64,000 nt of DNA, from the sequence record PQ567651.1. One strand, written 5' to 3'. Below, in pieces: positions 1 to 64,000 of this stretch. This stretch comes from Escherichia phage cardinal. The notes under the pieces were generated by a model, which was given only the letters and a program-made list of their open reading frames with translations, did not search any database and had not been told where the DNA came from. Numbering within the stretch: position 1 is the stretch's first letter; the number at the start of each line of letters is the position of its first letter. The position numbers and the translations under genes are program-made.

Positions 1-276
1 AGCACCTAATGCATTTTTAGACATACGATAAAATTTATTTACTGCTGCACTACGAGACATTTTAAAGAAGCTATCCCACATAGTTACAAGAGCATCAGTA
101 ACTGCTCGACGAATACCTAAAACAATTACACCACGTGCTTCACGATCTGCATAGTGTGCAAAGTTTTTATCATTACGAGGAGTTAAATTAGAGAAAATGA
201 GTTTTGTATTTTGGTTGTACATCTGCTTGTGACCAGGTTTATACCAATCAGTAGCAAAAGGTGCAAAAATATTCAT
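1..276 (-). CDS. NAMPT-family protein (NadV/Namat-like), N-terminal ~92 aa; gene continues past window start
   Basis: Minus-strand translation from ATG at ~276 gives MNIFAPFATDWYKPGHKQMY..., matching the NAMPT N-terminal TD(S/W)YK..H motif; RBS AAGGAGA upstream. Confidence 0.7.
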   Translation of the reverse strand, partial: MNIFAPFATDWYKPGHKQMYNQNTKLIFSNLTPRNDKNFAHYADREARGVIVLGIRRAVTDALVTMWDSFFKMSRSAAVNKFYRMSKNALGA

Positions 277-308
277 AGTTATGTCTCCTTGTTTGTTAGT
301 GTGGGAGT

Positions 309-337
309 ATCTTACTAAGCATACTCCCTATTGTCAA
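309..337 (-). promoter_or_regulatory. sigma70-like promoter (TTGACA-17-TAAGAT) overlapping hairpin gggagtat/atactccc
   Basis: Minus strand reads TTGACAATAGGGAGTATGCTTAGTAAGATACTCCC followed by AAGGAGA and ATG. Confidence 0.5.
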
Positions 338-347
338 CACTTATTAT

Positions 348-1241
348 TTAAAAATTCCACACGTATGGAGATACAATTTGTTGTTGCAAATCTGACTGAT
401 TCTTAACAAGAACACCGGAATCTTCTTGGATGTTATCTTCCCACACATTAAGAGAATGAATGCAGTCAAAGTGCTCACTTAACTCTTTAAGACCTTTAGA
501 AAAGATACCGTGTGTAACATATAACTCAATCTTACCTGCGTTACGAGCACGTAGCACTTTAGCCAATTCAATAAAAGTTCTACCGCCGTCACAGATATCA
601 TCTACGATCATCAGGTTACGCTTATTGAAATCCTGTACAGAAATGTCTGTACGAACAATAGCACCTGTTGCAGTATCTCTAACCTTCTCTGCACAGAACA
701 CATCTAAAGACATTTTCTTAGATAATTTAAATATTTTCTTAAGAGCACCACCATCAGGACTAACAAGAGCAAAATTCTCCATACGTAACTTCCACTTTAA
801 AGTTTCATAAGCAATCTCTTCTTGAGGTATTACACAGAGTCTGTCAAACACCGCTGGAGTAACATCACTATGTGGATCAGCAACGATAACACGTGAGAAA
901 TTTAATGAATTAATTATAGAAGCAAATGCTTTAACTCCGAATGCTTCACCAGGCTCACACACTCTGTCTTGTCGTGCATACGGTACATACAACATGAGCA
1001 AATCAACACAATATGGTTTATGATATAGCATATTGTCCAATGCATTCTTAGTCATAACCAAAGTCATCAAGTCTTTAGCAGATCTTACTTCTAAAGAGAG
1101 TAAGATTCTGTCTGTAGCATGATTGAAACCTGATAGATTCGTGTCTAGTTGAACATGTTGTTCTCCACCAGAGAATGTAAAGACTTTAACGTCTACATCA
1201 GTAACATAACAGTCAACACCATGTAGAATACTAACTTTCAT
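348..1241 (-). CDS. ribose-phosphate pyrophosphokinase (PRPP synthetase)-like protein; possibly Adps-like
   Basis: 297 aa; PRTase motif MIVDDICDGGRTF, SPDGG and THGIFS motifs typical of Prs. Confidence 0.75.
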   Translation of the reverse strand: MKVSILHGVDCYVTDVDVKVFTFSGGEQHVQLDTNLSGFNHATDRILLSLEVRSAKDLMTLVMTKNALDNMLYHKPYCVDLLMLYVPYARQDRVCEPGEAFGVKAFASIINSLNFSRVIVADPHSDVTPAVFDRLCVIPQEEIAYETLKWKLRMENFALVSPDGGALKKIFKLSKKMSLDVFCAEKVRDTATGAIVRTDISVQDFNKRNLMIVDDICDGGRTFIELAKVLRARNAGKIELYVTHGIFSKGLKELSEHFDCIHSLNVWEDNIQEDSGVLVKNQSDLQQQIVSPYVWNF

Positions 1242-1662
1242 TGTTTATCTCCTTAGTTGAGTTAGGACTTTATGTTCTCTACTCTACATACAGATAGATC
1301 TAAAGTCAATAGATATTTATTATTTAATTTATTATTTAATTAATAATAAAATTAATAAAGAATCTATTGTTAGTATAGAGTATGTATGTTAGTATTATAG
1401 ACATAACATAGTGCTATATGTAGACTACTCAGTTGTCTGTTAGATCATGTATCACAAGATTAGATAACACCCCCTCGCTGCGCTCGGCGTTTTTCGGGGG
1501 TTAGGGTAGCATACTTTTTTGCGTTTGTCAACACCTTTTTGGATTATTTTTAAGTACAACCTAAACCTCCTAAAAACGATTGTAACGAGTTTTACTGTGA
1601 GGTAAGGTGATTGCATATCTTAAAGGCTATTAGCTCGTTACAGAGCCGTACAGGAGGGAATA

Positions 1663-2031
1663 ATGAGGGTCACACGCTACGTTAGAAGTGAAACAATAGA
1701 TGGAAGCATAATGTATGCTTTCTACGATGATAAAACTTTTTGTTCTGCGTTCTATGAAGAAGACTTATCTACGGAATGGCAACAAATCATCTTCTTACTT
1801 GACATTTTGAAAAGAAGAGATAACTTTGAAGGTATTGAGTGGACAGTGGGAAGCAAAGTTATCATTCCAGGCTTAAGCAAACATGAGTTGCTTGACTTAG
1901 ATTGCAAACTTTGTAATTATCAATTCTCAAAACGTTTACCATTAGAAAGACAGTTAGGAGTTGAGATTCATGTTGACTTGGGCGATGGAGTATCCTATAC
2001 TCTCAACAAGCATAGTGCTGACGTTAATTAG
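1663..2031 (+). CDS. hypothetical protein
   Basis: track ORF, RBS AGGAGGG upstream; no recognisable motif. Confidence 0.55.
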   Translation: MRVTRYVRSETIDGSIMYAFYDDKTFCSAFYEEDLSTEWQQIIFLLDILKRRDNFEGIEWTVGSKVIIPGLSKHELLDLDCKLCNYQFSKRLPLERQLGVEIHVDLGDGVSYTLNKHSADVN

Positions 2032-2097
2032 TGGGATCACAAAGTGCGTCACGAGCATTTGCGATTGTTTAACACATTTTAAACAAAGGAAAAATAA

Positions 2098-2295
2098 ATG
2101 AATCAAACTATACAAACAAGCTATAGAGTAATTCTTGGTGAGTTCCATGTTGTTAAGTCAACATTGAATTATGAAGAAGCTAAAGAGAATTTCTTGCTTT
2201 GGGTTGAAGCATTCTCTGAAGTTGAAAAGGTAAGTTACAATTGTGTAACTTTGACTGCTGATCACGTACCTGTTTTGGAGTTTATTAAAAAATGA
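2098..2295 (+). CDS. hypothetical protein
   Basis: track ORF colinear with neighbours. Confidence 0.5.
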   Translation: MNQTIQTSYRVILGEFHVVKSTLNYEEAKENFLLWVEAFSEVEKVSYNCVTLTADHVPVLEFIKK

Positions 2296-2531
2296 AAAAA
2301 GAAATTTTAACTGATGTAACATATTCTTGTATTAGCAAAGGTGGTTTATATCGTGTAGTTGGCTTTCCTAAACCAGCGGGTGTATCTAAAGTATTTGATC
2401 CTGTTGTGATCTACGAAGATGTAAGGACTGGTCAACAGTATTGGCGATTCCAGCAAGATTTCTTACACCGTATGGAGGTTGTTGATGGCGAAAACACCGA
2501 AGAAGCGATCCGTAACAAAGCACGCATCTAA
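2292..2531 (+). CDS. hypothetical protein
   Basis: track ORF, start overlaps previous stop (ATGA). Confidence 0.5.
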   Translation: MKKEILTDVTYSCISKGGLYRVVGFPKPAGVSKVFDPVVIYEDVRTGQQYWRFQQDFLHRMEVVDGENTEEAIRNKARI

Positions 2532-2820
2532 AGATGGGGCGGCAAAGGCCGCTCCTAAGAAACAAAAATTTGACACAGAGGCTTTTGTCTTTGATACTCC
2601 AATAGAAAAGATAGAAGAAGCTCTTGCTAAATTTGAAGAACGTGAAGCAGATCCTATGGCAGATCCTTTCACAGAAGATGAATTGTATTGGTTTGGCTGG
2701 TGGGTTTTGAATCTACCAGAAGCTAAAAAACGAGGAATGAAATCAGTTCCTATTTGTGCAAAAGAGTCGGCTGTGTTAGGTTTATACGAGAAGCCTAAAA
2801 GAAGGAGCAAAAAGAAATGA
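2485..2820 (+). CDS. hypothetical lysine-rich protein
   Basis: ATG at 2485 preceded by GGAGG; track ORF 2479 uses TTG; basic N- and C-termini. Confidence 0.5.
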   Translation: MAKTPKKRSVTKHASKDGAAKAAPKKQKFDTEAFVFDTPIEKIEEALAKFEEREADPMADPFTEDELYWFGWWVLNLPEAKKRGMKSVPICAKESAVLGLYEKPKRRSKKK

Positions 2821-3095
2821 GAAAAACCTACCTGAAGTGTTTGTCTGTTGTGCAAAATGAATGGTATTCAGGTTTGCTGACAGCAGGTAAGAAATATGAA
2901 GTGCTCAATAAACCAGGGGCAAGGTTTTCATTAATTAAGAACGATGAAGGCACTGAAATGCTTATTTCAGTTGCAGATTCTGTGTATGGTACTTTTGAGT
3001 TTGTCTATGAACATGCACCAATTATTCTTGAATACAGCGGTACAAACAAACCTTACACAGCTTTAGATGTGATCAACAACAAAAGGAATAAATAA
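2817..3095 (+). CDS. hypothetical protein
   Basis: track ORF, colinear. Confidence 0.5.
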   Translation: MRKTYLKCLSVVQNEWYSGLLTAGKKYEVLNKPGARFSLIKNDEGTEMLISVADSVYGTFEFVYEHAPIILEYSGTNKPYTALDVINNKRNK

Positions 3096-3286
3096 TGTTC
3101 CTTATTTATTCAGGTAAAGCCAAATACATGCAAGGTGTAAAGCGTGTAGAAGTAGTAGATACTGTAACTATAGGAAAATCCTTTATTCTTTATCTGTTTT
3201 ATGTCAATGGAGAAAGATTTGCTGTTTCTAAGCAATTGGTAGATAAAGGTAAAACTTGGAAAGAAGAGAAACAGGAAGGGGGTTGA
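3095..3286 (+). CDS. hypothetical protein
   Basis: track ORF, colinear. Confidence 0.45.
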   Translation: MFLIYSGKAKYMQGVKRVEVVDTVTIGKSFILYLFYVNGERFAVSKQLVDKGKTWKEEKQEGG

Positions 3287-3288
3287 TA

Positions 3289-3630
3289 GTGGCTAAAATT
3301 CTTTGGTTAGACGATTTAAGAGATCCTAAAGATTATGGTTATGAGGATGCCATTTGGTTAAAATCTTTTGAGGATTGGTTATCTTTTGTTTCAGATGAAG
3401 ATAATTTCAATAATATCTCAGAGATACACTTCGATAATGATCTTGGAGAAGATCAAGAAGGATATCATGCGTTCTTAGACGTAGAATGTATGTTGTACGC
3501 GGGTGAATGGGATGCTCTTAAAACTATCTATGTTCATACATCAAATCCTTCTGCTGCTGGTAAATATATGTTAGCTAAGGAAAATTTTATTTCATCCTAT
3601 GGTATTGAAATTAAACGTGTTAACTATTAA
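3289..3630 (+). CDS. hypothetical protein
   Basis: GTG start after GGAAGGGGG RBS; track ORF starts at upstream TTG 3256. Confidence 0.5.
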   Translation: MAKILWLDDLRDPKDYGYEDAIWLKSFEDWLSFVSDEDNFNNISEIHFDNDLGEDQEGYHAFLDVECMLYAGEWDALKTIYVHTSNPSAAGKYMLAKENFISSYGIEIKRVNY

Positions 3631-3788
3631 GTAGGTATTATGCATTACTCAGTTTGGTCAGAGCAAGAAGAGGATGAAGGGCATTTTATCTATAAAGAGG
3701 AAGAAAACTGTAGCGATACGAGTAATGATCTTTTACTTCCTGATTACAGTTTTTTCGCTGATAGATTAAAAGAGTATGGGGAAAATTG

Positions 3789-4148
3789 ATGTGCGCTACT
3801 AATCAACATGATATTTGTTACCAACCTCTTACTTGGATTGGTGAGGATCACTATGCTCAACGTGTTATAGTCTGCGCTGCGAATAAGTATATTCTCAATA
3901 ATGGCGAAGAGTTAATTATTCCTTGTGTTAGGCATGCAAATCCTGTACTATCTGCACAACTTAATGTTTTAAAAGATGCAGGATTGATTGATAAACTGTT
4001 TTGCTTACCTGATAATCAAGGGTTTATTGATCAGTATTATAACTGGTGGAGTCGCAAAGATGCTTATATCATTGCAGATAACGCCAAACAAATTAACTAC
4101 GAAAGAAATGGTCACAACAGTGAACTATTCAGCGAGGGATTATACTAA
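3789..4148 (+). CDS. hypothetical protein
   Basis: track ORF; ATG at 3789. Confidence 0.5.
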   Translation: MCATNQHDICYQPLTWIGEDHYAQRVIVCAANKYILNNGEELIIPCVRHANPVLSAQLNVLKDAGLIDKLFCLPDNQGFIDQYYNWWSRKDAYIIADNAKQINYERNGHNSELFSEGLY

Positions 4149-4699
4149 TGTTTATTACAAGTGATTTGCATTTTATGCACAAACGTATCCGAGAGTTTGC
4201 TCCTGAATATCGCCCGTGGGAAGATATGGAGCATATGACAGAAGCACTGATCGAAGCATGGAATAAATGTGCCACAACACCAGGAGTAAAGATGTACCAT
4301 CTTGGGGACTTCTGTTTCGGGACTGAAGAAGATACCCGTAAGATTGCTTCCCGTCTCCAAGGGGATATTACTTACTGTGTTGGGAACCATGATTATAGTA
4401 AACACAGAAAAGTGCTTGCAGAGTATGGAGAAGTTGTGTATTATGACGAAGTGAAATATCAGAAGCTGTTCTTCGTCTTAAGCCATTACCCTATGGCTGC
4501 CTGGAATAAACAAGGGCATGGATCAATCATGCTACACGGACACTCTCACGGATCATTCCCTGATCATTTGTATGGGAAAATGTTGGATGTTGGTTGGGAT
4601 GCACACGGGAAAATCTTGCATTTTGACGAAATCATCTCTATTATGGATAAGCGTGATATTGTTGTTGTAGACCATCATAAGATAATCAAAGGAGATTAA
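4148..4699 (+). CDS. calcineurin-type metallophosphoesterase
   Basis: MPP motifs SDLHF, GDFCFG, GNHD, HGHSHG in order. Confidence 0.7.
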   Translation: MFITSDLHFMHKRIREFAPEYRPWEDMEHMTEALIEAWNKCATTPGVKMYHLGDFCFGTEEDTRKIASRLQGDITYCVGNHDYSKHRKVLAEYGEVVYYDEVKYQKLFFVLSHYPMAAWNKQGHGSIMLHGHSHGSFPDHLYGKMLDVGWDAHGKILHFDEIISIMDKRDIVVVDHHKIIKGD

Positions 4700-4700
4700 G

Positions 4701-5633
4701 GTGGCTAAGTTCAATTGTGATGACCTGATTGCAAAAGGTTTAGTGCATAAAAAAGAAGTTAAATCTGGAGAGTATGCTGGTCTTGCTGTGCTTAAATACA
4801 AAAACAATGTATTCTGGGATAATTTGTGGAACGTTGACAAACGACTTTTAGATTGTCGTGGGTTGGTTGTTGACTCAGAAGATAATGTTGTTATTTGGCC
4901 TTTTACTAAAATCTTTAATCGTTTTGAAAATGGTACAGATCTTCCAGCAGACGAAATTGTAGATGCTGTCCGTAAAGTAAACGGTTTTATGGCATCTGTA
5001 GGTGTGTACAAAGGGAAACTTGTTGTATCAACAACAGGGAGCCTAGAATCAGATTTCGCAATTATGGCAAAGAACCGTATTGTTTCCGAGTGTGACGACA
5101 TAGAGTATTTCATTAAGTGGACAGAGAGTGCAAAAGCAACTTTTCTTTTTGAAATCTGTGATCCTTCTGATCCACATATTGTCGAAGAAGAACCAGGCGC
5201 ATACTTAATTGGAGCAAGAATTCAAAATCTTGATGGAACAAGTTTCATGTTACCTGAAGGTGTTCTTGATGGGATTGCATCTATTACAAAGTTTAAACGT
5301 CCTGAAGTTTATCCGATGATTAAATTTTCAGATGTTGTTGAAATGTCTAAACATTGTAAACACGAAGGGTTTGTTGTTCGTGAAACAAACTATCCGTTTA
5401 ACTTACTCTTAAAGATTAAGTCACCATACTATCTTGCTAAGAAGTTCCTTATGCGTGGTGGCAATAAGAAGTGGGATATGATTTGGGACAACCCAAACAA
5501 TGCTAAACAAATTGTTGACGAAGAATATTATACTTTGTTAGAATGGCTTCGAAATAACTTTACGAAGGTTCAATGGGCTGCTCTAGATCCACAAGAGCGA
5601 CGTAAAGAAATAGAAAACTTCTTTGGAGGCTAA
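4701..5633 (+). CDS. RNA ligase, T4 Rnl1-like
   Basis: GTG start after AGGAGA; DCRGLVVD...FTKIFNRFENG and KVNG (motif I KxNG) and KIKSPYY resemble recalled T4 Rnl1 segments. Confidence 0.6.
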   Translation: MAKFNCDDLIAKGLVHKKEVKSGEYAGLAVLKYKNNVFWDNLWNVDKRLLDCRGLVVDSEDNVVIWPFTKIFNRFENGTDLPADEIVDAVRKVNGFMASVGVYKGKLVVSTTGSLESDFAIMAKNRIVSECDDIEYFIKWTESAKATFLFEICDPSDPHIVEEEPGAYLIGARIQNLDGTSFMLPEGVLDGIASITKFKRPEVYPMIKFSDVVEMSKHCKHEGFVVRETNYPFNLLLKIKSPYYLAKKFLMRGGNKKWDMIWDNPNNAKQIVDEEYYTLLEWLRNNFTKVQWAALDPQERRKEIENFFGG

Positions 5634-6038
5634 ATGAAACAACTTATCATTTTACGTGGTGTTTCAGGCGCAGGTAAATCTACAGTAGCAGAAATTATTT
5701 CTGAAGGTTATTGGCCTATCTGTGAGGCAGATCAATATCATTACACAGAAAACGGTGTTTACGATTGGAAGCCAGAAAATGTAGGTAAAGCACACTCATG
5801 GTGTCAGAGTATTGTTCGTGATGCTATGGCATCTAATATTAAAAAGATTATTGTCTCTAACACTTCAACCACAGAGAAAGAACTTAAACCTTATTTTACT
5901 ATTGCTGAAGAGTTTGGTTATCAAGTTATCTCTTTAGTTGTTGAAAATAGGCACGGTAACGACTCAATTCATGAGGTTCCACAACATATTCGTGATCAGC
6001 AAGAGAAACGTCTTCGCAGTTCACTTAAGCTACAATAA
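5634..6038 (+). CDS. polynucleotide kinase-like P-loop kinase (T4 Pnk kinase domain-like, no HAD phosphatase domain)
   Basis: N-terminus MKQLIILRGVSGAGKSTVA (Walker A) closely resembles T4 Pnk MKKIILTIGCPGSGKSTWA. Confidence 0.6.
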   Translation: MKQLIILRGVSGAGKSTVAEIISEGYWPICEADQYHYTENGVYDWKPENVGKAHSWCQSIVRDAMASNIKKIIVSNTSTTEKELKPYFTIAEEFGYQVISLVVENRHGNDSIHEVPQHIRDQQEKRLRSSLKLQ

Positions 6039-6047
6039 GGAGAGTGT

Positions 6048-6368
6048 ATGGAAATTTATTCTGGTGAAGGTAAGTATTTTACAGTAGTCGATAATGGTGA
6101 AATTATTATTTATCGCTACGGAAGTGAGTGGAGGAACGAGACAGGAGACGGCTATATCTTATCTTTGCTCAGTTTGATTAATGATCTTACGGAAGAACTT
6201 GAAGAAACAAAACGTTCGTATGATGATCAAGTAGATTCATTAGAAAACATTATTTCAGATCTAAACGAAGAAGTTTCTTGTTTGAATGAACAAGTTTCAG
6301 AATTAACACTGGAATGTGAAGATTTAGGTGATGTTATTGCAGATTTAAATGAACGTCTTAAGGATTAA
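6048..6368 (+). CDS. hypothetical acidic coiled-coil protein
   Basis: track ORF; heptad-like acidic C-terminus. Confidence 0.5.
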   Translation: MEIYSGEGKYFTVVDNGEIIIYRYGSEWRNETGDGYILSLLSLINDLTEELEETKRSYDDQVDSLENIISDLNEEVSCLNEQVSELTLECEDLGDVIADLNERLKD

Positions 6369-6371
6369 TAT

Positions 6372-6596
6372 ATGAGTACAGCTATCTATGTTAAAGGTGT
6401 AAGCGAAGATCAACAAATGTTATTCTCATTTGGTGAGAATACTGAAATGGAAGATATGTTTAATGATATCCTTGATGCCCTTTCTTCGGAAGGGTTCACA
6501 ATGATTACATACTTTATGGCAACATCTTCTGAATACGTTGATACAGATCTTGAAGACTTAATGGAAGAAATTCAAACTCTTGTGTATAATTGGTAA
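6372..6596 (+). CDS. hypothetical acidic protein
   Basis: track ORF, colinear. Confidence 0.5.
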   Translation: MSTAIYVKGVSEDQQMLFSFGENTEMEDMFNDILDALSSEGFTMITYFMATSSEYVDTDLEDLMEEIQTLVYNW

Positions 6597-6604
6597 GGGT
6601 AACT

Positions 6605-6793
6605 ATGACATTTATTGAAGAACTAACGAGAATTGCAAACGCACCTAACAGTAGCGAAGATCCTTACTTTATGGTGGATGATTACACTGGTGGTAATATT
6701 GATGATGCCTATGAACTAGGCAGACTACACGGTGAAATTGAAATGGCTAAATGGGTTCTTTCGCAACTGGAGGTTAAAGATGAAACAAACTAA
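6605..6793 (+). CDS. hypothetical protein
   Basis: ATG at 6605 within track ORF 6590..6793. Confidence 0.45.
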   Translation: MTFIEELTRIANAPNSSEDPYFMVDDYTGGNIDDAYELGRLHGEIEMAKWVLSQLEVKDETN

Positions 6794-7895
6794 TCCTACA
6801 TTATACGGCAAAACTTCTACAGGTAAAATTAAACAATGGTCAGTCTATACCGAAGGTAGTGTTGTAACTGTTGCTCATGGTCAATTAGGTGGAAAGATTA
6901 CTAGCAAATCTTATACAGCAGAACCTAAAAATATTGGTCGCTCAAATGAAACAACAGCAGAAGAACAAGCTGAAATAGAAGCTCTTGCCAAATGGACAAA
7001 GCAACTTAAGAGTGGGTATTATAAAACAAAAGAGGAAGCTGAAAATCATGTTCCTTCCACACCCATGAAATGTCAGGATTATAAAGATTATGCTGATCGT
7101 GTTTTGTTCCCAGGTTATGCACAATATAAATTGAATGGTCTACGTTCAATGATTAACATGCAAGGTGAATGTTTATCTAAAGCTGGGGAGGTATATAAAC
7201 TTCCACCTCACTGGGAAGAAATTCCAACCTTCATTAAAGAAGTAGTTGGTCATCCTCTTGACGGTGAAGTTTTTGCTGGTTTGGGTGTCCTTAGCCTTCA
7301 ACAAATTAATAGTGCGTGGAAAAAGCATAATGCTAACACACCACTTCTTAAATACTATGTATATGATGTTCCTGTGGCATCTGTACCATTTGAGAAGAGG
7401 GTTCAAGTTTTGGCTGCGCTAAAAGAAGTTGTTGAAGATAAAGGTTTAGATGAACTTATTTGTGTAGTACATACAGAGTACATTGAAAACCAAGAACAGT
7501 TTGATGCTTTCTATGCAAAAGCTCTACGTGAGAAAGCGGAAGGTGTGGTGTATCGTAACGCACAAGGTGTTTACGAGTTTGATAAACGTTCTTATGATGT
7601 TATTAAACGTAAACCACGACAGACGCTTGAAGTTAAAGTGGTAAGTGCAAAGCGTGATAAAAATGGTGACGGGGTATTGACAGGCGAGATGGAAAATGGT
7701 AAAGTAGTCGAATTCCTGATGCGTAAGGATTCAGATGAAACCATTAACTATCGTAAAGCAGAAAATGCCGAAATGTTAATTGGTAAATTTGTTGAGATTG
7801 AGTATGAAGAGTTTTCCGATGGTGGAATACCTACGAAACCAACAGGTGTCCGTTTACGTAAGATGATTCCAGGTACTTGGGAACCAGCAGAGTAA
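6780..7895 (+). CDS. ATP-dependent ligase-like nucleotidyltransferase (DNA or RNA ligase)
   Basis: ATG after GGAGG; candidate motif I YKLNGLR (KxNGxR); track ORF starts upstream at 6732. Confidence 0.5.
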   Translation: MKQTNPTLYGKTSTGKIKQWSVYTEGSVVTVAHGQLGGKITSKSYTAEPKNIGRSNETTAEEQAEIEALAKWTKQLKSGYYKTKEEAENHVPSTPMKCQDYKDYADRVLFPGYAQYKLNGLRSMINMQGECLSKAGEVYKLPPHWEEIPTFIKEVVGHPLDGEVFAGLGVLSLQQINSAWKKHNANTPLLKYYVYDVPVASVPFEKRVQVLAALKEVVEDKGLDELICVVHTEYIENQEQFDAFYAKALREKAEGVVYRNAQGVYEFDKRSYDVIKRKPRQTLEVKVVSAKRDKNGDGVLTGEMENGKVVEFLMRKDSDETINYRKAENAEMLIGKFVEIEYEEFSDGGIPTKPTGVRLRKMIPGTWEPAE

Positions 7896-7903
7896 GAGAT
7901 AAT

Positions 7904-8083
7904 ATGGTATTAGTAACAGTTCTTATGATGTTAATTGCTATTGCAATTATAATGTTAGCCTCGTTTCCAGTGGACAAATGGTACTGCAATTTTTGTAGAT
8001 TTGTTGTTTTCCTCTGTGCTGGGGTGTATATGGGCGAATCGGTAGTTCGCATTAGTGTTTTGTTAGAACAATATTTTAAATAA
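7904..8083 (+). CDS. hypothetical small membrane protein
   Basis: hydrophobic stretch VLVTVLMMLIAIAIIMLA; weak RBS. Confidence 0.35.
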   Translation: MVLVTVLMMLIAIAIIMLASFPVDKWYCNFCRFVVFLCAGVYMGESVVRISVLLEQYFK

Positions 8084-8092
8084 GGAGAAACA

Positions 8093-8815
8093 ATGATCGA
8101 GAATTTTTTCAAACAAGTAAAAGTGGACAATAGCTTCTTTATCAAAGCTGCCGATCAAATTGTTGCTTGGAATGCTAAGGCACGTGGTGGAGTAACCCCA
8201 GAATTTACTCAAGAGATGTTTGAAGCTCAACTTTCTTTTGTACGAGAAGAACTTAAAGAGTTTCAAGCAGCAGCACAGGAAAATGATCACGTTGAATTAC
8301 TTGATGCAGCAGCAGATATTTTTGTGGTAGCCTCCTACCTGGCATTTATGTTCTTTGGTAAAGAAGGTGTTGATAAAGCTCTGGAAATGCCGACAGGAGA
8401 TGTTCTGGCAGAAAACATTTACGATGTTATCATTGAATTTGATAAAATGGTAGAAAATGACTTGCAATTTGCCTTAATGTCTCTTACACTTACACGTATG
8501 GCACGAGATACTTTGGTGCGTTCTGTCTATAACGAGAAGAAGGTTATGCGTGAAGTGTTGAATAGCAATGAGTCCAAGTATCCTACCAAGAAGCAACTCC
8601 TGGCTATTTGGGAAACTAAGGATATTATTGAAGCTCTTGAAAAAGAGTGCGATGCTATCGAGATGCGAAGCAAAGATCGTGCAGAAGGTTCTTATACTGG
8701 GGTACATGCTGTATATAACGAAGTTCAAAAGGTGTACGTATTCTTTGATGACAAAGGTAAAATTATGAAACCATCTACCTTTGTTAAACCTAATATCGCA
8801 GCAATCATTGCTTAA
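8093..8815 (+). CDS. hypothetical protein, possibly MazG-like NTP pyrophosphohydrolase
   Basis: EELKEF...ELLDAAADIFVVASYLA resembles the MazG-type all-alpha NTP-PPase motif; weak. Confidence 0.4.
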   Translation: MIENFFKQVKVDNSFFIKAADQIVAWNAKARGGVTPEFTQEMFEAQLSFVREELKEFQAAAQENDHVELLDAAADIFVVASYLAFMFFGKEGVDKALEMPTGDVLAENIYDVIIEFDKMVENDLQFALMSLTLTRMARDTLVRSVYNEKKVMREVLNSNESKYPTKKQLLAIWETKDIIEALEKECDAIEMRSKDRAEGSYTGVHAVYNEVQKVYVFFDDKGKIMKPSTFVKPNIAAIIA

Positions 8816-8822
8816 GAAATAA

Positions 8823-8845
8823 AGCCCCTTCGGGGGCTTATTGGA
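8823..8845 (+). terminator. hairpin agcccc-ttcg-ggggct after gene end
   Basis: GC stem with UUCG loop right after stop; weak T-tract. Confidence 0.4.
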
Positions 8846-8851
8846 GGTATT

Positions 8852-9130
8852 ATGTTAACAGCAGAAGATATCTTTAAACACGGTTTGCGTCAGGTAATCA
8901 AATCCTTGAAGAATGCAGGTATTGAAGATATCACACAGGAAATTGTTGGTTTAGAAAAAGAAGGTAAGAGAACAGAGTTTAAGTTTTACACAGAAGAACA
9001 GTGGCTGAGTAATCCGCAAAACAAAGCTAATGAAGCTGTTAGTCTGTTTGGTAAATCTTATAAAGGATTTAAATATCCTGATCATATTGTCGAATATGAT
9101 GGTGTAAAATATTTTGTAGTTATTATTTGA
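8852..9130 (+). CDS. hypothetical protein
   Basis: track ORF, RBS GGAGG. Confidence 0.5.
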   Translation: MLTAEDIFKHGLRQVIKSLKNAGIEDITQEIVGLEKEGKRTEFKFYTEEQWLSNPQNKANEAVSLFGKSYKGFKYPDHIVEYDGVKYFVVII

Positions 9131-9140
9131 GGAGAAAACT

Positions 9141-10025
9141 ATGTTTGCTAAAAATTTCAAATCTTGCGTAACCCTGATTTCTGGTGATGGTCTGTCTATT
9201 TCCGCACTGAACACAGTAACAGACAAACCGCTGGATTTTGTTGTGGCACAGGGTCAACAAGCACATACCATTGGTCTTGTTCGTTTTGAAGATGATGGTT
9301 CCTATGTAAAAGTGTTCTCTGGTTTAGAGGTTATTAAAGTAGGGCAATCTGTTAAGAAAGTTAACAAGAAAAAAGTTAAACGCATTCTTAATGAAAAACT
9401 CCAAGAGATGGAACAAGAGTTTATTGCTGCAAATCCTACTAAAGAATTCTTCTTGGACAAAGAAAGTAAAAAAGCAATTGAGGCTGATATCGTGTTTTCT
9501 CTGCTCCCAGAAACAGAGGCAGATGATTTCTATAACTATGTTGTTGTAGACACTGAAAACAGTATTACCTACGTTCTTAATGGTTCTAAGAAAATTAGTG
9601 AAGATATTGCTGTATTTCTTCGTGAGGTGTTGGGTACTTTCCCAGTCCTGCCGTTTAGTGTACACGAAGAAGCCATTATTAAAGGTTTTGATACCATCTT
9701 AGAAGAACATGAGGCTGAACGACTGACCCTGGGTAATTATATTAAACTTGAAGATTCGGAAGGTGTGGTTGTATGGAGTAAAGAGTCCCTTTATGAATCT
9801 CGTGCAGTAGAACTTATGGAAGATGGTAAGCACGTCGTTGCCATTGGTCTGGAATATGACGGCTTCGTTAACTTTATTGTTGATAAAGAATTTAAGTTGA
9901 GTGGTATTAAATTCCCTAAATACTTTAATGATGAAGAAGGATCTTTTGAAGCATCTGTCCTTCTGTGCTTTAATGAAATCCGTGGTATTATGCAAGACCT
10001 TATCAAGTCAACTATTCAAAAATAA
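9141..10025 (+). CDS. RdgC-like recombination-associated protein
   Basis: FSLLPETE and LGTFPVLPF segments resemble RdgC conserved regions. Confidence 0.5.
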   Translation: MFAKNFKSCVTLISGDGLSISALNTVTDKPLDFVVAQGQQAHTIGLVRFEDDGSYVKVFSGLEVIKVGQSVKKVNKKKVKRILNEKLQEMEQEFIAANPTKEFFLDKESKKAIEADIVFSLLPETEADDFYNYVVVDTENSITYVLNGSKKISEDIAVFLREVLGTFPVLPFSVHEEAIIKGFDTILEEHEAERLTLGNYIKLEDSEGVVVWSKESLYESRAVELMEDGKHVVAIGLEYDGFVNFIVDKEFKLSGIKFPKYFNDEEGSFEASVLLCFNEIRGIMQDLIKSTIQK

Positions 10026-10099
10026 TACTTGACTTACTAATTTAATATGTGTTAATATGCCTACCTACTCAGTTAGGTGGGCTTTTAAGGAGACACACC

Positions 10100-10312
10100 A
10101 TGAAAAAACTTCTTGTCGGTTTACTTTTAGTAATCAGTTCTTATTCTTATGCTGGTCAAATAACTTTAATTAATTCTGGAGAACAAGTTTCTGGAAGTAC
10201 AAAATACTGTTTTTACTCTAACGGTATGTACGACAAGGTTATAGAGGTTTCTGCAAGTCGTCAGTGTCCCTACACACGAACATTCTCAACAGAGAGTTCA
10301 GATGATGAATAG
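10100..10312 (+). CDS. small secreted protein with signal peptide
   Basis: ATG after AAGGAGA; MKKLLVGLLLVISSYSYA signal-peptide-like N-terminus. Confidence 0.5.
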   Translation: MKKLLVGLLLVISSYSYAGQITLINSGEQVSGSTKYCFYSNGMYDKVIEVSASRQCPYTRTFSTESSDDE

Positions 10313-10404
10313 GAGGTAATATTAGCGGTTACATTTTAATCCAACCGGAAGACCTGCACAAATATGTTGACGAGAACACAATTCTTGCAATAGACTACGA
10401 TCAA

Positions 10405-11439
10405 GTGGCGTTCCAAGCGGCTTCAGCTTTAGAACAAAGAAAAATCCACGCTGTACACAAGGCTTCCGGTAATGTAAAAGAGTTTGAAACAAGAACAGAT
10501 TTTTGGGGTAAATCTTCAAAAAATATTGGAGGATGGTTAGGAGCACTTAACGCGCAACGCGAAGCTGCTGGTAAGAAGTTGTTCTCCAAGGAAGATTTTG
10601 AAATAAAAGATGTTCAAATAGTCCCAGAGAATATTTCTTTTACGTTTCAAGCTGCAAAGACAAAAATAACCCAGATGGTGGATCACCTAAAACTTCAAAA
10701 GTATTGCGGTGTCATCGGGGTAGGAAAAACCTTCCGGCATTCTTTCAAAATGCCAAAAGAATATAAATCAGAACGATCAGATTTAAGACCAATCCAATTA
10801 TCAGATACTAAAGATTATCTAGTTGAAAAACATAACGGTGACGTTGTTACTGGTATTGAGGCAGATGATGCTTTAGAAATCTATGGATATGCAGGGTATA
10901 AAGCCTACAAGGAAACTGGTAAGTTTTCTCATATTGTAGCATCTATCGACAAAGATAGCTTACACACACCAAGTTTACTCTTTAACTTTTATAAAGAGGA
11001 TGGTGTTTATAAAAATCCTTGTGTTATTCTGATTGATGAATCTATCGGTGATATCTGGATCGTAGAAAAAGGTAAGAAAAAAGAAGTTAAGGGTTGGGGT
11101 AGTTACTGGTTAGCTTATCAAATGCTAATGGGCGATAAGACAGATAGTATTCGACCTTACCAAGATTTCGATGTTAAGTTTGGAGATATTACTTGCTTTA
11201 ATCTTATTTCCAAATGTAAAACACAGGCTGAACTTTTTCAGACAGTTAAAGATCAGTATTATGAATGGTTCCCAGATGGCGTTAAATTTACTTCTTGGGA
11301 TGGTGAAGAAGTAGAAATGACAACTGATGAATGGATAGAGACAATTTTTCAGTTGGTATATATGAAACGTTGGGCGAATGATGAAACAACTTTTGAAAGT
11401 ATGCTACAAGCATATATTTCAGAGCAGGAGGAACATTGA
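10405..11439 (+). CDS. RNase H / 5'-3' flap exonuclease (T4 rnh-like); true start probably upstream near 10321
   Basis: GIEADDALEIYG and LMGDKTDSIRP (H3TH-like) motifs; in-frame upstream extension encodes ILAIDYDQVAF resembling T4 RNase H ICLIDFSQIAL. Confidence 0.65.
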   Translation: MAFQAASALEQRKIHAVHKASGNVKEFETRTDFWGKSSKNIGGWLGALNAQREAAGKKLFSKEDFEIKDVQIVPENISFTFQAAKTKITQMVDHLKLQKYCGVIGVGKTFRHSFKMPKEYKSERSDLRPIQLSDTKDYLVEKHNGDVVTGIEADDALEIYGYAGYKAYKETGKFSHIVASIDKDSLHTPSLLFNFYKEDGVYKNPCVILIDESIGDIWIVEKGKKKEVKGWGSYWLAYQMLMGDKTDSIRPYQDFDVKFGDITCFNLISKCKTQAELFQTVKDQYYEWFPDGVKFTSWDGEEVEMTTDEWIETIFQLVYMKRWANDETTFESMLQAYISEQEEH

Positions 11440-12398
11440 GTAAATTAACAGACGAACAGAAAGCCTTGATTGTATCTATGAAAGCACAAGGTTATTCTTC
11501 GCGTAAGATTGCACAAGAGGTGTTGGGAAGTTCTACTAAGAAGAGCACAGTAAATGATTACTTAGCTCGTGTAAATTCACCACATCGCGGTGCTCCGCAA
11601 GATAAAGGTGGGCCAGTAATTAAAATTATTGACGTAGAGACAGCACCGGAGATTGTGTATAGCTTCTCACGTTTCAAAGCCTTTATTGCACCTGAACAAG
11701 TTATTCGTCGAGGTTACTTGCTTTCCTATTCCTCTGCTGATTTAGAAACAGGGGAAGTAGAAGGTAAGAACCTTAGCAATTACCCTTTGTTTGACATAGA
11801 TCATACAGATGATTGGGAATTATGTCAAGATCTCTGGCACTTGCTTGATGATGCAGATATTGTGATCGCGCACAATGGTATTAAGTTTGATAAGGCTTAT
11901 ATTAACCAACGTTTTGCTTTTCACGGTATGGAGCCACCATCACATTACGTTGTAATTGATACACTCAAGGCAGCTAAGAAGCAGTTTGCACTACCTTCTA
12001 ATGCGATTAAAGAAATGTGTTTGTATTTTGATACAGAAAACTTTAAACTTGATAATGAAGGTTTTCCTTTGTGGAAAGCATGTTGTGAAGGAGATAGACA
12101 TGCCTTCTTCCGTATGCAAACATACAACGATGGTGATGTTGTTTCTCTTCGAGATCTTTACATCAAACTTCGTGCATGGATTCCACAACATCCTAACGTA
12201 TCTGCATTCTATGACGATGAAAAACTTCGTTGTCCTCGTTGCGGTAAAGAGCACCTTGAAGTTGTTCCTGGTAAGGTTTACACAACAGCGGTTAGTACAT
12301 TCCAAGTGCTAAGATGCACATCATGTAATAGCCTGTCTCGTGGACGTGTTAATTTGCGTAGCAAAGAGAAGCGTGTAAACACTGTTATTGGAATTTAA
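11436..12398 (+). CDS. DEDD-family 3'-5' exonuclease with N-terminal HTH and C-terminal Cys pairs
   Basis: TTG start after AGGAGG; IIDVETAPE (Exo I), IAHNGIKFD (Exo II), C-terminal CPRCG...CTSCN. Confidence 0.5.
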   Translation: MSKLTDEQKALIVSMKAQGYSSRKIAQEVLGSSTKKSTVNDYLARVNSPHRGAPQDKGGPVIKIIDVETAPEIVYSFSRFKAFIAPEQVIRRGYLLSYSSADLETGEVEGKNLSNYPLFDIDHTDDWELCQDLWHLLDDADIVIAHNGIKFDKAYINQRFAFHGMEPPSHYVVIDTLKAAKKQFALPSNAIKEMCLYFDTENFKLDNEGFPLWKACCEGDRHAFFRMQTYNDGDVVSLRDLYIKLRAWIPQHPNVSAFYDDEKLRCPRCGKEHLEVVPGKVYTTAVSTFQVLRCTSCNSLSRGRVNLRSKEKRVNTVIGI

Positions 12399-12403
12399 TA
12401 AAA

Positions 12404-12428
12404 AAGGGGCGAAAGCCCCTTTATTTTT
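12404..12428 (+). terminator. rho-independent terminator ggggc-gaaa-gcccc + T-tract
   Basis: aaaaaggggcgaaagcccctttattttt immediately after stop. Confidence 0.7.
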
Positions 12429-12437
12429 GGAGGATTT

Positions 12438-12839
12438 ATGACTACAGCACTGGATATTCAAATTGATGGTGATCACTACAAACGTATGCGTATGCAACCT
12501 TTGGAACTTGCATATCTAATTGGTGCAACTCCTTGTTTCACTAAGTTAGCTAAGTATGCTTGTCGAAACAAAGGTGATCGTGTGATCAACCTAAACAAAG
12601 CGATTCACGTTATTCATATTGAAAAAGAATTAAGTGATAAGTATTACAATATGTTGTATGAAGCCTACCCTAACTTAAAAAATCCTGTAAAAATTGAGTT
12701 AGCTAATCAGCTAATTGATTTATACACAGACGATGATCTTGTTCGTAAGGCTTTAAAAGCAATGTACAAAGGTAAGTATATTGAAGCAGCAGATGCTATT
12801 GAAACATTGAAGGAGAGTGTAGATGGCTTCTCACGGTAA
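12438..12839 (+). CDS. hypothetical protein
   Basis: track ORF, RBS GGAGG. Confidence 0.5.
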   Translation: MTTALDIQIDGDHYKRMRMQPLELAYLIGATPCFTKLAKYACRNKGDRVINLNKAIHVIHIEKELSDKYYNMLYEAYPNLKNPVKIELANQLIDLYTDDDLVRKALKAMYKGKYIEAADAIETLKESVDGFSR

Positions 12840-13017
12840 ACAATACGGAGAGGGTGAAGTATATAAAATATACAATAAACGTGGAGATAAACTCCTATAT
12901 ACAATCACAATCCCAGAAAACATGTGTAAAGCTGGTTTAGACCGTATGCTTTTCTTTAAATATAACATTCCACCAGGAGATTATGTAGCTAAAAAGGTGA
13001 GCACTATTGGAAAATAA
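12823..13017 (+). CDS. hypothetical protein
   Basis: track ORF, overlaps neighbours by a few codons. Confidence 0.45.
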   Translation: MASHGKQYGEGEVYKIYNKRGDKLLYTITIPENMCKAGLDRMLFFKYNIPPGDYVAKKVSTIGK

Positions 13018-13582
13018 AGAACCTAAAGTTATTTGGGGAGATGGAACACCTTGGAAAACTCAAGCAGCCTTTTATACATATTTAAGGGGTTGCTTAAGGA
13101 AAGCATGGGTGAGACACCCGAATAAAATAAAAAAGATCCAATCTGTACGATTTAAAGCGGATAGGTTGGATAAAGATGGAAATATAGTTTTAGATAAGAA
13201 AACAGGCAAACCGAAACAGGTTTGGAATTGTAAATGTGAATTGTGTGGACATACAGGAGGTATGAAAGACTTTCAAGTAGACCATATTAATGCAGCAGGT
13301 ACATTAACCTGTTATGAAGATATCCCAAGTTTTGTTTTACGCCTATTGTATGTAACAGAAGACGACCTGCGTGTAGTTTGTAAGCAGTGTAACGCTATCC
13401 TGGCTTATGCTGACAAGCACGATATGACATTCAGGGAAGCAAAAGCGGAGAAAGAAGCGATAGCTTTATGCCAATCTAAAAAGGATAAAAATTGGCTAAC
13501 GAAGCGCGGAATTTCACCAGAAAGTACAGTAAGTAAGCGAAGAAAACAAATAGTAAAAATTCTTCTTGACGAAGAGAAATAA
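13007..13582 (+). CDS. HNH endonuclease (homing-endonuclease-like)
   Basis: CKCELCG...DFQVDHINA...CKQCNA arrangement typical of HNH nucleases; TTG start. Confidence 0.5.
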   Translation: MENKEPKVIWGDGTPWKTQAAFYTYLRGCLRKAWVRHPNKIKKIQSVRFKADRLDKDGNIVLDKKTGKPKQVWNCKCELCGHTGGMKDFQVDHINAAGTLTCYEDIPSFVLRLLYVTEDDLRVVCKQCNAILAYADKHDMTFREAKAEKEAIALCQSKKDKNWLTKRGISPESTVSKRRKQIVKILLDEEK

Positions 13583-13627
13583 TAAAGTATTATCGCTCCC
13601 ACAAATGGGAGCGTTAGAGGAGAAAAT

Positions 13628-14191
13628 ATGGCTAAACTTTATTTCCGATATAGTCCGATGAACAGTGGTAAAAGCACACATTTGCTACAAACAGCTTGGA
13701 ACTATAAAGAAAGAAATATGAAAGTTCTTCTTTTAACTTCAGCTTTAGATACCAGATCTGGTTGTGCTATTGCTTCTAGGATAGGTATTAAAGAGGAAGC
13801 AAAACCAGTTAAAACAAAAGAAGATATGCTGGAAATTTATACACAACTTAAAGAAAATCCAGTAGATGCAGTATTTGTGGACGAATCACAATTCCTAACT
13901 AAAGATATGGTTGACATTCTTGGAGATGTGGTAGATAATTACGATATTCCTGTATTCTGTTATGGGCTTAAAACAGATTTTGCTACAGAATTGTTTGAAG
14001 GTTCTGAACGGTTATTAGCCATAGCAGATTCAATTACAGAATTGAAAAGCATTTGTAAATGTGGAAGAAAAGCTATTTTCAATGCTAGACTTATCGACTC
14101 TAAAGAACAGATTGTTATTGGAGGAGAAGACATTTACGAAACAATGTGTAGAAAATGTTATAACAGGAGAAATAATGCGTCTAGTATGTGA
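13628..14191 (+). CDS. tdk: thymidine kinase
   Basis: N-terminal YFRYSPMNSGKSTHLLQ P-loop and C-terminal CKCG...CRKCY zinc motif. Confidence 0.85.
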   Translation: MAKLYFRYSPMNSGKSTHLLQTAWNYKERNMKVLLLTSALDTRSGCAIASRIGIKEEAKPVKTKEDMLEIYTQLKENPVDAVFVDESQFLTKDMVDILGDVVDNYDIPVFCYGLKTDFATELFEGSERLLAIADSITELKSICKCGRKAIFNARLIDSKEQIVIGGEDIYETMCRKCYNRRNNASSM

Positions 14192-14765
14192 TTGGGATTT
14201 AGTAATAGCTCCTGCCGATGTAGAATGGTTGAGTTGGTTAAATGCGGTAAGTAGATCTAATATCAAATTTGATAAGACACATAAGACTGTGCATTATGAT
14301 ATTACGAAATATTTTCCTGATTTTAAAAAGCAATTTGGTGTAGATCCTTACTCTTTTTGGGATAACCAACATCTATATGATACTATGGGAGTAGTACCTA
14401 ATAGTACAGATGTTGTTCATCGTATAATTGCAAATGGAGCTAATATATCTATAGCAAGCCACACTAAAGGTGGACACCTTAGTTCTAAATATAGACACGT
14501 AACACGATCTTTAGATAAAGTGGACTTTAGTAGAACATCTGGTAATGGCTTTTTTGCAACAAAAGAAAAATACTTATTACCTTGCGACGTAACTATTGAC
14601 GATAGGGCTGAAAATCTTGTCCTATTTCCAGATGAAACGTTGAAAATATATTTCAACACTATTTACGAAGATCCATACTTGGAAGAGTTAAAGAAACTTC
14701 CTAATGTAATTATCACTGGTTTAGATAATCAGTGGGAAGAAATTGAAAGTATTTTACTACCTTAA
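14175..14765 (+). CDS. HAD-family 5'(3')-deoxyribonucleotidase-like protein
   Basis: ATG after GGAGAAATA; N-terminal VCDWDLVIA (DxD HAD motif I); track ORF starts upstream inside tdk. Confidence 0.5.
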   Translation: MRLVCDWDLVIAPADVEWLSWLNAVSRSNIKFDKTHKTVHYDITKYFPDFKKQFGVDPYSFWDNQHLYDTMGVVPNSTDVVHRIIANGANISIASHTKGGHLSSKYRHVTRSLDKVDFSRTSGNGFFATKEKYLLPCDVTIDDRAENLVLFPDETLKIYFNTIYEDPYLEELKKLPNVIITGLDNQWEEIESILLP

Positions 14766-14774
14766 GGAGAAATA

Positions 14775-15746
14775 ATGACAAACTCTATTTCAGCAAAAAT
14801 TATTGCACACTCTCAAACATCTGAAGGTAAGGATATTGTTACCTTTGAACTTGAATATCCTCGAATCATTCACTCTGAATTGATGACGCATCGTTTGTTT
14901 TCTCGTAATGCCGCATCAAGTCGAGCTATCCCTGTTAAAACTCTAATTGAAATGGTACGGCAATCTCCAGCACGTCCTTATCGTTTTGGTGCTAACCAAC
15001 CAGGTATGCAAGATAAAGGCACAGATCACGATGCCCTGATTGATGCAGGTTACACTGCAAAAGAATGGTGGGACTTGGCTGCACTAAGTGCTGCACGTTT
15101 TGCAGAAGAGTTTGCCCTTGCTGGTTATCATAAACAGGTTGCAAACCGCCTACTAGAACCATTCCAGCGTATGAAGACTGTAGTAACCACTACAGAGCTA
15201 GAAAACTTCTTGTGGTTGCGCGTAGATGCTGATGCAGATCCTACTATTGAGGCTCTTGCTAAAGAAATTAAAAAACTGTATGAATCTTCTGAACCATATC
15301 TTCTTTTCCCAGGGGAATGGCATACACCTTACGTTAATCGTGATCGAGATCCAGAAACTGGCATGATCCGTTATTTCTTGGGTGAAACCTTCTCCAACGA
15401 GAAAATGTTGACAGAAGAGGAAGCAAAAGCTATTTCAGCTTCTTGTTGCGCTCAGGTAAGTTATCGTAAATTGAATGATACTAAAGATAAAGCATTGGAC
15501 ATCTATTCTCGTTTGCTGTCTGGACAAAAGGTACATGCATCTCCGTTTGAACACCAGGCAACGCCAATGAAAGAAATGGATTTGTCAGGATTAAAACAAC
15601 AGAAAGGTGGTATTAATATTCCTCCGTTCCCTACTTCTTGGGAAGAAGGTATTACACACATGGATCGTAAACATCGTTTGTGGAGTGGAAACTTCTGTGG
15701 TTGGATTCAACATCGTCAACTTTTGACTAACCATACAAAATGGTGA
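14775..15746 (+). CDS. thyX: flavin-dependent thymidylate synthase ThyX
   Basis: ThyX signature ELMTHRLFSRNAASSRAIP (RHR...S...R). Confidence 0.85.
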   Translation: MTNSISAKIIAHSQTSEGKDIVTFELEYPRIIHSELMTHRLFSRNAASSRAIPVKTLIEMVRQSPARPYRFGANQPGMQDKGTDHDALIDAGYTAKEWWDLAALSAARFAEEFALAGYHKQVANRLLEPFQRMKTVVTTTELENFLWLRVDADADPTIEALAKEIKKLYESSEPYLLFPGEWHTPYVNRDRDPETGMIRYFLGETFSNEKMLTEEEAKAISASCCAQVSYRKLNDTKDKALDIYSRLLSGQKVHASPFEHQATPMKEMDLSGLKQQKGGINIPPFPTSWEEGITHMDRKHRLWSGNFCGWIQHRQLLTNHTKW

Positions 15747-15763
15747 TCAACTTAAAATTATAG

Positions 15764-15792
15764 TTGACTTTTAATTGAGATTCGTGTAGTAT
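15764..15792 (+). promoter_or_regulatory. sigma70-like promoter TTGACT-17-TAGTAT
   Basis: consensus-like -35/-10 with 17-nt spacer in intergenic gap, followed by hairpin ggagagc/gctctcc and RBS. Confidence 0.5.
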
Positions 15793-15843
15793 AGGCTAAC
15801 GTTAGGAGAGCTATGCTCTCCTTAAAAGAGAGAAGGAGAATTT

Positions 15844-16254
15844 ATGTCACTAATTAATACAACCATTTGGGCGACCGTAAGTATGTCTACCATTAAGGCT
15901 ACACCGATCTGGAAAGAAATGGCTAAAAAACACGGAGGAAAAATTCCTCACGAGTATCATAACACTACATTGCGAGCAGCATTAGTAATGCTTGGTATGT
16001 CTACCGATGGACATTATACAGTAGAACGTGGTGTTAATATTCGTAGTAACAACAATCGACGTGTGGTGTTTGCAAATACTACATTGTATACTTTCCCAGT
16101 TCGACAAGACTATAAATATAAGCGAATCTATCAAGGTGTAGATATTTTGCACTTTGGAGAAGAAGATTTTACAGGTTGGGGTAGCTCTCATATCAAAATG
16201 GAAGACTTCGGAAATGAACATGATCCATCACGAGATGATGATTCTGAATTCTAA
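15844..16254 (+). CDS. hypothetical protein
   Basis: track ORF, RBS AAGGAGA. Confidence 0.55.
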   Translation: MSLINTTIWATVSMSTIKATPIWKEMAKKHGGKIPHEYHNTTLRAALVMLGMSTDGHYTVERGVNIRSNNNRRVVFANTTLYTFPVRQDYKYKRIYQGVDILHFGEEDFTGWGSSHIKMEDFGNEHDPSRDDDSEF

Positions 16255-16266
16255 TTGAGAGGCCAA

Positions 16267-16515
16267 ATGACAGAAAGTAATAAATATGAAGGCTGTGAAA
16301 TTGAAGTCTATTTTGATGAAACATTAGGTTGCAATGTAACAGTTATTCTTGATACATCTAAAAGATTATCCCCAAAAAGACAAGAAGCAGACCGCAAAGC
16401 AAAGGCAAAAGGTTTTGAAGGTATAGATCATTTTGAAGGTTTTCTATACGCAAATGGCTTATATAATGAGATGCGTGGCGGTTATGATGTAGATGTTCTA
16501 AACATGCACAATTAA
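16267..16515 (+). CDS. hypothetical protein
   Basis: ATG at 16267 after GAGAGG. Confidence 0.5.
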   Translation: MTESNKYEGCEIEVYFDETLGCNVTVILDTSKRLSPKRQEADRKAKAKGFEGIDHFEGFLYANGLYNEMRGGYDVDVLNMHN

Positions 16516-16526
16516 TAGGAGAGGAA

Positions 16527-18791
16527 GTGACTCAGTATCTAAGCAAATCTATCCGTTATGTAACAAAAACAAACGGCAAGAAAGAAGAATTTAATCCAGA
16601 AAAACTTCGTAAATGGTCAGAGTTTGCTGCTGGTAAATTAAATTGGTCTGAAATTGAACTCGAAGCTGTTAAACGTTGTTACGACGGTGTGCCTACTCGT
16701 GATTTACATAAAGCTATGATAGCAGCATGTATTGATAAGAAAGATCAGGCATATAGTGATATGGCAGGTCGGTTACTTCTTGGTATGATTTATAAACAGG
16801 CTCATGGGGGATATCACAATATCCCCTCCCTCCTGGATTTCTACAATATGTCTGTAAGTAAAGGCTATTGGGGAAAAATGGATTATACAGAAGAAGAAAT
16901 TATTGAGATTGGTAAAATTGTCAATCATGATAAAAACCTAACTTATGGTTATTCCGTACTGCGCCAGATGGTTGATAAGTATCTTGTGAAAGATGCGATC
17001 AATGATGTGGTTTTTGAATCACCACAATTTTTATTCATTGGTGTAGCAATGAAGGTAATGGAAATTCAACCAAAAGATCGCAGAGTAGAAGACATTAAAC
17101 GTCTATATACCTACGTAAGTGATCTTAAGATTAATTTACCATCACCTTATTTAACAACGTTGCGTACTAAGATTAAAGGTAGTGCTTCTTGTTGTCTGTT
17201 TAGAGCAGATGATACAGCAGAATCTTTAGCAATTGCTAACTATCTTGCTCATGAATATACATTGAATAATGCAGGTATTGGTGTTAACCTCCAAACCCGT
17301 GCTACAGGACAAGGTGTTAAGAACAACCGTATCGTTCACGGTGGTCTTTTACCATATCTGAAATGGATGGAAACAAGTGTTGGAGCATCAAAACAAGCAA
17401 GCCGTGGTGGAAGTGCAACAGTAACGTTTACAATATTAGAACCTGATTTTGAAGATCTGGTACGTTTGAAAAACCCAACTACTGTTAGTGAAAAACGAGT
17501 AGATAAACTTGATTACTCTATTGTAGTAAACAATGCTTTCCTGCGCCGTGCAGCAAAAGGTAAAGATTGGATGCTAGTCAGTTATGACGAAGCACCAGAA
17601 CTCTATGAGGCGCTTTATAAAAGCGAGGAAGAGTTTGAAGAAGTATATGAAAAAGTTAGTCGCAAACGAATTAAGAAGAAGTTTGTAAAAGCACGAGATC
17701 TTCTGGCAGAAATTATTACACAAAGAGCAGAGACAGGACGTATTTATATGTTCTTTGCGGATAATGCTAATAAGCATACTCCGTTTAAGGATGTTATTTA
17801 TCAGTCCAACTTGTGCCAAGAAATTTTCTTACCTACGAAAGCATTTCACAGTATGACTGATCTTTTCACAGGTGAGAATACAGAAGACCAAGAATTGGCA
17901 TTATGCTTCCTGTCTTCTATTGTAGCTGGTCGTGTTACACCAGAAGAATATGAAGATGTTGCATATTATACCGTTCTAACTATTGATAATGTTATTGAAA
18001 CAATGCAGTATCCGTTTAAACATAACGAAATCACTGCTAAAGCACGTAGGTCTATCGGTGTAGGTATTACAAACCTGGCACATTATCTGGCAAGTAATTT
18101 TGTTACTTATTCAGATCCTTACGGCAAAAAACTAATTCACGAATTAGCAGAAAGACATTATTACTGGTTAGCAAGAGCTTCTCTTCGTTTGGCAAAAGAG
18201 AAAGGTAATGCAGAATGGATGCATAAAACCAAGTGGCCTGAAGGATGGTTGCCTATTGATACCTACGCTAAAGCTGTAGACGATATTGGCAATTTTAAAC
18301 TTAAAATGGATTGGGAAGGTTTACGACAAGATATCATTGCACAAGGTGGTATCCGAAATAGCGTATTAGCAGCTATTGCTCCAAATGAGTCCAGTAGTCT
18401 TGTAAGTAATACGACTAACTCTGTGTATCCTGTACGTGATACTATAGTTTATAAACAAAGCCAAAAGGGTAATGTTCTGTTTATTGTGCCAGACTACGAT
18501 AAACTAAAAGATATTTACCAATCGGCTTGGGATACACCAGATAAAGATATGGCTGAAGCATATGGACTGTTGACTAAATTCTTAGATCAAGGTGCATCAT
18601 GTGATAAGTGGATTGACTATTCTAAGATGGAAGGTGGTCGTTTATCCATTAAATCAGAAATGCAATATATTCTTCAGTTTGCAAAACTTGGTGGTAAATC
18701 TTTGTACTACCTAAATAGCAGAACAAAATCGGCATCCTCACTCGCTCAAGAAGATTCTGAAGACGAGGGGTGTAGCGCCTGTAAAATGTAA
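16527..18791 (+). CDS. nrdA: ribonucleoside-diphosphate reductase large subunit
   Basis: 754 aa; N-terminal ATP-cone-like region, C-terminal Cys pair CSACKM, overall class Ia NrdA organisation. Confidence 0.85.
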   Translation: MTQYLSKSIRYVTKTNGKKEEFNPEKLRKWSEFAAGKLNWSEIELEAVKRCYDGVPTRDLHKAMIAACIDKKDQAYSDMAGRLLLGMIYKQAHGGYHNIPSLLDFYNMSVSKGYWGKMDYTEEEIIEIGKIVNHDKNLTYGYSVLRQMVDKYLVKDAINDVVFESPQFLFIGVAMKVMEIQPKDRRVEDIKRLYTYVSDLKINLPSPYLTTLRTKIKGSASCCLFRADDTAESLAIANYLAHEYTLNNAGIGVNLQTRATGQGVKNNRIVHGGLLPYLKWMETSVGASKQASRGGSATVTFTILEPDFEDLVRLKNPTTVSEKRVDKLDYSIVVNNAFLRRAAKGKDWMLVSYDEAPELYEALYKSEEEFEEVYEKVSRKRIKKKFVKARDLLAEIITQRAETGRIYMFFADNANKHTPFKDVIYQSNLCQEIFLPTKAFHSMTDLFTGENTEDQELALCFLSSIVAGRVTPEEYEDVAYYTVLTIDNVIETMQYPFKHNEITAKARRSIGVGITNLAHYLASNFVTYSDPYGKKLIHELAERHYYWLARASLRLAKEKGNAEWMHKTKWPEGWLPIDTYAKAVDDIGNFKLKMDWEGLRQDIIAQGGIRNSVLAAIAPNESSSLVSNTTNSVYPVRDTIVYKQSQKGNVLFIVPDYDKLKDIYQSAWDTPDKDMAEAYGLLTKFLDQGASCDKWIDYSKMEGGRLSIKSEMQYILQFAKLGGKSLYYLNSRTKSASSLAQEDSEDEGCSACKM

Positions 18792-18798
18792 TGAAACT

Positions 18799-18822
18799 AG
18801 GGGGCTTTGTCCCCCTTTCTTA
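18799..18822 (+). terminator. hairpin aggggg-ctttgt-ccccct + T-rich tail
   Basis: located right after nrdA stop. Confidence 0.5.
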
Positions 18823-18831
18823 AGGAGGAAT

Positions 18832-19167
18832 ATGCCTACATTAGTTGTATTACCTGGAGCAACACCACAAAGACATTGGGGAAATTATACACTGGTAGAT
18901 AGTAAAGATTTTACATTCGATTGGTGTTGCCATTATATTGCAGGTTTTCAATTTTCCAGTGTTGAAATATGGGCTTCCAATGATCCAGAAGCTACCTGGT
19001 ATGCTTTAACCAGGGCAAGATATGATGGAGAGGTTACTGTACTACTCACAAAGAGTGTATGGAACGCATTAGAGAAGGCTTACATAGAGAATGGTATGGA
19101 GAGAAAACACATTGATACAATAAAAGCAATGTGTGATATTGTGGAGGATTTAAATGGCAGCGATTAA
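18832..19167 (+). CDS. hypothetical protein
   Basis: track ORF between nrdA and nrdB. Confidence 0.5.
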   Translation: MPTLVVLPGATPQRHWGNYTLVDSKDFTFDWCCHYIAGFQFSSVEIWASNDPEATWYALTRARYDGEVTVLLTKSVWNALEKAYIENGMERKHIDTIKAMCDIVEDLNGSD

Positions 19168-20239
19168 TTTATACAACGACACTTACAAAGAAGGTTTCTA
19201 CCCTGTATTTTTGGGAGAACAGTTAGGTATTTTTGATTCTATTAACGTAACATACCCAGAAATGCATCGTCTGTACAAACTACAAAAACAGCAAGATTGG
19301 GATGAAAACGAAGTAAACTTAGATCAGACACGAAAAGATTTCGTAGCTTGTTCTAAAAGCAACTATGATGTTATGATCAAAAACCTATCCTTCCAATGGG
19401 AAAATGATTCACTTGCTAAATCAATCATCACTTTGTTTGCACCATTTTTAAGCAACAACGAAGCATGTGCAATGATGATGAAGCAATCAGAAATGGAAGT
19501 TTTACACGCTTTGACATATTCTGAAATTATTCGTCAGTGTATCCCTAATCCAAATGAAGTTATCGATCAGATTATGGAGAACGAAAGAATCTTCCAGAGG
19601 ATGGGTATAGTTGAAGAGATAATGAGTGATCTGGCAGAGGCAGGGCATAAATATGCTCTAGGTCTGATTGAGAAGGATGATAACCTTCGTCTACTGATTC
19701 TGAAAGGAATGATTGCACTTATCGGTCTGGAAGGCATTCAATTCATATCATCTTTTGCTGCAACATTTGCCTTAGCAGAGCAGCAATTGTTTGTAGGTGC
19801 AGCTAAACTCATTCAAAAAATTATGTTGGATGAACTATTGCACGTTAAAATGGATTATGCTATTATTGATGCACTGCTGAAAGATCCTGTTTGGAGAAAA
19901 GTATACGAAGACAATATCGACGTTCTGACAGAAATTCTTGACACGGTAGTTGGACAAGAGGAAGATTGGTGTGACTATCTGTTTAGTGAAGGAAGGGTTA
20001 TCGTTGGTGGTAACGCAGAGTTGTTCAAACTTTGGGTTTACTTCAATGCCGCGCCTATCTATCGCAGACTGAAAATGAAACACAAATTCCGTGCACCGAA
20101 GAAAAGTCCACTGCCTTGGATGGATGTTTGGTTAAATCCAGATCAAATTCAAGCAGCAGCACAGGAGATCCAAATTACAGCTTACAAACTGAATTCAGCA
20201 AATAAAGATGTAAGTGATGACGAGGAGTTAGACTTCTAA
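19154..20239 (+). CDS. nrdB: ribonucleoside-diphosphate reductase small subunit
   Basis: 361 aa; position after nrdA and iron-ligand-like E/H-containing helices; C-terminal acidic tail DDEELDF. Confidence 0.8.
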   Translation: MAAINLYNDTYKEGFYPVFLGEQLGIFDSINVTYPEMHRLYKLQKQQDWDENEVNLDQTRKDFVACSKSNYDVMIKNLSFQWENDSLAKSIITLFAPFLSNNEACAMMMKQSEMEVLHALTYSEIIRQCIPNPNEVIDQIMENERIFQRMGIVEEIMSDLAEAGHKYALGLIEKDDNLRLLILKGMIALIGLEGIQFISSFAATFALAEQQLFVGAAKLIQKIMLDELLHVKMDYAIIDALLKDPVWRKVYEDNIDVLTEILDTVVGQEEDWCDYLFSEGRVIVGGNAELFKLWVYFNAAPIYRRLKMKHKFRAPKKSPLPWMDVWLNPDQIQAAAQEIQITAYKLNSANKDVSDDEELDF

Positions 20240-20457
20240 TGAAACTACTTTGTGTTGGATTAATTTCTGACTTCAAAGACGTTTTCGAAAAGGGAGCCTC
20301 TTATGAGGCTTCCGAATTACAGAATGGTTTCTGTGATGTTTACGGCAAACGTTTAAAAAAGAATGGTGATCATTGGCTAGGAGTTATGTCTTGCGGTCAT
20401 ATTATAGTTAATGGTGTAGCCAAGTTTGAAATTATCAAAGGAGAAAAAGATGATTGA
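20239..20457 (+). CDS. hypothetical protein
   Basis: track ORF. Confidence 0.45.
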   Translation: MKLLCVGLISDFKDVFEKGASYEASELQNGFCDVYGKRLKKNGDHWLGVMSCGHIIVNGVAKFEIIKGEKDD

Positions 20458-20632
20458 TTTTGTTGATGTAGATATTAATTCTGACTTAACAGAAGATGAA
20501 GGTGGTGCTTTTGTGTGTTCAGATGGAGAGAAATGTTTTACTCTGATGGTAGAAACTTATGATGGTATCACAGAAATTCTGTTAACAGAGAATGAGTTAA
20601 AACAGATGTTAGAAAAGATTGAGGAGCTTTAA
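20450..20632 (+). CDS. hypothetical protein
   Basis: ATG after GGAGAAAAAG within track ORF 20426..20632. Confidence 0.45.
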   Translation: MIDFVDVDINSDLTEDEGGAFVCSDGEKCFTLMVETYDGITEILLTENELKQMLEKIEEL

Positions 20633-20634
20633 TA

Positions 20635-20781
20635 ATGGACGATGTAAGTATTTGTCCTATCTGCGGCGGCACTGGGAATTTTATTGTTAGTATGGAACAA
20701 TTTATTCCTTGTTGGAATTGTAACGGTTTAGGTTTCGTTCATACGGAAGAAAAAGAAGAGGAGGAAGATAATGGGAACTAA
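20635..20781 (+). CDS. small Cys-pair (zinc-ribbon-like) protein
   Basis: 48 aa, CPICGG...CWNCNG; RBS GAGGAG; below track size cutoff. Confidence 0.35.
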   Translation: MDDVSICPICGGTGNFIVSMEQFIPCWNCNGLGFVHTEEKEEEEDNGN

Positions 20782-21097
20782 TATTGAATGGCGTATGTTA
20801 CAGGGTGCGCCTTTTAATAAATGGGAAGAGGCTGTAGGAGAAGATCCTAGAATTGAAGAAGAATTTGATGGAGATTTTAACTGGTTCTTACAAGAAGGTC
20901 TTGATTTAAGTCGTATCTCTCCTTTCTATGACGCTGATGAATCTTACTGCATATATGGCATTTATTTAGAAGGTGGCGAAGGAAGTATAGCTGTAGATCT
21001 TGAGCAACTAAATAAGAATGCAAAAGAAGCCTATGCACAACTTCTTGAAAAATATAACATTGAAACGGAAACTATTATTTCTCAACACGTTTGGTAA
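20771..21097 (+). CDS. hypothetical protein
   Basis: track ORF. Confidence 0.5.
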   Translation: MGTNIEWRMLQGAPFNKWEEAVGEDPRIEEEFDGDFNWFLQEGLDLSRISPFYDADESYCIYGIYLEGGEGSIAVDLEQLNKNAKEAYAQLLEKYNIETETIISQHVW

Positions 21098-21110
21098 GGA
21101 GGATAGTAGA

Positions 21111-21308
21111 ATGATGCTAGATCAACTGATCAATGCTCCTCGCGTAACAGTAAGTCCAAAAACATTTGCATCACTTTTAGAAGATGCTAGAGAGGTTTAT
21201 AACTTTACTGAAGAAGAGATTCCTGTTCCTGTTGAAAAAGGTTCCAGATGGTTGTTTTATGAAGGTATTATTTTTACTGAAGGGAATAATTGGAAGGAGA
21301 CTAAATGA
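21111..21308 (+). CDS. hypothetical protein
   Basis: ATG after AAGGAGG within track ORF 21018..21308. Confidence 0.45.
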   Translation: MMLDQLINAPRVTVSPKTFASLLEDAREVYNFTEEEIPVPVEKGSRWLFYEGIIFTEGNNWKETK

Positions 21309-22213
21309 AATACTTAGTAACAGGTGGTTTAGGCTTTATTGGAAGTGCGGTAGTTCGTTTCCTGGCTAAAAACACTAAGAATGATATTTACGTTATAGAT
21401 AAATGGAGTTACGCTTCAGACCCTAGAAATTTATCAGAAACACCTAATGTAAAGTTTTGTCGTGTTGACTTGACAAATGCTCAGTTAACTGCTAAGATTG
21501 TGGCAGATGTTAATCCAGATTATATAATGCATCTTGCAGCAGAAAGTCACGTAGATAACTCAATAGCATCACCGAGTGTTTTTATAAATTCAAATATTGT
21601 TGGAACATTTAATCTTCTAGAAGCTGTTCGTTTAATGGGAGATAAATCAAATCTTAAAATGTTTCATCATATTTCAACAGACTATGTTTTTGATGGGCAT
21701 GTTGCTGGCACAGAAGATAGTAAAACAAACCCCTTGAACACCTACGGTTACAGTAAACAATTAGGTGAAACTTTAGTACAAACAGTTTGTCCTACAGCAC
21801 TTATTATCAGAACAGCTTCTGTTTATAGTGAATTTGGACATAACTTTTTGAAAACTATGTTGGAACGCTACAACGGTGGTCAAAAAGAATTTAATGTAGT
21901 ATGTGATCATTTATCATGTCCTACTTATGCACCTGATCTTGCAGAAACAATTTTTAAACTTGTAAAAGATGGTGTAAATAGTAAAATTGTACACTATGCA
22001 GGTGCAGATTATATTTCTTGGTATGATTTTGCACGAAAGATATTTCTTGTTATAGATTTATCTGTTACAGTTAATCCTGTATCTGCTTCAACCTATAATT
22101 CCAAAGCAGTCAGACCAGCAACATCTTATTTAAGAACAGATCCTACTTTAAATCCGCGAAGTGTTGATAGCGGTATTGTAAGAGCTTTAACTATACTTTT
22201 AAACAAGGAGTGA
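21305..22213 (+). CDS. NAD(P)-dependent epimerase/reductase, RmlD (dTDP-4-dehydrorhamnose reductase)-like
   Basis: Rossmann VTGGLGFIGS and STDYVFDG motif characteristic of RmlD-type reductases. Confidence 0.5.
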   Translation: MKYLVTGGLGFIGSAVVRFLAKNTKNDIYVIDKWSYASDPRNLSETPNVKFCRVDLTNAQLTAKIVADVNPDYIMHLAAESHVDNSIASPSVFINSNIVGTFNLLEAVRLMGDKSNLKMFHHISTDYVFDGHVAGTEDSKTNPLNTYGYSKQLGETLVQTVCPTALIIRTASVYSEFGHNFLKTMLERYNGGQKEFNVVCDHLSCPTYAPDLAETIFKLVKDGVNSKIVHYAGADYISWYDFARKIFLVIDLSVTVNPVSASTYNSKAVRPATSYLRTDPTLNPRSVDSGIVRALTILLNKE

Positions 22214-22476
22214 AAATGAATTTTATTATCTACGGTAAACCAAATTGTCCTTTCTGCACTAACGCTAAGATTCTACTAGAACAGCGTGAACAGGATTTTA
22301 AATACCTTACCTTAGATGAAGACTATTCTTTAGATCAGATTCAGAATCTGGTTTTAGAGAAAACAGGTGTTCTACCACGCACATTTCCTCAGATTTTTGT
22401 GGAAGATGGTGAACAGCTAACCCACGTAGGAGGTTTTTCTGAACTACGTGAATTCATGGCTCAGATTGCGGAGTAA
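22210..22476 (+). CDS. glutaredoxin / NrdH-like redoxin
   Basis: 88 aa with CPFC active site and thioredoxin-fold length. Confidence 0.75.
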   Translation: MKMNFIIYGKPNCPFCTNAKILLEQREQDFKYLTLDEDYSLDQIQNLVLEKTGVLPRTFPQIFVEDGEQLTHVGGFSELREFMAQIAE

Positions 22477-22480
22477 CAAT

Positions 22481-22624
22481 ATGAAAGGTAAACAGAAACG
22501 TAAAATCTTTTCTCGTGCTTTGGCAACAGAGCTTAAGTCCCAAACTAAAAAGACGAAGCCTAAACGTGAAATGTCTCCTGAACACCTACTGTTTCAAGAG
22601 TTAGATCATGGGGAGGGCGACTGA
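22481..22624 (+). CDS. small basic protein
   Basis: 47 aa ORF with RBS GGAG; below track cutoff. Confidence 0.3.
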   Translation: MKGKQKRKIFSRALATELKSQTKKTKPKREMSPEHLLFQELDHGEGD

Positions 22625-22636
22625 TATAAGGAAAAC

Positions 22637-23137
22637 ATGGCTAAAGTAGTTGATGTGTTTGATATGTTACGTTTTGATGAAGGACTAAAGCTAACTGTGT
22701 ATCCTGATACCGAAGGGTATTGGACAGTTGGTATTGGACACCTTCTGACAAAACTCAAAGATAAAGCAGAAGCTATACGTATTCTTGATAACTTAGTAGG
22801 TAGAAAAACCAATGGGGTTATTACTGAAGCGGAAGCTAGAAGAATCTTTGAGAGTGACGTAAAGAAAGCGATACAACAAATCCATTCAAGTGCCATATTA
22901 TCTCCTATTTACGATAAAGTAAGTCCTAATCGTAAAATGGCTATTATTAATATGGTATTTCAAATGGGATTGAAAGGTGCAGAATCTTTCAAAAATAGCT
23001 TGACTTTAGTGAGTAATTCATATTATACTCAAGCCTCTATAAATTTACGTAAAAGTAAATGGTATCGCCAAACACCTAATCGCGCAGAGCGTGTAATTCA
23101 GGTACTTAAAACTGGAACATTAGACGCTTATAACTAA
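22637..23137 (+). CDS. T4-type lysozyme (GH24 endolysin)
   Basis: MLRFDEGLKLTVYPDTEGYWTVGIGHLLTK and WYRQTPNRAERVI closely match T4 lysozyme. Confidence 0.85.
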   Translation: MAKVVDVFDMLRFDEGLKLTVYPDTEGYWTVGIGHLLTKLKDKAEAIRILDNLVGRKTNGVITEAEARRIFESDVKKAIQQIHSSAILSPIYDKVSPNRKMAIINMVFQMGLKGAESFKNSLTLVSNSYYTQASINLRKSKWYRQTPNRAERVIQVLKTGTLDAYN

Positions 23138-23140
23138 ACA

Positions 23141-23162
23141 AAGGGGCGAAAGCCCCTTTTAT
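23141..23162 (+). terminator. rho-independent terminator ggggc-gaaa-gcccc + TTTT
   Basis: same hairpin sequence as at 12404 and 34425. Confidence 0.7.
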
Positions 23163-23175
23163 AAGGAGTGCAAAC

Positions 23176-23928
23176 ATGGGAAATAAAACCGCAAAGGCTC
23201 GTCGTCAATCAGCAGCCAATGATGACAAACGTGCCAGTCGTTATGCGGCTAAAGCAGTAGGAAATGATGATTACCGTCTTGATGAATTTACCCCTGTTGG
23301 GAATCAAGAAGCTATTGTAAGAAGCATGGTTTGGAATGATTTAACCATTGTTAATGCCCCAGCAGGAACAGGAAAAACGACAACAGCACTATGGAAAGCA
23401 TTGCAAATGCTTAAAGCTGGTGATTTCAGAAAGTTGATTTTCCTTAAAAACCCGACAGAAGTAGGTGATGATCAAATTGGTTTCTTATCTGGAGATAAGA
23501 CTGATAAACTAGCAGCACATTACGAATCAACTAAAAGAATTTTCCAACAGTTTATGACTGCAAATAAATTGGAAAACGATATTGCAAGTGGCAAAATTGA
23601 ACTTAATATTCCAAACTATGCACTAGGTGCTACGTGGGATAACAGCATTATTCTTATTGATGAAGTTCAACTTATGTCACCAAATACAGTAAAACTTCTC
23701 CTTGAGCGAGCAGGTCTTAATACACGTATTGTCATTATGGGTGATGTTAATCAAACATATGCAATTAAACGAAGAGCTAATGGGTTAGGTGATTTGTTAG
23801 ATCGTGTTGTTCCTATTAACGAAGAAGGAGAAAGGGAAGCTATTGTAGATTTTATTGGTTATGTTGAAATGACAACTGCTGATAACCAACGTTCCCGTTT
23901 GTCTCAGTTCATCACGGAAGTATATTAA
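23176..23928 (+). CDS. phoH: PhoH-like ATPase
   Basis: Walker A NAPAGTGKTTTAL and PhoH-like overall organisation. Confidence 0.8.
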   Translation: MGNKTAKARRQSAANDDKRASRYAAKAVGNDDYRLDEFTPVGNQEAIVRSMVWNDLTIVNAPAGTGKTTTALWKALQMLKAGDFRKLIFLKNPTEVGDDQIGFLSGDKTDKLAAHYESTKRIFQQFMTANKLENDIASGKIELNIPNYALGATWDNSIILIDEVQLMSPNTVKLLLERAGLNTRIVIMGDVNQTYAIKRRANGLGDLLDRVVPINEEGEREAIVDFIGYVEMTTADNQRSRLSQFITEVY

Positions 23929-23964
23929 TAATTACAAGGCAAGGATGCCTGTTATGGAGGTTAA

Positions 23965-24456
23965 ATGACGCTAATTGAGATTGATCGCAATGGTATTGAT
24001 GAATGCTATCAAGCTGGCTTAGTTAAGCCGAATGAGTTTAGACAGATTTATATTGACAAGATTGAAAAAGAAATATCTCTTCGTTTAGAGAACATGACAA
24101 CTTTGCAAAAAGTTCAGATGTTTTTTAGTTGGTTGAAAGGAGAGGATTGGCTAACTAAATATTACCAGGAATTATCTGATAGTCAAGAAGGCTTGTTTGA
24201 GTGTATAATAAATGTAGCTGGGTCTAATTCAGAGTTACTCCTGATTGATGAAGAAGATTCTAAACTTCTTTTTCTTAGCAGTATTTTTCACAAGAAATCT
24301 ATGTTAGTAAGAAATTGCAGTGATTTACTAAATCATCCACTAACAAGAACTAATAAAATTCTTGTGGATAAAGAAACACTAAGAGCTATTGATTACCTCC
24401 GTAAATATGTAAGCGGTGGTAAAGCAGTCCTTAAAACACTACAGGAGGAAGTATAA
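23965..24456 (+). CDS. hypothetical protein
   Basis: track ORF. Confidence 0.5.
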   Translation: MTLIEIDRNGIDECYQAGLVKPNEFRQIYIDKIEKEISLRLENMTTLQKVQMFFSWLKGEDWLTKYYQELSDSQEGLFECIINVAGSNSELLLIDEEDSKLLFLSSIFHKKSMLVRNCSDLLNHPLTRTNKILVDKETLRAIDYLRKYVSGGKAVLKTLQEEV

Positions 24457-25109
24457 TGACAACAATTATTGCAACACGTAACAAAATTTTGTCTGACGGT
24501 AAGGTAACAGTAGGTAGTCGTGTAGACACTTTAAACTTCAAGAAAGTGCGTAAAATTGGGGACTACCTTGTTGGTGGTGCAGGACGTCTGTCTTCTATCC
24601 TGACTTTCTTTTCTTGGTTTGAACAAAACTTACAATGCCAGGCAGCACAAGAGACAATCCCAGGTTTGGTGATCCAGTCAGATCCCGATAAAGAAGATGA
24701 AGAGTTTGTGGCATTGGTTGTTCATCCAGATGGTAAAATTTATATGCACGAGGGTAATAATCCAACGCGAGCATATCCTTTAACTGAAGATTATTATGCT
24801 GTTGGTAGTGGGGCAGATTTTGCTTTAGCAGCTTTAGATGCAGGGGCAACTCCAGAAGAAGCGATGGAAGTTGCAAAACTGCGAGATGCTTTTTCCGGCG
24901 GTGAAACTTTTATCGAAGAGATCGAAGAACAACTGGAGTTAACAGCGGAAGATATTCTGAACTTCAGCAAGGAGCAACTAATTAGTATGCTGTTGACTGG
25001 TGATCCTGATAGCGATGAAGCTGAAAGTATTTTAGCAGAAATGAAAGAATCACAAGAAAAAGTATTGACAGTCTCTGAAAAACTTGATAAAGTGTCCTCT
25101 GATAATTAA
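24456..25109 (+). CDS. HslV-like Ntn-hydrolase peptidase with acidic C-terminal extension
   Basis: MTTIIATR (Thr right after Met) and YAVGSGADFALAA resemble HslV TTIV.. and AIGSGG motifs. Confidence 0.5.
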   Translation: MTTIIATRNKILSDGKVTVGSRVDTLNFKKVRKIGDYLVGGAGRLSSILTFFSWFEQNLQCQAAQETIPGLVIQSDPDKEDEEFVALVVHPDGKIYMHEGNNPTRAYPLTEDYYAVGSGADFALAALDAGATPEEAMEVAKLRDAFSGGETFIEEIEEQLELTAEDILNFSKEQLISMLLTGDPDSDEAESILAEMKESQEKVLTVSEKLDKVSSDN

Positions 25110-25117
25110 TCTAGTAT

Positions 25118-25140
25118 AAACCCCCTCAAGGGGGTTATTA
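25118..25140 (+). terminator. hairpin accccct-caa-gggggt
   Basis: GC hairpin after stop; weak T-tract. Confidence 0.4.
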
Positions 25141-25149
25141 GGAGGAGAT

Positions 25150-25578
25150 ATGTTACCAGTACCTGTAACCTTTGTAGAAAAAGCCTACTACTCTTTAGAA
25201 CAAAACTGTAAAAGAGCTAAAAATTTTATTGAAAGTTTAGCAGAACAGCGTTACACTGTATCTAAAAAGGGATGGTTCAGAACTTCACAATATTCAGTCA
25301 ACCCTTTCGGAGAAGTTCGTGTGTTGTACGGCAACACAGAAAATATCTTAGAAAGAATGTTAGAACTAGATAGGATCTCCTCCTGTGATTATCAACTGTT
25401 GAAATTTTACGATTTGTCAGAAAACTTTAAAAACTTTCTTGACGATTTATGTAAACGAAAAACAGAAGAAGATACAATACCAGTATCTATGGAAGAATTA
25501 ACGTTCTTAAGAGATATTATGGTTTTTGAAGAAGACCCTGAAATCACAAAAGAGGAGATTTTAAGTAGTGGCAAATAA
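25150..25578 (+). CDS. hypothetical protein
   Basis: track ORF, RBS AGGAGGAG. Confidence 0.5.
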   Translation: MLPVPVTFVEKAYYSLEQNCKRAKNFIESLAEQRYTVSKKGWFRTSQYSVNPFGEVRVLYGNTENILERMLELDRISSCDYQLLKFYDLSENFKNFLDDLCKRKTEEDTIPVSMEELTFLRDIMVFEEDPEITKEEILSSGK

Positions 25579-26077
25579 GTATGATCGTCCACCAACTGAT
25601 TACTATCCTACTCCACAAAAATGTATAAATGCATTATTTAGTGTAATAGATTTTAATAACCTTAAAGAAGAAGGTTTTATTTTTGCAGAACCGTGTAAAG
25701 GCGCTGCTGCTGCAATTTATCAACATTTTCCAGAAGGATCAGAATATTGTGAGTTAGAAGAAGGGAAAGATTATTTTAACCACGAATGGCATACTAAGCC
25801 GGATATTATAATCACAAATCCCCCATTCAAACTTGCACTTGAGTTCTTGCAAAAGAGCTTAAAAGAAGCAGACGTTTGCATATACTTGTTGCGTCTTGGG
25901 TTCCTAGAGTCTATTAAACGAAGGGAATTCCATAAACAGAATCCACCAACAAATTTGATTGTTCTTTCTGAACGACCATCTTTTGTTGCAGGTGGTACTG
26001 ATAAGACAGCATATGCTTGGTACGTCTACGACCCAAAAAACAGGCTGGGTTTAACTCAACCTTTCTATTTTGTTTAA
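25568..26077 (+). CDS. small DNA N6-adenine methyltransferase-like protein (NPPF motif)
   Basis: EPCKGAAA (SAM-binding-like) and IITNPPF (motif IV). Confidence 0.45.
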   Translation: MANKYDRPPTDYYPTPQKCINALFSVIDFNNLKEEGFIFAEPCKGAAAAIYQHFPEGSEYCELEEGKDYFNHEWHTKPDIIITNPPFKLALEFLQKSLKEADVCIYLLRLGFLESIKRREFHKQNPPTNLIVLSERPSFVAGGTDKTAYAWYVYDPKNRLGLTQPFYFV

Positions 26078-26090
26078 GAGGAGCATTTTT

Positions 26091-26321
26091 ATGACCGAGA
26101 AATTTATTGTTACTATGGAACTCACCTTTGATGAAGAAGATTTTGATCTTCATGTATCAACTAAAGCAGATAACATTCACACAACACAGAGTGTTGCAAT
26201 CGCTATGTTCTTTAAACAAGCTATTGCAAAACAAGCTGAAGTATGTGCTGGTTTAGCTGTAGAGTATGCAGAAGTTGTCAAGGTTCTTGAAAGTGCTCGT
26301 AACGGCGATTGGGATGAATAG
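26091..26321 (+). CDS. hypothetical acidic protein; ends at TAG followed by in-frame open extension
   Basis: ATG after GGAGCA; TAG stop at 26319..26321. Confidence 0.5.
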   Translation: MTEKFIVTMELTFDEEDFDLHVSTKADNIHTTQSVAIAMFFKQAIAKQAEVCAGLAVEYAEVVKVLESARNGDWDE

Positions 26322-26528
26322 TGGCATACAATTACTATCTGGTATATTTTTAACGAAACTAAGAAAAAAGACACAGGAACTAATGTTTATGCGGAATCCG
26401 AAGAACACGCAAAAGCTATTGGTTCAGTGCTTCTTTCTAGAATAGCAGGTGAAGAAATTCCTGTAGAGGCTATCTTTGCAGAAGTTGACCCTAGTATTCA
26501 AGAGGATGGTATTACCACTACTTAACTG

Positions 26529-26557
26529 TTGACTTTAACATTAAGGTAGTGCATACT
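26529..26557 (+). promoter_or_regulatory. sigma70-like promoter TTGACT-17-CATACT upstream of recombinase gene
   Basis: -35/-10-like hexamers followed by AGGAGGG RBS. Confidence 0.4.
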
Positions 26558-26582
26558 TCCTGTAACAGAACAGGAGGGTATT

Positions 26583-27245
26583 ATGAAGTTTGTACTATAT
26601 CATCGACTTTCTAAGAAGAAACAACAAGGCAACCAGTATGGTATAGAATCACAGGAAGCAGATATTCAACGCTTCCTGGATTCACAAGAAAATTATACTA
26701 TTGTAGGTAGCTTTGCAGAGTTTTATTCGGGTAAAGGCGATTGGAAGCAACGTAGAGAGCTTGTAAAAGCTGTTAATCTTTGCAAAGAAACAGGTGCTAC
26801 ACTTGTTGTTGCTAAGGTTGACCGTCTTGGACGTAACACAGCTTCTGTTGCAACCTTGTTAGAGATGATCAATGTACGAATAGCAACTATGCCCTCCGCT
26901 GAAAATATGATAATAAATATTTTAGCAGTTCTGGCAGAAGAAGAGGCTCGTGCAATATCTGATCGTGTTAAGAAGAGCCTTAAGGTAGCAAAAGCGAAGG
27001 GAACGCTTCTTGGTGCAGCAAACCCTAAATACAAAAGAACAGATTATAAGAAAACGGAAGAAGCAAAACGCTCAAGAGAGTTTGCGCTTTCTTTAAAAGA
27101 TTCTTTAGTTGCATACAGAGCTTGTAAAACGCCATATATGACGATTGCAAAGCATCTGAATGAATCAGGAAAGAGAACTATTCGTGGGAGTTTGTTCGAT
27201 GCCAAAGCGGTACAACGTCTTTGTGCAAAATTGAATATTAAATAA
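26583..27245 (+). CDS. serine recombinase (resolvase/invertase family)
   Basis: YHRLS (catalytic Ser context), VAKVDRLGRN, EEEARAISDRVKKSL motifs. Confidence 0.75.
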   Translation: MKFVLYHRLSKKKQQGNQYGIESQEADIQRFLDSQENYTIVGSFAEFYSGKGDWKQRRELVKAVNLCKETGATLVVAKVDRLGRNTASVATLLEMINVRIATMPSAENMIINILAVLAEEEARAISDRVKKSLKVAKAKGTLLGAANPKYKRTDYKKTEEAKRSREFALSLKDSLVAYRACKTPYMTIAKHLNESGKRTIRGSLFDAKAVQRLCAKLNIK

Positions 27246-27254
27246 GGAGGAAAC

Positions 27255-27458
27255 ATGGCAGTTCAATCTTTTGAGGAGACTGTTAAAAAACAATTCCTAT
27301 CGAAGCGAGCGATGGTTGAATTTTTGCATTTTCTCGAAGTAGATAGGGTACTTATTGAGACTACACCAGATGGTAACTGGCAAGTCTCGTATATTGCCAC
27401 CAGGCATATCGTAGACAGTACGAAAGAAGAAAGTTCGGAAGTTACGGTTGCTAGTTAA
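27255..27458 (+). CDS. hypothetical protein
   Basis: track ORF, RBS AAGGAGG. Confidence 0.5.
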   Translation: MAVQSFEETVKKQFLSKRAMVEFLHFLEVDRVLIETTPDGNWQVSYIATRHIVDSTKEESSEVTVAS

Positions 27459-27469
27459 AGGAGTTAAGT

Positions 27470-28042
27470 ATGCGTTTAGCTTTTAACGGGAAGATAAGCA
27501 CAGCAAACATATTATCAGCCATAGGATTATTAGGTAAAAAATTCACACCTTTCAGTTTACCTGTTTGTGTAGATTTTGATCATGTATTTGATATTAATAA
27601 TCCTTCACGTTGTATCGCCAGAAGTAATATTGATAACCCAAGTGAAAATCTGTTTTATATTACTAAACCATCCCAGGCAATTTTGAATCAATGGGAAGCA
27701 GGTCTGATTAAACCAGGTAAATATTTTGCATTACTACCTTGTAAATCATTGGCTATAGAGGACAGTCTAAACTATGCAAACAATCTTGTTGTTACAGCAT
27801 TCATTGTCTCAGAAAAAGAAGAAACTGCGGCACTTGCAAACACTGTTAAATCTTTGTATGATGCTTTGGGTGTTACTTACACTACCTTCGTTTGTGAAGA
27901 TATTCCACATTGCGTTGAATTCGTGGTGAATGGTGTAACTGTATGTCGTGTAGAAACAACTCAAGACGAAGACGTTTTTATTACTGTAGCCGATGTAATA
28001 TCTGAACCTGTGTTTAGTTATGCAGTTTCATTAACACATTAA
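27470..28042 (+). CDS. hypothetical protein
   Basis: track ORF. Confidence 0.5.
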   Translation: MRLAFNGKISTANILSAIGLLGKKFTPFSLPVCVDFDHVFDINNPSRCIARSNIDNPSENLFYITKPSQAILNQWEAGLIKPGKYFALLPCKSLAIEDSLNYANNLVVTAFIVSEKEETAALANTVKSLYDALGVTYTTFVCEDIPHCVEFVVNGVTVCRVETTQDEDVFITVADVISEPVFSYAVSLTH

Positions 28043-28052
28043 GGAGAAGGGG

Positions 28053-28379
28053 ATGAAAATAACGACAGAACAGGCTTTAATAGACAAAGGAAGGGAAATC
28101 TTAGAAAGTCATTTGGAGGATATTCAAAGGACTCCAGGGTATCTCGGCTGGCGTATACAAGAAGCCGTCGATTTTCTACCCCGTAAAAATAAAGAGATTG
28201 AAGTAAGATCTCTATTCCTCCTTGTTAAAGTAGATGGTGACGCTATATACAAAGATGTAGCGTCTCACATTGAACAAATAGAAGAAAAAGCCTACAAAGA
28301 ATTTGCAGATCTTGTTGTAGAACATAATATAGAAGGTAAAGTTAATATCTTTATACTTATGGATTTTGAGGAGAGTTGA
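28053..28379 (+). CDS. hypothetical protein
   Basis: track ORF, RBS AAGGAGAAGGGG. Confidence 0.5.
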   Translation: MKITTEQALIDKGREILESHLEDIQRTPGYLGWRIQEAVDFLPRKNKEIEVRSLFLLVKVDGDAIYKDVASHIEQIEEKAYKEFADLVVEHNIEGKVNIFILMDFEES

Positions 28380-29121
28380 TGCTAGTATATCAAGAAATTA
28401 GTGTAAAAGATGATCAAGACCTGTTTATTATTGGTGATTTACATGGTTGCTTTGATTGTACCAGAAAGGTGTTAATACTTTAGGTATCCGAGATCAAGAT
28501 GTTGTTGTATCTTTAGGAGATCTTACAGATCGCGGCAAGCAGAATTTTCGTTGTGTTGTTGAATTCACCAGAAAGCTAAATCGTTATGGTATTCGTGGAA
28601 ACCATGAAGATATGATGATTAAAGGGTTGCTAGAAGGTGATAGACGATATTACGAATGTTGGTTTCAGAACGGAGGCCATACAGTTCTAGACGAGTGTGG
28701 AGAAGAGGGTGCAACTGCTCTTGCTTCGATGCTAGAAGATTTACCTGTTGTACTTGTTGTCAATTATCGTAATATGAAACTAGGCTTTATTCACGGTGGG
28801 TATCCTTCAGTTTTGGAACATTTGCCAATAACAGAAGTTTTGCCATTTTGTTTGAATATGAATAAAGAGCAAGTTTCTCGATTCACAGAATCTTTAATGT
28901 GGGATCGTGATATGATAGATTGCGCACTTGAAGGGATTCTTCTTCCTAGAGTTTCAGGAGTAGATTATGTATTTCACGGGCATTCTTATGTTCCTAAACC
29001 TGTGATTAGCAGTAATAGGGTATATATGGACACAGGATCTTGCTTCAATGGTAATTTAACCTTTGCATATTTTGATGATTCAAATACGTTACAATTTTAT
29101 TCTACTTTAGAGGAGGACTAA
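28379..29121 (+). pseudogene. lambda-type Ser/Thr protein phosphatase (PPP family) interrupted by apparent 1-nt frameshift near 28465..28483
   Basis: GDLHGC in frame of ATG 28379, then GDLTDRG, GNHE, HGG, GH in the track frame 28456..29121. Confidence 0.6.
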
Positions 29122-29441
29122 TGTATAAAATCACAATTAAAGAAACAGTAGGAGAACTTACGAAAGAAACTACTATTGAGACGGAAGATGTTGAGTTAGT
29201 CAAAGAGCTTTTATTTCCAAAACCAGAAATAAAAGATAATGATGAACAGTTGGATGAAGATAATGAGACAGCAAGGGATAAATGGAAGAAACAACTAGCG
29301 GAGATTTGGAAAAAGCCTGAAGTAACTCCTCCATTTGATCCTCGTAGACCTTATAATCCTTGGGAAATTGGAAGCCCTTGGTTTACGTACCCTATTACTC
29401 CAATTGTTAATCCAATTGTTACTCCCAATATTACTTGTTAA
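29121..29441 (+). CDS. hypothetical protein
   Basis: track ORF. Confidence 0.5.
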   Translation: MYKITIKETVGELTKETTIETEDVELVKELLFPKPEIKDNDEQLDEDNETARDKWKKQLAEIWKKPEVTPPFDPRRPYNPWEIGSPWFTYPITPIVNPIVTPNITC

Positions 29442-29451
29442 GGAGAAAACC

Positions 29452-30030
29452 ATGAGCGATTTATTCTACACAGGTGTTGGTAGCAGAGATATTACAGACG
29501 AAGAATGGGATACTATGGTATCTGTTGCAAAATGGCTATCTACATGGTTCATTTTGCGATCTGGTAAAGCAGAAGGTGCAGATTCCGCATTTGAATGCGG
29601 GGTATATGATAGTGGGAACAATACAAAGAAAGAAATATACATCCCTTGGCTCTCGTTTAAAGGTAATGAAATAGAGGGAGAGGTTATTGTTCTTGACAGA
29701 CCAGATAGTGTAAACTATGCTCTAACCTTGCAATATGCAAAAGAATTGCATCCAGCTTGGGACAGATTATCTCAAGGTGCTAAAAAATTACATCAAAGAA
29801 ATATCCACCAAGTTCTTGGAAGAGACCTTGAGAATCCAAAACCATCTTGTTTTCTTTTAGCTTGTGCAAATACAGATAAAAATGGAGATCCTTTAGGTGG
29901 TACAAGAACAGCTTGGATGTTGGCTAAAAAGTTTAATGTCCCTTGTTTTAATATTCGAGGTAAAAGTAAAAAACAAATTTTCGAATTTATTAAGCCTATT
30001 TTAGAGGAGAATGGTCTTGTCCAGAAATAA
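29452..30030 (+). CDS. SLOG/DprA-like Rossmann-fold protein
   Basis: ATG after AAGGAGA; YTGVGSRDIT and SGKAEGADSAFECG resemble DprA/YpsA-type motifs. Confidence 0.4.
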   Translation: MSDLFYTGVGSRDITDEEWDTMVSVAKWLSTWFILRSGKAEGADSAFECGVYDSGNNTKKEIYIPWLSFKGNEIEGEVIVLDRPDSVNYALTLQYAKELHPAWDRLSQGAKKLHQRNIHQVLGRDLENPKPSCFLLACANTDKNGDPLGGTRTAWMLAKKFNVPCFNIRGKSKKQIFEFIKPILEENGLVQK

Positions 30031-30535
30031 TATAAGCGTCATTAAAGATAGTTTTATTGATGTAACAAACGATATTGTACCTACAATACAATATATAGTT
30101 GAGGCACAAGGTTTAAACTTTATACGTGATAAAGTTAAGATTGTTTTTCATAACACTCCAGGTTTTGTAACAGTAGGTTCAACAAAAACGCCGTGCTCTA
30201 CAGATCTGATTACTTTAGACAAAAACTTAACACAAGAAGAAGTAGAAATTCTTAACCTCTATTGGCTAGGTTTTAAAAGATATGAGGATACAGCTTTATC
30301 CCGAATGTCAACTATTTTAGCTAACATTCTGGTTCGGAAAATTTCTAAACTATGGGATGAAGAAAACCCAGATGAAATAGTTTTACACTTTGCTAAACCG
30401 GAAGACGGGGCATATGATATAGACACATCTGAAATGGCTTATGGGTTTATTATTTCTGGTAATGTATTACAGATGGAATCTTTATTGTATGTTGAGACAG
30501 TAAAACACAATAACAATTACGAGGAGGTTGTATGA
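30011..30535 (+). CDS. hypothetical protein
   Basis: track ORF. Confidence 0.5.
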   Translation: MVLSRNNISVIKDSFIDVTNDIVPTIQYIVEAQGLNFIRDKVKIVFHNTPGFVTVGSTKTPCSTDLITLDKNLTQEEVEILNLYWLGFKRYEDTALSRMSTILANILVRKISKLWDEENPDEIVLHFAKPEDGAYDIDTSEMAYGFIISGNVLQMESLLYVETVKHNNNYEEVV

Positions 30536-30789
30536 AAGGTTTAGAGTTTAACTTTGTAGATGCGTGGGAAGGATGGGATGAACTAGGAGTAGGGGATTTA
30601 TGTTTTTATGATGTTACCTTGAAGGAAGAATACAAACATCTAGCTCCTAGTGAAGATTGCGATGTGATTCTAACTATCCTATTAAGTCAGTCTATAGTGC
30701 AATTTGATTTTCTAAAAGGTAGTGAGTGTATTGAAAGTAAAGCATTCCGTTTAGAAGTTTCTCTTGGTGAAGAAGTTCCTGTAGAATAA
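30532..30789 (+). CDS. hypothetical protein
   Basis: track ORF. Confidence 0.5.
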   Translation: MKGLEFNFVDAWEGWDELGVGDLCFYDVTLKEEYKHLAPSEDCDVILTILLSQSIVQFDFLKGSECIESKAFRLEVSLGEEVPVE

Positions 30790-30792
30790 TAT

Positions 30793-30817
30793 AAACCCGC
30801 TTCGGCGGGTTTTTTGT
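30793..30817 (+). terminator. rho-independent terminator cccgc-ttcg-gcggg + TTTTTT
   Basis: strong hairpin and T-tract after stop. Confidence 0.75.
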
Positions 30818-30845
30818 TGACAACACCAGTTTTTTCGAATAAACT
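30817..30845 (+). promoter_or_regulatory. sigma70-like promoter TTGACA-17-TAAACT
   Basis: directly after terminator, upstream of 30872 gene. Confidence 0.45.
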
Positions 30846-30871
30846 ACAGAAAAACAGAAGAGGAGTTTAGC

Positions 30872-31282
30872 ATGTATTATAGTGATTATTTTGTAAACCC
30901 AACAAAAGAACAACTTCAATCAGCAGTGGATAAGATGCAGATTGTAGTTAAAGAATGTGAAAAAATAAGAAAACAACTACAAGAAGAGACTGTTGTTGTT
31001 AATAAATGGTTTGGTCTTAGGAAGAAAGTTGTTAGTAAACACAATATCATCCTTGAAAAAGCAAAAACGACAGGAACTAGTTACGCCTTACAAGCCTTGT
31101 TACTAAATTACATTGATATAGAACAACATTCTCTTCTGCACTGTTGGCTTAACAGTCCTGGTATTGAGGATCTCTTGTTCTGGTTATCGTGTGAATCTGT
31201 ACTTTTAAATGAGAATGAGGCTTACCGTTTAAACTTCTGCCTCAAGGCAGAATTACCAGCTAGTGTTAAGGAGAAGAAGTAA
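30872..31282 (+). CDS. hypothetical protein
   Basis: track ORF, RBS GAGGAG. Confidence 0.5.
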   Translation: MYYSDYFVNPTKEQLQSAVDKMQIVVKECEKIRKQLQEETVVVNKWFGLRKKVVSKHNIILEKAKTTGTSYALQALLLNYIDIEQHSLLHCWLNSPGIEDLLFWLSCESVLLNENEAYRLNFCLKAELPASVKEKK

Positions 31283-31284
31283 TA

Positions 31285-32274
31285 ATGAAAGTTTTAAGTC
31301 TTTTTGATGGTATGTCAGGAGGAATGCTTGCGCTAAAAAGTGCAGGTATTGAAGTAGATACATATTATGCTTCAGAATTAGACAAATTCGCCATAGCTGA
31401 AAGCCAAGCAAATTTTCCAGATATTATTCAGTTAGGTGATGTTACAAAATGGAGAGAATGGGATATCCCGTGGGGAGAAATTGATCTTTTGTTAGGTGGT
31501 AGTCCGTGTCAAGGCTTCTCTTCTTCTGGTAAGGGTTTGAACTTTCAAGATCCGCGATCTAAGCTATTCTTCGAATATGTTGAGATTCTTGAACATATTA
31601 AAAAGTTTAACCCTAATGTTAAGTTCATGCTTGAAAACGTTAAGATGAAAGTGGAGTGGGAAAACGTGATCACAAGTTACTTAGGTGTTGATCCCGTATT
31701 CATTAACTCCGCAGATTTCACGGCACAGAATAGACAACGTTTATACTGGTGCAACTGGGAAATAAAGCCTTGGGATATTACCAATGCAGTGCTGCAAGAT
31801 ATCATTGAAGATGATAGTATTGTAGACAGAGATAAGGCTTATTGCATAGATGCAAATTATGCCAAAGGTGGTAATATAGAACAGTATTTTGAAAAGAGTC
31901 GCAGACAACTGGTTTTTTATCCGGCAGCAATATATGGGCGTAGAATTAATGAAAATGGCAAACGTAGTACATCTAAAACTGATCGTTTGGTACATTGTTT
32001 GGAAGTTCAGGACAGTGAAAAAACTCGTTGCCTCACGACTGTGCCTAAAGACGTACTATTAGCTTACATTCCACCTGGAAGATATCTAGATGCCTTTGAA
32101 AAATTAAGTGAAGGCGTACATTATAGAAAGTTAACGGTTAAAGAGTGTTGCCGCTTGCAAGGTGTGCCAGATGACTACTTTAAAGTGAGTAGTAACACAC
32201 AAGCATATAAGATGTTAGGTAACGGTTGGACTATACCTGTCATTGCACATATTCTTAAATGTATGGAGGAATAG
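31285..32274 (+). CDS. DNA (cytosine-5)-methyltransferase
   Basis: SLFDGMSGG (motif I), GGSPCQGFS (PCQ motif IV), ENV, CCRLQGVPDDY, GNGWTIPVI. Confidence 0.8.
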   Translation: MKVLSLFDGMSGGMLALKSAGIEVDTYYASELDKFAIAESQANFPDIIQLGDVTKWREWDIPWGEIDLLLGGSPCQGFSSSGKGLNFQDPRSKLFFEYVEILEHIKKFNPNVKFMLENVKMKVEWENVITSYLGVDPVFINSADFTAQNRQRLYWCNWEIKPWDITNAVLQDIIEDDSIVDRDKAYCIDANYAKGGNIEQYFEKSRRQLVFYPAAIYGRRINENGKRSTSKTDRLVHCLEVQDSEKTRCLTTVPKDVLLAYIPPGRYLDAFEKLSEGVHYRKLTVKECCRLQGVPDDYFKVSSNTQAYKMLGNGWTIPVIAHILKCMEE

Positions 32275-32397
32275 TGGAAACATTGTGGAAAGGCTGGAAG
32301 ACTGCTCTGATAGCTTTTATAATTCCATTAACTTTTCTTGGTTGGTGTTTTTGGGAATTTATCTTTTGGTTAATTTCCCATATACATTGGGGGTAAT

Positions 32398-33006
32398 ATG
32401 ACTCAAAAAGTTGCATATCAAGTAGATCGTGAAGATGGTGAAGGTAGTGTTGTAGTTTTTGATACACATGGTCTTGCAGCAAGACGCAAAGGCGCTTGTC
32501 TACTGGACATTGGTGGTGAAGATGAATACTGCACTGTACGTAGAGTAAAAGAATTTGATCAATATGCTGAAAAAGGTTTTGTACCCGTGAAAGCACTATT
32601 AGAAGCTGGATGGTGGATACCTAGTGCACATGATTATGATATTTTGGAAGATACAGATGAATTCAACAGTGAAGATTTTGTTTTTTCTCTGGATGAAAAA
32701 TGCGTTTGGAAAAACTGGGATGAAATGGAACGCCATGCTTATTTTATAAACGAAGCATTAGATCGTAAAACTTGGTTTGAAAATACAGTTAAAGCAGCGT
32801 ATCCTCAATTTACTTTTATACAGTTTTGGGGTGGCCCACATCATATTACTCATACAGCATATTTCGAGTTCCCAGGTTCACGTTATAAAGGTACTGTTTA
32901 TTGGGATTGGGACGAGGACAAAGAACCTTCTGCTCAAGACTTCCGTTGCTATGTTTGTCAAGGTGATCAAGAAGCCCTTGACAAGTACCTTAAAAGTCTG
33001 GTATAA
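32398..33006 (+). CDS. hypothetical protein
   Basis: track ORF. Confidence 0.5.
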   Translation: MTQKVAYQVDREDGEGSVVVFDTHGLAARRKGACLLDIGGEDEYCTVRRVKEFDQYAEKGFVPVKALLEAGWWIPSAHDYDILEDTDEFNSEDFVFSLDEKCVWKNWDEMERHAYFINEALDRKTWFENTVKAAYPQFTFIQFWGGPHHITHTAYFEFPGSRYKGTVYWDWDEDKEPSAQDFRCYVCQGDQEALDKYLKSLV

Positions 33007-33023
33007 TCCGTAAAACTTAACCA

Positions 33024-33050
33024 AAGCCCCCCAAGCAGGGGCTTTATTTG
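33024..33050 (+). terminator. hairpin agcccc-ccaagca-ggggct + T-rich tail
   Basis: after stop of 32398..33006. Confidence 0.55.
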
Positions 33051-33062
33051 TCTGGAGGATAT

Positions 33063-33617
33063 ATGGGTTTTGATGATATGTTATTATATGAGGAGGCTTG
33101 TGTGAAAGAAGCTATGGCTTTACCAGTTTTATCTATTGATATTACAACAGTAGACACTTTTTCAGATTGTGAAACGTGTGGATCGTATTCAAGTATTGTA
33201 CATGTGGTCTGTGGGGATTTAGGCACTTACGAAGATGGAGATTATGCAAGTTGTTTAGGTGATAATCAAGATGGTGAAGTGGCAAATGTTGCAAACTGGA
33301 TTGCTTCTAAGTTAAAAGAAAGAAATCGTCCGTTCCCTAATCTTCTTACACCAGAAGCTATGCTTAAAGCTGAACAAGAGATGTATGATTATGGTTATAA
33401 AGTAGATTATGACTATAATGATCCTAATTATAAAAAATTGAGTGACAAGTATTGGGAACTAGCTAACGCTTATGATAAATACTACTCTACAGAAAACATT
33501 GTTAAATTGTTTTTAGATTTTGGAGTAGAAATTAATTGGGATTTCGAAGAGGAAGAGCGTTACGACGCATCTTCTTGGGATGATGATTACGAAGAGGATA
33601 TTGAATGCGAAGAGTAA
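33063..33617 (+). CDS. hypothetical acidic protein
   Basis: ATG after GGAGG within track ORF 33048..33617. Confidence 0.5.
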   Translation: MGFDDMLLYEEACVKEAMALPVLSIDITTVDTFSDCETCGSYSSIVHVVCGDLGTYEDGDYASCLGDNQDGEVANVANWIASKLKERNRPFPNLLTPEAMLKAEQEMYDYGYKVDYDYNDPNYKKLSDKYWELANAYDKYYSTENIVKLFLDFGVEINWDFEEEERYDASSWDDDYEEDIECEE

Positions 33618-34417
33618 TTTTTGTTAGTGGCGCAGGACTATCTGTGGATAGCGGTATCCCAGCTTTTAGAACAGATACTTCTTCAGGGGAGGCGTTATGG
33701 TCTTCTTATGATCTTTCTGAGGTTTGTGACATTTTCAACTTCCGTGACGGTTATCAGCAAGAACAAGGTGTTCTTGATGCTATGGGTGGTTTAGATGCGG
33801 AAGGATATAACCTCTACCGTAAAACTCACGACTTTTACAATAAACGTCGCGTGGAATTAGAGAAAGTTGACCCGAATCCAGCACATCTTCAGATTGGAGA
33901 ATGGTTCAAAAAATATGGCCCAGAACGAATTATTAACATTACTACTAACGTGGATGACCTCCTTGAACGAGCAGGAGTAGATAGGGAAGAAGTGCTACAT
34001 GTGCACGGTTTTCTTCCTGAAATTACTTTTCAAAGAAAAGCCGGACAACCTACAATTGTAAAAGATGTTGGTTATCAAGCCATAGATGTAGATGACTACC
34101 ATTATGTAAAACCTAATGTAATTTTCTTTGGGGAAGCTGCTCCACTTTACACGGATATGTATTATATTTTTGATACACTGACGGCTCAAGATTTGGTTGT
34201 AGTAGTAGGATGTTCAAACCAAGTTATCAATTTTAATTGGGAATTATTCCCTGCACTTAATATGGGTACAAAAATGATCGTTGTTAACCCAGGAATTAAT
34301 TACGAAGAAACTCTTCTTTACGAAGATAGAGGAGTCTTTGTTTATCGAGAAAAGGCCGCAGATGCTTTTAGCAATCCTGCTTTCATAAAAATGATAGAAG
34401 ATCATTTGACTAAATAA
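33605..34417 (+). CDS. Sir2-family (sirtuin-like) NAD-dependent protein
   Basis: VSGAGLSVDSGIPAFR, TTNVDDL, HG, PNVIFFGE, VVGCS match sirtuin motifs. Confidence 0.7.
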   Translation: MRRVIFVSGAGLSVDSGIPAFRTDTSSGEALWSSYDLSEVCDIFNFRDGYQQEQGVLDAMGGLDAEGYNLYRKTHDFYNKRRVELEKVDPNPAHLQIGEWFKKYGPERIINITTNVDDLLERAGVDREEVLHVHGFLPEITFQRKAGQPTIVKDVGYQAIDVDDYHYVKPNVIFFGEAAPLYTDMYYIFDTLTAQDLVVVVGCSNQVINFNWELFPALNMGTKMIVVNPGINYEETLLYEDRGVFVYREKAADAFSNPAFIKMIEDHLTK

Positions 34418-34424
34418 CTTAACC

Positions 34425-34448
34425 AAGGGGCGAAAGCCCCTTTTCTTA
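34425..34448 (+). terminator. rho-independent terminator ggggc-gaaa-gcccc + TTTT
   Basis: third copy of the same terminator hairpin. Confidence 0.7.
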
Positions 34449-34460
34449 TAGGAGAATATT

Positions 34461-34718
34461 ATGACCACAGAACAAATCGTTAAAGACCATTTTATGATGC
34501 ACTACGTTTATTACTTCAATAATAATCAACAGAAAGGTGAGGGATTTTGTTATCTATCCGCACAACAAGGTTTTGGTATCCGTCAAGCAGATATTAACGG
34601 AGCAGTGGCTGGAATTACAAAAGGCTTGGTTGCAAACCTTAAAGACAATGTTGTTGTTGTCCCAACGTGCATCTCTTACCTCTCAACCTGCCCTGAAGAA
34701 GATTTTATGCATTCCTAA
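34461..34718 (+). CDS. hypothetical protein
   Basis: track ORF, last gene of plus block. Confidence 0.5.
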   Translation: MTTEQIVKDHFMMHYVYYFNNNQQKGEGFCYLSAQQGFGIRQADINGAVAGITKGLVANLKDNVVVVPTCISYLSTCPEEDFMHS

Positions 34719-34783
34719 AACCTCCTGTAACGAATTCTAACGCACTTTTTATTTTAGTAATACGTTTCCCTATCCAATGCAAA

Positions 34784-34820
34784 CAAAAGCCCCTAGAATC
34801 GCTTCTAGGGGCTTTATTTT
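34784..34820. terminator. bidirectional terminator at convergence of plus and minus blocks
   Basis: aaaagcccctagaatcgcttctaggggctttatttt: 9-bp stem flanked by A-tract and T-tract. Confidence 0.65.
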
Positions 34821-34893
34821 AGTCTTCTGTAAAATATCCTATGACAACAATGATAAAGATGATTAACACTACGATACTCTCTAGTAAAGTCAT

Positions 34894-35115
34894 CTATAAA
34901 TCTCGTTCATATAGTTCAATTATCAATTCATCCTCTGCTGTTATCGTACCAATTTGCCAAGTGTGAAGATAAACCTCTGTGTAAGAGTGTATCTTACTAT
35001 CTAACAAGCACAACCACGTATTGTTGCTTACCTTTTCTTGAATATGAACCTTAACCACGAAAGGGTGAGGGTTATCTACTAAGAAACCAATACTACCTTC
35101 TACAACTACAGACAT
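34894..35115 (-). CDS. hypothetical protein
   Basis: track ORF. Confidence 0.5.
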   Translation of the reverse strand: MSVVVEGSIGFLVDNPHPFVVKVHIQEKVSNNTWLCLLDSKIHSYTEVYLHTWQIGTITAEDELIIELYERDL

Positions 35116-35176
35116 AATACCTCCTATTATTTATGCTAAGAAAATACTTATAACAAATAAAGAACACACATACAAG

Positions 35177-35198
35177 AAAACCCGCCGAAGCGGGTTTA
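35177..35198 (-). terminator. hairpin cccgc-cgaag-gcggg flanked by A/T tracts
   Basis: identical core to hairpins at 30795 (reverse orientation) and 60976. Confidence 0.5.
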
Positions 35199-35202
35199 TG
35201 TG

Positions 35203-35526
35203 TTATACAATGTGTTTTGTTTTAACGTGCGAAGATTTAAAAATCTTATTATGTAATGAAATACGATTATCACGGAACACATAATAGTTAACAACATCTG
35301 GTTTATCAACACAGAGTGTAGCCACAACTTTCATAGGTATAGATACATTCTCACGAAGAGTAACACTACCTTTCAAACGTTCAGATGAAATGTGAATCAA
35401 ACCTTCTTTTTCATCAATGATAACTTCTTTAACATTTTTGAAATTATAACAAGAGTTGTCAACATAAGATACCCTTGCTTTTGTTTGCTTCTGTTTAGGA
35501 CGAGAACCAGTGTTTATTTTTTGCAT
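35203..35526 (-). CDS. hypothetical protein
   Basis: track ORF. Confidence 0.5.
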   Translation of the reverse strand: MQKINTGSRPKQKQTKARVSYVDNSCYNFKNVKEVIIDEKEGLIHISSERLKGSVTLRENVSIPMKVVATLCVDKPDVVNYYVFRDNRISLHNKIFKSSHVKTKHIV

Positions 35527-35534
35527 AGTTTTCC

Positions 35535-35822
35535 TTATTTGCTTTCACGAGCAAAATAATAATTTTCATATTCATTACGTGTAACGATTTCTGGATGATC
35601 AGGTTCACCGTAACTAAGTTTAATTTCAGGATACACTTTGGTGTTGAATAGACACGTAACACCTCTCATATAATATCCTGTAGGACTTAAAACAACATCA
35701 TCTTCACTTACACTTGAGAATTTTATTTCACCATTAGTATCTTTGACGACAATAAGAGCATGTTCAGGCCAATCAAGATTCTCTTCTTTCAGTTTTTCAT
35801 AAACTTCTTGCACTAGTTCCAT
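35535..35822 (-). CDS. hypothetical protein
   Basis: track ORF. Confidence 0.5.
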   Translation of the reverse strand: MELVQEVYEKLKEENLDWPEHALIVVKDTNGEIKFSSVSEDDVVLSPTGYYMRGVTCLFNTKVYPEIKLSYGEPDHPEIVTRNEYENYYFARESK

Positions 35823-35829
35823 ATTGCCT

Positions 35830-36005
35830 CCTCAGATTACAAATTTTTCTTCTTCTGGTTTCTCGTAGTTGGGAGAATAAACGTGGGATGGATTAAAACC
35901 TTTAAAGCTACCCCGCCCTTTTCGTGGACAATTGAATGTTTTAGCTTTGTGATCACCAAAAGATTTACCACAATGTACACATTTATAATTGGTATCTTTG
36001 AACAT
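35830..36005 (-). CDS. small Cys-rich protein (CxxC...C)
   Basis: 57 aa MFKDTNYKCVHCGKSFGDHK... with RBS GGAGAG; preferred over overlapping track ORF 35837..36034. Confidence 0.35.
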
Positions 36006-36160
36006 TTTACTCTCCTTTGAAAGATAGGCTGCACAGCAGTACAGCCTTTTAAAAATTAGTGTTTAAATTTTTCGATTACTTCGTCAACTTTAGCGATGAT
36101 AACATCTTGGTACTTGTGACCAAAATAACCAACAACAACACCAACAATAAACGTCATCAT

Positions 36161-36760
36161 TTACTTCTCCTTTTTAACTATAATTGCTTCTTCATTCAGG
36201 GTAAACAGCAAGGAAGATGTATCACCAACACACCTTGCACCTGGAATGAGTTCTAAAATCTTAGAGGATATAGCAATAGTATCTTCATCCAGTACATATT
36301 CTCCAGGTAACAATCTTAATGTTATTGGAAAATCTACGGATGCCAAACCAGAGAACATCCCATCATTAAGAAGAACAACTTCTAAACCGTTGCCTTCTTG
36401 TTGTGCATTATGCACTTTTTCAGGTAAGAAGTCAATACATTGATTTAAAATTTCCACATTTAATTCTACGCCAGTCCGAGCTTTATAAACTCTAGCCAAA
36501 TCTATGATCCGAGGATCAATACTGGCGTAAGGAGATTCTAGGTGTTTTGGGTCAATAGGAGCAACGCGCAATTTACCATCGAGAGATATCCACGTTACAA
36601 TCCACATTTCACCAACCCCAGGTTGATCTCGCTCAGTAAGGAATTCTACTAATGCTCCAGGGTTAGGCATTATGTAATCTTGTGTGATCAACATGTTCTT
36701 TACTCGCAAAAGCATTCCTGGCTTTAGTAAGCCCCTCTCACCACTCCAATATTCTTTCAT
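36161..36760 (-). CDS. hypothetical protein
   Basis: track ORF, start moved to ATG with AGGAG RBS. Confidence 0.5.
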   Translation of the reverse strand: MKEYWSGERGLLKPGMLLRVKNMLITQDYIMPNPGALVEFLTERDQPGVGEMWIVTWISLDGKLRVAPIDPKHLESPYASIDPRIIDLARVYKARTGVELNVEILNQCIDFLPEKVHNAQQEGNGLEVVLLNDGMFSGLASVDFPITLRLLPGEYVLDEDTIAISSKILELIPGARCVGDTSSLLFTLNEEAIIVKKEK

Positions 36761-36773
36761 TTTTACTCCTGAT

Positions 36774-37046
36774 TTAATGTCGTAGTTCACTAAACTTACA
36801 AACAAAGTGAACGTTAAGAAAAGTTAGTTTTCGATCTGGTGTAAACTCTGTTACTGTTTTATACACCTGTGCAATACCGAACCTGTTGATAGCAGGTACT
36901 GACAATTGGCTTATACATTTCATAGCTGACAGTTTTGCCTCTTCTTCAGATGCAAAATAAGTAAAGATACCTTCTTCGTCAACTATAATTTCTTGTGTAA
37001 CACAATCTACAAAACAAAAGAAAACATTAGGTAATTTTTCCGACAT
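36774..37046 (-). CDS. hypothetical protein
   Basis: track ORF. Confidence 0.5.
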   Translation of the reverse strand: MSEKLPNVFFCFVDCVTQEIIVDEEGIFTYFASEEEAKLSAMKCISQLSVPAINRFGIAQVYKTVTEFTPDRKLTFLNVHFVCKFSELRH

Positions 37047-37047
37047 A

Positions 37048-37260
37048 TTAGTTGTTCCTGTACTTAGAGAACAAAGTATTGACTAACCAGTCAGCAAACA
37101 GTAATCCAAGTGTACCAATACCGTAACCGATAAGCATAATGTAAGGCACTGCCTTATTTTCATTACCTGTCATTACTTCAGGAAAAATCAAAAACACAAT
37201 ACCGTTACCAACGATAATCCAGAACATAAGAAACACAAACATACGAAGCAACATTGTCAT
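37048..37260 (-). CDS. hypothetical membrane protein
   Basis: two hydrophobic segments. Confidence 0.5.
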   Translation of the reverse strand: MTMLLRMFVFLMFWIIVGNGIVFLIFPEVMTGNENKAVPYIMLIGYGIGTLGLLFADWLVNTLFSKYRNN

Positions 37261-37261
37261 A

Positions 37262-37444
37262 TTATTCTTCCTCCTTCACTTCTTCAACTTTACGAAGCAT
37301 ACGTTTATCAAATGTAGCTTTCTGTAGTTGTTCATTAACATCAAACCACACCACTTCGCAAGTATCGTAGGTAGATACCATTACAGTCATTAACATTTCT
37401 TCACTGGCAAGACGTACAATATCACCTGTTTTAATATTTACCAT
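37262..37444 (-). CDS. hypothetical protein
   Basis: track ORF. Confidence 0.45.
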   Translation of the reverse strand: MVNIKTGDIVRLASEEMLMTVMVSTYDTCEVVWFDVNEQLQKATFDKRMLRKVEEVKEEE

Positions 37445-37848
37445 AACTCCTCCAGAAGTTTACCAAGTTTAGTTTTAAATTCATTATCCCACGCTATACG
37501 AACTATGTCAAGATCACCTTGTGCATTACGTTTTGTATCTAAGTAGTAACCACCATGCTCATAGCGGTGTTTTATATGCTCGATCAGACGTTCTTTACCA
37601 CTCTTAGATAAATAATCATCAAATTCCCCATTGAAAAGGTCTAAGATTGTTTGTCTATTATCTCCTAATTGAGTGATTCTAAAGCTAATCAAACATCCCT
37701 GTAAACCTATATCTGTTTGTTTAAGAGAAAACTCATGACCAAAGCCGCCTGTAACTATAACAAGCGGTTTTCCTGTGATAGAGCTTTTAATAACATCTTG
37801 CTTAGGTTCTGCCAAAGATGTTAGAAACTCTTTTAACCATTTGAACAT
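37438..37848 (-). CDS. hypothetical protein
   Basis: track ORF. Confidence 0.5.
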   Translation of the reverse strand: MFKWLKEFLTSLAEPKQDVIKSSITGKPLVIVTGGFGHEFSLKQTDIGLQGCLISFRITQLGDNRQTILDLFNGEFDDYLSKSGKERLIEHIKHRYEHGGYYLDTKRNAQGDLDIVRIAWDNEFKTKLGKLLEELW

Positions 37849-38008
37849 AAACTCTCCTGTGTGGCGTGGCTTTGCCTAAGCGCCGAAGGCGCGGATCAAA
37901 TATAAGCTGAATTTATTACGCCCAGGTAGCCAGGGCGCATAAATATCAGAAATTTACCATCGAATAACTATTCGAGTAAAATTTTCATCGTAATGAGATG
38001 TTTCTGTA

Positions 38009-38203
38009 TCAATAAAAGTTGAAAAAACCTTCAGCATCCAAGCTAACTTTTGCGAAAGTTGGATAAAGCGTGTATATAGCAACTTCTCTGTCTCCATCTT
38101 TAGCTGCTCTCTCAATATACGCGTAGATATTTTGTAAACTCTCCTTTGCTTTGTTAAGTTCTGCGTTTTCTGCCAGTTCTCTCATTTTATCTGCTACAGT
38201 CAT
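38009..38203 (-). CDS. hypothetical protein
   Basis: track ORF. Confidence 0.45.
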   Translation of the reverse strand: MTVADKMRELAENAELNKAKESLQNIYAYIERAAKDGDREVAIYTLYPTFAKVSLDAEGFFNFY

Positions 38204-38472
38204 TTGTCAGTATCCTTTTCAATAAATCCTGTGGTTTTACAAGGCACACATTCATACATCTGTCCAACATCTGCAACTACCCAACCCATTCCATTGCAAT
38301 AAGGACAGATTGTTTTGTTCTCTTTAGCATACACAGCCAGAAGTCTTTCTTCTAGCTTGTTGTAATCAGCAAGAAGAACATAGTCTCCTTCTGGATCTGG
38401 TACAATATCACATTGACCAGCAGCACCTTGGCTGTACACCTCTAAATCATATCGTGTAACCATTATTCCCAC
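38200..38472 (-). CDS. hypothetical protein with two Cys pairs
   Basis: CPYCNG...CVPCK. Confidence 0.5.
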   Translation of the reverse strand: MGIMVTRYDLEVYSQGAAGQCDIVPDPEGDYVLLADYNKLEERLLAVYAKENKTICPYCNGMGWVVADVGQMYECVPCKTTGFIEKDTDK

Positions 38473-38681
38473 TCCGCAATCAGTTTTGGATTTTCTGCAC
38501 GAGAATAGAATGTTGTAATGTCACCGTAAGTGTACTCTTGTTCCGACAGTTTTACAAGAGAGATCATTTCACGATCTGGAGTACCAGGAATCCAATCAAA
38601 TACGGCAACGCCACGTGGTGTTACATAGAAACCAGATGTATTACCCGTAAACTTATCTTTTCCTTTATATAATTTGTACAC
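38463..38681 (-). CDS. hypothetical protein
   Basis: track ORF. Confidence 0.5.
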   Translation of the reverse strand: MYKLYKGKDKFTGNTSGFYVTPRGVAVFDWIPGTPDREMISLVKLSEQEYTYGDITTFYSRAENPKLIAEWE

Positions 38682-38888
38682 TTTCTACTCCTCATAGATA
38701 GAATCTATTAAAAACCTGCTATCAATCGGTATAAACAGTTTTACTTTTCGTAAAAAACATGCTACCCTAATCTTATATACCGAGCGATAGCGAGGTAGAG
38801 AATATTCCATGTTATACATGGAAAGAGTATATGTAATGTTACTAACTCTATAACTAACTATATACTCTTTATACCTTACTTACTACTC

Positions 38889-39152
38889 TTATTGAAGTTC
38901 AAAGATATCCCCATCTCCATCATATCCATACTCTAACTCTCCTGTATCATATAATACAATAAAGTCTGTATCATCTTCAATAAAAGATTTAGCATAATCT
39001 ACTAACTCTTCATTATCTTCATACCCTTCCAGGTACTCAATACGACCATTGATACATTTAGCTGCAACAACTCCTGGGCCATTGCTTGGAGTCCACTCAC
39101 TGTATACTCGCATACCTAATTCTTTAATCATTGTTTGTCTCCTCATAATCAA
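38889..39152 (-). CDS. hypothetical protein
   Basis: track ORF. Confidence 0.5.
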   Translation of the reverse strand: MIMRRQTMIKELGMRVYSEWTPSNGPGVVAAKCINGRIEYLEGYEDNEELVDYAKSFIEDDTDFIVLYDTGELEYGYDGDGDIFELQ

Positions 39153-39348
39153 TGTAGTTGTAACACTTATTCTTTAAGAAATCTTCTGCTTGTTTCTTGT
39201 GTTTTAGAATGATGCACTTCTCTTTATTCTGTTCTACATCATTATGTAGATTGTATAAGTTAGATGCACCATACAGAATACCAATTAACAAAAGCAAAAA
39301 GATTGCTGTTGATAACAAAAATTGTTGCAACTTGTTTACAGACTTCAT
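39124..39348 (-). CDS. small membrane-anchored protein (paralog of 44134..44343)
   Basis: N-terminal TM helix; C-terminal KCIILKHKKQAEDFLKNKCYNYIDYEE. Confidence 0.5.
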   Translation of the reverse strand: MKSVNKLQQFLLSTAIFLLLLIGILYGASNLYNLHNDVEQNKEKCIILKHKKQAEDFLKNKCYNYIDYEETNND

Positions 39349-39402
39349 AAACCCTCCTTATCGTTAGTACACATTGATACTAACAAGAAGTTAAGATCGT
39401 GT

Positions 39403-39575
39403 CAACATCTTTGTGTTAATTTTATCCACTGTTCACATTCTTCTTTTGTGTCGTACTCTACAGGCTTTCCTGTATCATTTCCACAACCATCTCCGAACGT
39501 AGCCCACCAGGAGAATAGAAAACAAGTTTCTCTTACTCTCCACTTATTGGCATAAGGTACAACATAATAACTCAT
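39403..39575 (-). CDS. small hypothetical protein
   Basis: 57 aa ORF below track cutoff; fills gap on coding strand. Confidence 0.3.
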
Positions 39576-39823
39576 AAGATTGTGATCCTTAGTTCATTTT
39601 CTAAGGTATGTCTCACACATTCTTTGAAATTGTTATCAATATAAACAACACGTACTCCATGAGGTGTTTCTTTACATTCAAACACATTATATACAGTGTC
39701 AGATAAGACATGTTGTACGTTTACTTGTCCAATACCATCTTTAACCACAACCATCACTTTCAGTAAACTTGTATGGTTTTTAACTTCATCTTCTACGTAT
39801 GCTACAACATCTTTGATATTCAT
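39572..39823 (-). CDS. hypothetical protein
   Basis: track ORF. Confidence 0.5.
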   Translation of the reverse strand: MNIKDVVAYVEDEVKNHTSLLKVMVVVKDGIGQVNVQHVLSDTVYNVFECKETPHGVRVVYIDNNFKECVRHTLENELRITIL

Positions 39824-40119
39824 TGTTTCTCCTGTTTAAGTACGATATAAGATTGACGAGATTTCCATCGTCCTATCTTAACAAGGCAAATAATGCCTCT
39901 CTTTAACAGATATTTCATATCTTCGTCATAAGCTGTTTGCAATTGCCACTTACTGTTAACAGGAAGAGAACCATGTACCCTTAAATGAGCTAACAGATAC
40001 TTTCTTCGCTCCTTCCCATAAGGCAGATATTGCCATTCTTTCTTTGATACAGGTTCATGTACTTTACGATGCCAGTAAGTAAGGTGTCTTCTTTTATGTA
40101 AACCCCTATTCCTTACCAT
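39820..40119 (-). CDS. hypothetical basic protein
   Basis: track ORF. Confidence 0.5.
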   Translation of the reverse strand: MVRNRGLHKRRHLTYWHRKVHEPVSKKEWQYLPYGKERRKYLLAHLRVHGSLPVNSKWQLQTAYDEDMKYLLKRGIICLVKIGRWKSRQSYIVLKQEKQ

Positions 40120-40358
40120 TATACCTCTACCTCCGTTACCCCAGGATCTCTAGTCCAGGTGTAGTAGAGCATACCATCTTCTTTCAGTGCAATGCGATCA
40201 CTTTCGTCTCGAAGATATAGGTCACATACTACGCGCAGTTGCGGATCTGATCCGAGTAGTTCTGAAACAATAAGGTCATCACCGCTCATACGAGCAACAA
40301 TCACTGCATATTGACCAGTATCTGCATCAAAAATTGGTTGTCCGATGTTTAATTGCAT
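40119..40358 (-). CDS. hypothetical protein
   Basis: track ORF. Confidence 0.5.
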   Translation of the reverse strand: MQLNIGQPIFDADTGQYAVIVARMSGDDLIVSELLGSDPQLRVVCDLYLRDESDRIALKEDGMLYYTWTRDPGVTEVEV

Positions 40359-40543
40359 TGTGTTGTCTCCTTATTCAGTACGTTGTTTTGTGCTGCGCAC
40401 CAGCACTCATAAAAACCTTGGGTTAATGGCATAGTGTAGTTTCCAGAAGGATCTCTTTCGAGATCCCCATCTGCATAACAACCACTACCTAAGAACCATT
40501 TTTCAAAATCGGATAAATCATCCCAATCTACACTATTTTTCAT
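40349..40543 (-). CDS. hypothetical protein
   Basis: internal ATG of track ORF 40349..40630, avoids overlap. Confidence 0.4.
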   Translation of the reverse strand: MKNSVDWDDLSDFEKWFLGSGCYADGDLERDPSGNYTMPLTQGFYECWCAAQNNVLNKETTQCN

Positions 40544-40544
40544 A

Positions 40545-41003
40545 TTATACTGTCTTATATCCGACAATAGCAACCTGATTCGTAGGCTTCCAACGACCAA
40601 TAATCTCACCAGAAATCTCTGTGCTACCATTTATGTATTGGTAATGGGTATCATCATGATTAACCCATGCCATAACGTCAAGAGTAGGGGTTTTGACGTG
40701 TACCAGTAGTGTAGCCCATTCTGGGGCTTCTTTAATATCCACAGAATCTTGCCAATCTTCTTCGATGTGCCAAGTAGGTTCGCCATCAACATCTGTAACG
40801 AAGAAACGAGCTTTCATACGTTTAAAGAACATTGGTGTATACCCATGATCGCACTCTGGGATAAAATCATCCATCGTTTCGTCATAGGTGAAATATTGTC
40901 CATCTTTATAATGAAAAGATGCACAAAACAGTTCATTACGAGCAGGAACATGCCATACAGCTACAAAACTACGACCATGTGGATAATGTTTAACCTCTTT
41001 CAT
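40545..41003 (-). CDS. hypothetical protein
   Basis: track ORF. Confidence 0.5.
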   Translation of the reverse strand: MKEVKHYPHGRSFVAVWHVPARNELFCASFHYKDGQYFTYDETMDDFIPECDHGYTPMFFKRMKARFFVTDVDGEPTWHIEEDWQDSVDIKEAPEWATLLVHVKTPTLDVMAWVNHDDTHYQYINGSTEISGEIIGRWKPTNQVAIVGYKTV

Positions 41004-41018
41004 AGTTTTCTCCTTATT

Positions 41019-41363
41019 TTATTCAAAAGAATCAATTCGATTTTGTTCTATGTCAATTGCAGCTTCTAAGATAAGTTTTAATGCTTCAAATTGCAAGTCT
41101 TCCTCTAAAGAGAAGACATATAAAACAACGGATTCCAAGTAAGACAGCACTCCAAGACTAAGCGTTGCAATCTCTACTCCTGCATCGGAGAAACCTGTTT
41201 GCAAAACTTCTTTGAAGAAACGTTGTTTATCAACAATAGCAGATAAGATAAGCGTTTTACGCTCGTCTGCTGATCGTACTGTGCAGTATATGTTGCTAAA
41301 AGAATCTAGCCACATTTTGATCATACCTTGTCGGTACATAAGGATTTCAATATCAGCCAACAT
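41019..41363 (-). CDS. hypothetical protein
   Basis: ATG with GGAGAG RBS within track ORF 41019..41462. Confidence 0.45.
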   Translation of the reverse strand: MLADIEILMYRQGMIKMWLDSFSNIYCTVRSADERKTLILSAIVDKQRFFKEVLQTGFSDAGVEIATLSLGVLSYLESVVLYVFSLEEDLQFEALKLILEAAIDIEQNRIDSFE

Positions 41364-41364
41364 A

Positions 41365-41532
41365 TTATCTCTCCTCTGGAGAAAGATTTGCATTAATTTG
41401 ATAGTAAAAATCAAAATCCTTGTGTTGATCGCACCATTCTTGAGCTTCTTTAAATGACGCAAATTGCATAGTGAATGTTGCCATCCACGTGTTCATACTT
41501 TTATTGAACTTGTCGATAAAAAATGTTTGCAT
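41365..41532 (-). CDS. hypothetical protein
   Basis: ATG with GGGAGG RBS within track ORF. Confidence 0.45.
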   Translation of the reverse strand: MQTFFIDKFNKSMNTWMATFTMQFASFKEAQEWCDQHKDFDFYYQINANLSPEER

Positions 41533-41750
41533 TATTCCTCCCATTTTATCCAAAGGCAGTATTCTGGAACATAAACCTCCTTCCCTTTGTTATTTACAAA
41601 GGTGTACTCCACAAATTCTGCTTTATATGTTTTGTTATATTCCTGTGCTGCTGGCACAGGACATTTTGTAATGCGCGTTTCAGTCCAACGGCGGTGTATA
41701 ACCGCCTTGTTCTTTGGATCAAACGGATGTATAAAGTGTGTTTTACTCAT
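41532..41750 (-). CDS. hypothetical protein
   Basis: track ORF, internal ATG. Confidence 0.45.
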   Translation of the reverse strand: MSKTHFIHPFDPKNKAVIHRRWTETRITKCPVPAAQEYNKTYKAEFVEYTFVNNKGKEVYVPEYCLWIKWEE

Positions 41751-42147
41751 GCGCCATTTCCACAAGATTTTTAATCATAGTTTCTCGACAGAGATTCCAC
41801 ATGTCCGAAGCAACCATAGCAGCATATTCATCGGGGTTGGATTCTGGTAAAATCTCTTTAACTGCTTCTGGTGTCGGGTTGCACATAGCAGGTAGTGCTT
41901 TAAGTGCATCTTCAATAGAGAGCTTTTTACCTTCACTGTAAATAACTTCGTAAGCATAGTCATTTACATCTTCTGGAATATCTTGATCCAGGTAACGCAC
42001 AGTAGAGTTATGCATTTTGTTCATAGCTTCACTAACACCAGCGCCACAAAGCTGTGCAACTTCTTTAGAGATACAGTCACAAATAACAACTTCGTAAGGC
42101 TTTCCACCATAATACTGCGCATTATATTTGATTTTAACAGACCACAT
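41743..42147 (-). CDS. hypothetical protein
   Basis: track ORF. Confidence 0.5.
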   Translation of the reverse strand: MWSVKIKYNAQYYGGKPYEVVICDCISKEVAQLCGAGVSEAMNKMHNSTVRYLDQDIPEDVNDYAYEVIYSEGKKLSIEDALKALPAMCNPTPEAVKEILPESNPDEYAAMVASDMWNLCRETMIKNLVEMAHE

Positions 42148-42157
42148 ATTACTCTCC

Positions 42158-42844
42158 TTATTTAACGTGTTTTAGCAATTCAATGTTGGCAGAATAGTTT
42201 TCACCACAATTAGTAACGCTCAACAGTGACCATTTACAAGAGAATACACCTTTTAGATGATCTGGAACACACATCAGCGGAACATAAACTGTTTCTGAAT
42301 CTTGTGTTTGCTCTGTTTTGTTAACATTGCAACAAAATGGCAATACATCATCATGAATCATTTTACATTCACTCAAATTATCTAACATATGTGAAACTTG
42401 TTCTGAAGTTTCAAACATTTGTGCTTCACAAGCCAGCGCACCAACCACTTGATAAGCCTCTCCACACAAATCTTCTAGTTCTAAAATACGTTCAGACATA
42501 GCTTCGATGATTGCTGATCGTGCTTTCACCTTAGTTTCTGCTTCTTTAATTTTCTTCTCAAGTTCTGTAATGTACTTCAGTAGTGCACTAACAACATCTG
42601 GAGTATTTTCTTGATCATCTTGGGAAATTTTTACCAAAGAAGAAGCTGCTTTGCAGCGCACTTTAGGCTCTACGTAGCCAAAAGTCATATTTTCCGAAGA
42701 AGATTGTTGTGAAAACCAGTGTTTGTTCGAAGAAAACACAGGTTCATCTTCAAACCAGAACACATCTCCAGTGATATCACGAGCCATGAAATTTGCATTG
42801 TCTGGAACTTCGTAACGATGCCCTTCAAACATAATCTCTTTCAT
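42158..42844 (-). CDS. hypothetical protein
   Basis: track ORF. Confidence 0.5.
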   Translation of the reverse strand: MKEIMFEGHRYEVPDNANFMARDITGDVFWFEDEPVFSSNKHWFSQQSSSENMTFGYVEPKVRCKAASSLVKISQDDQENTPDVVSALLKYITELEKKIKEAETKVKARSAIIEAMSERILELEDLCGEAYQVVGALACEAQMFETSEQVSHMLDNLSECKMIHDDVLPFCCNVNKTEQTQDSETVYVPLMCVPDHLKGVFSCKWSLLSVTNCGENYSANIELLKHVK

Positions 42845-43254
42845 TACACATCCTCCATTTGGAACATCTTCTTGTGGTTAGAATAGATCTGTTTGAAAAT
42901 CTTGTCAAGGCGTTCATATGATTCTTTATGCTCTTGTTTCCATCCATGATTTCGGATTTTATCTGCCAGGTCATAAGCCTCGCATAAAACTTTGGCAAAG
43001 TTGGTATTATCTATAGCACAAGCCTCAAAACCTTGAACTAAACCCTCTACATCATACCACGTATAGTCAGAGTCACTAGGAGTCTTTCCTGCATCGGCTA
43101 AACGTTGCCTCACCCATTCGATACGTTTTTCATTTAAATGGCACTTACCTTCTCTACACTCTTGTTCTAATTCTTCTTTAGATTCGTTGAATGGGTGAAG
43201 GACAGGAAGTTCTGCTTTTTGCAATTGCTCCAGGTATTCACCTACAATGCGCAT
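42844..43254 (-). CDS. hypothetical protein
   Basis: track ORF. Confidence 0.5.
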   Translation of the reverse strand: MRIVGEYLEQLQKAELPVLHPFNESKEELEQECREGKCHLNEKRIEWVRQRLADAGKTPSDSDYTWYDVEGLVQGFEACAIDNTNFAKVLCEAYDLADKIRNHGWKQEHKESYERLDKIFKQIYSNHKKMFQMEDV

Positions 43255-43258
43255 AGCT

Positions 43259-43426
43259 TCACTGTGTACACTTTCTGCCTGTGTGCCAATAACGGAAGAT
43301 ACTTTCTGTTAAACAGATGTTTTTACTAAACATCGCATTGTCTTTAACATTCGATCTATTAACCCAGTCTAAGTAATATACATAAAACTGCAATAATTCA
43401 TAACTGCTTGGTATAACTTTACTCAT
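43259..43426 (-). CDS. small hypothetical protein
   Basis: 55 aa ORF with AAGGAGA RBS, below track cutoff. Confidence 0.35.
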   Translation of the reverse strand: MSKVIPSSYELLQFYVYYLDWVNRSNVKDNAMFSKNICLTESIFRYWHTGRKCTQ

Positions 43427-43435
43427 AACCTCTCC

Positions 43436-43603
43436 TTAATTGTGCAAAATGTTATCGATCAGTATGACTAATAGTACGAGGATAGAAGGGAGTAGGAATA
43501 GAAATCTTAACATTATGTGATGCGTGTGAGAAGCGGCTTTAGCGCCAGCCGCCAATAAGCCTACTAATCCTACAATAAAGAGCAGTTGTTCAGGGACACC
43601 CAT
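43436..43603 (-). CDS. small hydrophobic membrane protein
   Basis: 55 aa ORF, start overlaps upstream stop (TAATATG). Confidence 0.3.
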   Translation of the reverse strand: MGVPEQLLFIVGLVGLLAAGAKAASHTHHIMLRFLFLLPSILVLLVILIDNILHN

Positions 43604-43607
43604 ATTA

Positions 43608-43829
43608 TGGAACACTTGGATACTCCGTAAGTTCGGCTAATAGTTGGATATGTGGACACGTGAATTGTTGTCCTGGATAGCGTGAGCTAATATCATCCAG
43701 TAAAGCAATCACAGCATTGTGCAATGCTTCGTAATCTTCATAATACACCATCTCTCCATTAGGATCTTCAACAATATCACAGTGGCAAGCGTGAGCAGTA
43801 CACGCATCCCATTCCAGACGTTTTACCAT
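43608..43829 (-). CDS. hypothetical protein
   Basis: track ORF. Confidence 0.5.
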
Positions 43830-43875
43830 AAACCCTCCTATTTATATATCAAGAAACACAAAAGAATAACATCTA

Positions 43876-44124
43876 TCACCAAACCGTTACTACTCCGGTA
43901 CGTAGCGTCTCTTCATGTCCCCAAATATCCGCTTCAATTGTAATTACAACCCACTCCGTGCTCCACTGAATACCAGTGATCTCTGTGAGATGTGCAGCTT
44001 CACGTTGTAGTGAGGCTGTGTCTGTAAGAGACGCACGTAAAGCATCCAATTCTTGTTCAATTTTGGTACGTTCTTCTTCGGTAATCGGTGTACCAACACG
44101 ATCAAAGGTAAAAATATCTAACAT
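43876..44124 (-). CDS. hypothetical protein
   Basis: track ORF. Confidence 0.5.
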   Translation of the reverse strand: MLDIFTFDRVGTPITEEERTKIEQELDALRASLTDTASLQREAAHLTEITGIQWSTEWVVITIEADIWGHEETLRTGVVTVW

Positions 44125-44133
44125 ACTTCCCTC

Positions 44134-44343
44134 CTAATTATAATTCACATAGCGCCCACAATCCTGTTCAAGAAATTTTTCAGCATCCCTTTGGTGCTTT
44201 AACACGATGCACTGTTCTTTTTTAGCTTCACTTTCACGAGCTTCTCTTGCCATATACTCACCTAAACGAATGATACTAGAGAATAACACGTATGCAAGAA
44301 TAAGACAAACAGTGATTGCACAGAAAGTTTTAAACTTAACCAT
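44134..44343 (-). CDS. small membrane-anchored protein (paralog of 39124..39348)
   Basis: ATG after GGAGG; TM helix; EQCIVLKHQRDAEKFLEQDCGRYVNY. Confidence 0.5.
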   Translation of the reverse strand: MVKFKTFCAITVCLILAYVLFSSIIRLGEYMAREARESEAKKEQCIVLKHQRDAEKFLEQDCGRYVNYN

Positions 44344-44686
44344 TGTATTCCTCCATATCACGAATACGATCAATCACCCATTGTACACGTTCTTTATTAA
44401 GGTGTGCAATGCCTAGTTCTGTTTCCGTAAAGTAGTGCGAGAAATCCGTATTAAACGGATGTAAATGGTTCAAACCCGCTTTCTTAAATTGTTCCTTCAT
44501 TTCCTCTCGTACAGAGGATTGGAGCTTTGATACATTCTCAACATCTTTTATCCAAGCAATATTGTACAAGAAGTCTACAAGACACGTGCAAAGACCATAA
44601 TGCTTTTTGCTAAAGTTTGTATCTTCTTGTTCTAACCACCACTCATAAAATTGTAGCAAATAGGAGCTGCTTTTCATGTTACACAC
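44336..44686 (-). CDS. hypothetical protein
   Basis: track ORF. Confidence 0.5.
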   Translation of the reverse strand: MCNMKSSSYLLQFYEWWLEQEDTNFSKKHYGLCTCLVDFLYNIAWIKDVENVSKLQSSVREEMKEQFKKAGLNHLHPFNTDFSHYFTETELGIAHLNKERVQWVIDRIRDMEEYNG

Positions 44687-44699
44687 TTTATTATTCTCC

Positions 44700-44999
44700 T
44701 TAATACCAGTCTACGATCACTGAATCTACAAAGCCCTCTTTGGTGTTTAAAGCATACACCTTACTAAGCCCATGCTCTCGTAGTGCTTCCATAGCAAGAT
44801 CAATCAAATCAACTTGTCGTTTCTTTGCTTGTTCATTTTTTGGATAGTCATCCAAACCGAAAACAGACGGTTTAAATGCTTTGGAGTATTTGCCAGTTTT
44901 AGCCTGATCATAACAGTCCTGAATAATTTCCTCAATAGGAAACCATAAACCTTCTCCACTTTGCTTTGCAATACAGCGCAGTTTTTCTGTAATAGTCAT
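44700..44999 (-). CDS. hypothetical protein
   Basis: track ORF. Confidence 0.5.
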   Translation of the reverse strand: MTITEKLRCIAKQSGEGLWFPIEEIIQDCYDQAKTGKYSKAFKPSVFGLDDYPKNEQAKKRQVDLIDLAMEALREHGLSKVYALNTKEGFVDSVIVDWY

Positions 45000-45208
45000 T
45001 CTTCCTCTCCTTTCAATTTACACTCAAAGATACCATTCTTAATGTTATCTGTCAAATAAAGGCTATCTTCTATCTCTTCTTTTGTATACACATAAGCCTC
45101 CTTTTCCACGTCTGTCAGACCTTGCATCGGAGCTAGTAGCCACCAGCCCCGCCAGTCAAACATAGGAGACTTATCAGATACACGAAGAATGTATCTGTCA
45201 TTACACAT
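44996..45208 (-). CDS. hypothetical protein
   Basis: track ORF. Confidence 0.45.
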   Translation of the reverse strand: MCNDRYILRVSDKSPMFDWRGWWLLAPMQGLTDVEKEAYVYTKEEIEDSLYLTDNIKNGIFECKLKGEEE

Positions 45209-45211
45209 ATA

Positions 45212-45664
45212 TTATACGATGTTCACACTAATATCTGCAACACCAACAAGAGAATAGACTTCAACTACACTTTGTGTACGATCCAGCTTGTAACGTTTCG
45301 CCTCTTTTTCAACTTCCTCACGGGAGATGGTTTCCATGATCGGAACTCCATCCACTACAAGCAGGTATTTCTCTTCGTGTTTACTTTTTGGTGCTTCCTC
45401 TAAGACTTCTACAAAATACTCAAACTCACTTTTTGCAAGCAACGTGTAACACTGAAGAAAGTCTCCTTCATTTTGAGCGATAATTTCTTGTTCTCCTGCT
45501 AAGGATTGCAAAGCAGTGACACCATACCAATCATCCACATCTAATACACGAAAATAAGAATCACCTAAAAAAGAAGCAATCCTGCTATTGCACTCAGACA
45601 CGTTAGCAAACTTACGGATATAAGATGGGTTTTTAAAACGATACACTTTACCAATTTCAAACAT
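45212..45664 (-). CDS. hypothetical protein
   Basis: track ORF. Confidence 0.5.
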   Translation of the reverse strand: MFEIGKVYRFKNPSYIRKFANVSECNSRIASFLGDSYFRVLDVDDWYGVTALQSLAGEQEIIAQNEGDFLQCYTLLAKSEFEYFVEVLEEAPKSKHEEKYLLVVDGVPIMETISREEVEKEAKRYKLDRTQSVVEVYSLVGVADISVNIV

Positions 45665-45674
45665 TACACAAATC

Positions 45675-45852
45675 CTTATTGTTCAAGAGTAAAAGGAATG
45701 ATTTCACCATAGCTGTATTGCATGGCATTCACTTCTGCTTCTGCACGTTGTGCTAGTTCTAATGTTGCACAGATTTTGTAAGGTACAGTGCTGCATTGGC
45801 TCCAGCCTGGGGTATTCTTTGTTACTAAGTACACAGTAGTCTCTTTATCCAT
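45675..45852 (-). CDS. small hypothetical protein
   Basis: 59 aa ORF with GAGGAAAAG RBS. Confidence 0.35.
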
Positions 45853-45866
45853 CTTCTTTTCCTCTT

Positions 45867-46082
45867 TTAAACAGTATATTCGTGTGGAAGGAAAACATAG
45901 TCTTCTCCTTCAACAACATCAACTACTTCCCACTTCCAGCCAGGTACTTGGCTCATTGTCTTGAATGACACATAAGCAACTCCGCTGTAAGCGATATCGG
46001 CATCTAACATAAGAGGGAAAGCAACGTGTGTCAATCCCAGATAACCACAATTATTTTCAATACACACCTGAATGCTTTTCAT
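45867..46082 (-). CDS. hypothetical protein
   Basis: internal ATG of track ORF 45867..46127 just after upstream stop. Confidence 0.45.
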   Translation of the reverse strand: MKSIQVCIENNCGYLGLTHVAFPLMLDADIAYSGVAYVSFKTMSQVPGWKWEVVDVVEGEDYVFLPHEYTV

Positions 46083-46083
46083 G

Positions 46084-46542
46084 TTATGCTCCATTAAAGA
46101 CGGGGCGTGTAGCATTACGTTCATCATTCACTGTAATAAGGTTTTTCATAACCATAACACCCTGAATATAGCCTAACCAACGATGGCGTTTGGTTTCAGA
46201 CATACCATTACACCCATCCTGAATTTCATTCAACATCCACAGTAAGTGGGAAGCACCTGTTTCACTGGTATCTGGATCTTCTACAGAACTAAGAATCGTT
46301 TCATAGCGTTCACAAATTTCTGGGTAGAATTCATAATCCTGTTGTACATCTCGCATTTCTCGAATGAAGTGACGAGCAATAGGCTTCCCACGAAAATATT
46401 CATTGATGAAATCAATAACACACATCTCACTGCCTGTCACCACGGAAGGCGTTCCTATGTTAAATTGAACACTCACACCGCATTCTTTTACAAGATTATG
46501 TACACGCTCAGTGTTAGCAAGATACAAAGATACAGTTTTCAT
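46084..46542 (-). CDS. hypothetical protein
   Basis: track ORF, first gene of minus block. Confidence 0.5.
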   Translation of the reverse strand: MKTVSLYLANTERVHNLVKECGVSVQFNIGTPSVVTGSEMCVIDFINEYFRGKPIARHFIREMRDVQQDYEFYPEICERYETILSSVEDPDTSETGASHLLWMLNEIQDGCNGMSETKRHRWLGYIQGVMVMKNLITVNDERNATRPVFNGA

Positions 46543-47000
46543 TTACACCTCTCATTAGTAGTTTGTTATGCGCGATATTGCATATTTTATGGAACACAGT
46601 GTACAGACATTTCTATTCAATGCAAGCATTATTTGCATCTTATAAATTTACGTCTCATGCCACACATCATACAGCGTCTTTTCATCTATTACAAGAACAG
46701 CAACCTAGGAACATCATTAATGGAGGGATTAGTATAGGGATTAGTATAGGATTTCCCTATCAATTATTCTATATATACCTAATATTTTTAACACACCCCT
46801 TTGTACATAATATAGACAAATAAATATCTATGCCACAAAAATTTTCTGGTATACCCGATTTATTTCGACACACCCCCTTTTCATAAGCGTAAAGTCAATA
46901 ATATCAATAACTTGCCGCAAAATACTGCTCGCTTGCGAGAGGTGCTTAACGCGATTTTCAGCGCCCCCCCGATTTCTGCCGACCGTCCCCCTCAAATATC

Positions 47001-47037
47001 AATGAGAATAATTATCATTTGCATTATCATTCAATGA
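47001..47037. promoter_or_regulatory. Fur-box-like AT palindrome cluster
   Basis: aatgagaataattatcatttgcattatcattcaatga. Confidence 0.35.
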
Positions 47038-47198
47038 CTTATAAGACTTTTGATTATTTTCTGAGCAAGAAAGGTACTACTCACAACAAAACAGATAAAT
47101 TCTAAGTAAATCAATGGCTTGGCAAGTCTAAACATCTATATACACCTTGCCAAATGAAATGATCTGGCGTGAAATAGTGCCACCCGTGGAAGATAGCT

Positions 47199-47219
47199 GA
47201 TAATGATTATCATTTGCAT
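47199..47219. promoter_or_regulatory. Fur-box-like palindrome
   Basis: gataatgattatcatttgcat vs Fur box GATAATGATAATCATTATC. Confidence 0.4.
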
Positions 47220-47451
47220 ACTTTCTGTACTATAAAACCGACTAAAAATCAAGATAATTCTGATTTATTGCGCTTTTAAGAGAGTAGGCTCAACAAATAA
47301 CAACAAATGAGGTATGTTATAGGGGCAATAGTATGAAAAATCATCTATTCAGATGTAAATAATTTTGCGCAATAGTGGTAATATTTTTCTTGACAAGAAA
47401 GATTTCTTTGTGTGCACATAGCGCCCCTGGAGGGTGGCGCATTATGATCAT

Positions 47452-47505
47452 CAGTGTCATTATTCATTTCAGTGTCATTATTCATTTCAGTGTCATTATT
47501 CACCA
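47452..47505. repeat. 3 tandem copies of 18-bp unit cagtgtcattattcattt
   Basis: perfect copies 1-2, third diverges at end. Confidence 0.8.
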
Positions 47506-48120
47506 TGTTTATTATTGCATAGCTTATTATATGGAGCTTATATTATAGCCAATGTTCTAAACATTAGCTAATAATAACGCACCGCAACAATGTAAGGGAT
47601 ACAATATACCATGTATATTGTTGCGCTTGCAATTGTTGCAAGCTACATAAGCACAAATAATAACTATCGGTGATGGTTATTATGTGGGGTGTGTAGTTGC
47701 GTTATTATTAGCCGCCTATGTGTCCGGCATAGGCTGCTAATGATACGCTTGCGAATTATATTTCTTGTTATAGTTATTGTATGGAATGATTACTACATGA
47801 AATGGTTACTGTATGAAATGATTATCTAAGTAATAGATAGGAAGGTAAAGATTAGATCATAAATAGATAGGATGTGAATTATTTAGTAATGTTACTAACA
47901 ATTTAATAGTTACTTTGTGCAACAATTCGATAGATTATAATTGTAGTTTTAAGGGTTAGATAGATTATATTTAGCTTAGTAATGATTTATATTAGTTATT
48001 ATTGTTTAATACAATGTTATCAATGAGATAGTAACAGTAAGTTATAAATAAAGGTGAGATAATTAGTTTTAATTTAGTTAGATAACTTATTATTTTATAG
48101 GTTAGATGGTCTTAAGTTAA

Positions 48121-48196
48121 GAATGATTCTCATTATTGCATTATGCAATTTATTGCATAAATAATCAGCTATAAATAAGAATGATTATCATTTAAG
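48121..48196. promoter_or_regulatory. Fur-box-like palindromes
   Basis: gaatgattctcattattgcattatgcaat...aagaatgattatcatttaag. Confidence 0.35.
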
Positions 48197-48406
48197 AGGA
48201 AAGACAAGAAAAAGGCTGTTTTTGCCAGGTAATTACATGAAGAAATTAAAAATAAGCGGTCTAAAACACGTTGTAAGCGCCTTATGATCTTCATGGTATG
48301 GTTGTTCATCTGCTCCTTGATTAGCTCGATACCGCGATCTATTCACTTTTTTCGGTGAACGTTTTTGATAGGTAAAAGCTATCATCTTTATTTAGGTAAA
48401 AAGAAA

Positions 48407-48423
48407 GGGCGCAATAAGCGCCC
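48407..48423 (-). terminator. terminator hairpin gggcgc-aataa-gcgccc at end of minus block
   Basis: minus strand reads hairpin then TTTCTTTTT; same hairpin (opposite orientation) at 52283. Confidence 0.6.
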
Positions 48424-48439
48424 TTGTTTGAAATGTTAT

Positions 48440-48811
48440 TTACTGATAAGCTGGATCGTTTGTTATATCAATCCAATGAGATAAATTAATTTTATTTTTT
48501 GCTTTCATTTTCTCGATCAAACGTTCGGCTAATGTTTCTGAACGAATATAAACATGCTCGCTAAAATCTTGCCCCGTTTCTTCGTCGATCATTTCTCTAT
48601 ATTCAACCTTGCCGATAAACGCATAAGTTTTACCCGTGTACCAGTTATGTAAATGGATCTCGCATTTATAATCATCGCTATACCCTTCGGTTGTTCTAAC
48701 TTCAACCAAGTCACCTTTAAACACTGATAAGCACCACATAGGATCACGATCTACAGCGCCGTTAAAATCTTTACCGTTTACAGTAGCCGCCAGGTTGATG
48801 ATATTGCTCAT
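48440..48811 (-). CDS. hypothetical protein
   Basis: track ORF. Confidence 0.5.
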   Translation of the reverse strand: MSNIINLAATVNGKDFNGAVDRDPMWCLSVFKGDLVEVRTTEGYSDDYKCEIHLHNWYTGKTYAFIGKVEYREMIDEETGQDFSEHVYIRSETLAERLIEKMKAKNKINLSHWIDITNDPAYQ

Positions 48812-48886
48812 GGTGATTCCTCGTTTACCGTTTAAAATGATTTGCCCTACACGATAACTATAAGTTAACAGAGGCTATAAAGCAAG

Positions 48887-49117
48887 TTATTTTTCAAAAA
48901 ATTTTTCTACTGTGATATTCTTCCCAGTGGGATTAGCTACTTTCAAAATTTTATCATGTACTGGACGCCCAAAAGAATAAGATCCGTATACAGTAAACCA
49001 ATAATCACCGTCAGGCTGTACTATCACCGCTGCATAGGGTACGCCTTTTTCGTTATTGCTGACAGAATAGATCACATTGCCGTTAATAGCTTCAGCGCGT
49101 TTAATTTGTTCGATCAT
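48887..49117 (-). CDS. hypothetical protein
   Basis: track ORF. Confidence 0.5.
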   Translation of the reverse strand: MIEQIKRAEAINGNVIYSVSNNEKGVPYAAVIVQPDGDYWFTVYGSYSFGRPVHDKILKVANPTGKNITVEKFFEK

Positions 49118-49136
49118 GATATGATTCCTATATTGA

Positions 49137-49196
49137 GCGGGAAACCACTTCCCGCCTTACGTGATACATCTTAGTATAAGGGCGATCCGGTGTCAA
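49137..49196 (-). promoter_or_regulatory. promoter + stem-loop cassette (PeSL-like)
   Basis: minus: TTGACA-17-TAAGAT-GTATCAC..GGCGGGAAGTGGTTTCCCGC. Confidence 0.55.
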
Positions 49197-49324
49197 TAGG
49201 TAGAATTGTAAAGATTTGATAGTTTATTTCTTTGATGTTTTGTTATTTGATAGGTGGAAGCTATCAATATATAATAAGATCGTCCGGTGATTATCTTCCC
49301 CTGCTCCCAGGTGCCGCCCGTTCA

Positions 49325-49365
49325 ATAAGCATAACAAAAAACAGGACAAAAACAAGCCCTGTTTT
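49325..49365 (-). terminator. rho-independent terminator after 49373..49576
   Basis: minus: ACAGG-loop-CCTGT followed by TTTTTTGTT. Confidence 0.5.
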
Positions 49366-49372
49366 GTAAAGA

Positions 49373-49576
49373 TTAGATGATCTGCATATCCTCCACGATA
49401 ATTTCTAATTTCCAAACAAGATGATCTAAGCTCCCTGATAAAAATGATTCCGATACATAACCGCCATCTGACACCGTAGCAAGGATCTCGCCATTTGCTT
49501 GCTCTTTGATTTGAACATCCAGGCGGTTAGCCTTTGCTTTATTCAGGACGGCGATCAGGCGGTTAGCTGTAGTCAT
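49373..49576 (-). CDS. hypothetical protein
   Basis: track ORF. Confidence 0.5.
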   Translation of the reverse strand: MTTANRLIAVLNKAKANRLDVQIKEQANGEILATVSDGGYVSESFLSGSLDHLVWKLEIIVEDMQII

Positions 49577-49598
49577 GGTGTTTTCCTTCCAGTTGTGA

Positions 49599-49654
49599 GC
49601 GGCACTATTGCCGCCCTACGAAATACATTCTACCCGATTTATAATTGTTGTCAA
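49599..49654 (-). promoter_or_regulatory. promoter + stem-loop cassette (PeSL-like)
   Basis: minus: TTGACA-16-TAGAAT...GGCGGCAATAGTGCCGC. Confidence 0.5.
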
Positions 49655-49655
49655 A

Positions 49656-49925
49656 CTATTTTTTCAAGCTCGACCAGTCAAAACACGGGGCGATCTCGTT
49701 AAAACTTGTACCATGTAAAGCACATAATTTTTTAGCAATAGCCGCCGTAACCTGGCGTTGTACGCGCGGATCTGCTACTGATTGGAGAAAATAGGCGGTT
49801 TTATATGTGATCATGCTTTCGCCTGTTTCCTTGTTAACGTGGTGCACGGTTTTAGCCTTATCATCTTTTACCAGGGTGTAACCGGATTCGATGGCCTTGA
49901 TTGCAACGTCCAAAGATATTTTCAT
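49656..49925 (-). CDS. hypothetical protein
   Basis: track ORF. Confidence 0.5.
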   Translation of the reverse strand: MKISLDVAIKAIESGYTLVKDDKAKTVHHVNKETGESMITYKTAYFLQSVADPRVQRQVTAAIAKKLCALHGTSFNEIAPCFDWSSLKK

Positions 49926-49945
49926 GATTTACCTCTTTATTGACG

Positions 49946-49965
49946 GCGGGGAATACTCCCCCGCC
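49946..49965 (-). promoter_or_regulatory. leader stem-loop ggcgggg/ccccgcc
   Basis: GC hairpin of cassette family upstream of 49656..49925; no clear -35. Confidence 0.4.
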
Positions 49966-49972
49966 TTATTAA

Positions 49973-50143
49973 TTACTCTTCATCGTCGCCGTTATAGTAT
50001 TCAATGCCGTTTTCATCGGTTACAGTAATGTTAACGCCACCGATAGCAACACGATCACGGGCAAACGTCATGGCTTCATTTAAATCTTCAGACCAAAAAA
50101 TATTGTGACCTTTGCGCGATACATAAAACATAGTTGGGATCAT
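49973..50143 (-). CDS. small hypothetical protein
   Basis: 57 aa ORF filling gap between cassettes. Confidence 0.35.
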   Translation of the reverse strand: MIPTMFYVSRKGHNIFWSEDLNEAMTFARDRVAIGGVNITVTDENGIEYYNGDDEE

Positions 50144-50165
50144 GATTTGTTTCTCTTCTGTTGTG

Positions 50166-50226
50166 AGCGGGAAACCATTTCCCGCCCTATGTGATAAACT
50201 TTACTACGTTGTTTGCCTAGTGTCAA
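50166..50226 (-). promoter_or_regulatory. promoter + stem-loop cassette (PeSL-like)
   Basis: plus: gcgggaaaccatttcccgccctatgtgata...tgtcaa. Confidence 0.5.
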
Positions 50227-50227
50227 A

Positions 50228-50512
50228 TTATTTTTTAATGTTTTGCCCTACAAAATTGATCACTTCCTTAAGCTGTTTCTCAGTCATGATCGTGCCTGGT
50301 AATTCTTCTTTGATTTCTTCCGGTAGATAGATATTACCGCGCCAGGTTAATAAACAACCGTTTTGATCTTCGCAGATAGAATAAGAGAAGATCCACTCAT
50401 TATCATTCTCAAGCTCCCAAAAGCACAAAAAATCTTCTTTCCCTAAATTTTCAACGGTTAAACATAATCCGCGACGTGCTGCATAGTTGGAAAGTGCTTT
50501 TGTGATCTTCAT
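50228..50512 (-). CDS. hypothetical protein
   Basis: track ORF. Confidence 0.5.
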   Translation of the reverse strand: MKITKALSNYAARRGLCLTVENLGKEDFLCFWELENDNEWIFSYSICEDQNGCLLTWRGNIYLPEEIKEELPGTIMTEKQLKEVINFVGQNIKK

Positions 50513-50531
50513 AGCTTATCTCTTCTGTTAA

Positions 50532-50594
50532 GGCGGGGAAACCATTTCCCCGCTCTATGAGATACAATATACTATCTGTTAGGTGTGCTGTCAA
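50532..50594 (-). promoter_or_regulatory. promoter + stem-loop cassette (PeSL-like)
   Basis: plus: ggcggggaaaccatttccccgc...tgtcaa. Confidence 0.5.
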
Positions 50595-50918
50595 TCAATA
50601 ATCTTTAAGATTTTCTACATTTACAAAAGTGCGTTTATTTTCTAAGTTTTCGCCGTACCATTGCCCCATGTTGATTTCTGCGGTGCGCAACCAGGACATG
50701 CCGCGCTCTATCTTTTTACTTGCAATCTCGATCCGGCTTTTGCATAGTGCTTTCGCTTGCAATGTAAAAACACTATTGCCCTGTAATGCTTCCAGGTCAT
50801 CATGTGCAAGGCGATACTCTTTAAAGCCTGATTCTATCATTTCAATAGCATCAAGTAAACGCGCGCGATGATAGAAAAAATCAGAGTTATCCAAATAAAC
50901 ACCGATCACAGATTTCAT
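50595..50918 (-). CDS. hypothetical protein
   Basis: track ORF, internal ATG start. Confidence 0.45.
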   Translation of the reverse strand: MKSVIGVYLDNSDFFYHRARLLDAIEMIESGFKEYRLAHDDLEALQGNSVFTLQAKALCKSRIEIASKKIERGMSWLRTAEINMGQWYGENLENKRTFVNVENLKDY

Positions 50919-51247
50919 AATTTTACCCTTTTGTTTGCGGCCTTTGCCGTTTTCAAGATATAGTTTAAAGCATAACAAAAAATTGTCAAGCCTTTAAAGC
51001 GTACAACTATAAAACCTATTAAAACACAATGTATAACAACATGGCTATAGTAGCAATACAACATAAAGCCATGCTTGTTTTCCTTCCTTCCTCGTATGCT
51101 GGATTTATTACGCTATATTGTACGGGAATAATTTTCATGCTGTTTCCTTAATGTCTTAAAACGTGGTTTACAATAGAAACAAGCATACAGAAGAAAAAAG
51201 ATCCTGTCAATAAGATACCGAAAAATAAATGTAAATAGGGCATGGTT

Positions 51248-51550
51248 TTACTCCTTAAAAAAATCATTGACAATTAAACTGATAACGCCCAGCACCAGAT
51301 CACCAGGTAGTGCCGCGCTTTCGTTGTTGCTTGTTTGCACTTCCTCACTAGTACCAGCACGATAGATTGCATGGTAAGCAATAGTATAATAACCTTTCGT
51401 TATTTCTTTAAGATTAATGATTAGCACGTTATTTGTTTCATCTTGAAACAATTTAGCGGTGATAGTATTGTTTTCTTTTACACTATCGACTTTTATTGAT
51501 GGATCATTTACACCAGAAAAAAGAAAAAACGTTTTAGCTATGCCGTTCAT
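51248..51550 (-). CDS. hypothetical protein
   Basis: track ORF. Confidence 0.5.
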   Translation of the reverse strand: MNGIAKTFFLFSGVNDPSIKVDSVKENNTITAKLFQDETNNVLIINLKEITKGYYTIAYHAIYRAGTSEEVQTSNNESAALPGDLVLGVISLIVNDFFKE

Positions 51551-51597
51551 GTAGTTCTCCTTTGTTGTGTGTATCTTATAACGTGCTTTCTATGTTG

Positions 51598-51999
51598 TCA
51601 ATCTTTTATCTCGGTGCATTTTGCCAGGGTATACGTTGCAAGTGCTGACACTAGTTTTTCATTGCTACGATCTGCGGCTGTACTGTGTACTTTTTGAATA
51701 CTTTTTAACCACGGCGTAAAATTTTGAGTAGTCAGCACACTGGTAATAATTTCACATGGCACATCTTCATTTAAGCCGTTAACAATAGATTTATCTATTT
51801 TTGCCGTTAGTTGTGTAACAGCACCATAAGCGATCATGTGTGAATCCTCCATGATTTCATCGGGGATCGCATTATTAATAAGCATGACGTTTTCCATTGC
51901 ATCAACGGCGCTTAATTCTGCTACTGTGGAGGATATCGCCGCGCTAGATGTTCCAACCATGCCAAAAGAGATTAAACCAGCGATCAATAATTTTTTCAT
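51598..51999 (-). CDS. secreted protein with signal peptide
   Basis: MKKLLIAGLISFGMVGTSSAA signal-peptide-like. Confidence 0.5.
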   Translation of the reverse strand: MKKLLIAGLISFGMVGTSSAAISSTVAELSAVDAMENVMLINNAIPDEIMEDSHMIAYGAVTQLTAKIDKSIVNGLNEDVPCEIITSVLTTQNFTPWLKSIQKVHSTAADRSNEKLVSALATYTLAKCTEIKD

Positions 52000-52007
52000 T
52001 TCTTGCC

Positions 52008-52190
52008 TCATATATGTTTTATTGAGATTATATTGTCACTATATACAACGTTTTTCAACGTGTCAATAAAAATCTTATTGCCTTCAATCCCCAGGATCAC
52101 GCCGCTAGTTATGAAGCCATATTGATCACGATATCGGGCGCATAACCTTTGCCCCTGGGCTAGTGCCTTGCTTATTTCGTCTAATTTCAT
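52008..52190 (-). CDS. hypothetical protein
   Basis: track ORF. Confidence 0.45.
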   Translation of the reverse strand: MKLDEISKALAQGQRLCARYRDQYGFITSGVILGIEGNKIFIDTLKNVVYSDNIISIKHI

Positions 52191-52282
52191 TTTTAAAGCT
52201 CCTGTAAAGCCGTCTAACGTTGATTTATAGGCTTATCCTGGCGTTACCATTGCCTATGGGTAACAAGCCTCTATATAAGCTA

Positions 52283-52310
52283 AAAGGGCGCTTATTGCGC
52301 CCTTTTTTGT
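52283..52310. terminator. bidirectional terminator hairpin gggcgc-ttatt-gcgccc
   Basis: aaaagggcgcttattgcgcccttttttg. Confidence 0.55.
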
Positions 52311-52447
52311 TATTCGTTCCAGTATCTTTTTGTGCTGCGATCTCTTTTTGTTTTGTTCCGCTTGTCGCCTTTTTTGGTGATCTCTTCGTTCCAATTTTTA
52401 CGCGCCTTGCTGCGGTTGAATTTTTCGATCTGCTGTGATGCGTTCAT
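52310..52447 (-). CDS. small basic protein
   Basis: 45 aa ORF with AAGAGGAAG RBS. Confidence 0.3.
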   Translation of the reverse strand: MNASQQIEKFNRSKARKNWNEEITKKGDKRNKTKRDRSTKRYWNE

Positions 52448-52462
52448 GTTTCTTCCTCTTAA

Positions 52463-52822
52463 TTACGCCACGTTATGCTGTTTTGCCAGGATTACGATCA
52501 TGCTTGCAATATATAACCAATAATTTTCCCGCTCACGGGTAACGGTTGTTTCTTTGCTTGTTTCTTTTATGTACTTCCATTCAATTAACAAGTGATCGAT
52601 CTCGTTATAATCAAAAGCAATATTGATTTCTGACGGTAAACCTTGTAACCAGGAGGCTATCGCCTTGATCATGTTGTGATTGTAACGTTTTTGATTATCG
52701 GGATACCAGTATTCAGATGTAAAACGGCGCATCAGTTCGGTGATCTTTTCTTTTTCTGTTGTAGTACCCTCAAAAGAAATAGCCGACACAATGTAAGTTT
52801 TAATTGCTTTTACTGATTTCAT
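52463..52822 (-). CDS. hypothetical protein
   Basis: track ORF. Confidence 0.5.
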   Translation of the reverse strand: MKSVKAIKTYIVSAISFEGTTTEKEKITELMRRFTSEYWYPDNQKRYNHNMIKAIASWLQGLPSEINIAFDYNEIDHLLIEWKYIKETSKETTVTRERENYWLYIASMIVILAKQHNVA

Positions 52823-52842
52823 AATCTTATCTCTTTATTGTT

Positions 52843-52901
52843 GGCGGGAAACCATTCCCCGCCGTTGTTGTTACTTTACTTATAAATGATGCTACTGTCA
52901 A
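52843..52901 (-). promoter_or_regulatory. promoter + stem-loop cassette (PeSL-like)
   Basis: plus: ggcgggaaaccattccccgcc...tgtcaa. Confidence 0.5.
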
Positions 52902-52908
52902 ACGGATA

Positions 52909-53079
52909 TTATTTGTTTTTTAACGTTAATGTTCCCAGCTTATCAGCGTGACGCAGACCAGGAAAGATCCATTTTCCTGATTCATCTTTTACCGGGGCTT
53001 TAAGCGTAGCGCCCAGGTTGGCGGCATTAACTTTACGTGCAACGTTGCGAGCGGCTTCACGGGTAGCGAAAGTGATCAT
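52909..53079 (-). CDS. small hypothetical protein
   Basis: 56 aa ORF with GAAGAGGAAA RBS. Confidence 0.35.
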   Translation of the reverse strand: MITFATREAARNVARKVNAANLGATLKAPVKDESGKWIFPGLRHADKLGTLTLKNK

Positions 53080-53103
53080 GATGTTTTCCTCTTCTCTTTG
53101 TTA

Positions 53104-53188
53104 GGCGGTGGGCTATTCCACCGCCTTGATGAATACAGTTTACTTTATTTTTGCAGTATTGCAAGCGGTTTTATGAAATAAATGTCAA
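53104..53188 (-). promoter_or_regulatory. stem-loop + TTGACA element (cassette variant)
   Basis: plus: ggcggtgggctattccaccgcc...tgtcaa. Confidence 0.4.
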
Positions 53189-53386
53189 AGTAAAATCATA
53201 ATCTTTTGACAGTTTATATTGCACCTTGTTACCGTATATGTCACCTTTACGTAAAGATCCGCGAATACCTATTACATCCTTTACATCTTTAAGATTTTTC
53301 ACGCCTGTAATGTCTTTATTGAAATGATCGTGATCAGAAAATAAAACCTGCTTTGCATTTTTTAACAGTGTGCGGATATTAGCCAT
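53171..53386 (-). CDS. hypothetical protein
   Basis: track ORF. Confidence 0.5.
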   Translation of the reverse strand: MANIRTLLKNAKQVLFSDHDHFNKDITGVKNLKDVKDVIGIRGSLRKGDIYGNKVQYKLSKDYDFTLTFIS

Positions 53387-53407
53387 TTGATAATCTCTCT
53401 TACTAGG

Positions 53408-53464
53408 GGCGGCACTATTGCCGCCCTATGCATTACATTTTACTGATTTTAGTTATCTTGTCAA
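53408..53464 (-). promoter_or_regulatory. promoter + stem-loop cassette (PeSL-like)
   Basis: plus: ggcggcactattgccgcc...tgtcaa. Confidence 0.5.
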
Positions 53465-53472
53465 TATTATTT

Positions 53473-53700
53473 TTAGTTTAATTGATCCAGGCACAACAAG
53501 CGATCAACATTCAGATCGGTTAGGCTAATCGTTGGCACCTGGTAGGATTCGATGTACTCAACGCTCGACCATTGCCCGAAGTTAGCGACCGCCCAGCTAT
53601 TCAAGGAAGAGTGAAGATCATCCCCTTTCTTCTCGGTGATAACTGCTACTACCTGGGAGCTTCCAACCGTACCGGATACGCGAACAATAACGATAGCCAT
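53473..53700 (-). CDS. hypothetical protein
   Basis: track ORF. Confidence 0.5.
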   Translation of the reverse strand: MAIVIVRVSGTVGSSQVVAVITEKKGDDLHSSLNSWAVANFGQWSSVEYIESYQVPTISLTDLNVDRLLCLDQLN

Positions 53701-53722
53701 AATGATAACCTTTCTTTGATTT

Positions 53723-53782
53723 GGCGGGAAACCATTTCCCGCCCTATGTGATATATCTTACACTAATTTAAAACGTTGTCAA
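53723..53782 (-). promoter_or_regulatory. promoter + stem-loop cassette (PeSL-like)
   Basis: plus: ggcgggaaaccatttcccgccctatgtgatatatctta...tgtcaa. Confidence 0.55.
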
Positions 53783-53877
53783 ATTATTTTCTATTTCTTC
53801 CGTAATAGCCCAATTTATGATCTAAGCTAAAACGTTTTGTGAGATAGGTCGAACGATGTTTCATTTTTATGTCTCCT

Positions 53878-54117
53878 TTACATTCCAACCATAGCGGCAC
53901 GGATCGCGGTTTTACTGAACTTGAATCCGTCTGGCGTTTTATCTTGATCCATACTTTCAAGAAATAACATCATATCCCGCGCTGCGTCATTCTTATTGGT
54001 GTTAGCTGCGATAAATTCACGCGCAAGATTATAAAAACCTTCATCGTTGTTGATCCAAAGGCTTACATTCCAATGAGTTTTGTTTTTGTGACCTAAGAAC
54101 ATTTTAGATTTAGCCAT
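53878..54117 (-). CDS. hypothetical protein
   Basis: track ORF. Confidence 0.5.
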   Translation of the reverse strand: MAKSKMFLGHKNKTHWNVSLWINNDEGFYNLAREFIAANTNKNDAARDMMLFLESMDQDKTPDGFKFSKTAIRAAMVGM

Positions 54118-54141
54118 GATGTTAATCTCTTTTTCAGTGAG

Positions 54142-54199
54142 GCGGGAACTATTCCCGCTCTCGATATAAGTATTATATGCTTTTTATTCGTGCTGTCAA
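54142..54199 (-). promoter_or_regulatory. promoter + stem-loop cassette (PeSL-like)
   Basis: plus: gcgggaactattcccgc...tgtcaa. Confidence 0.5.
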
Positions 54200-54205
54200 T
54201 GCTTT

Positions 54206-54571
54206 TTATAAATCTTTTTTACGTTTAACATCGCTTGCATGACTGTATACAGCGATCCCATTATCACGGCAAAAACGGGAAAGATACGCGCCGCGTGAAA
54301 ACTCTTTGCCCTCCAGGTTGATAACCTTGCTAAACTCTTCCAGGGCGACGGTATCAAAATGATCCCCATAACCATATTGAAACGGAACGTTAACGACTTC
54401 AATCAGTTTACCGCCGATCTCAACGTCAACCATCAAAGAGAAATAAGTATTACCATAAGACTTTTGAAACCAGCGACGGGCGCTAATATGTACCGCTTCA
54501 ATGCTGGATAGTTCAATTTTAGCAGTGTTAGCCAGGGTAGCATAAGCAGAAACATTGATATTTTTAGCCAT
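54206..54571 (-). CDS. hypothetical protein
   Basis: track ORF; preferred over overlapping 54196..54402. Confidence 0.5.
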   Translation of the reverse strand: MAKNINVSAYATLANTAKIELSSIEAVHISARRWFQKSYGNTYFSLMVDVEIGGKLIEVVNVPFQYGYGDHFDTVALEEFSKVINLEGKEFSRGAYLSRFCRDNGIAVYSHASDVKRKKDL

Positions 54572-54666
54572 AGTCTTTAATCTCTTTTGATTAGTTAGGA
54601 GTATTCCCGATAAAAGTTATTATGCTTGTACTATCGTTCGTTGTCAATAGCACAAGACTAAAACTT

Positions 54667-54848
54667 TTAACGATAATCATCATAGGCTTTATTGACCTGG
54701 CGAATATAGCATTCAAAAGCTAGATCAATAGATTTATATTCACGGATATAATCACCATAGGAAACCACATACATTTCTATAGCTTCCTCATATGCCAGGA
54801 TGATAGAATCTAAACCTACGATCTCAGTCTTTGCAATAATAGCCATGC
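54667..54848 (-). CDS. small hypothetical protein
   Basis: 59 aa ORF with TAAGGAA RBS. Confidence 0.35.
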
Positions 54849-54932
54849 TTTTATTCCTTAGTAATGTTTCAATCTATATAAGCATTATAGCTTACTGATT
54901 TCAGGTGTCAAGTGATTTTTTATTTCACCTTA

Positions 54933-54989
54933 TGGGGCGTTGCCCCGCTTTATGTGGTACATATTACGGGGCTTGTTCGCATATGTCAA
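54933..54989 (-). promoter_or_regulatory. stem-loop + TTGACA element (cassette variant)
   Basis: plus: ggggcgttgccccgc...tgtcaa. Confidence 0.4.
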
Positions 54990-54992
54990 GCC

Positions 54993-55547
54993 TTACACAA
55001 GACAATTTTCATAATTTTTTAGGGCTTGTCTTTTTTCCTCTTCCGTCGGCATGTATGGCTGGATCTCTTCCTCTTCCAGGGTAGGCATGATTTCTTCCTC
55101 TTCCTCCTGGTCGTCCTGGTCTTCCTCTTGCGCTACTGCAACAAGTTTATTGATCTTCTCCTGGGCTTTAATCAATTTTGCATCTAGCACCATTTTAGCG
55201 GTGTTGTATACCGTCCATGCCATGCGTTTTTCTTCGTATGCTTTATCTAGTGCGGCTAATTTAGCGGGATACTCTTCCAACACCTTAAAAGCCGGATCAA
55301 TGCTGTATAAGGGATTATTTTTAGCGTCATCGCTTGGATCTGCGGCGCTTGCAATGTCAGCGTTGCCATTCGCCAGCCATCCAGGGCGAACGGATCGCGC
55401 CTTTGTGTTGCCGTTGCTCTTTGCCGCTCGATTTCCTATCTGCTCCCCGCTATACCCTACCATGTGATCGATCATGTCATCTGGTATTATGCGCGGATCA
55501 TTAGCGTCATGCTTTACCCAGGACTGGATCACATATTCACGCCCCAT
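54993..55547 (-). CDS. hypothetical protein with acidic C-terminus
   Basis: track ORF. Confidence 0.5.
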   Translation of the reverse strand: MGREYVIQSWVKHDANDPRIIPDDMIDHMVGYSGEQIGNRAAKSNGNTKARSVRPGWLANGNADIASAADPSDDAKNNPLYSIDPAFKVLEEYPAKLAALDKAYEEKRMAWTVYNTAKMVLDAKLIKAQEKINKLVAVAQEEDQDDQEEEEEIMPTLEEEEIQPYMPTEEEKRQALKNYENCLV

Positions 55548-55809
55548 GTTCGTTCGCCTCTTCTGTTAGTAGTTTACATACCTTAAACATGCTTGCCGCG
55601 TCTTTTGACGGTAGCCAGCCTATGCGATACACTCCAGGATCTGGATTCGTTATATCTGTTAATTGAGCGTTACGATGATTAAAAATAGTGTAACCGCCGC
55701 CAGCACGGGGATAAACATTATCTTTAAACCTGATAGCGTATCTCGCCAGGTTGAACGTTGTAGCATGTTCAAAAGCGATCACATTATCAAAAACTTTTAG
55801 AAAAAACAA
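55537..55809 (-). CDS. hypothetical protein
   Basis: track ORF. Confidence 0.5.
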   Translation of the reverse strand: MFFLKVFDNVIAFEHATTFNLARYAIRFKDNVYPRAGGGYTIFNHRNAQLTDITNPDPGVYRIGWLPSKDAASMFKVCKLLTEEANEHGA

Positions 55810-55810
55810 G

Positions 55811-55957
55811 ATTATCCTCCCCAGCGTTTAAAGCCCGTTGCACGGTTATTTTTTAACTCTCGTTTTAGTCTCTTGCAACGGTTTACAAGTGCAAACCGTG
55901 CCGGAGTGGTAACAGTAGCGCCGTTTTTGGTGTGAATACTCATTACATATTGTTTCA
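55811..55957 (-). CDS. small basic protein
   Basis: 48 aa ORF with AGGA RBS. Confidence 0.3.
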
Positions 55958-55976
55958 TAAAGTTTTATCCTATGTA

Positions 55977-56030
55977 AGCGGGAACTATTCCCGCTTTAAG
56001 ATAGCTTATCAGGTTTTAGTGCAATGTCAA
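55977..56030 (-). promoter_or_regulatory. promoter + stem-loop cassette (PeSL-like)
   Basis: plus: gcgggaactattcccgctttaagatagc...tgtcaa. Confidence 0.5.
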
Positions 56031-56036
56031 CCGTTT

Positions 56037-56399
56037 TTATTCGTAAATTTTACCGCTTTCTACCCATACCATAACGCGGCGCATATTATCCCATGCATCT
56101 TGTCGCAGATTTAAGGCATGCAATTCTTCGGTTGTGCTCATACCTGGTACGGGCTTGCTATATGTTACAAAGAGATCGCCAGCATATTCATAAGCCAGGG
56201 TAAGATCACATTGAATCATCTTTTTAAGCATAGCATTAAGCATCATATTAGCGGCATGTTGATCACGTTTTAGCGGTAGCGTTGCGATCTGTGAGCGATA
56301 GCTTTCGATCCGTGCATCCACTGCATCACGTGGAAGATTTTTCACGTCGTCGCGGAAAGATACCAGGTTTAACATGATAGTATTGATTTGCTTGCTCAT
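56037..56399 (-). CDS. hypothetical protein
   Basis: track ORF. Confidence 0.5.
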   Translation of the reverse strand: MSKQINTIMLNLVSFRDDVKNLPRDAVDARIESYRSQIATLPLKRDQHAANMMLNAMLKKMIQCDLTLAYEYAGDLFVTYSKPVPGMSTTEELHALNLRQDAWDNMRRVMVWVESGKIYE

Positions 56400-56424
56400 T
56401 GTGTTACCCTTTCTTTGATGGCCT

Positions 56425-56484
56425 GGCGGGAAACCATTTCCCGCCCTATGTGATACATCTTATCAGATTAAAAAACGTTGTCAA
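56425..56484 (-). promoter_or_regulatory. promoter + stem-loop cassette (PeSL-like), best consensus copy
   Basis: minus: TTGACA-16-TAAGAT-GTATCACATAG-GGCGGGAAATGGTTTCCCGCC, about 25 nt before ATG. Confidence 0.6.
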
Positions 56485-56503
56485 GAATATTTTTTAGATA
56501 ATT

Positions 56504-56785
56504 TTAACTATATGATCCACATTGTTCGCAGTAGTGATCATCGTCGCCATCAGCTACCTGGCTGATAAAGTGATCTACTTTTGCTTTTAGGTTATTATAA
56601 TTGTTTTCTACTTCCTTTAATCGCTCCTGATAGTAGCCCAGGGCTTTAATATACGCCGCCTCTTCTGTTTTTTCACGCATGGCTAAATTCATGCCGCGCG
56701 TATCATCATACAGCCAAAAGCCATCGGTACATTCACTCATTGAAAGGGTAGGGCTTAACTCTTTATGATTAATTACCTTGCTCAT
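56504..56785 (-). CDS. hypothetical protein
   Basis: track ORF, internal ATG start; C-terminal CEQCG. Confidence 0.45.
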   Translation of the reverse strand: MSKVINHKELSPTLSMSECTDGFWLYDDTRGMNLAMREKTEEAAYIKALGYYQERLKEVENNYNNLKAKVDHFISQVADGDDDHYCEQCGSYS

Positions 56786-56796
56786 AGTGTGCGCCT

Positions 56797-56901
56797 TATA
56801 GAATGATTGAAACAACAATTGCTACAGTGATCCACACTGGAACGGCTAACAAAATAGCGTTAATCGTTCCAACCGTCAAGCTGTTTTCTTTCTTGATCAT
56901 C
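56797..56901 (-). CDS. small membrane peptide
   Basis: 34 aa hydrophobic ORF with AAAAGG RBS. Confidence 0.3.
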
Positions 56902-57169
56902 GTTATCAACCTTTTATAAGTAATGTTATTGTGACGGTGGATTGTGGAGATCCTCACCTTTGCCCGTCCTGCATTGCGCCCTCCTTTTGTTTATTGTCGT
57001 TGTGCCTCGCCCCCCTCGACAAGATGAATAATACGCTACCAGGTGAGGAACGTCAACCCCTTTTTTAATCTTTTTTTCATTTCTTTTTTTTGCTTGCTAT
57101 CTATAAAGGAAAGGGCTATTATCTTTCTACCACGCCAACCAGGGCGCACATCAAAGAAAGGGCGATACC

Positions 57170-57436
57170 ATGACAAATACTACTTTACACCTCATGCACT
57201 CATTAGGCTGGCAAGGCGGCACGGTGCACCAGGTAGCAAGCGCAACGGGCTTAAAGGTTGAAACCGTTCTCAACCTGGGCGATCATAAGGTGGAAGAAAT
57301 AGATCATTTTGATACGTTCGCAAATGGTTATCTATGGGCTTGCAGTGGCGGCGGGGAAAGCAAGATCCCACCAGGGGCGCGGGGTGATATATATTTTTGG
57401 TTAGGTGTCCTATCCTGGCAAGAAAACAAAAAATAA
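57170..57436 (+). CDS. hypothetical protein
   Basis: track ORF. Confidence 0.5.
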   Translation: MTNTTLHLMHSLGWQGGTVHQVASATGLKVETVLNLGDHKVEEIDHFDTFANGYLWACSGGGESKIPPGARGDIYFWLGVLSWQENKK

Positions 57437-57438
57437 TA

Positions 57439-57467
57439 TTGACAAGCCCAGGGATCGGGCTTATACT
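57439..57467 (+). promoter_or_regulatory. sigma70-like promoter TTGACA-17-TATACT with palindromic spacer
   Basis: TTGACAagcccagggatcgggctTATACT. Confidence 0.5.
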
Positions 57468-57586
57468 GTTTTACATACAGAAGAGGAAGCGCCACCCCCA
57501 CGGCGTAAAGGCGGGGCTAACATACCAGGGCACTACTGGTTGGAAGGTTGATCGCTGGTACAACGTATTTACAAAGGAGGTTAGCA

Positions 57587-58180
57587 ATGAAAAAAGTTTT
57601 TGGAGTAGGCATTAACGATAGTGCAAAGCCGATCAAAGGTTGTCGATTCTATGCAACATGGCGCAACATGTTACAACGTTGTTATAGTGAATCATATCAG
57701 GACAAAAGGCCATCTTATAAAGGTTGTAGTGTTTGTGATGAATGGTTGACGTTTAGCACTTTTCGTGCTTGGATGGAACAGCAGGATCACCAGGGAAAAC
57801 AATTAGATAAAGATATAATAACACCGGGTAATAAACTCTATTGTCCTGATCGTTGCGTATTTGTAACGCAAGAAATGAATAGTTTGTTAACAGTTACAAA
57901 GAGTAACAAAGGGGATCATCCTTTGGGTGTTTCATTTTTGAATCATAAACCATTGCCGCGCCCTTATTTAGCAACAATACGTTATAATAACGTAGTGGAA
58001 AGATTAGGGTACTATGTAGATCCTTTATCCGCTCATTTGGCCTGGAATAGGCGCAAACGTGAAATAATCATAGAGATTATTAGTAATGAAACGGATTCAA
58101 GGATCGCCGCTGGCTTGGCTTTACGTGTTGACGCTCTCGATCTGGCTTATGAAAATAAAGCGGAAATAACTTGCTTATGA
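57587..58180 (+). CDS. putative homing-endonuclease-like DNA-binding protein
   Basis: ATG after AAGGAGG; N-terminal FYATWRNMLQRCYSESY...GCSVCDEW motif and AP2-like GVSF...RLGYY segment. Confidence 0.4.
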   Translation: MKKVFGVGINDSAKPIKGCRFYATWRNMLQRCYSESYQDKRPSYKGCSVCDEWLTFSTFRAWMEQQDHQGKQLDKDIITPGNKLYCPDRCVFVTQEMNSLLTVTKSNKGDHPLGVSFLNHKPLPRPYLATIRYNNVVERLGYYVDPLSAHLAWNRRKREIIIEIISNETDSRIAAGLALRVDALDLAYENKAEITCL

Positions 58181-58183
58181 CGC

Positions 58184-58212
58184 TTGACAAGCGCCCGACA
58201 AGGGCGCATAAT
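58184..58212 (+). promoter_or_regulatory. TTGACA + palindrome + CATAAT element at start of non-coding region
   Basis: cTTGACAagcgcccgacaagggcgCATAATc. Confidence 0.4.
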
Positions 58213-58436
58213 CTCTTACATAGACAGGAACGCCTACCAATGGCGCTAAACTTGGTGATGATAGCCGCAGGGCATCGACAGCTATAATCGCCGGTAGCTC
58301 GTCTAAAATAAATTTGTAAAGAAATGTAAAGATAAAAATAATCGCTTGCTTTTGTTGTTGGTTATGCTATTCTTATTGTATGGCGAGGGGACACGGGAGC
58401 GCGAGACAAACACCGCCCCTGCGCGTTATTTTCTAA

Positions 58437-58546
58437 ATGAGAAAATTCTCATTTGCTAATGATTCTCATTCTCTTACTGAGAATGATTATCACTTACATA
58501 ATTAAATGATAATGATTCTCATTTACAAATGAGAATGATTATCATA
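58437..58546. promoter_or_regulatory. cluster of Fur-box-like palindromes
   Basis: repeated aatgattctcatt / gagaatgattatcat units. Confidence 0.4.
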
Positions 58547-58569
58547 CGCATACCTATAAAAACACGAAA

Positions 58570-58766
58570 TTGAACTTTTCATTTTTGATTTTTCTACGGA
58601 AAAAGGCAAAAAAACTTTAAATAAACTGGGGAATTTTTAAAAAATTGAAGTTTTCATTTTCAAAATCTGGATAGAAATACGTACAAAAACTTTAAATAAT
58701 TTTGACCAAACTTGAACTTTTCATTTTCAAAATTTGTACCCAAAAATCTGTAAAAACTTTAAATAA
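58570..58766. repeat. 3 direct repeats of ~55-bp unit TTGAACttttcattttcaaaat...aaaaactttaaataa
   Basis: three similar units at about 70-bp period. Confidence 0.7.
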
Positions 58767-59082
58767 TTTTGTACTTTTTATAAAAATGATTTTACTGTTC
58801 TGTTATAAGTAGTAGTTAAGAGATAGTATGCCTTTTAAAGATCAGATACCATAGTCAAACAAACAAATTAAATACTTTATTAACAGAGTACAGAATAATA
58901 TTTACTCTGGATATATTATTCAGAGGGTGGATTTCCGTACATGAAACCCACACCCCTTTTTATAAAAATAAAAATTTTCAAAATATCAGTAAATATCAGA
59001 TTGTGCTTTTAGATAAACAGCAAGGTCTGTATGCCATTTTCCTAAAAGATTTTGTCCTTTCCAACAGTCCTTATTTTCCACA

Positions 59083-59538
59083 TCACGATCCCACATTCCC
59101 ATTTTTGATACCATAAATAGAATCATAAGGGCTTGCCTCTACGAACTCCTTATCTGCGTAAGCGATAAGTTTATTTTTGAGATCTTCATTTTGTGTGTAT
59201 TTAAGATACAAACCACGTTTGACAATCTTCTCCCGTAAAGAAGTCCAGGTATCTTCATCATAATCTTTAACTAATCTGCCTAGACGTTTATAATATGCTT
59301 GTTCTTTTTCTCCTGTATATCTTAGATCTCCGGTTAAAATAGAAGATGCAATATTGTAATCATAAAACAAACATGCTTTTCTCCACATCATATATTGTTC
59401 CACACAAGTAAATTCGACAGAACTTGTGATAGAATTATTATACTTGGGAGCTAAAGGTTCAATAAAAGATGATAGATACCAGTTGCTAAATTCATCTTTT
59501 GCCGAGAAAAAGAACACATACTTGTCAGTAATCCGCAT
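59083..59538 (-). CDS. NADAR (YbiA-like, DUF1768) domain protein; C-terminus apparently frameshifted
   Basis: FTCVEQYMMWRKACLF, RLGRLVKDYDEDTW, EFVEASPYDSIYGI match NADAR; conserved C-terminal WKGQNLLG lies in +1 frame. Confidence 0.6.
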   Translation of the reverse strand: MRITDKYVFFFSAKDEFSNWYLSSFIEPLAPKYNNSITSSVEFTCVEQYMMWRKACLFYDYNIASSILTGDLRYTGEKEQAYYKRLGRLVKDYDEDTWTSLREKIVKRGLYLKYTQNEDLKNKLIAYADKEFVEASPYDSIYGIKNGNVGS

Positions 59539-60936
59539 TTACACCTCCTTATTGTATACTAATTTGCCACCATATTGTGTAACAATTTTTTGAAGATTTT
59601 CCAAATCAGAAACACTTACTGTTTCTGTATGACCATCTTTCAACTCTCTTGCCGTTAAAATACCAGTTTTTAATTTTTTCTTTATAGCTCTTTCAGCAGC
59701 CTTACATTGTTTCACTGTGCTAAAATCATATAAACAAATACGCTCCATAGGAAACATATTACAGCTATTTTGACGTTTTAATCGACTATCACTATTTTTA
59801 GCTATACCAAACTTAAGAGCAACTATAATATTATCATCCTTAACAATATTAATATATAACTGCTGCTGACTATGACCAGCACACATAGGACAACCTCGAC
59901 CGTGGCTTAATAAGGCATTAGCCCTCCCTGTCTGTTCCCCATGCACAAGACAAAGATATTTAAACTTACCGTGACTTCTAGACGGTTTACCGATCCAACC
60001 TACCCAGACATACCCTTTCCCTTCTACTTCCTTTTTTACCCTGTAGGTAATCTGATTTTCTGTATAGTGATAACTAGTTGCACAGCGGCAAGGGATACTT
60101 CCTTGTTTTAGGGGCCACCCTTTAGAGTAAAATTTACCATCGCAAACACCTGCTTGAACATATTCATCATGGGAGCAAACAGGACACTCAACCATCCATA
60201 CTGCATCACGCTTGTTACGTTTCCCTGTATTGGTGAAGATAGTGCCTTCCTTAAATTTCCCTGTAGAAAAGAAATCTGCAATATGTTGATCGTCGGACAT
60301 TGTTAGTGCCTTCCTTGTATTCTCATACCTACATAAAGGACAACCATAACCACGTTTAAAATTGTTAATACTTGTAGTATCCCATTTATAACCACAGTGA
60401 CACAACAAATCAAGTTTTGTTTTATGTCCTTTCCATTTTCCAACGTACCCTAACACCTGATACCCCTTCTTCTGTGCTATCTCTTCCAAGATCGGTAATT
60501 CTGTTTCCCATGCTAACGGTTTATTACTTGCACATGCCGGACAACCACGTCCATTCCTAAAATCAATAATGTTTGTGGTGTTCCACTCTCCATGTTTAGG
60601 GCAAATTATGCGAATTTTTGTTCGCACACCTCGCCACTCCTCGGCAAGACCTATAAAAGTAAACCCTCTTTCTTTAGCAATATCAACAAGGGAGATACAT
60701 TCCTTTTCTTCTGTTACTTTTCTATGACCATTGCAATCGGAGCAACATTTACCGCCTTTAGTTTTAAATACATTGATTATGGTACTTTCCCACTCTCCAT
60801 GATCAGAGCAAGATAGCTTAAGCCTAGTCCTGCTACCTTTCCATTCACCAACATAACCCAAGATTTGAATATTGTGATTTTTAGCAAGGGGTATTAATTC
60901 TTCTTTATATTGTTCCCATGATTTTAGTGCTACCAT
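59539..60936 (-). CDS. protein with five N-terminal Cys-rich (zinc-ribbon-like) repeats and C-terminal T5orf172/GIY-YIG-like domain
   Basis: repeats of LGYVGEWKG..TKL.L.C..HGEW.TT.IN.F..G.GCP.C; C-terminal LYINIV...FGIAKNSDSRLKRQ. Confidence 0.5.
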   Translation of the reverse strand: MVALKSWEQYKEELIPLAKNHNIQILGYVGEWKGSRTRLKLSCSDHGEWESTIINVFKTKGGKCCSDCNGHRKVTEEKECISLVDIAKERGFTFIGLAEEWRGVRTKIRIICPKHGEWNTTNIIDFRNGRGCPACASNKPLAWETELPILEEIAQKKGYQVLGYVGKWKGHKTKLDLLCHCGYKWDTTSINNFKRGYGCPLCRYENTRKALTMSDDQHIADFFSTGKFKEGTIFTNTGKRNKRDAVWMVECPVCSHDEYVQAGVCDGKFYSKGWPLKQGSIPCRCATSYHYTENQITYRVKKEVEGKGYVWVGWIGKPSRSHGKFKYLCLVHGEQTGRANALLSHGRGCPMCAGHSQQQLYINIVKDDNIIVALKFGIAKNSDSRLKRQNSCNMFPMERICLYDFSTVKQCKAAERAIKKKLKTGILTARELKDGHTETVSVSDLENLQKIVTQYGGKLVYNKEV

Positions 60937-60973
60937 CTACTACTCCTTTTATTAAATCTGGCATCAATACAAG

Positions 60974-61000
60974 AAAACCCGCCGAAGCGGGTTTTTATTT
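60974..61000. terminator. terminator hairpin cccgc-cgaag-gcggg with A/T flanks
   Basis: caagaaaacccgccgaagcgggtttttattt; identical core at 35177. Confidence 0.6.
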
Positions 61001-61010
61001 GCTGGCTTAC

Positions 61011-62045
61011 TTAAAACACACTTGCCAAAGTTGCACCATTGGTGATAGTTGGTTCCAGAACAATACGGAAAGAATCTTCTGGATCATCACTAAACACAAC
61101 GATTTTACCGCCTGTAATAAGGTCTGCTTTCATTTTTGTCGCATTCAATGGAATTCGAGCATCTCCTTCATCATCAAAAACCACGTAAGAGCTATTAGCA
61201 AGGGCTTCTTTAGAGTCTGCATCACTTGGAGATGACAAGTACACGTCTAGTGTGCACGAACCACCTAAAAAGATTGCAGGTGTGAAGTTATGCCAACTAG
61301 ATACCCAGCTAACTTTCTGAAGTTTTCCATTAATAACAACGCTGCTGATATCCCATTTATTACCACCACCTAAAGAAACACCCATCATAGAGATGCATTC
61401 TTTAAAGGATAAATCAGGGTAGAAATTAAGTTCTTCTACTATACCTTGGATCACATCAAAGGACAACTCTAAACTTACATCCCAAAGTCTTTGGAAATTA
61501 TCAAAGTGTGCTTTGTTATCCAGGTTTTTATCTAAATAGTCAATCATAGTTTCTAGTGAGATTTTATCATAATTAAAATTATAAAACACACGACTAGGAC
61601 GATTTAAAAAGAATTCAGAGATAAAACCACTGTTTTTAGTCAGAATAAACAGTTTATTACCACTGCCAGTACCATCTAACAAAGTGAGAAGTGCTTCTTG
61701 ATCTTGTTTCTTCTCATACACTTTATCAAACTCGTCAAAAATAATCACTGCTTTGTCGGTGATCTTGCTAATAAGTTCAATGAAATTAGCATCGCTGTAG
61801 GCTTGAGTAACCATAATAGTTGGAATACCTTCTTCTACAAGGTCACGACTAATGAGTTTGGCTAACATAGTTTTACCACTGCCCTTAGTTCCTGTCAGGA
61901 GCAAACCTGTATTTTTACCTTGTGCACTCCGGCGATGGAATGTACGAATAACGTGATTTGCTCGTTTTTCTGTTTCACCATACAGAACATCCGGTACACC
62001 TGTTAGATTACCACGGCTTAAAAAAATAATTGCCAAGGGGATCAC
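61011..62045 (-). CDS. AAA+/P-loop ATPase; N-terminus may extend to ATG near 62140 through a frameshift at an A7/T7 run
   Basis: Walker A GTKGSGKTML, Walker B VIIFDEFD; GTG start lacks RBS while upstream ATG has AAGGGG RBS in +1 frame. Confidence 0.6.
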   Translation of the reverse strand: MIPLAIIFLSRGNLTGVPDVLYGETEKRANHVIRTFHRRSAQGKNTGLLLTGTKGSGKTMLAKLISRDLVEEGIPTIMVTQAYSDANFIELISKITDKAVIIFDEFDKVYEKKQDQEALLTLLDGTGSGNKLFILTKNSGFISEFFLNRPSRVFYNFNYDKISLETMIDYLDKNLDNKAHFDNFQRLWDVSLELSFDVIQGIVEELNFYPDLSFKECISMMGVSLGGGNKWDISSVVINGKLQKVSWVSSWHNFTPAIFLGGSCTLDVYLSSPSDADSKEALANSSYVVFDDEGDARIPLNATKMKADLITGGKIVVFSDDPEDSFRIVLEPTITNGATLASVF

Positions 62046-62151
62046 GACTAACAGTATAGAATCCAGGTGGAAGATAGTTAGATTCCACGCCCATATCTTT
62101 ATTTACACTTACAATATCACCATAAATCGTGTATTTCATTTTAAACCCCTT

Positions 62152-62589
62152 TTATTTTTGTTGAGATGAACGAATTAAATCAGCAGCAAATTCAATCAGA
62201 TACACTTTTGGTGCAATAATGATTTTTAGCCAATCAAAATTCGAAAAGAAAATAACAAATCCTAAAAAGAAAAAGAAAGCACAGACAACAAGACCAACAA
62301 TAGGTAAAGCAGATACTTCACCATAGCGATCTCGTGACCACAGGCATTCTTTATCTTTAATTGCTTTTACGAGGTTCCGTACAGCAATAAAAGTAATAAA
62401 CATAAAGCAAATACTAAAAAGTTGCCATAAACCTGCGGATACTGCTTTCCACAATAACAATTGATGGATTACTTCTGGAATTTGTTGTTTTCCAAACTCC
62501 ACAACATCACTCATTGTTTGAATAGTGACGTTAACCATGTTCAGAAGTACATCCGTTGCTTTATCTGCGATTGCGTTTGTTTTACTCAT
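62152..62589 (-). CDS. hypothetical membrane protein
   Basis: two or three hydrophobic helices. Confidence 0.5.
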   Translation of the reverse strand: MSKTNAIADKATDVLLNMVNVTIQTMSDVVEFGKQQIPEVIHQLLLWKAVSAGLWQLFSICFMFITFIAVRNLVKAIKDKECLWSRDRYGEVSALPIVGLVVCAFFFFLGFVIFFSNFDWLKIIIAPKVYLIEFAADLIRSSQQK

Positions 62590-62603
62590 TCTTTATTCCT
62601 CAC

Positions 62604-62778
62604 TTACCTTTTAAGGAAACCAATCATAATGAAGAACCACATCCAGGCAGGAGAGATAATAAAGCCAAAGAAACCGCAAATAACCGCTTTCTTAATCTCT
62701 TCCAGACAACCCACCAGGAAAAGACCGAGTGAGACTACAATCCAGATAGCCATAAATACTGTAACAAAGAAACTCATA
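62604..62778 (-). CDS. small membrane protein
   Basis: 58 aa hydrophobic ORF with GGGAGAAAGG RBS. Confidence 0.35.
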
Positions 62779-62797
62779 CCTTTCTCCCGTCTGTATT

Positions 62798-63049
62798 TTA
62801 AAATTCAACCACCACTTTATCGAGGTGCTCTGCTTCAACTTGATCTAATGTTAACACCTCAACTAAACCCTTGTCAATACCTAATTTAATAACATCAACA
62901 TATTGTCCAAACAGATCCTGAATAGATATCTTGTGTTCGACAACAACCACTACTTCATTCCCTTTTGTGAATTCTCTCCATACACGTCCACATTTGAAAA
63001 TAAAGTCTGCTTCATCTGCTGTTATCATTTTAGGTTTGATACTTAACAT
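62798..63049 (-). CDS. hypothetical protein
   Basis: track ORF. Confidence 0.5.
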   Translation of the reverse strand: MLSIKPKMITADEADFIFKCGRVWREFTKGNEVVVVVEHKISIQDLFGQYVDVIKLGIDKGLVEVLTLDQVEAEHLDKVVVEF

Positions 63050-63600
63050 TATAAAACTCCGTATTCCGGCTCAAAATCATATTTTTCACAAATCATGTCC
63101 CAGCGTTCGTTGCCGAAGCTGCGACCACAAATTGCATCGTAAGCATAATGCTCTGCTAACCATTTTACAACAGTGTCTACATCGTTATCAAGTGGTAATC
63201 TGAATTCTTTGCCATATCGCATACGAAGAACAAATTCATCCCCTTCTTCAAACAAGTGCATATGGCTTTTTGCATAAGAAGCCAAGTTGAAAAAAGATAC
63301 CTCTTCCCAGCATTCTTTTTCCACTGCAATCCCGTGATCAACAACTAAAGCACCGATAACGCGATACATAATAGGGCTAAACAGTGCGCTTGAGCTAGGC
63401 TGCTCTTCAACTACAGACCAACCTGTTCCCTGCCAAATTTCATTTTTGAACCATTGTTGCATGTCATTCCCTTTTTCATCTACAAGGGATCGGTTACGCA
63501 TTTCAAACCATTCTCCTTCGCAAAAGTATTTATGTTTAACACGTTTGCCTTTTAACATTGCTTCTTTGGCTTCTATCCAAGTCAGATCGGTGTTTTGCAT
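63049..63600 (-). CDS. DUF2829-like (Tad2-fold-like) N-terminal domain fused to unknown C-terminal domain
   Basis: ATG after GGAGATAAACGA; TWIEAKEAMLKGKRVKH...EIWQGTGWSVVEE resembles DUF2829 consensus. Confidence 0.4.
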   Translation of the reverse strand: MQNTDLTWIEAKEAMLKGKRVKHKYFCEGEWFEMRNRSLVDEKGNDMQQWFKNEIWQGTGWSVVEEQPSSSALFSPIMYRVIGALVVDHGIAVEKECWEEVSFFNLASYAKSHMHLFEEGDEFVLRMRYGKEFRLPLDNDVDTVVKWLAEHYAYDAICGRSFGNERWDMICEKYDFEPEYGVL

Positions 63601-63719
63601 TCGTTTATCTCCTCTCATTTGTGTATGCATTAAGATTAGCACAATAAAACAGTATGTCAATACTTGATCTGAAATTAATTTCTGGTATTCTGTGTGTATC
63701 GTAACAAAAGAGGTTAGAT

Positions 63720-64000
63720 ATGAACATCACACTAGCAACTAAGAATATTACAGAAACTTTTGATGGTTTTGGCATTATTATTGCTGTTCATGGGCATAAC
63801 GAAAAATGGTTAGCCTCTTTTGAAGAGGACAAAGAACGCAATGTACGTTTGAATGCACCAATCAAAGTTTTACACCAGGTAGGTGAGAATAAGAAACAAT
63901 GGAGATCATACAAAGAGTGGAACATTACGAACGAGTTAATACACAAACTTGACAAAGTGATAAACATGTTCGACAATGCACCAAGCAGTGCAAAACGTGT
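63720..64000 (+). CDS. hypothetical protein, 5' part; continues past window end
   Basis: ATG after AAGAGG, open to window end; absent from track because no stop in window. Confidence 0.4.
   Translation, partial: MNITLATKNITETFDGFGIIIAVHGHNEKWLASFEEDKERNVRLNAPIKVLHQVGENKKQWRSYKEWNITNELIHKLDKVINMFDNAPSSAKR

Follow-up and report, generated by a model that had tools for sequence, protein, structure and literature searches.

Based on the analysis reported here, we suggest that the segment from 48440 to 56900 of the analysed window (the 64,000-nucleotide stretch of Escherichia phage cardinal, PQ567651.1) is probably the right-terminal, host-polymerase-driven early accessory region of a phi92-like myovirus, and that it is exchanged gene by gene. 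The segment contains 26 small genes of 31-184 aa (from the ORF listing and start-codon inspection), here numbered g01 to g26 by ascending coordinate. They are unrelated to one another, are all on the minus strand, occupy 78% of the region and are mostly preceded by a purine-rich Shine-Dalgarno (SD) sequence; the original prediction of about 25 ORFs of 26 to 184 aa was essentially right. The position of the block and its promoters fit early accessory genes transcribed by host RNA polymerase, and it is from promoter geometry alone that we infer the early timing and the 5'-terminal place of a hairpin in the transcripts. In the literature on the phi92-like group, we found no transcription start sites, RNA-seq or proteomics.

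The close relatives of cardinal all belong to the Stephanstirmvirinae. Matches were found in 280 phage records, the top ones at 98% (ESCO9 and Paula), and identity to ESCO9, Paula and alia is 94-98%. Genome similarity places cardinal in Justusliebigvirus (phi92-like, Stephanstirmvirinae), and the T4-type identity that had been implied is ruled out by these relatives and by the match to phi92. The block is the counterpart of phi92 gp225-gp248. Window positions 47290-46736 correspond to the phi92 left end (1-556), the right-end repeat starts at window position 46947, and ~1.1 kb separates the end of the block from the direct terminal repeat of 343 bp. The block extends from a promoter at 57028-57056, beside an opposite-facing plus-strand gene, to a strong terminator at 48405-48425. 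This first block promoter (minus strand, TTGACG-N17-TATTAT) has an A-rich tract upstream. It points away from a plus-strand promoter-like site ahead of the gene at 57170-57436.

With a strict sigma-70 promoter defined as TTGACA-N16-18-TAnnnT, the block has 16 such promoters on the coding strand vs 0.19 expected from shuffles, and one on the opposite strand. Twelve GC hairpins are present in 49137-56445, and eleven of them follow a -10 element at a distance of 6-14 nt, in line with the earlier description of these genes as cassette-flanked. Ten of the hairpin-bearing promoters are strict and one has TTGCAA, and the chance of a perfect GC-rich hairpin is at most 1.6% per promoter. None of the ten strict minus-strand promoters elsewhere in the window carries a hairpin, and within the window the promoter-hairpin-RBS architecture is confined to the block.

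The order in the cassettes is uniform, with the promoter followed by the hairpin, an unpaired A-rich SD region and the ATG. The cassettes, all on the minus strand, drive g24 (56400-56484; TTGACA-N16-TAAGAT, hairpin GGCGGGAAA-tgg-TTTCCCGCC, SD), g23 (55959-56030; hairpin AAGCGGGAA-tag-TTCCCGCTT), g18 (54118-54199; TTGACA-N16-TATAAT, hairpin GCGGGAA-tag-TTCCCGC), g17 (53701-53782), g16 (53387-53464; hairpin GGGCGGCA-atag-TGCCGCCC), g15 (53080-53165; -35 TTGCAA, hairpin AGGCGGTGG-aatagc-CCACCGCCT), g14 (52823-52901), g06 (50513-50594), g05 (50144-50226), g03 (49577-49654) and g02 (49118-49196). The twelfth hairpin belongs to a minus-strand intergenic element upstream of g04 (49926-49972) that lacks a consensus promoter. 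Hairpin stability ranges from -13 to -19 kcal/mol, and the RNA folds of the cassettes have z-scores of -2.5 to -6.3 with the SD unpaired. The stems covary: 93.5% of cells are paired vs 38-65% in slid controls, a paired fraction inflated by the choice of the set for hairpin presence, and there are 43 double changes vs 18 in shuffles, with 0 of 500 shuffles as high.

It is possible but unlikely that the hairpins are terminators or attenuators, which would stop or damp upstream read-through and leave each gene dependent on its own promoter alone. The cassettes are intergenic, between tandem genes, and these very hairpins are labelled "terminator" in Paula, PATM and ASO2A. For T4-like phages, a PeSL stem-loop lowered lacZ expression to the same degree as the rrnB T1 terminator (PMC2839356), and a PeSL stem-loop that lacks an obvious U-tract terminated in a reporter assay. 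However, each hairpin in cardinal is downstream of its own promoter and, therefore, termination would affect the transcript from that promoter just as much. Moreover, the coding strand has no U-tract after the hairpins and is A/G-rich instead; because this downstream sequence is purine-rich and not U-rich, the cassette hairpins, as judged from sequence, do not qualify as sense-direction intrinsic terminators. A coding-strand scan for consensus terminators gave only 49338-49365 (minus strand, after g03), 52282-52306 (bidirectional, after g13, splitting the block, and 93% complementary to the terminator at 48397-48425) and 48405-48425 (minus strand, block end, also a terminator in the Paula and PATM annotations), and no cassette hairpins.

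We consider it quite improbable that the hairpin or palindrome is recognised by a specific factor able to turn the entire early block on or off at once. The conserved features would then be the GAA-UAG-UUC or GAAA-UGG-UUUC loop region and the ATCACATAG leader, and the factor could be a phage RNA-binding regulator or antiterminator, for which the block encodes the very basic 45-56-aa g13, g15 and g23, or a repressor on the DNA palindrome at about +5 to +25. In support of such a switch, the loop and its closing A-U pairs are near-invariant (alignment columns 16-17 and 21-22) and the outer stem covaries, identical loop motifs occur in unrelated jumbo phages, and a place shortly after the start site would be suitable for an operator or a nut/put-like element. 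However, the stems and loops fall into six or more classes, among them GCGGCA-atag, GGCGGTGG-aatagc, GGGGC-aac and GGGGCG-acaag, which argues against a single sequence-specific reader. Homology searches linked none of the candidate regulators to N, Q or known RNA-binding folds.

Several ORFs are only 31-48 aa long, gp237 carries the remark "weak prodigal statistics" in the phi92 annotation, and substitutions in g08 and g09 are too scarce for a judgement. Nevertheless, we find it very improbable that many of the small ORFs are chance ORFs in AT-rich spacer. They fill their region on a single strand and with SD sequences, each has a pN/pS below 0.5 (0.00-0.46; pooled 0.25, vs 11 relatives), and g13, the counterpart of gp237, is above the Pfam threshold for T7 gp1.1. 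The pN/pS values indicate that the block ORFs are under purifying selection. A lack of conservation in any relative had been named as the outcome that would speak against the original prediction; instead, orthologues are present in relatives.

The block genes are already known, and many published phage genomes list all of them as hypothetical proteins. PHROGs were matched by 23 of the 26 ORFs, none of these PHROGs having a molecular function, and three ORFs are clearly above the Pfam thresholds (T4 gp30.8, T7 gp1.1 and DUF7249), again families with no known function. Thus, the description as small ORFs of unknown function holds, but the statement that none has recognisable motifs was wrong because these three ORFs clear the cut-offs. 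Comparison of the 26 ORFs with characterised proteins, solved structures and curated families with function gave zero matches. Structure prediction of g19 and g21 gave no informative match.

Along the direction of transcription, the first gene is g26 (56796-56900), a 34-aa membrane peptide (hydropathy 2.72), followed by the patchy g25 (56504-56785, 93 aa) with a borderline DUF1033 match (25.8 bits vs cut-off 25). g24 (56037-56399, 120 aa) is phi92 gp227 and, per the phi92 record, an rV5 gp179 relative; it is labelled "membrane protein" in some records, a label that we rejected since hydropathy shows that the protein is not hydrophobic. g23 (55812-55958, 48 aa, pI 11.7) is gp228, with 20 synonymous vs 0 non-synonymous changes. 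g22 (55537-55809, about 86-90 aa, gp229) overlaps the start of g21 (54993-55547, 184 aa, gp230), which has a conserved N-terminal region, a helical hairpin and an acidic tail; its AF2 model has a pLDDT of 68, high for residues 85-150 and low for 1-80. After the patchy g20 (54667-54846, 59 aa) comes the most conserved gene of the block, g19 (54206-54571, 121 aa), of a widespread uncharacterised phage family with the motifs RRWFxKxYGNTYF, YGYGDHY and DVKRKKDL. g18 (53878-54117, 79 aa) is the DUF7249 protein (PF23907, E 8e-12), and g17 (53473-53700, 75 aa) is gp233. For g16 (53171-53386, 71 aa), the label "phosphoribosylpyrophosphate synthetase" in several GenBank records was supported by none of the searches. 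The basic g15 (52909-53079, 56 aa) is 96-100% conserved in 11 of 11 relatives, and g14 (52463-52822, 119 aa) is gp236.

g13 (52310-52447, 45 aa) is very basic (pI 10.5) and in the T7 gp1.1 family (PF08200, E 8.8e-11, 42.5 bits vs cut-off 21); g12 (52008-52190, 60 aa) is gp238. As originally predicted, g11 (51598-51999, 133 aa, gp239, pN/pS 0.04) has a signal peptide (MKKLLIAGLISFGMVGTSSA/AIS) and is predicted to be secreted, the phi92 orthologue carrying a SignalP annotation. It is a near-orphan, with one cluster in 5.8 billion proteins and 7 representatives in 1.84 billion. g10 (51248-51550, 100 aa, gp240) has a hydrophobic C-terminus. g09 (51148-51243), a 31-aa membrane peptide with a strong SD (TAAGGAG) and hydropathy 2.35, is annotated in PaulScherrer, and g08 (51019-51138, 39 aa, phrog_10979 "membrane protein") has a C-terminal hydrophobic segment (maximum hydropathy 2.59); with g26, these make three peptides dominated by a single hydrophobic segment, consistent with the several membrane peptides noted before. 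For g07 (50595-50918, 107 aa, gp241), the ATG at 50918 is favoured over an upstream TTG. The remaining genes are g06 (50228-50512, 94 aa, gp242, phrog_6147, pN/pS 0.09), the acidic g05 (49973-50143, 56 aa, phrog_20874; 27 synonymous vs 3 non-synonymous changes), g04 (49656-49925, 89 aa, without a PHROG match), the patchy g03 (49373-49576, 67 aa; among 11 relatives only in PD06 and nepoznato), g02 (48887-49117, 76 aa, gp247, phrog_9227, pN/pS 0.24) and g01 (48440-48811, 123 aa, gp248), the last gene before the genome terminus, which is T4 gp30.8-like (PF06019 Phage_30_8, E 3.8e-24, 85 bits vs cut-off 25; phrog_1507; pN/pS 0.08).

The promoter-hairpin architecture is present in the same block of 11 of 11 relatives, with 9-16 cassettes each and 30 distinct stems, and also in the jumbo phages PBECO4 and 121Q. 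Gene content forms a mosaic that differs even between phages 95-98% identical, a hypervariability that we count in support of the original interpretation. For instance, the cassette of g03 precedes another gene in Paula and ESCO9, the DNA of g20 is 94% identical to Vequintavirus (rV5-like) phages, and g18 with its cassette is shared with PBECO4 and 121Q (megablast and alignment), the stem differing from that in PBECO4 by a compensatory C-G to U-A change. The breakpoints coincide with boundaries of genes or cassettes, and 18 of 38 breakpoint clusters are in cassettes, to which 13% of the region belongs (p = 4e-7). Within intergenic DNA, the breakpoints show no significant excess in cassettes (14 of 21 vs 52% expected, p = 0.14) and, therefore, these data do not support a recombinogenic role specific to the cassette; selection against gene disruption would yield the same pattern.

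In the model of a host-polymerase-driven early region, unmodified host RNA polymerase would start transcription at all block promoters right after DNA entry, and each gene would thus be an autonomous expression unit. Each transcript would have a hairpin 3-5 nt from its 5' end, serving mainly as a 5'-terminal stabiliser and an insulator against 5'-end-dependent RNase E decay, while the RBS would be left free. Homology in the ~80-nt conserved cassettes may allow co-infecting phages to replace genes one at a time, a role that has been proposed for T4-like PeSLs. The host would be the target of the products, namely the small cytoplasmic proteins, the three membrane peptides and the single periplasmic protein, with takeover, counter-defence and superinfection exclusion as likely roles, none tied to an individual gene. 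Among the block ORFs, we found no protein function favouring "takeover or anti-defence", and the two named Stephanstirmvirinae factors that we checked, Ksap2 (Bas60_220, Avs2 trigger) and MazG-like Atd1, are encoded elsewhere in the genome, outside the block.

As for the reading that had been implied, a T4-type hyperplastic region carrying true PeSL elements, we consider it extremely improbable. g01 is in the T4 gp30.8 family and the cassette has all the PeSL ingredients (sigma-70 promoter, stem-loop and SD), but every close relative is in the Stephanstirmvirinae, and the stem-loop here has a fixed place downstream of the -10, unlike in RB49, phi1 and PST. In the RB49 and phi1 PeSLs, the stem-loop mostly overlaps the hexamers or falls between them and, according to a figure legend, it is upstream of the promoter in the PST PeSLs. 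The position of the stem-loop varies in T4-like PeSLs, while the cassettes of cardinal keep a fixed order of promoter, hairpin and RBS.

The block at 48440-56900 consists of 26 consecutive genes on the minus strand, which encode proteins of 31-184 aa according to the ORF listing and inspection of start codons and which we refer to as g01 to g26 by rising coordinate. Thus, the original prediction of about 25 small ORFs was correct in number and size range. Coding sequence makes up 78% of the block, and a purine-rich ribosome-binding site stands in front of most genes. The predicted membrane peptides are represented by three peptides (51019-51138, 51148-51243 and 56796-56900) that consist mostly of one dominant hydrophobic segment, and the predicted signal-peptide protein at 51598-51999 (g11) is real, its orthologue in phage phi92 carrying a SignalP signal-peptide annotation in its record. 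No paralogues were found among the 26 block proteins in an all-against-all comparison. Comparison with orthologues in 11 relatives gave a pN/pS below 0.5 for each ORF and a pooled value of 0.25, with changes too few for a verdict in the two smallest membrane peptides; in the 48-aa g23, 20 synonymous and no non-synonymous differences were counted. Because of these values in the 11 relatives, the possibility that the ORFs lack conservation in any relative, under which the original prediction was to be abandoned, can be set aside. No tRNAs were detected anywhere in the window, and an Rfam scan of 46000-59500 gave no match near any gathering score.

A megablast search with the region returned 280 phage records, headed by the Escherichia phages ESCO9 (98%), Paula, alia, VEcB and PaulScherrer (Bas60). 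The best-matching phages are all members of Justusliebigvirus, a genus in the subfamily Stephanstirmvirinae, and, going by these closest matches, the T4-type phage assumed in the original prediction was wrong, while its description of small, cassette-flanked genes without known function holds, and the block is also hypervariable. The block corresponds to gp225-gp248 of phi92 and to bas60_0114-0144. Gene order is the same in phi92 and in the orthologous blocks of the ~280 deposited genomes, with a protein identity of 84-100% where a gene is present, and the orthologues are deposited throughout as 'hypothetical protein'. Cardinal nevertheless has its own gene combination: it lacks phi92 gp243-246, and it has g03 and g25, which are absent from most Justusliebigvirus relatives. 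Nineteen records labelled 'Campylobacter phage' (e.g. A145 and C3) also match the block at ~94% identity, which is odd for the stated host and, at the level of sequence, suggests mislabelled or contaminating phi92-like genomes.

The phi92 genome has direct terminal repeats of 343 bp. Its left end (1-556) maps to window positions 47290-46736 and its right-end repeat starts at window position 46947, and a single copy of this type of repeat is present at ~46948-47290. Therefore, the window crosses the physical ends of the genome: the right arm lies above the repeat, the left arm below. On the right arm, no coding DNA follows the block, which is transcribed toward the terminus; a strong terminator at 48405-48425 closes it ~1.1 kb from the repeat. 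The terminator at the block end (48397-48425) and the bidirectional one in mid-block (52284-52312) have nearly the same sequence in opposite orientations (29 nt, 93% complementary).

The two AT-rich non-coding regions flanking the block hold all eight copies, with at most one mismatch, of the 13-bp palindrome AATGATTATCATT (at 47007, 47202, 48122, 48180, 58458, 58482, 58511 and 58534), two of them within the terminal repeat. The palindrome is close to the E. coli Fur box, there being four matches to GATAATGATAATCATTATC with up to three mismatches versus 0.03 expected; iron/Fur control, an origin or a packaging signal are possible roles. Beside the terminal repeat, an 18-bp unit, CATTATTCATTTCAGTGT, is repeated in tandem in ~3.5 non-coding copies (47440-47502), and at 58567-58787 there are three non-coding tandem copies of ~70 nt, annotated as repeat_region in the alia and muut records. 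Just upstream of the block, a gene for an HNH endonuclease (57548-58180, plus strand; phrog_953, E 4e-82) lies in a 726-bp segment (57561-58286) that 10 of the 11 relatives lack, with 57560 abutting 58287 in those 10; in the eleventh, PD06, the locus stops before the segment. This segment looks like a recent homing-endonuclease insertion.

At the protein level, none of the ORFs had been recognized to carry a motif; however, three of them score clearly above Pfam thresholds. g01 belongs to PF06019 Phage_30_8 (T4 gp30.8; 85.4 bits versus a gathering score of 25, residues 3-116 on positions 2-123 of the 124-position model), g13 to PF08200 Phage_1_1 (T7 gp1.1; 42.5 bits versus 21, residues 5-44 on positions 2-40 of 40) and g18 to PF23907 DUF7249 (46.4 bits versus a gathering score of 27), and g25 is a borderline match to PF06279 DUF1033 (25.8 bits versus a gathering score of 25, E 1.3e-5). 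None of these four families has a function attached. PHROG families were found for 23 of the 26 proteins, all labelled 'unknown function' except for one bare 'membrane protein', and searches of NCBIfam with all or most of the ORFs gave no match. Neither sequence searches of the PDB (with g01, g11, g19 and g21) nor searches with profiles of the g19 and g21 families gave a match to a solved structure. None of these searches gave a molecular function for any ORF. Several GenBank records label the 71-aa g16 (53171-53386) as 'phosphoribosylpyrophosphate synthetase', which no search supports, and g24 (56037-56399) as 'membrane protein', which is unsupported in a non-hydrophobic protein; both labels look like propagated mis-annotations.

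Two proteins have unusual profiles. g21 is found only in phages of about 150 kb, and in its AlphaFold model the N-terminal 80 residues, which are the most conserved part, are predicted at low confidence, with a helical hairpin, modelled confidently, and an acidic tail after them; this modelled pattern is compatible with a protein that would fold on a partner. The secreted g11 is a near-orphan, with a single cluster among 5.8 billion proteins and seven representatives among 1.84 billion, and is under strong constraint (pN/pS 0.04). The two named Stephanstirmvirinae factors that we checked, Atd1 and Ksap2, which count among the anti-defence proteins or defence triggers known from this subfamily, are both encoded outside the block: the MazG domain expected of Atd1, a MazG-like pyrophosphatase, is absent from every block ORF in Pfam searches, and Ksap2 is Bas60_220, which lies outside bas60_0114-0144. 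No data on block genes were found in papers using Bas60.

The proposal that the small genes are cassette-flanked was borne out. The coding strand has 16 strict promoters (TTGACA-N16-18-TAnnnT) in 8.7 kb versus 0.19 in shuffled sequences, and the opposite strand has one. Twelve cassettes in the block contain a GC hairpin. Eleven of these have a promoter (ten strict and one with a TTGCAA -35 element) with the -10 element 6-14 nt upstream of the hairpin, and the twelfth hairpin has none. The stems are perfect, GC-rich and 6-9 bp long, the most frequent being GGCGGGAAA-tgg-TTTCCCGCC, and downstream of each hairpin come an A-rich stretch containing a ribosome-binding site and then the ATG. For any one promoter, the chance of finding a hairpin of this kind is no more than 1.6%; the 10 strict minus-strand promoters that lie outside the block within the window all lack one, and the hairpins elsewhere in the window are ordinary AAAGGGGC...GCCCCTTT terminators. 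The ~125-nt leader that follows the first promoter is unusually GC-rich (56957-57027) and contains a six-codon mini-ORF (ATGCAGGACGGGCAAAGGTGA) preceded by AAGGAGG, a strong ribosome-binding site. Our literature searches found neither a description of these cassettes nor a transcriptome for phi92-like, rV5-like or 121Q-like phages.

All 11 relatives have 9-16 such cassettes each in the corresponding block, with a total of 30 different hairpin sequences. Among 31 distinct cassettes, a set picked for having a hairpin, 93.5% of stem cells are paired versus 38-65% in slid controls, and compensatory double changes number 43 versus 18 in shuffles, with 0 of 500 shuffles reaching 43. The loop (UAG or UGG) and the two A-U pairs adjoining it are nearly invariant, and a rival explanation centers on the hairpin as a binding site for a factor. 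Because the hairpin is fixed after the predicted start site, it would form the 5' end of the gene's own mRNA. In the predicted folds, the 5' UTR begins with ~5 unpaired nt followed by the hairpin (-13 to -19 kcal/mol, z -2.5 to -6.3), and the ribosome-binding site is single-stranded. This arrangement, with a stable hairpin predicted a few nt from the 5' end and then a single-stranded ribosome-binding site, resembles the hairpin in the ompA 5' UTR and the T7 gene 10 leader, both of which are 5'-terminal stabilizing stem-loops. By analogy, we suggest that the hairpin would function mainly as a 5'-terminal stabilizer and insulator. A second rival explanation is that the hairpin is an attenuator; intrinsic terminators in the sense direction were rejected because there is no U-tract. 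CsrA sites were rejected because the loops are without GGA. The early mRNAs of T7 are separated by RNase III sites; by contrast, the stems in cardinal, with only 6-9 bp, are too short for RNase III, and processing sites of this type were rejected for that reason.

Gene content in the block differs even between phages that are 95-98% identical. For instance, g03 is present in only two of the 11 relatives, g25 in three with a partial copy in a fourth, and g20 is missing from five, and phi92 covers only 44% of the region in megablast. The ends of BLAST segments form 38 clusters, 18 of which lie inside cassettes, these accounting for 13% of the region (p = 4e-7), and nearly all of the breakpoint clusters outside cassettes fall on a start or stop codon. 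Moreover, the cassette of g03 stands before another gene in Paula and ESCO9. As far as sequence comparison can tell, these patterns show gene-by-gene exchange. When intergenic DNA alone is considered, 14 of 21 breakpoints lie in cassettes versus 52% expected (p = 0.14; 11 genomes), and the cassette itself is, therefore, not proved to be the site of crossover.

A query with the cassette sequence matched 136 phage records, each with 2-8 copies and nearly all from Stephanstirmvirinae. Exchange also appears to reach further. The DNA of g20 is 94% identical to that of rV5-like Vequintavirus phages, and the DUF7249 gene g18 together with its entire cassette (53878-54199) has ~78-85% DNA identity with the jumbo Asteriusvirus phages PBECO4 (locus 3001-3320) and 121Q, one stem pair of the cassette having changed from C-G to U-A. 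PBECO4 and 121Q belong to another phage lineage and their remaining genes are unrelated to those of the block; nevertheless, they have arrays of early-region cassettes of like architecture (4-7 copies per 6-10 kb), in which TTGACA or TTGCAA, N16-18, TATAAT, ~12 nt, a hairpin (GGGGAGAA-tag-TTCTCCCC or GTGGGGAA-tag-TTCCCCAC), SD and ATG occur in that order. Because unrelated jumbo coliphages carry like cassettes and one homologous gene-plus-cassette unit, our data suggest that early accessory genes travel between phage families as ready-to-express units.

The block genes are already known as hypothetical proteins in hundreds of genomes, with no function assigned to any of them; the new points of most use are the uniform order of promoter and then 5' hairpin, the confinement of the cassettes to the terminal block, and their occurrence in jumbo coliphages. 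One joint reading, which we regard as unlikely in its entirety, would have the promoter/5' hairpin/SD unit as a distinct mobile cassette crossing phage families, a specific factor reading the hairpin top, and new effectors among the cargo. In this reading, the cassette would be common to Stephanstirmvirinae and the jumbo phages of Asteriusvirus, rV5-like phages having single copies; a host or phage factor would recognize the near-invariant GAA-UAG-UUC or GAAA-UGG-UUUC top and decide the fate of early mRNA; and the candidate host-directed effectors would be the g19 family with its wide distribution, g21 as a partner-dependent protein and g11 as a secreted near-orphan. If the main interpretation of the block, as early accessory genes with cassettes of their own, is right, the 8.5-kb block represents a compact library with clear boundaries, made up of 26 accessory genes that are each expressed independently and carry a strong, portable promoter and 5'-UTR unit, in a group of phages, the phi92-like phages, that is in therapeutic use. 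It would then provide a target list for toxicity and counter-defence screens as well as a source of well-insulated expression parts.

The SPO1 host-takeover module, the T5 pre-early region and the T7 class I genes all comprise many small genes beside a genome end with terminal repeats, have several strong host-type promoters and are expressed first, and in modules of this style the products shut off or redirect host functions. The block shares this layout, with its cluster of small genes near the terminal repeat and its many strong promoters of the host type; early expression and a host-directed role are plausible for it. To our knowledge, it has no sequence relationship to these modules except for the similarity of g13 to T7 gp1.1.

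The closest parallel to the cassettes is the promoter-early stem-loop (PeSL) of T4-like phages, in which both PeSL cassettes and hyperplastic regions have been described (Arbiol 2010 PMC2839356; Comeau 2014 PMC4122927). Both are ~80-nt intergenic units with a near-consensus sigma-70 promoter, a GC-rich stem-loop, SD and ATG; both flank small orphan genes in regions where gene content varies among close relatives; and for both a role in modular shuffling is proposed. Indel edges between close relatives lie at the cassettes in PeSLs; in cardinal, 18 of the 38 breakpoint clusters lie in cassettes, without significant enrichment within intergenic DNA (p = 0.14). In cardinal, as in PeSLs, a sigma-70 promoter stands upstream of a small ORF with the GC-rich stem-loop adjacent to it in a conserved unit. 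However, the stem-loop of PeSLs is placed between the promoter hexamers or overlaps them, in the PST set stands upstream of the promoter, and is rarely found just downstream of the -10 element (PMC2839356; PMC4122927). One PeSL stem-loop was shown to act as a terminator (PMC2839356), and recombination between PeSL cassettes is described as yielding excised mini-circles, for which inverse PCR has been used in RB49. In cardinal, no stem-loop of a cassette is found between the hexamers, overlapping them or upstream of the -35 element; where there is a promoter, it is always 6-14 nt downstream of the -10 element and without a U-tract. Also, the genome that carries the cassettes is not that of a T4-like myovirus but of a member of the unrelated subfamily Stephanstirmvirinae. 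The suggested travel of ready-to-express units between phage families would extend the PeSL idea past the T4-like phages, although the principle itself is not new.

What the first reader, a model, noticed from the sequence alone, without database searches (positions are those of the whole stretch)
48830..56490. Array of promoter-plus-stem-loop cassettes, one per small gene
Upstream of most small minus-strand genes is a TTGACA -35 box; I counted about 17 tgtcaa sites on the plus strand. About a dozen are followed by TAAGAT-GTATCAC and a conserved GC stem-loop of the form GGCGGGAAATGGTTTCCCGCC, about 25 nt before the start codon, and at least two genes end in their own terminator. This resembles the promoter-early-stem-loop elements described in hyperplastic regions of T4-type phages, where they are thought to drive modular gene shuffling.
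Basis: partly seen in the sequence, partly recalled or inferred. Interest (0 to 1): 0.65.

Follow-up and report, generated by a model that had tools for sequence, protein, structure and literature searches.

The report
Early-gene promoter-plus-hairpin cassette array
A phi92-like E. coli phage has about 25 tiny early genes of unknown function in one 8-kb stretch, and most have their own strong host-type promoter followed by a GC hairpin transcribed at the start of the mRNA; the cassette resembles the "PeSL" elements of T4-like phages but is built differently, and related phages differ exactly at its boundaries.

Summary
On the minus strand of 49115-56484 there are 18 TTGACA boxes and 17 promoter matches of at least 10/12 (shuffles: 2.0). 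Eleven full cassettes have the layout -35, -10, 9-13 nt, GC hairpin, 17-25 nt with a purine-rich ribosome-binding site (RBS), ATG. There are also three partial copies and three true terminators.

The window is a Justusliebigvirus (phi92-like), not a T4-type phage. A covariance model finds the hairpin family only in this array, within both the window and a complete relative's genome.

The hairpin keeps pairing through compensatory changes (98% paired). It shows G-U rather than A-C mismatches on the sense strand, has no U-tract, and always lies wholly downstream of the -10. It is therefore transcribed into the 5' UTR. This differs from RB49 PeSLs, whose hairpins straddle the -10 or sit in the spacer.

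The same geometry occurs in Phapecoctavirus, Vequintavirus and the jumbo phage PBECO4, with different stems. Homology breakpoints among 11 relatives fall in cassettes (25 of 41 clusters; 20% expected).

Best reading: self-contained early expression cassettes whose 5'-proximal hairpin stabilises or insulates the mRNA, and whose conserved sequence supports modular gene exchange. The hairpin's function is inferred, not shown. This is a new variant of a known kind, of moderate interest.

The parts
56397..56484 (-). Full cassette. -35 TTGACA 56479-56484; -10 TAAGAT 56457-56462; hairpin GGCGGGAAATGGTTTCCCGCC 56425-56445; ATG 56399 (120-aa protein of unknown function).
   Evidence: covariance-model hit 47.1 bits
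55956..56030 (-). Full cassette. -35 56025-56030; -10 TAAGCT 56003-56008; hairpin AAGCGGGAATAGTTCCCGCTT 55976-55996; ATG 55958.
   Evidence: covariance-model hit 18.4 bits
54920..54989 (-). Upstream tandem promoter (TTGACA-17-TAATAT) with a short hairpin GCGGGGCAACGCCCC at 54933-54947. It lies ahead of the next promoter.
54844..54911 (-). Promoter-only cassette (TTGACA-16-TATAAT, 12/12) with no hairpin. ATG 54846.
54569..54647 (-). Promoter-only cassette (TTGACA-17-CATAAT, 11/12). ATG 54571.
54115..54199 (-). Full cassette. -35 54194-54199; -10 TATAAT 54172-54177; hairpin GCGGGAATAGTTCCCGC 54142-54158; ATG 54117 (DUF7249 protein). The module from 53878 to 54184 is shared at 79% identity with jumbo phage PBECO4.
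53698..53782 (-). Full cassette. -35 53777-53782; -10 TAAGAT 53755-53760; hairpin 53723-53743; ATG 53700.
   Evidence: covariance-model hit 50.8 bits
53384..53464 (-). Full cassette. -10 TAAAAT 53437-53442; hairpin GGGCGGCAATAGTGCCGCCC 53407-53426; ATG 53386.
53077..53164 (-). Full cassette with a weaker promoter (TTGCAA-16-TAAACT). Hairpin AGGCGGTGGAATAGCCCACCGCCT 53103-53126; ATG 53079.
52820..52901 (-). Full cassette. -10 TAAAGT 52873-52878; hairpin GGCGGGGAATGGTTTCCCGCC 52843-52863 (contains a G-U pair); ATG 52822.
   Evidence: covariance-model hit 40.3 bits
52282..52306 (-). True intrinsic terminator (AAAAGGGCGCAATAAGCGCCCTTTT) after gene 52310-52447. It is bidirectional in form.
51548..51601 (-). 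Promoter-only cassette (TTGACA-17-TAAGAT). ATG 51550. It lies inside a hairpin-free island (51019-52190) that encodes a signal-peptide protein and two tiny hydrophobic proteins.
50916..50989 (-). Degenerate cassette. TTGACA-16-TAAACT followed by only a 4-bp hairpin, CGGCAAAGGCCG, at 50938-50949. ATG 50918.
50510..50594 (-). Full cassette. -10 TATATT 50566-50571; hairpin GCGGGGAAATGGTTTCCCCGC 50533-50553; ATG 50512.
   Evidence: covariance-model hit 25.3 bits
50141..50226 (-). Full cassette. -10 TAAAGT 50198-50203; hairpin GGGCGGGAAATGGTTTCCCGCTC 50165-50187; ATG 50143.
   Evidence: covariance-model hit 50.5 bits
49923..49965 (-). Hairpin without a promoter: GGCGGGGGAGTATTCCCCGCC at 49945-49965, 7 nt after the upstream stop codon (49973-49975). 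ATG 49925.
   Evidence: covariance-model hit 36.5 bits
49574..49654 (-). Full cassette. -10 TAGAAT 49627-49632; hairpin GGGCGGCAATAGTGCCGCTC 49597-49616; ATG 49576. In ESCO9, Paula and Nernie the same cassette drives a different gene, with the breakpoint exactly at the ATG.
49338..49365 (-). True intrinsic terminator after gene 49373-49576. It is a recurrent homology breakpoint (49351) in four relatives.
49115..49196 (-). Full cassette. -10 TAAGAT 49168-49173; hairpin GGCGGGAAGTGGTTTCCCGCT 49136-49156 (two G-U pairs); ATG 49117.
   Evidence: covariance-model hit 45 bits
48405..48425 (-). True intrinsic terminator that closes the array, after gene 48440-48811 (phi92 gp248 homologue).

Best explanation
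The region is the immediate-early gene array of a phi92-like myovirus (phi92 gp225-gp248, near the right genome end). About 25 small genes of unknown function are expressed from a series of self-contained cassettes.

Cassette layout: an A-rich upstream tract; a perfect TTGACA -35; a 16-17-nt spacer; a TAnnnT -10; about 10-12 nt that contain the start site (...CACATAG); a 7-10-bp GC hairpin with a 3-6-nt loop; and about 20 nt of A/G-rich leader with the RBS.

Shown by sequence:
- The hairpin lies entirely downstream of the -10.
- It is kept as a structure by compensatory changes.
- It lacks a U-tract.
- It leaves the RBS unpaired.

Inferred:
- Host sigma70 RNA polymerase starts about 7 nt after the -10, so every early mRNA begins with about 3-6 free nucleotides followed by the hairpin.
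- The hairpin limits access of RppH and RNase E to the 5' end.
- In read-through transcripts it acts as an intercistronic barrier and folding insulator. Each short mRNA is then stable and translated independently of its neighbours.
- Because about 85-95 nt of near-identical sequence precedes unrelated genes, homologous recombination between cassettes deletes, inserts or swaps single-gene modules. This happens within the genus and between phage subfamilies.
For: Non-randomness and restriction to one array:
- See for the counts against shuffles.
- Covariance model R1 gives significant hits only on the minus strand at 49131-56453 in the window, and only at 38072-47226 in the 145-kb ESCO9 genome.

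Structure rather than sequence:
- Among 50 distinct copies, 98.2% of cells are paired. Four of 9 pairs change on both sides, in 25 cells. No shuffle out of 500 reached the observed pairing or covariation, and slid controls gave 47-62% pairing.
- Stems differ between classes (GGCGGGAAA/TTTCCCGCC, GGCGGCA/TGCCGCC, GGTGGGGAA/TTCCCCACT, GGGGC/GCCCC...). The spacing between half-sites varies.

Sense-strand RNA:
- 25 G-U against 6 A-C/C-A cells.

Not a terminator:
- There are 0-2 T in the 8 nt after each stem, whereas the three real terminators of the array have T-runs.

Coupling to the start site:
- The -10-to-stem distance peaks at 10-11 nt, with sd 1.4.
- The stem-to-ATG distance has sd 2.8.
- The first distance holds in four genera, while the second ranges 19-31 nt in Vequintavirus.

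Folding:
- The hairpin dominates the minimum-free-energy fold of each 44-51-nt leader (dG -14 to -19 kcal/mol), and the RBS is free.

Precedent:
- 5' secondary structures stabilise E. coli mRNAs because RppH and RNase E need single-stranded 5' ends (PMC3997798).

Shuffling:
- 25 of 41 breakpoint clusters against 11 relatives lie in cassettes, which make up 20% of the sequence (p=1e-8). Most others are within a few nt of an ATG or stop codon.
- Single-gene modules are shared at 91-95% with the rV5-like phage slur16 and at 79% with PBECO4.
Against: - No transcript data exist. The start site is predicted, and 3-6 unpaired 5' nucleotides may be enough for RppH or RNase E, so protection could be partial.
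- One hairpin (49945-49965) has no promoter.
- Five to six genes have promoters without a hairpin, so the hairpin is not obligatory.
- The alignment used for pair counts was fitted to the model and the sequences are related, which inflates pairing statistics and the G-U bias.
- Breakpoints at gene boundaries would also be enriched by selection against disrupted genes, without any special recombination at cassettes.
- PeSL authors reported that a GC stem-loop lacking an obvious U-tract reduced downstream lacZ as strongly as rrnB T1 (PMC2839356). An attenuating effect therefore cannot be excluded from sequence alone.
Confidence: 0.5

Rival explanations
1. PeSL-type composite terminator/promoter. 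The hairpin attenuates or terminates transcription coming from the upstream cassette, and the promoter re-initiates, so each gene gets a fixed dose.
For: - Same genomic context as PeSLs: genes of unknown function, a hyperplastic region, and indels at the elements.
- TransTermHP and WebGeSTer call these hairpins terminators in the ASO2A and Paula records.
- PeSL stem-loops reduced lacZ expression in vivo (PMC2839356).
- The promoter-less copy at 49945-49965 sits right after a stop codon.
Against: - The hairpin is downstream of its own promoter, so it would equally terminate the cassette's own transcript. In RB49 the arms straddle the -10 or sit in the spacer, which avoids this problem.
- No U-tract follows any of the 12 hairpins, while genuine terminators in the same array have one.
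- Paula's 'terminators' are annotated on the strand opposite to the genes.
Confidence: 0.15
2. The hairpin is a recognition tag on early mRNAs for a dedicated protein. Candidates are a phage antiterminator (nut/boxB-like), a translational repressor, or an endonuclease that shuts early messages off, giving temporal control of the whole class.
For: - Every early transcript of the class carries it at the same position.
- Loops are semi-conserved (AAUGGU/AAUAGU) in Justusliebigvirus, Phapecoctavirus and PBECO4.
- The flanking CAYRUAG is conserved.
Against: - Loop length and sequence vary (UGG, UAG, AUAG, AAUAG, GUA; AAAAA, CAACAAG and AGCUAAU in slur16), and so does stem sequence. This is more variation than a specific RNA-binding protein usually tolerates.
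- No boxA-like partner motif was noticed.
- No candidate protein was identified. All array proteins are of unknown function.
Confidence: 0.12
3. DNA-level element. The 17-24-bp palindrome centred around +15 is an operator for a dimeric phage repressor that switches early promoters off, or a cruciform that promotes recombination.
For: - Perfect palindromes sit just downstream of the start site, a position comparable to lacO (own knowledge).
- Their location coincides with recombination breakpoints.
Against: - The distance between GCGG and CCGC half-sites varies from 16 to 20 bp, and the stem sequence changes by compensatory substitutions. This conserves pairing rather than a DNA recognition sequence.
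- Mismatches are biased to G-T on the sense strand (25 vs 6). A duplex-DNA site or cruciform would not show this.
- Breakpoints are spread over the whole cassette, not centred on the palindrome.
Confidence: 0.08
4. No function of its own. The hairpin is a passenger of one ancestral promoter cassette that spread by duplication and gene conversion.
For: Some copies are nearly identical even in the promoter spacer, for example 56399 versus 53700. This indicates common descent or conversion. Some genes do without the hairpin.
Against: Unrelated stems occupy the same position in Vequintavirus and Asteriusvirus, and compensatory changes maintain pairing. Both argue for selection on the structure.
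Confidence: 0.08

Closest known systems
PeSL (promoter-early stem-loop) cassettes of T4-like phages RB49/phi1, T4/PST and KVP40/nt-1 (Arbiol 2010, PMC2839356; Comeau 2014, PMC4122927)
   Same: - A near-consensus sigma70 promoter with an AT-rich upstream tract plus a GC stem-loop, within a conserved intergenic motif of about 100 bp.
- One cassette per small gene of unknown function.
- Clustered in a plastic region.
- Indels and replacements between close relatives are bounded by the elements.
   Different: - The host genome is a phi92-like Stephanstirmvirinae phage, not a T4-like one.
- The hairpin position is fixed, 9-13 nt after the -10, so it is transcribed from its own promoter. In RB49 it mostly straddles the -10 or lies in the spacer.
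- The proposed role is therefore a 5'-UTR element rather than a terminator.
- Mini-circles were not examined.
5'-terminal stabilising hairpins of E. coli and phage mRNAs (ompA and papA 5' UTRs; T7 gene 10 leader). Review PMC3997798; the T7 example is from my own knowledge.
   Same: A stable hairpin close to the 5' end, followed by an A-rich leader and the RBS. The host is E. coli, where RppH and RNase E need single-stranded 5' ends.
   Different: - The predicted 5' overhang here is about 3-6 nt, longer than in the classical cases.
- The element is repeated at least 11 times in tandem cassettes.
- No half-life data exist.
Lambdoid nut/boxB sites
   Same: A short hairpin in the early transcript, a short distance downstream of an early promoter.
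   Different: No boxA partner was noticed. The loop and stem are not constant. There are many copies, one per gene, rather than one per operon. No N-like protein was identified.
Rho-independent terminators (as annotated for these hairpins in MZ726793 and LR865361)
   Same: A GC-rich perfect hairpin in an intergenic position.
   Different: There is no U-tract, and the hairpin lies between a promoter and the gene it serves. Three canonical terminators in the same array show what the phage's real terminators look like.

Membership tests
PeSL | Sigma70-consensus early promoter with an AT-rich tract upstream of the -35 | tested here: met
   16 of 17 cassettes have a perfect TTGACA, a 16-17-nt spacer and a TAnnnT -10. 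A-runs precede the -35. Promoter activity was not tested.
PeSL | A stable GC stem-loop inside the conserved motif | tested here: met
   Eleven full copies, with 7-10 bp stems and leader folds of dG -14 to -19 kcal/mol.
PeSL | Stem-loop placed so that it acts on upstream transcription: between -35 and -10, overlapping a hexamer, upstream of the -35, or just before the start site (five subclasses) | tested here: not met
   All copies start 9-13 nt downstream of the -10 (6 nt in one copy if flanking A-T pairs are counted), so they lie inside the cassette's own transcript. In RB49, 15 of 20 are upstream of, inside or overlapping the promoter.
PeSL | Stem-loop is an effective transcription terminator or attenuator | not testable with these tools
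   Sequence argues against this: there is no U-tract. Term-seq or a reporter assay is needed.
PeSL | Preferential location upstream of genes of unknown function in a hyperplastic region, and association with indels between close relatives | tested here: met
   Apart from two Pfam matches above cut-off to uncharacterised families (Phage_1_1, DUF7249; DUF1033 barely), all proteins are PHROGs of unknown function. 25 of 41 breakpoint clusters lie in cassettes.
PeSL | Resident in a T4-like (Straboviridae) genome | tested here: not met
   The best matches are Justusliebigvirus genomes at 95-98% identity.
PeSL | Formation of excised mini-circles by recombination between neighbouring elements | not testable with these tools
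   Requires PCR or sequencing of phage DNA.
Intrinsic (rho-independent) terminator | GC hairpin immediately followed by a U-rich tract | tested here: not met
   There are 0-2 T in the 8 nt after each of the 12 hairpins. The terminator scan picks up only 52282-52306, 49338-49365 and 48405-48425 on the gene strand.
5'-terminal mRNA-stabilising hairpin | Hairpin within a few nucleotides of the transcript 5' end | tested here: inconclusive
   The stem starts 9-13 nt after the -10. This predicts a 3-6-nt overhang if the start site is 6-8 nt after the -10. The start site is not mapped.
5'-terminal mRNA-stabilising hairpin | Structure, not sequence, is conserved, and on the RNA (sense) strand | tested here: met
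   98.2% of cells are paired, 4 of 9 pairs have double changes, and there are 25 G-U against 6 A-C cells. The alignment was fitted to the model, so these numbers lean towards the structure.
5'-terminal mRNA-stabilising hairpin | Lengthens mRNA half-life in an RppH/RNase E-dependent way | not testable with these tools
   Needs rifampicin-chase or reporter experiments.
nut/boxB antitermination site | Invariant loop recognised by an N-type peptide, with a boxA partner | tested here: not met
   Loops vary in length and sequence within and between phages. No conserved boxA-like motif appears in alignments A1 and A2.
Rfam families | Match above the gathering score | tested here: not met
   No family reaches its gathering score in 46000-58500.

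The most novel reading that the evidence does not exclude
The promoter-proximal hairpin may be a class-specific 'early-mRNA tag' shared by several unrelated groups of large coliphages: phi92-like, phAPEC8-like, rV5-like and PBECO4-like. A dedicated host or phage factor would read it. It could shield early messages from phage-stimulated RNase E, or mark them for timed shut-off or antitermination. That would make it a previously unrecognised post-transcriptional layer of the early-to-middle switch, one that also travels with each gene module when it moves between phages.
Probability: 0.15. Interest if true: 0.7.

Novelty: new variant of a known kind. Interest (0 to 1): 0.45.

Why it matters
- Early genes of unknown function in large virulent phages are a main reservoir of host-takeover and anti-defence functions. 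Knowing that each sits in a portable, self-sufficient expression cassette explains how they are exchanged between phi92-like, phAPEC8-like, rV5-like and even jumbo phages.
- It gives a simple rule for finding immediate-early genes: promoter, about 10 nt, GC hairpin, about 20 nt, ATG.
- It corrects database annotation that labels these hairpins as terminators.
- The cassette is a compact natural design (strong promoter, 5' hairpin, A-rich leader) that can be tested directly as an expression and stability module.
- The contrast with RB49 PeSLs, where the hairpin lies across the promoter rather than inside the transcript, suggests two different solutions to running many tandem promoters.

Tried and rejected
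Analyses that gave nothing:
- An Rfam scan of 46000-58500 found nothing above gathering score.
- A tRNA scan found none in the window.

Literature and annotation:
- No paper in the library mentions PeSLs or promoter-hairpin cassettes in phi92-like, rV5-like or phAPEC8-like phages.
- The rV5 paper lists 33 promoters but does not mention the hairpins.
- The phi92 genome paper could not be opened.
- The phi92 record annotates only RBSs.

Technical dead ends:
- MAFFT alignments of all stem classes (A2, A3) put the two arms out of register. I therefore built the covariance model from eight same-geometry copies (A4) and let Infernal realign the rest.
- Two run_python calls failed because loci fetched in one turn are stored together in one file.

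Interpretations considered and rejected:
- RNase III sites: the stems are too short, at 7-10 bp.
- REP elements: the sequence is different.
- Sigma70-dependent pause element: the -10-like TATCAC lies in the discriminator, not in the transcribed region.
- Terminators for antisense transcription: no T-run on the plus strand either.

Full report
**Identity of the window.** The finding's interval matches about 280 phage records. The best are Justusliebigvirus genomes (phi92-like, Stephanstirmvirinae): ESCO9 at 98% over 97% of the interval, then Paula, Nernie and VEcB. This is not a T4-type phage. In phi92 the homologous genes are gp225-gp248. They are transcribed towards the right terminal repeat, and the reference record annotates only CDSs and RBSs there. 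The phi92 right end aligns to window 48887->46947, so the array occupies the last ~10 kb of the packaged genome.

**The observation.** The minus strand carries 18 TTGACA hexamers between 49191 and 56484.
- In 48400-57000 there are 17 promoter matches of at least 10/12 on the gene strand, against 2 on the other strand. In 300 dinucleotide shuffles the mean is 2.0 and the maximum 6.
- Nine of these have a strict GC hairpin starting 7-15 nt after the -10. Shuffles give 0.007, and the other 55 kb of the window hold one such case.
- Reading each upstream region gives eleven full cassettes, one hairpin with no promoter (49945-49965), two degenerate copies and four promoter-only genes.
- Three hairpins with T-runs are ordinary terminators: 52282-52306, 49338-49365 and 48405-48425.

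One caveat is that the literal TAAGAT-GTATCAC string is found in only two or three copies. The other is that the hairpin-to-ATG distance is 17-25 nt.

**Anatomy.** Each cassette has these parts in order: A-rich tract; TTGACA; 16-17 nt; TAnnnT; 9-13 nt (often ...TCACATAG); a 7-10-bp GC stem with a 3-6-nt loop; about 20 nt of A/G-rich leader with a GAG/GGA-type RBS; ATG. The predicted leaders are 44-51 nt. Their minimum-free-energy fold is dominated by the hairpin (-14 to -19 kcal/mol), and the RBS is left unpaired. None of the 12 hairpins is followed by more than 2 T in 8 nt.

**Is the hairpin a conserved structure, and where else does it occur?**
- A covariance model built from eight same-geometry copies (A4, R1) gives significant hits only on the minus strand at 49131-56453 in the window. 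In the complete 145-kb ESCO9 genome it hits only at 38072-47226. The family is confined to this one array.
- Across the window and eleven related loci it finds 89 copies, 50 of them distinct.
- On that alignment 98.2% of cells pair, and 4 of 9 pairs change on both sides (25 cells). No shuffle out of 500 reaches the observed pairing or covariation score. Sliding the 3' arm by one or two columns drops pairing to 47-62%.
- Non-Watson-Crick cells are 25 G-U against 6 A-C/C-A. This asymmetry is expected for an RNA on the gene strand, not for duplex DNA or the antisense strand.
- These numbers lean towards the structure, because the alignment was fitted to the model and the sequences are related.
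- An independent point is that stem classes differ in sequence and in the distance between GCGG and CCGC (16-20 bp). That is hard to reconcile with a dimeric DNA-binding protein.

**Generality.** The same layout is present upstream of small early genes in three other groups:
- Phapecoctavirus tuntematon, with 15 copies.
- The rV5-like Vequintavirus slur16, with six copies whose stems are unrelated (e.g. GGGGCAAGACGTTTGCCCC, GGGGAGCTAATCCCC).
- The jumbo Asteriusvirus PBECO4, with four copies (TTGCAA-16-TATAAT followed by GGTGGGGAATAGTTCCCCACT).

Over 95 distinct cassettes the -10-to-stem distance is 10.6-12.8 nt on average in every group, with overall sd 1.4. The stem-to-ATG distance has sd 2.8 and ranges 19-31 nt in Vequintavirus. 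The hairpin is thus positioned relative to the promoter and start site more tightly than relative to the start codon.

**Comparison with true PeSLs.** PeSLs were defined in RB49/phi1 as sigma70 promoters plus stem-loops that act as terminators. The stem-loops lie mostly between the -35 and -10 or overlap the -10 (PMC2839356). The concept was later extended to T4/PST and KVP40/nt-1 (PMC4122927). I ran the same scan on 50 kb of RB49. Of 20 promoter-associated hairpins, 9 overlap a hexamer (typically with the -10 in the loop), 3 lie in the spacer, 3 lie upstream of the -35, and only 5 are scattered downstream.

In that design a transcript started at the PeSL's own promoter lacks the 5' arm, so only read-through RNA folds. 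In the present array the whole hairpin belongs to the cassette's own transcript. This is a real structural difference. It removes the logic of 'terminate upstream, restart here'.

Two plus-strand promoters just outside the array, at 57439 and 58184, do have a GC hairpin between the -35 and -10. The classical layout therefore also exists in this phage.

**Function of the hairpin (inferred).** The most economical reading is a 5'-proximal mRNA element.
- In E. coli both RppH and RNase E need single-stranded 5' ends, and 5' structures stabilise mRNAs (PMC3997798).
- The T7 gene 10 leader has the same order of parts: 5' hairpin, A-rich leader, RBS (own knowledge).
- With the start site 6-8 nt after the -10, the overhang would be 3-6 nt, so protection may be incomplete.
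- In read-through RNA the hairpins would also serve as intercistronic barriers and as insulators that keep each RBS in a constant context.

Rivals are listed with their tests. Attenuation cannot be excluded experimentally. A protein-recognised tag is possible, because loops are semi-conserved (AAUGGU/AAUAGU) in three groups. A DNA operator is unlikely.

**Modular shuffling.** I ran BLAST of 47800-57600 against eleven relatives.
- This gave 80 internal HSP ends in 41 clusters.
- 25 clusters lie in cassettes, which make up 20% of the sequence (p=1e-8). Only 9 are 'inside' a CDS (74% expected), and six of those 9 are within about 10 nt of an ATG or stop codon.
- Example 1: the cassette at 49574-49654 is 98% identical to the ESCO9/Paula cassette, but it drives a different gene there. 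Homology stops exactly at the ATG (49574) and resumes in the terminator (49351).
- Example 2: gene 53878-54117 with its cassette is shared with PBECO4 from the stop codon to the promoter spacer (53878-54184, 79% identity).
- Example 3: three single-gene modules (48891-49120, 49284-49662, 54665-54858) are 91-95% identical to slur16, although the genomes are otherwise unrelated at the DNA level.

This is the same kind of evidence as in the PeSL papers. It fits recombination within cassettes but does not prove it, because selection alone would also enrich gene-boundary junctions.

**Gene content.** Nineteen of 20 scanned proteins fall in PHROG families of unknown function. Pfam matches above cut-off are only a T7 gp1.1-like 45-aa protein (52310-52447), DUF7249 and, barely, DUF1033.

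**Prior knowledge.**
- Searches found no description of these cassettes in phi92-, phAPEC8- or rV5-like phages.
- The rV5 paper lists 33 sigma70 promoters without mentioning hairpins.
- Two GenBank records mark the hairpins as rho-independent terminators. ASO2A places each one between an annotated promoter and its gene. Paula places them on the strand opposite to the genes. The accompanying ASO2A paper only counts them.

**Verdict.** The feature is real and strongly non-random. [quoted passage not shown] The hairpin's function is inferred. Interest is moderate.

Noticed in passing
window 48001-58000: GATC is 2-2.5 times denser in the early array than elsewhere. The 2-kb bins hold 20, 16, 22, 17 and 20 sites, against 4-13 in other bins. 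In the 25 array genes there are 77 GATC against 45.2 +/- 4.1 (max 58 of 1000) after synonymous-codon shuffling. Nearly all are in frames GAT-C or xxG-ATC, and only 2 are intergenic. The same excess is seen in ESCO9 at 35-50 kb, in Phapecoctavirus arrays and in slur16, but not in PBECO4. Possible links to Dam, SeqA or MutH were not tested.
   Followed up: partly
window 48440-56785 (array genes): GGCC is almost absent from the array genes: 1 site against 10.8 +/- 2.8 expected from synonymous-codon shuffling.
   Followed up: no
window 57439-57467 and 58184-58212, + strand: [quoted passage not shown] They are TTGACA-17-TATACT (hairpin AGCCCAGGGATCGGGCT) and TTGACA-17-CATAAT (hairpin GCGCCCGACAAGGGCGC). 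The second has a GACAA loop like P22 boxB, which is probably coincidence.
   Followed up: partly
window 58430-58790: A non-coding stretch holds three copies of TGAGAATGATTATCA (Fur-box-like palindromes, at 58478-58544). Three direct repeats of about 70 nt follow at 58567-58787, each starting TTGAACTTTTCATTTT. This may be an origin or a regulatory region.
   Followed up: partly
window 46947-47290: The right end of the phi92 genome, including its 343-bp terminal repeat, aligns to window 48887->46947 at 92% identity. The window is therefore from a permuted assembly, and the physical genome terminus lies about 1.5 kb beyond the last array gene.
   Followed up: partly
window 32978-33045 (also 13594, 15804, 25119), + strand: Outside the array, consensus promoters are followed within 10-25 nt by hairpins. 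The one at 33023-33045 is terminator-type, with flanking A and T runs: TTGACA-18-TATAAT, then AAAGCCCCCCAAGCAGGGGCTTT, just before an RBS. It is unclear how such promoters escape their own terminator.
   Followed up: no
window 51019-52190: A hairpin-free island lies inside the array. It encodes a 133-aa protein with an N-terminal signal-peptide-like sequence (51598-51999; phi92 gp239 is annotated with a signal peptide) and two tiny hydrophobic ORFs (51148-51243 and 51019-51138). Their promoters lack the hairpin.
   Followed up: no
window 52310-52447: The 45-aa protein matches Pfam Phage_1_1 (T7 gene 1.1 family; E=9e-11). This is an early protein of unknown function shared with T7-like podoviruses.
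   Followed up: no
L001 (LR865361 Paula), L017 (MZ726793 ASO2A): Public records annotate the cassette hairpins as rho-independent terminators. In Paula they are on the strand opposite to the genes. In ASO2A each sits between an annotated promoter and its gene. These are likely prediction artefacts.
   Followed up: yes
search hits MG065645, MG065689, MG065650, MG065653: Records named 'Campylobacter phage' (host C. jejuni) are 84-96% identical to this coliphage region. Their sizes mostly match phi92-, phAPEC8- or rV5-like genomes (about 146-151 kb; one record is 87.5 kb). The host labels may be wrong, or the records may be contaminants.
   Followed up: no
L004 19730-19763 (ESCO9 69739-69757), + strand: One promoter-plus-hairpin of the same geometry lies outside the array: TTGACT-16-TATAGT, 12 nt, GCGGAGGATTGTCCTCCGC. 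It sits upstream of an 'integral membrane protein' gene. The covariance-model score is weak (E=0.11).
   Followed up: no

What the first reader, a model, noticed from the sequence alone, without database searches (positions are those of the whole stretch)
58181..59082. 0.9-kb non-coding region with an inward-facing promoter, operator-like palindromes and three ~55-bp direct repeats
After the stop of 57587..58180 there is a TTGACA-palindrome-CATAAT element, no ORF of note, the Fur-like palindrome array at 58437..58546, and three direct repeats at 58570..58766 of the form TTGAAC...ttttcatttt...aaaaactttaaataa. This could be a non-coding RNA gene, an origin or a pac-like site.
Basis: seen in the sequence. 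Interest (0 to 1): 0.5.

Follow-up and report, generated by a model that had tools for sequence, protein, structure and literature searches.

The report
Fur-gated non-coding phage control locus
A gene-free stretch of a large E. coli phage carries promoters for small untranslated RNAs, a row of DNA sites matching the host iron sensor Fur, and three evenly spaced repeats; the layout is kept in hundreds of related phages, so it is probably a control or replication-start site that reads the host's iron status.

Summary
The window is a phi92-like E. coli myophage (Justusliebigvirus). The region is most of a non-coding locus whose layout is kept in about 360 phage genomes of two subfamilies. In order, the layout is:
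- a sigma70 promoter;
- a ~215-nt untranslated RNA with a small candidate pseudoknot;
- a second promoter preceded by GTAAA-N5-GTAAA;
- a 50-nt hairpin with an invariant loop;
- an array of palindromes;
- three 67-75-bp direct repeats in 78% A+T DNA;
- a terminator-like hairpin.

The promoter at 58184 is not native. It arrived with a 736-bp HNH homing-endonuclease cassette that split the RNA gene and supplied a replacement 5' half. A matrix built only from other phages' palindromes picks out exactly the Fur-controlled promoters of the E. coli ent-fep cluster, so the palindromes are Fur-type operators. The genome ends (342-bp terminal repeat) map 11 kb away, so this is not a pac site or terminus. 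An origin role for the repeats is plausible but untested. Best reading: a Fur-gated non-coding transcription unit feeding a protein-binding repeat platform. This is a new variant of known kinds, of moderate-to-high interest.

The parts
57170..57436 (+). Small conserved ORF (88 aa) at the head of the rightward island, just upstream of the native promoter
   Evidence: Matches PHROG 19316 at E 7e-59. 21 homologues were found. The N-terminal 41 aa are shared with phiTE_079 (hhalign 99%). The AF2 model has pLDDT 94 and five helices. No structural relative was found, so its function is unknown.
57439..57467 (+). Native promoter P1 (TTGACA-17-TATACT). Its GC hairpin spacer plus a T run also reads as a terminator for the upstream ORF.
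   Evidence: Matches 11/12. A terminator-like site lies at 57444-57462. The promoter is identical in alia, inny and EmilieFrey and is kept at the same place in all relatives.
57474..57550 (+). Orphaned 5' domain (variant A) of the RNA gene, cut off from the rest by the insertion
   Evidence: Alignment with alia. CGCC/GGCG stem and CCCC/GGGG loop-tail pairing.
57551..58286 (+). 736-bp mobile cassette: HNH homing endonuclease ORF (57587-58180), its own promoter and a variant-B 5' RNA domain. ATCGC microhomology at both junctions.
   Evidence: Absent in alia, inny, EmilieFrey and outra (query coverage 67% in 2 pieces). The ORF matches PHROG 953, HNH endonuclease, at E 2e-81. The variant-B domain is nearly identical to the native allele of Klebsiella phage NDO71 and similar to that of an Erwinia phage.
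58184..58212 (+).
   Evidence: Matches 11/12. It lies inside the insertion.
58219..58302 (+). 5' domain of the untranslated RNA (variant B): stem CGCC 58231-58234 / GGCG 58242-58245; loop CCAA 58237-58240 complementary to TTGG 58252-58255 (candidate H-type pseudoknot); invariant ATCGCCGGTAGCTCG at 58287-58301
   Evidence: Parse of 15 phages: the stem is constant, and the loop/tail switches together as CCCC/GGGG (10), CCAA/TTGG (4) and CCAG/CTGG (1). Composition-preserving shuffles give only modest support: 0.04-0.25 per variant.
58316..58330 (+). Direct repeat GTAAA-N5-GTAAA (the consensus of the CpxR box, recalled from memory) just upstream of P2
   Evidence: Unique in the window (1 hit against 0.43 expected) and unique in the 147-kb alia genome. 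Present in 14 of 17 phages, always 28 nt after the TCGCCGGTA anchor.
58345..58373 (+). Internal promoter P2 (TTGCTT-16-TATTCT here; TTGATC/TTGCAA/TTGACC + TATTAT/TATATT/GATACT in relatives)
   Evidence: Both hexamers are kept at the same place in 15 phages of two subfamilies. Below the threshold of the scan tool in this window (8/12).
58381..58434 (+). Two-tier hairpin with conserved apical loop GAGACAAACACC (58403-58414), followed by TTATTTTCT. It is the 3' end of the P1 RNA and makes up nearly the whole P2 RNA.
   Evidence: The 16-mer CGCGAGACAAACACCG is invariant from phi92-like phages to PVP-SE1 and Erwinia phages. The same fold is predicted in 12 versions with different stem sequences. 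The RNAalifold consensus is weak. A 1-nt indel between lineages rules out a conserved ORF.
58436..58550 (.). Array of Fur-type operators: 19-mers at 58452, 58476, 58505 and 58528 (15-32 bits), plus a 6-2-6 variant palindrome at 58436-58455. 29-bp spacing.
   Evidence: A matrix built from 13 other phages scores these sites 15.3, 21.8, 32.4 and 25.8 bits. In 27 kb of E. coli K-12 its only hits of 8 bits or more are the fepA-fes, fepD-entS and fepB-entC control regions. JLBYU50 lacks 53 bp, which removes two boxes.
58567..58787 (.). Three direct repeats (starts 58567, 58642, 58709). Each has a 5' block TTGAAsTTTTCATTTT and a 3' block AAAAACTTTAAATAA. GC content 0.21-0.25.
   Evidence: The repeats are invariant except for 3 substitutions among window, JLBYU50 and alia. 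Nine of ten phages compared keep three copies and a first-to-third distance of 139-145 bp (the tenth shows two full-length copies 138 bp apart), while the 3' motif changes: CTTTAAATAA, GATCGAGwACC or CTCAAGTwCC.
58788..58921 (.). A+T-rich spacer, poorly conserved between genera
58922..58965 (.). Hairpin followed by TTTTT on the + strand. It is terminator-like for rightward transcripts and lies 30 nt past the stop of the leftward NADAR gene.
   Evidence: Folding gives -11.8 kcal/mol (z -2.2) on the + strand and -20.1 kcal/mol (z -3.9) on the - strand. Counterparts with a T run exist in Tr1 and tuntematon.
58981..58997 (.). AAATATC x2, 10 bp apart (x3-5 in Vequintavirinae), overlapping the NADAR stop codon

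Best explanation
The region is the main part of a conserved non-coding control locus of rV5-like and phi92-like phages. It is a rightward, host-sigma70-driven, untranslated transcription unit set head-on inside the leftward early-gene block.

Shown:
- Promoter P1 is duplicated here by an HNH homing cassette, which supplies its own promoter and a replacement 5' RNA domain so that an intact RNA gene remains.
- Then follow a ~215-nt RNA region, an internal promoter P2, a hairpin with an invariant loop plus a U run, four to five operators with the specificity of host Fur, three repeats of fixed number and geometry in 78% A+T DNA, and a terminator-like hairpin.

Inferred:
1. Host RNA polymerase makes a long and a short RNA that share the hairpin 3' end.
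2. Fe2+-Fur, bound cooperatively to the array, acts as a repressor or roadblock. It decides whether transcription passes between the RNA gene and the repeat block, and whether the promoter-like sequences inside the array fire.
3. The three repeats (first to third about 142 bp) are the landing platform of a lineage-specific phage DNA-binding protein.
4. The most likely job of the platform is a transcription-activated internal replication origin of the T7/T4 type. That would tie the start of phage DNA synthesis to the host's iron status.

My probabilities:
- about 0.6 that this is a Fur-operated non-coding transcription unit with a protein-binding repeat platform;
- about 0.3 that the platform is an origin.
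For: - Phage identity: phi92-like.
- Spread: the same order of elements is found in 361 phage records of two subfamilies and in every locus read.
- Promoters.
- Non-coding status.
- RNA features.
- Fur specificity: enrichment, the reciprocal matrix test on the E. coli ent-fep cluster, sites offset by 6 bp (58528/58534, 47001/47007, 47196/47202), and clustering as described for real Fur operators (PMC2189734).
- Repeats: unique in the genome, and their number and span are conserved while their sequence diverges. They are nearly invariant among close relatives, whereas the Fur array varies in copy number.
- A+T richness: GC 0.21-0.25.
- Replisome: relatives encode a family-A DNA polymerase and a primase/helicase (annotation). 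I read this as a T7-like replisome.
- Homing endonucleases target this locus in several lineages. This fits a conserved, probably indispensable, target sequence.
Against: - No transcript, Fur binding or replication start has been observed.
- The RNA folds no better than shuffled sequence (z +0.9 and -0.6).
- The RNAalifold consensus for the hairpin is weak, and the pseudoknot statistics are modest.
- A clear third promoter in front of the repeats exists only in Vequintavirinae, not in this window.
- The Fur array lies downstream of P2 rather than over it.
- For an origin: no DnaA boxes, no GC-skew inflection apart from the one that follows gene orientation, and no recognisable initiator next door. 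The neighbours are NADAR, a homing endonuclease and an AAA ATPase. The small ORF has no recognisable DNA-binding fold.
- A phage protein rather than Fur could bind the palindromes.
Confidence: 0.4

Rival explanations
1. A purely regulatory locus with no role in replication. P1 and P2 make a trans- or antisense-acting small RNA whose conserved hairpin loop is the seed. The Fur boxes repress leftward promoter-like sequences that feed the downstream early genes. The repeats bind a phage regulator. The head-on promoters, hairpins and bound proteins act together as a boundary between two temporal blocks of early genes.
For: - The invariant loop GAGACAAnCAC sits on variable stems.
- A long and a short RNA sharing one 3' end is a common small-RNA layout (my knowledge).
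- Promoter-like hexamers lie inside the array on both strands (TTCTCA-18-TATCAT, 9/12).
- On the minus strand, TTGAAT-N18-CAGAAT flanks the first box in Vequintavirinae, and TTGAAT-N18-TATTCT flanks the box inside the terminal repeat (read).
- 83% of E. coli Fur clusters overlap sigma70 promoters (PMC2189734).
- A strong leftward promoter at 57056-57028 (10/12) starts the next gene block.
Against: - No complement of the loop was found anywhere in the phage. A host target was not searched for.
- The leftward promoter candidates are weak (8-9 of 12).
- The rival does not explain why the number and 142-bp span of the repeats are kept while their sequence changes.
Confidence: 0.3
2. A Fur sponge. 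The roughly ten high-affinity Fur sites per genome, multiplied by replication, titrate host Fur and derepress host iron uptake for the phage's iron-dependent ribonucleotide reductases. The RNA gene and the repeats would be unrelated neighbours.
For: - Eight sites of 15-32 bits lie in the window, stronger than the host ent-fep sites under the same matrix, which score 11-14 bits.
- Titration of Fur by multicopy Fur boxes is an established assay (PMC2189734).
- Relatives encode class Ia and class III ribonucleotide reductases.
Against: - The boxes sit at fixed positions relative to the promoters and the hairpin in 17 phages, with a fixed 29-bp spacing. A mere sponge would not need this.
- Some lineages keep only one box (PVP-SE1, Erwinia phage, UPEC06).
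- JLBYU50 lost two boxes.
Confidence: 0.1
3. A packaging (pac) site or genome terminus.
For: - Repeats and palindromes are typical of termini.
- The sequence 58530-58562 resembles the right edge of the terminal repeat at 47198-47240 (read).
- Three public records (phi1_175008, ETEC-TG, EC152) start within about 100 nt of the end of the repeats.
Against: - The BME3 terminal repeat (342 bp, determined with PhageTerm) maps to 46875-47217 at 96.5% identity.
- In KPP-1 the terminal repeat is 8 kb from the homologous locus.
- The terminase gene is about 70 kb away in alia.
- The record starts may be assembly breaks in very A+T-rich DNA.
Confidence: 0.03
4. An injection-stop boundary like the T5 iss region. 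DNA entry would pause here, 8% from one genome end, with host Fur as the clamp.
For: - The locus lies 11.2 kb (7.6% of 147 kb) from the terminal repeat.
- The T5-like phage Gostya9 carries six or more strong boxes of the same kind in the repeat-rich non-coding region of its long terminal repeat. That region is where iss is placed (bioRxiv 10.1101/866236).
Against: - The end next to this locus has genes pointing toward it.
- The inward-facing early promoter of the terminal repeat points the other way (read). By analogy with T7, the other end would enter first.
- Two-step transfer is not known in these phages.
Confidence: 0.04
5. Functionless A+T-rich spacer and landing pad for homing endonucleases.
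For: Two or three homing-type endonuclease genes lie in or beside the locus.
Against: - The order, spacing and several sequence blocks are kept across two subfamilies and 361 records.
- The region is as conserved as the flanking genes among close relatives: 96.6-99.1%.
Confidence: 0.03

Closest known systems
Fur operator clusters of E. coli iron-uptake promoters (fepA-fes, fepB-entC, fhuF, iucA)
   Same: - Same 7-1-7 / 19-bp palindrome.
- Sites come in clusters, some offset by 6 bp.
- The array spans about 110 bp, within the 19-142 bp range reported for host clusters.
- A matrix built from the phage sites finds the host operators.
   Different: - They sit in a virulent phage, not in front of an iron gene.
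- They lie downstream of a promoter and an RNA hairpin rather than over the -35/-10 of an obvious gene promoter.
- The main sites have a regular 29-bp spacing.
- The half-site is more often TGAGAAT than TGATAAT.
- Binding has not been tested.
Transcription-primed phage origins (T7 primary origin: tandem promoters 1.1A/1.1B plus an A+T-rich segment; T4 oriF/oriG: promoter plus unwinding element). From my knowledge.
   Same: - Tandem promoters read into a gene-free, very A+T-rich stretch.
- The phage family encodes a family-A polymerase and a primase/helicase.
- Short direct terminal repeats with T7-type packaging are reported for relatives.
   Different: - The promoters are for host sigma70.
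- Three long repeats and a Fur array lie in between.
- No initiation point has been mapped.
Iteron origins (lambda ori, P1 oriR, theta plasmids). From my knowledge.
   Same: Several direct repeats of a unique sequence lie next to A+T-rich DNA, and the repeat sequence differs between lineages as if it co-evolves with a binding protein.
   Different: - The units are 67-75 bp rather than 17-22 bp.
- There are only three.
- No initiator gene is adjacent.
- There are no DnaA boxes.
T5 'repeat regions' / injection stop signal region (bioRxiv 10.1101/866236)
   Same: - A large conserved untranslated region packed with direct repeats and palindromes.
- It is interrupted in some phages by an HNH endonuclease gene.
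- It carries arrays of the same Fur-type palindrome (seen here in the T5-like phage Gostya9).
   Different: - The T5 region lies inside a 10-kb terminal repeat and holds paired DnaA boxes.
- This locus is 11 kb from a 342-bp terminal repeat and has no DnaA boxes.
- The T5 paper does not mention Fur.
Free-standing homing endonuclease cassettes of T-even and T5-like phages (intronless homing). From my knowledge.
   Same: - Presence/absence polymorphism among near-identical genomes.
- Insertion into a highly conserved sequence.
- A foreign allele of the flanking target is co-inherited.
   Different: The target is a non-coding RNA gene, and the cassette repairs it by bringing a promoter and a 5' half of the RNA.
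CpxR box GTAAA-N5-GTAAA of the E. coli envelope-stress regulon. From my knowledge.
   Same: A perfect match to the consensus, placed about 12-25 nt upstream of the -35 of a conserved promoter.
   Different: - A single occurrence, not statistically unusual on its own.
- The conserved unit is longer (TGTAAAGA twice).
- It could serve any regulator that binds direct repeats.

Membership tests
Fur operator (Fur box cluster) | Match to the 7-1-7 inverted repeat TGATAAT-N-ATTATCA / 19-bp box | tested here: met
   Sites at 58478, 58507 and 58530 have 1 mismatch. The site at 47198 is perfect.
Fur operator (Fur box cluster) | Same sequence specificity as experimentally defined host operators | tested here: met
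   A matrix from 27 boxes of 13 other phages was scanned over E. coli K-12 605000-632000. All 5 hits of 8 bits or more fall in the fepA-fes, fepD-entS and fepB-entC intergenic regions.
Fur operator (Fur box cluster) | Clustered, overlapping sites offset by 3 or 6 bp (PMC2189734) | tested here: met
   Offsets of 6 bp at 58528/58534, 47001/47007 and 47196/47202. There are 4-5 sites within 115 bp.
Fur operator (Fur box cluster) | Overlap with the -35/-10 of a regulated promoter | tested here: inconclusive
   Only 9/12 promoter-like matches lie inside the array, on both strands. P2 lies 60 nt upstream.
Fur operator (Fur box cluster) | Metal-dependent binding of Fur | not testable with these tools
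   Needs a footprint, EMSA, ChIP or a Fur titration assay.
Small non-coding RNA gene | Promoter with no ORF downstream, conserved in relatives | tested here: met
   P1 matches 11/12. P1 and P2 are kept in 15 phages. An indel breaks the only short frame.
Small non-coding RNA gene | Conserved secondary structure with compensatory changes | tested here: inconclusive
   Loop/tail pairs switch together as CCCC/GGGG, CCAA/TTGG and CCAG/CTGG, but shuffles reach this in 4-25% of trials. The hairpin fold recurs in 12 versions, yet the RNAalifold covariation term is positive. MFE z-scores are not significant.
Small non-coding RNA gene | Intrinsic terminator | tested here: inconclusive
   A GC-rich hairpin is followed by UUAUUUUCU in this window. 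Most other genera have only UCAUUCUG or CUAUUCUG. The scan tool does not list it.
Any Rfam 15 family | Covariance-model match | tested here: not met
   No hit at E<=1 in window 56500-59600. Seven intact loci gave only chance microRNA and lncRNA hits (E 0.17-3.5, far below gathering scores; the strongest lie on the palindromes of L010).
Iteron-type replication origin | Three or more direct repeats unique in the genome, next to A+T-rich DNA | tested here: met
Iteron-type replication origin | Adjacent initiator gene and/or DnaA boxes | tested here: not met
   The neighbours are NADAR, a CapR/T5orf172 endonuclease and an AAA ATPase with only weak clamp-loader/DnaC-like similarity. The small ORF has no DNA-binding fold match. 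No TTWTNCACA occurs in 58181-58985.
Iteron-type replication origin | Strand-composition switch independent of gene orientation | tested here: not met
   Cumulative GC skew of alia turns only where transcription turns. The rV5 authors reported the same (PMC3606486).
T7/T4-type transcription-primed origin | Promoter(s) reading into an unwinding-prone A+T-rich stretch without an ORF | tested here: met
   P1/P1' and P2 lie upstream of 58425-58875, where GC is 0.21-0.25.
T7/T4-type transcription-primed origin | Mapped start of DNA synthesis | not testable with these tools
   Needs marker-frequency analysis, 2D gels or nascent-strand mapping.
pac site / genome terminus | Coincides with the physical ends of virion DNA | tested here: not met
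   The BME3 terminal repeat maps to 46875-47217. In KPP-1 the terminal repeat is 8 kb from the homologous locus.
CpxR box | GTAAA-N5-GTAAA upstream of a promoter | tested here: met
   Located at 58316-58330, 15 nt before the -35 of P2. Present in 14 of 17 phages.
CpxR box | More frequent than chance; binding of CpxR-P | tested here: not met
   1 hit against 0.43 expected in the window. Binding is not testable here.
Free-standing HNH homing endonuclease cassette | HNH-family ORF present or absent between near-identical genomes, inserted in a conserved target | tested here: met
   PHROG 953 at E 2e-81, with no Pfam hit. The 736-bp insertion is defined against alia. Raoultella phage Ro1 and PVP-SE1 carry HNH genes at or next to the same locus.
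Type III antitoxin RNA repeats (ToxI-like) | Tandem repeats followed by a toxin gene | tested here: not met
   No ORF lies downstream. The units are 67-75 nt, against about 36 nt for ToxI (my knowledge).

The most novel reading that the evidence does not exclude
Virulent enterobacterial phages of at least two unrelated lineages have recruited the host iron sensor Fur as an architectural and regulatory protein at their key cis-acting DNA sites. The lineages are the rV5/phi92-like myophages and the T5-like siphophages. In the former, the sites are the edge of the terminal repeat and this internal locus. In the latter, it is the repeat region where first-step DNA transfer stops. Under this reading, iron status would gate phage DNA transactions such as the start of replication, end processing or DNA entry. 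The associated RNA with its pseudoknot 5' domain and invariant hairpin loop would be a new phage RNA class.
Probability: 0.2. Interest if true: 0.8.

Novelty: new variant of a known kind. Interest (0 to 1): 0.6.

Why it matters
- The rV5-, phi92- and PVP-SE1-like phages are among the most widely used broad-host-range therapeutic and biocontrol phages. Their origin of replication and early regulation are unknown: the rV5 genome paper could not place the origin and drew a box simply labelled 'non-coding' (PMC3606486).
- This locus is a concrete, conserved, experimentally tractable candidate for that missing control site.
- Host Fur operators in strictly lytic phages, including at the edge of the terminal repeat and in T5-like phages, have not been described in the papers I could search. 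If they bind Fur, they would link phage development to iron availability, which is the dominant nutritional variable in the gut and in infection sites where these phages are applied.
- The locus also offers a candidate new structured RNA, and a neat case of a homing endonuclease that repairs the non-coding gene it interrupts.

Tried and rejected
- **Rfam.** I searched the window and seven intact relatives. Nothing real turned up.
- **tRNA/tmRNA scan.** None found.
- **Single-sequence folding of the RNA.** Not more stable than shuffles.
- **RNAalifold on the hairpin.** Weak consensus, partly because MAFFT mis-registers the stems. A column-based pair count on the pseudoknot was abandoned for the same reason and replaced by a per-sequence parse and shuffles.
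- **GC/AT skew for an origin.** It only mirrors gene orientation.
- **Repeats as a general promoter class.** Rejected, because the motif occurs nowhere else in 147 kb and late-gene upstream regions carry sigma70-like promoters instead.
- **A conserved peptide in the hairpin region.** Rejected because of a frame-breaking indel.
- **Target of the hairpin loop inside the phage.** None found.
- **BLAST of the Fur array against all complete E. coli genomes.** Uninformative at that database size, so I replaced it with the matrix test on the ent-fep cluster.
- **Exact-word scan of IMG/VR.** About half of the 17 loci were chance hits in coding DNA.
- **Neighbouring genes as initiators.** Not supported.
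- **ToxI-like antitoxin mimic** (the relative phiTE is known for one). No similarity in unit length or context.
- **One literature search was poorly targeted and returned nothing useful**.
- **The PVP-SE1 genome paper is not held**.
Full report
**What the window is**

The 2.2 kb around the finding is 97-98% identical to phi92-like E. coli myophages (outra, alia, inny, EmilieFrey; genus Justusliebigvirus, subfamily Stephanstirmvirinae). The region lies inside a long block of small early genes on the minus strand. Its right neighbour is a NADAR / YbiA-like gene. On its left is a small plus-strand ORF.

**Check of the observation**

All four described features are present and non-random.
- TTGACA-N17-CATAAT lies at 58184-58212 and matches 11 of 12 positions.
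- No ORF of note lies in the region.
- The palindrome array is at 58437-58550.
- Three direct repeats start at 58567, 58642 and 58709. Their period is 75 and 67 bp rather than about 55 bp. Their core 13-mer occurs nowhere else in the window, and the corresponding 12-mer occurs nowhere else in a whole related genome.

Two boundaries need correction.
- The right end of the intergenic space is 58985. The NADAR gene is split in this window by a 1-nt frameshift in a T run.
- The left 100 nt, including the promoter, belong to a mobile insertion.

**The promoter came with a homing endonuclease**

Relative to alia, the window carries 736 extra bases (57551-58286), with ATCGC at both junctions. The insert holds three things:
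- the HNH ORF 57587-58180 (PHROG 953, E 2e-81; no Pfam hit);
- the promoter at 58184;
- about 75 nt that are a different allele ('variant B') of the sequence the insert interrupts.

That allele is nearly identical to the native one of Klebsiella phage NDO71 and is close to that of an Erwinia phage. The native promoter is at 57439-57467 (TTGACA-17-TATACT, 11/12). It now drives only a truncated 5' piece. The cassette promoter drives a complete copy. The interrupted gene is therefore repaired by the element that interrupts it.

**Anatomy of the conserved locus**

BLAST with the native non-coding part finds 168 phage records. BLAST with the PVP-SE1 version finds 361. These span Stephanstirmvirinae and Vequintavirinae on Escherichia, Klebsiella, Salmonella, Cronobacter, Enterobacter, Pectobacterium, Erwinia and Proteus.

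I read 17 loci. All but rV5, which has its own variant of the upstream part (described after this list), have the same order of parts:
1. A small plus-strand ORF.
2. P1, a near-consensus sigma70 promoter whose GC-rich spacer hairpin plus T run also looks like the terminator of that ORF.
3. A 5' RNA domain with the stem CGCC/GGCG. Its loop is complementary to a tail segment 5-7 nt further on. The loop/tail pair is CCCC/GGGG in 10 phages, CCAA/TTGG in 4 and CCAG/CTGG in 1, which would make an H-type pseudoknot.
4. The invariant ATCGCCGGTAG.
5. GTAAA-N5-GTAAA, present in 14 of 17 phages and always 28 nt after that anchor.
6. P2, a second sigma70 promoter kept in all 15 phages parsed for it.
7. 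A 50-nt two-tier hairpin whose stems differ between lineages but whose apical loop GAGACAAnCAC is conserved. It is followed by a U-rich run that is good in this window (UUAUUUUCU) and poor elsewhere.
8. One to six 21-bp palindromes, AAATGAGAATGATTaTCATTt, typically 29 bp apart.
9. In Vequintavirinae only, a third promoter.
10. Three direct repeats.
11. A variable A+T-rich spacer.
12. A hairpin with a T run.
13. Two to five AAATATC motifs at the end of the converging gene.

rV5 itself has two tandem promoter-hairpin-palindrome modules in place of parts 2-7.

The region does not encode a conserved peptide, because a 1-nt indel in the hairpin changes the frame between lineages.

No Rfam family matches.

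Thermodynamic support for the RNA is weak. The pseudoknot covariation is suggestive but not conclusive: composition-preserving shuffles reproduce a 4-bp match in 4-25% of trials per variant.

**The palindromes are Fur-type operators**

Three sites in the array differ by one base from the 7-1-7 Fur motif TGATAAT-N-ATTATCA. A perfect copy lies at 47198. In the whole alia genome, every site with at most one mismatch lies in this locus or in one other non-coding region.

For a test that does not depend on my memory of the consensus, I built a symmetrised 19-bp matrix from 27 palindromes of 13 other phages and scanned two sequences with it.
- In 27 kb of E. coli K-12 (the ent-fep cluster), its only five hits of 8 bits or more are in the fepA-fes, fepD-entS and fepB-entC control regions. 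These are the three Fur-regulated bidirectional promoters of that cluster.
- In the window, its hits of 15 bits or more are at 47001, 47196, 48116, 48174, 58452, 58476, 58505 and 58528 only.

Several sites have a partner offset by 6 bp, and the array spans about 110 bp. This matches the clusters described for genuine E. coli Fur operators (PMC2189734).

The same palindrome also forms large arrays in the T5-like phage Gostya9, which shares almost no genes with this phage. That favours a host factor over a phage-encoded binder. Binding itself remains untested. I put the chance that Fur binds here at about two in three.

**The repeats look like a protein platform, not an RNA or a promoter class**

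Nine of ten phages from both subfamilies have exactly three copies, with a first-to-third distance of 139-145 bp; in the tenth, tuntematon, the tool found two full-length copies 138 bp apart and three copies only of a shorter 34-nt family. The sequence diverges, and the 3' block changes from CTTTAAATAA to GATCGAGwACC or CTCAAGTwCC.

Among close relatives the repeats are almost invariant, while the neighbouring Fur array gains and loses boxes. JLBYU50 lacks 53 bp, which removes two boxes.

The motif is absent upstream of other genes.

Conserved number and geometry combined with a lineage-specific sequence is what one expects of binding sites that co-evolve with a phage protein. I could not name that protein.
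- The adjacent genes are NADAR, a CapR/T5orf172 homing-type endonuclease and an AAA ATPase.
- The upstream 88-aa ORF gives a confident five-helix model but has no structural relatives.

**Not a genome end**

Relatives package DNA with short direct terminal repeats: 342 bp in BME3 and 514 bp in KPP-1 (PMC12210895, PMC9862379).
- The annotated BME3 repeat maps at 96.5% identity to window 46875-47217, in the other large non-coding region, 11.2 kb to the left.
- In KPP-1 the repeat is 8 kb from the homologous locus.

Fur-type boxes lie inside and at the right edge of the terminal repeat here (47001, 47196). They also lie near the right edge of the KPP-1 repeat.

**Origin?**

The layout resembles transcription-primed origins of the T7/T4 type: tandem promoters without an ORF read into DNA of 21-25% G+C that carries unique repeats. 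The family also encodes a family-A polymerase and a primase/helicase.

Against this:
- skew analysis is uninformative (the rV5 authors found the same);
- there are no DnaA boxes;
- there is no neighbouring initiator.

I keep origin as the leading functional guess for the repeat block, at about 0.3. A purely regulatory locus (small RNA plus boundary) is almost as likely.

**Verdict**

The thing itself is a conserved, multi-part, Fur-operated non-coding transcription unit with a repeat platform. The rV5 genome paper draws an unexplained box labelled 'non-coding' (PMC3606486). The T5 analysis I read catalogues similar repeats and palindromes without mentioning Fur (bioRxiv 10.1101/866236). It is a new variant of known kinds, and worth experiments that are simple to do.

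Noticed in passing
window 46875-47217 (and the whole non-coding stretch 46830-48230): This stretch corresponds to the 342-bp direct terminal repeat of the congeneric phage BME3, so it is probably the physical genome end. Strong Fur-type boxes lie inside it (47001, 30.7 bits) and at its right edge (47196, a perfect TGATAATGATTATCA ending 5 nt before the boundary). Two more lie at 48116 and 48174. Further right are several other repeat families, for example TCAGTGTCATTATTCATT three times at 47450-47505.
   Followed up: partly
L013 (Escherichia phage Gostya9, T5-like) 850-1610; L043 (Klebsiella phage KPP-1) 1014-1170: The same Fur-type palindrome forms large arrays in the repeat-rich non-coding part of a T5-like long terminal repeat, the area where the T5 injection-stop signal is placed. 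It also lies near the right edge of the KPP-1 terminal repeat. PMC2189734 lists a 22-bit Fur site just upstream of nohA, which I take to be a prophage gene for a lambda Nu1-like terminase small subunit. Fur boxes next to phage DNA ends may be a recurrent theme.
   Followed up: partly
window 58986-59538 (-): The NADAR / YbiA-like gene is split into ORFs 59083-59538 and 58986-59126 by one extra T in a T run near 59103-59107 (alia has T4). This is either a pseudogene or a homopolymer sequencing error.
   Followed up: partly
window 59539-60936 (-): A second homing-type endonuclease (five CapR repeats plus a T5orf172 domain; PHROG 681) lies directly beside the locus. Its length varies between relatives: 1398 nt in alia, 1173 in inny and 978 in EmilieFrey.
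   Followed up: no
window 57439-57467 and 58184-58212: Both promoters have a GC-rich inverted repeat as the 17-nt spacer, followed by a T-rich start region. The same 30 nt therefore read as an intrinsic terminator for the gene before and as a promoter for what follows. The design recurs in all relatives.
   Followed up: partly
window 58316-58330: GTAAAGAAATGTAAA is a perfect match to the CpxR-box consensus as I recall it. It is conserved upstream of promoter P2 in 14 of 17 phages. In Justusliebigvirus and in Phapecoctavirus tuntematon it sits 10 nt (one helical turn) further from the -35 than in the other genera.
   Followed up: partly
[not shown]
   Followed up: yes
L009 (phi1_175008), ETEC-TG OR786310.1, EC152 PP681140.1: Three public genome records from different genera begin within about 100 nt of the end of the three repeats. 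This may be an assembly break in very A+T-rich DNA, or a hint of a discontinuity there.
   Followed up: no
L042 (JLBYU50) versus window 58457-58509: A 53-bp deletion between two TAATGATTCTCATT copies removes two Fur-type boxes in a viable relative, so box number is plastic. The right-most box also differs between relatives (inny and JLBYU50 against the window).
   Followed up: yes
L033 (rV5) 1800-2060: rV5 has two tandem modules of promoter, hairpin with a GAGACAAnCACC loop, and Fur-type box. It lacks the pseudoknot domain and the GTAAA repeat. The rV5 record annotates a minus-strand ORF (gp193) over them that is probably spurious.
   Followed up: no
L011, L034, L035, L036 (PVP-SE1, GAP31, KpS8, Mydo): GenBank records annotate minus-strand 'hypothetical proteins' (for example PVP-SE1 gp202 and gp203, and KpS8 gp121) across the three repeats. 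No such ORF exists in the phi92-like phages, and repeat lengths are not multiples of three, so these are probably over-annotations. The Vequintavirinae repeats each carry one to three GATC sites.
   Followed up: no
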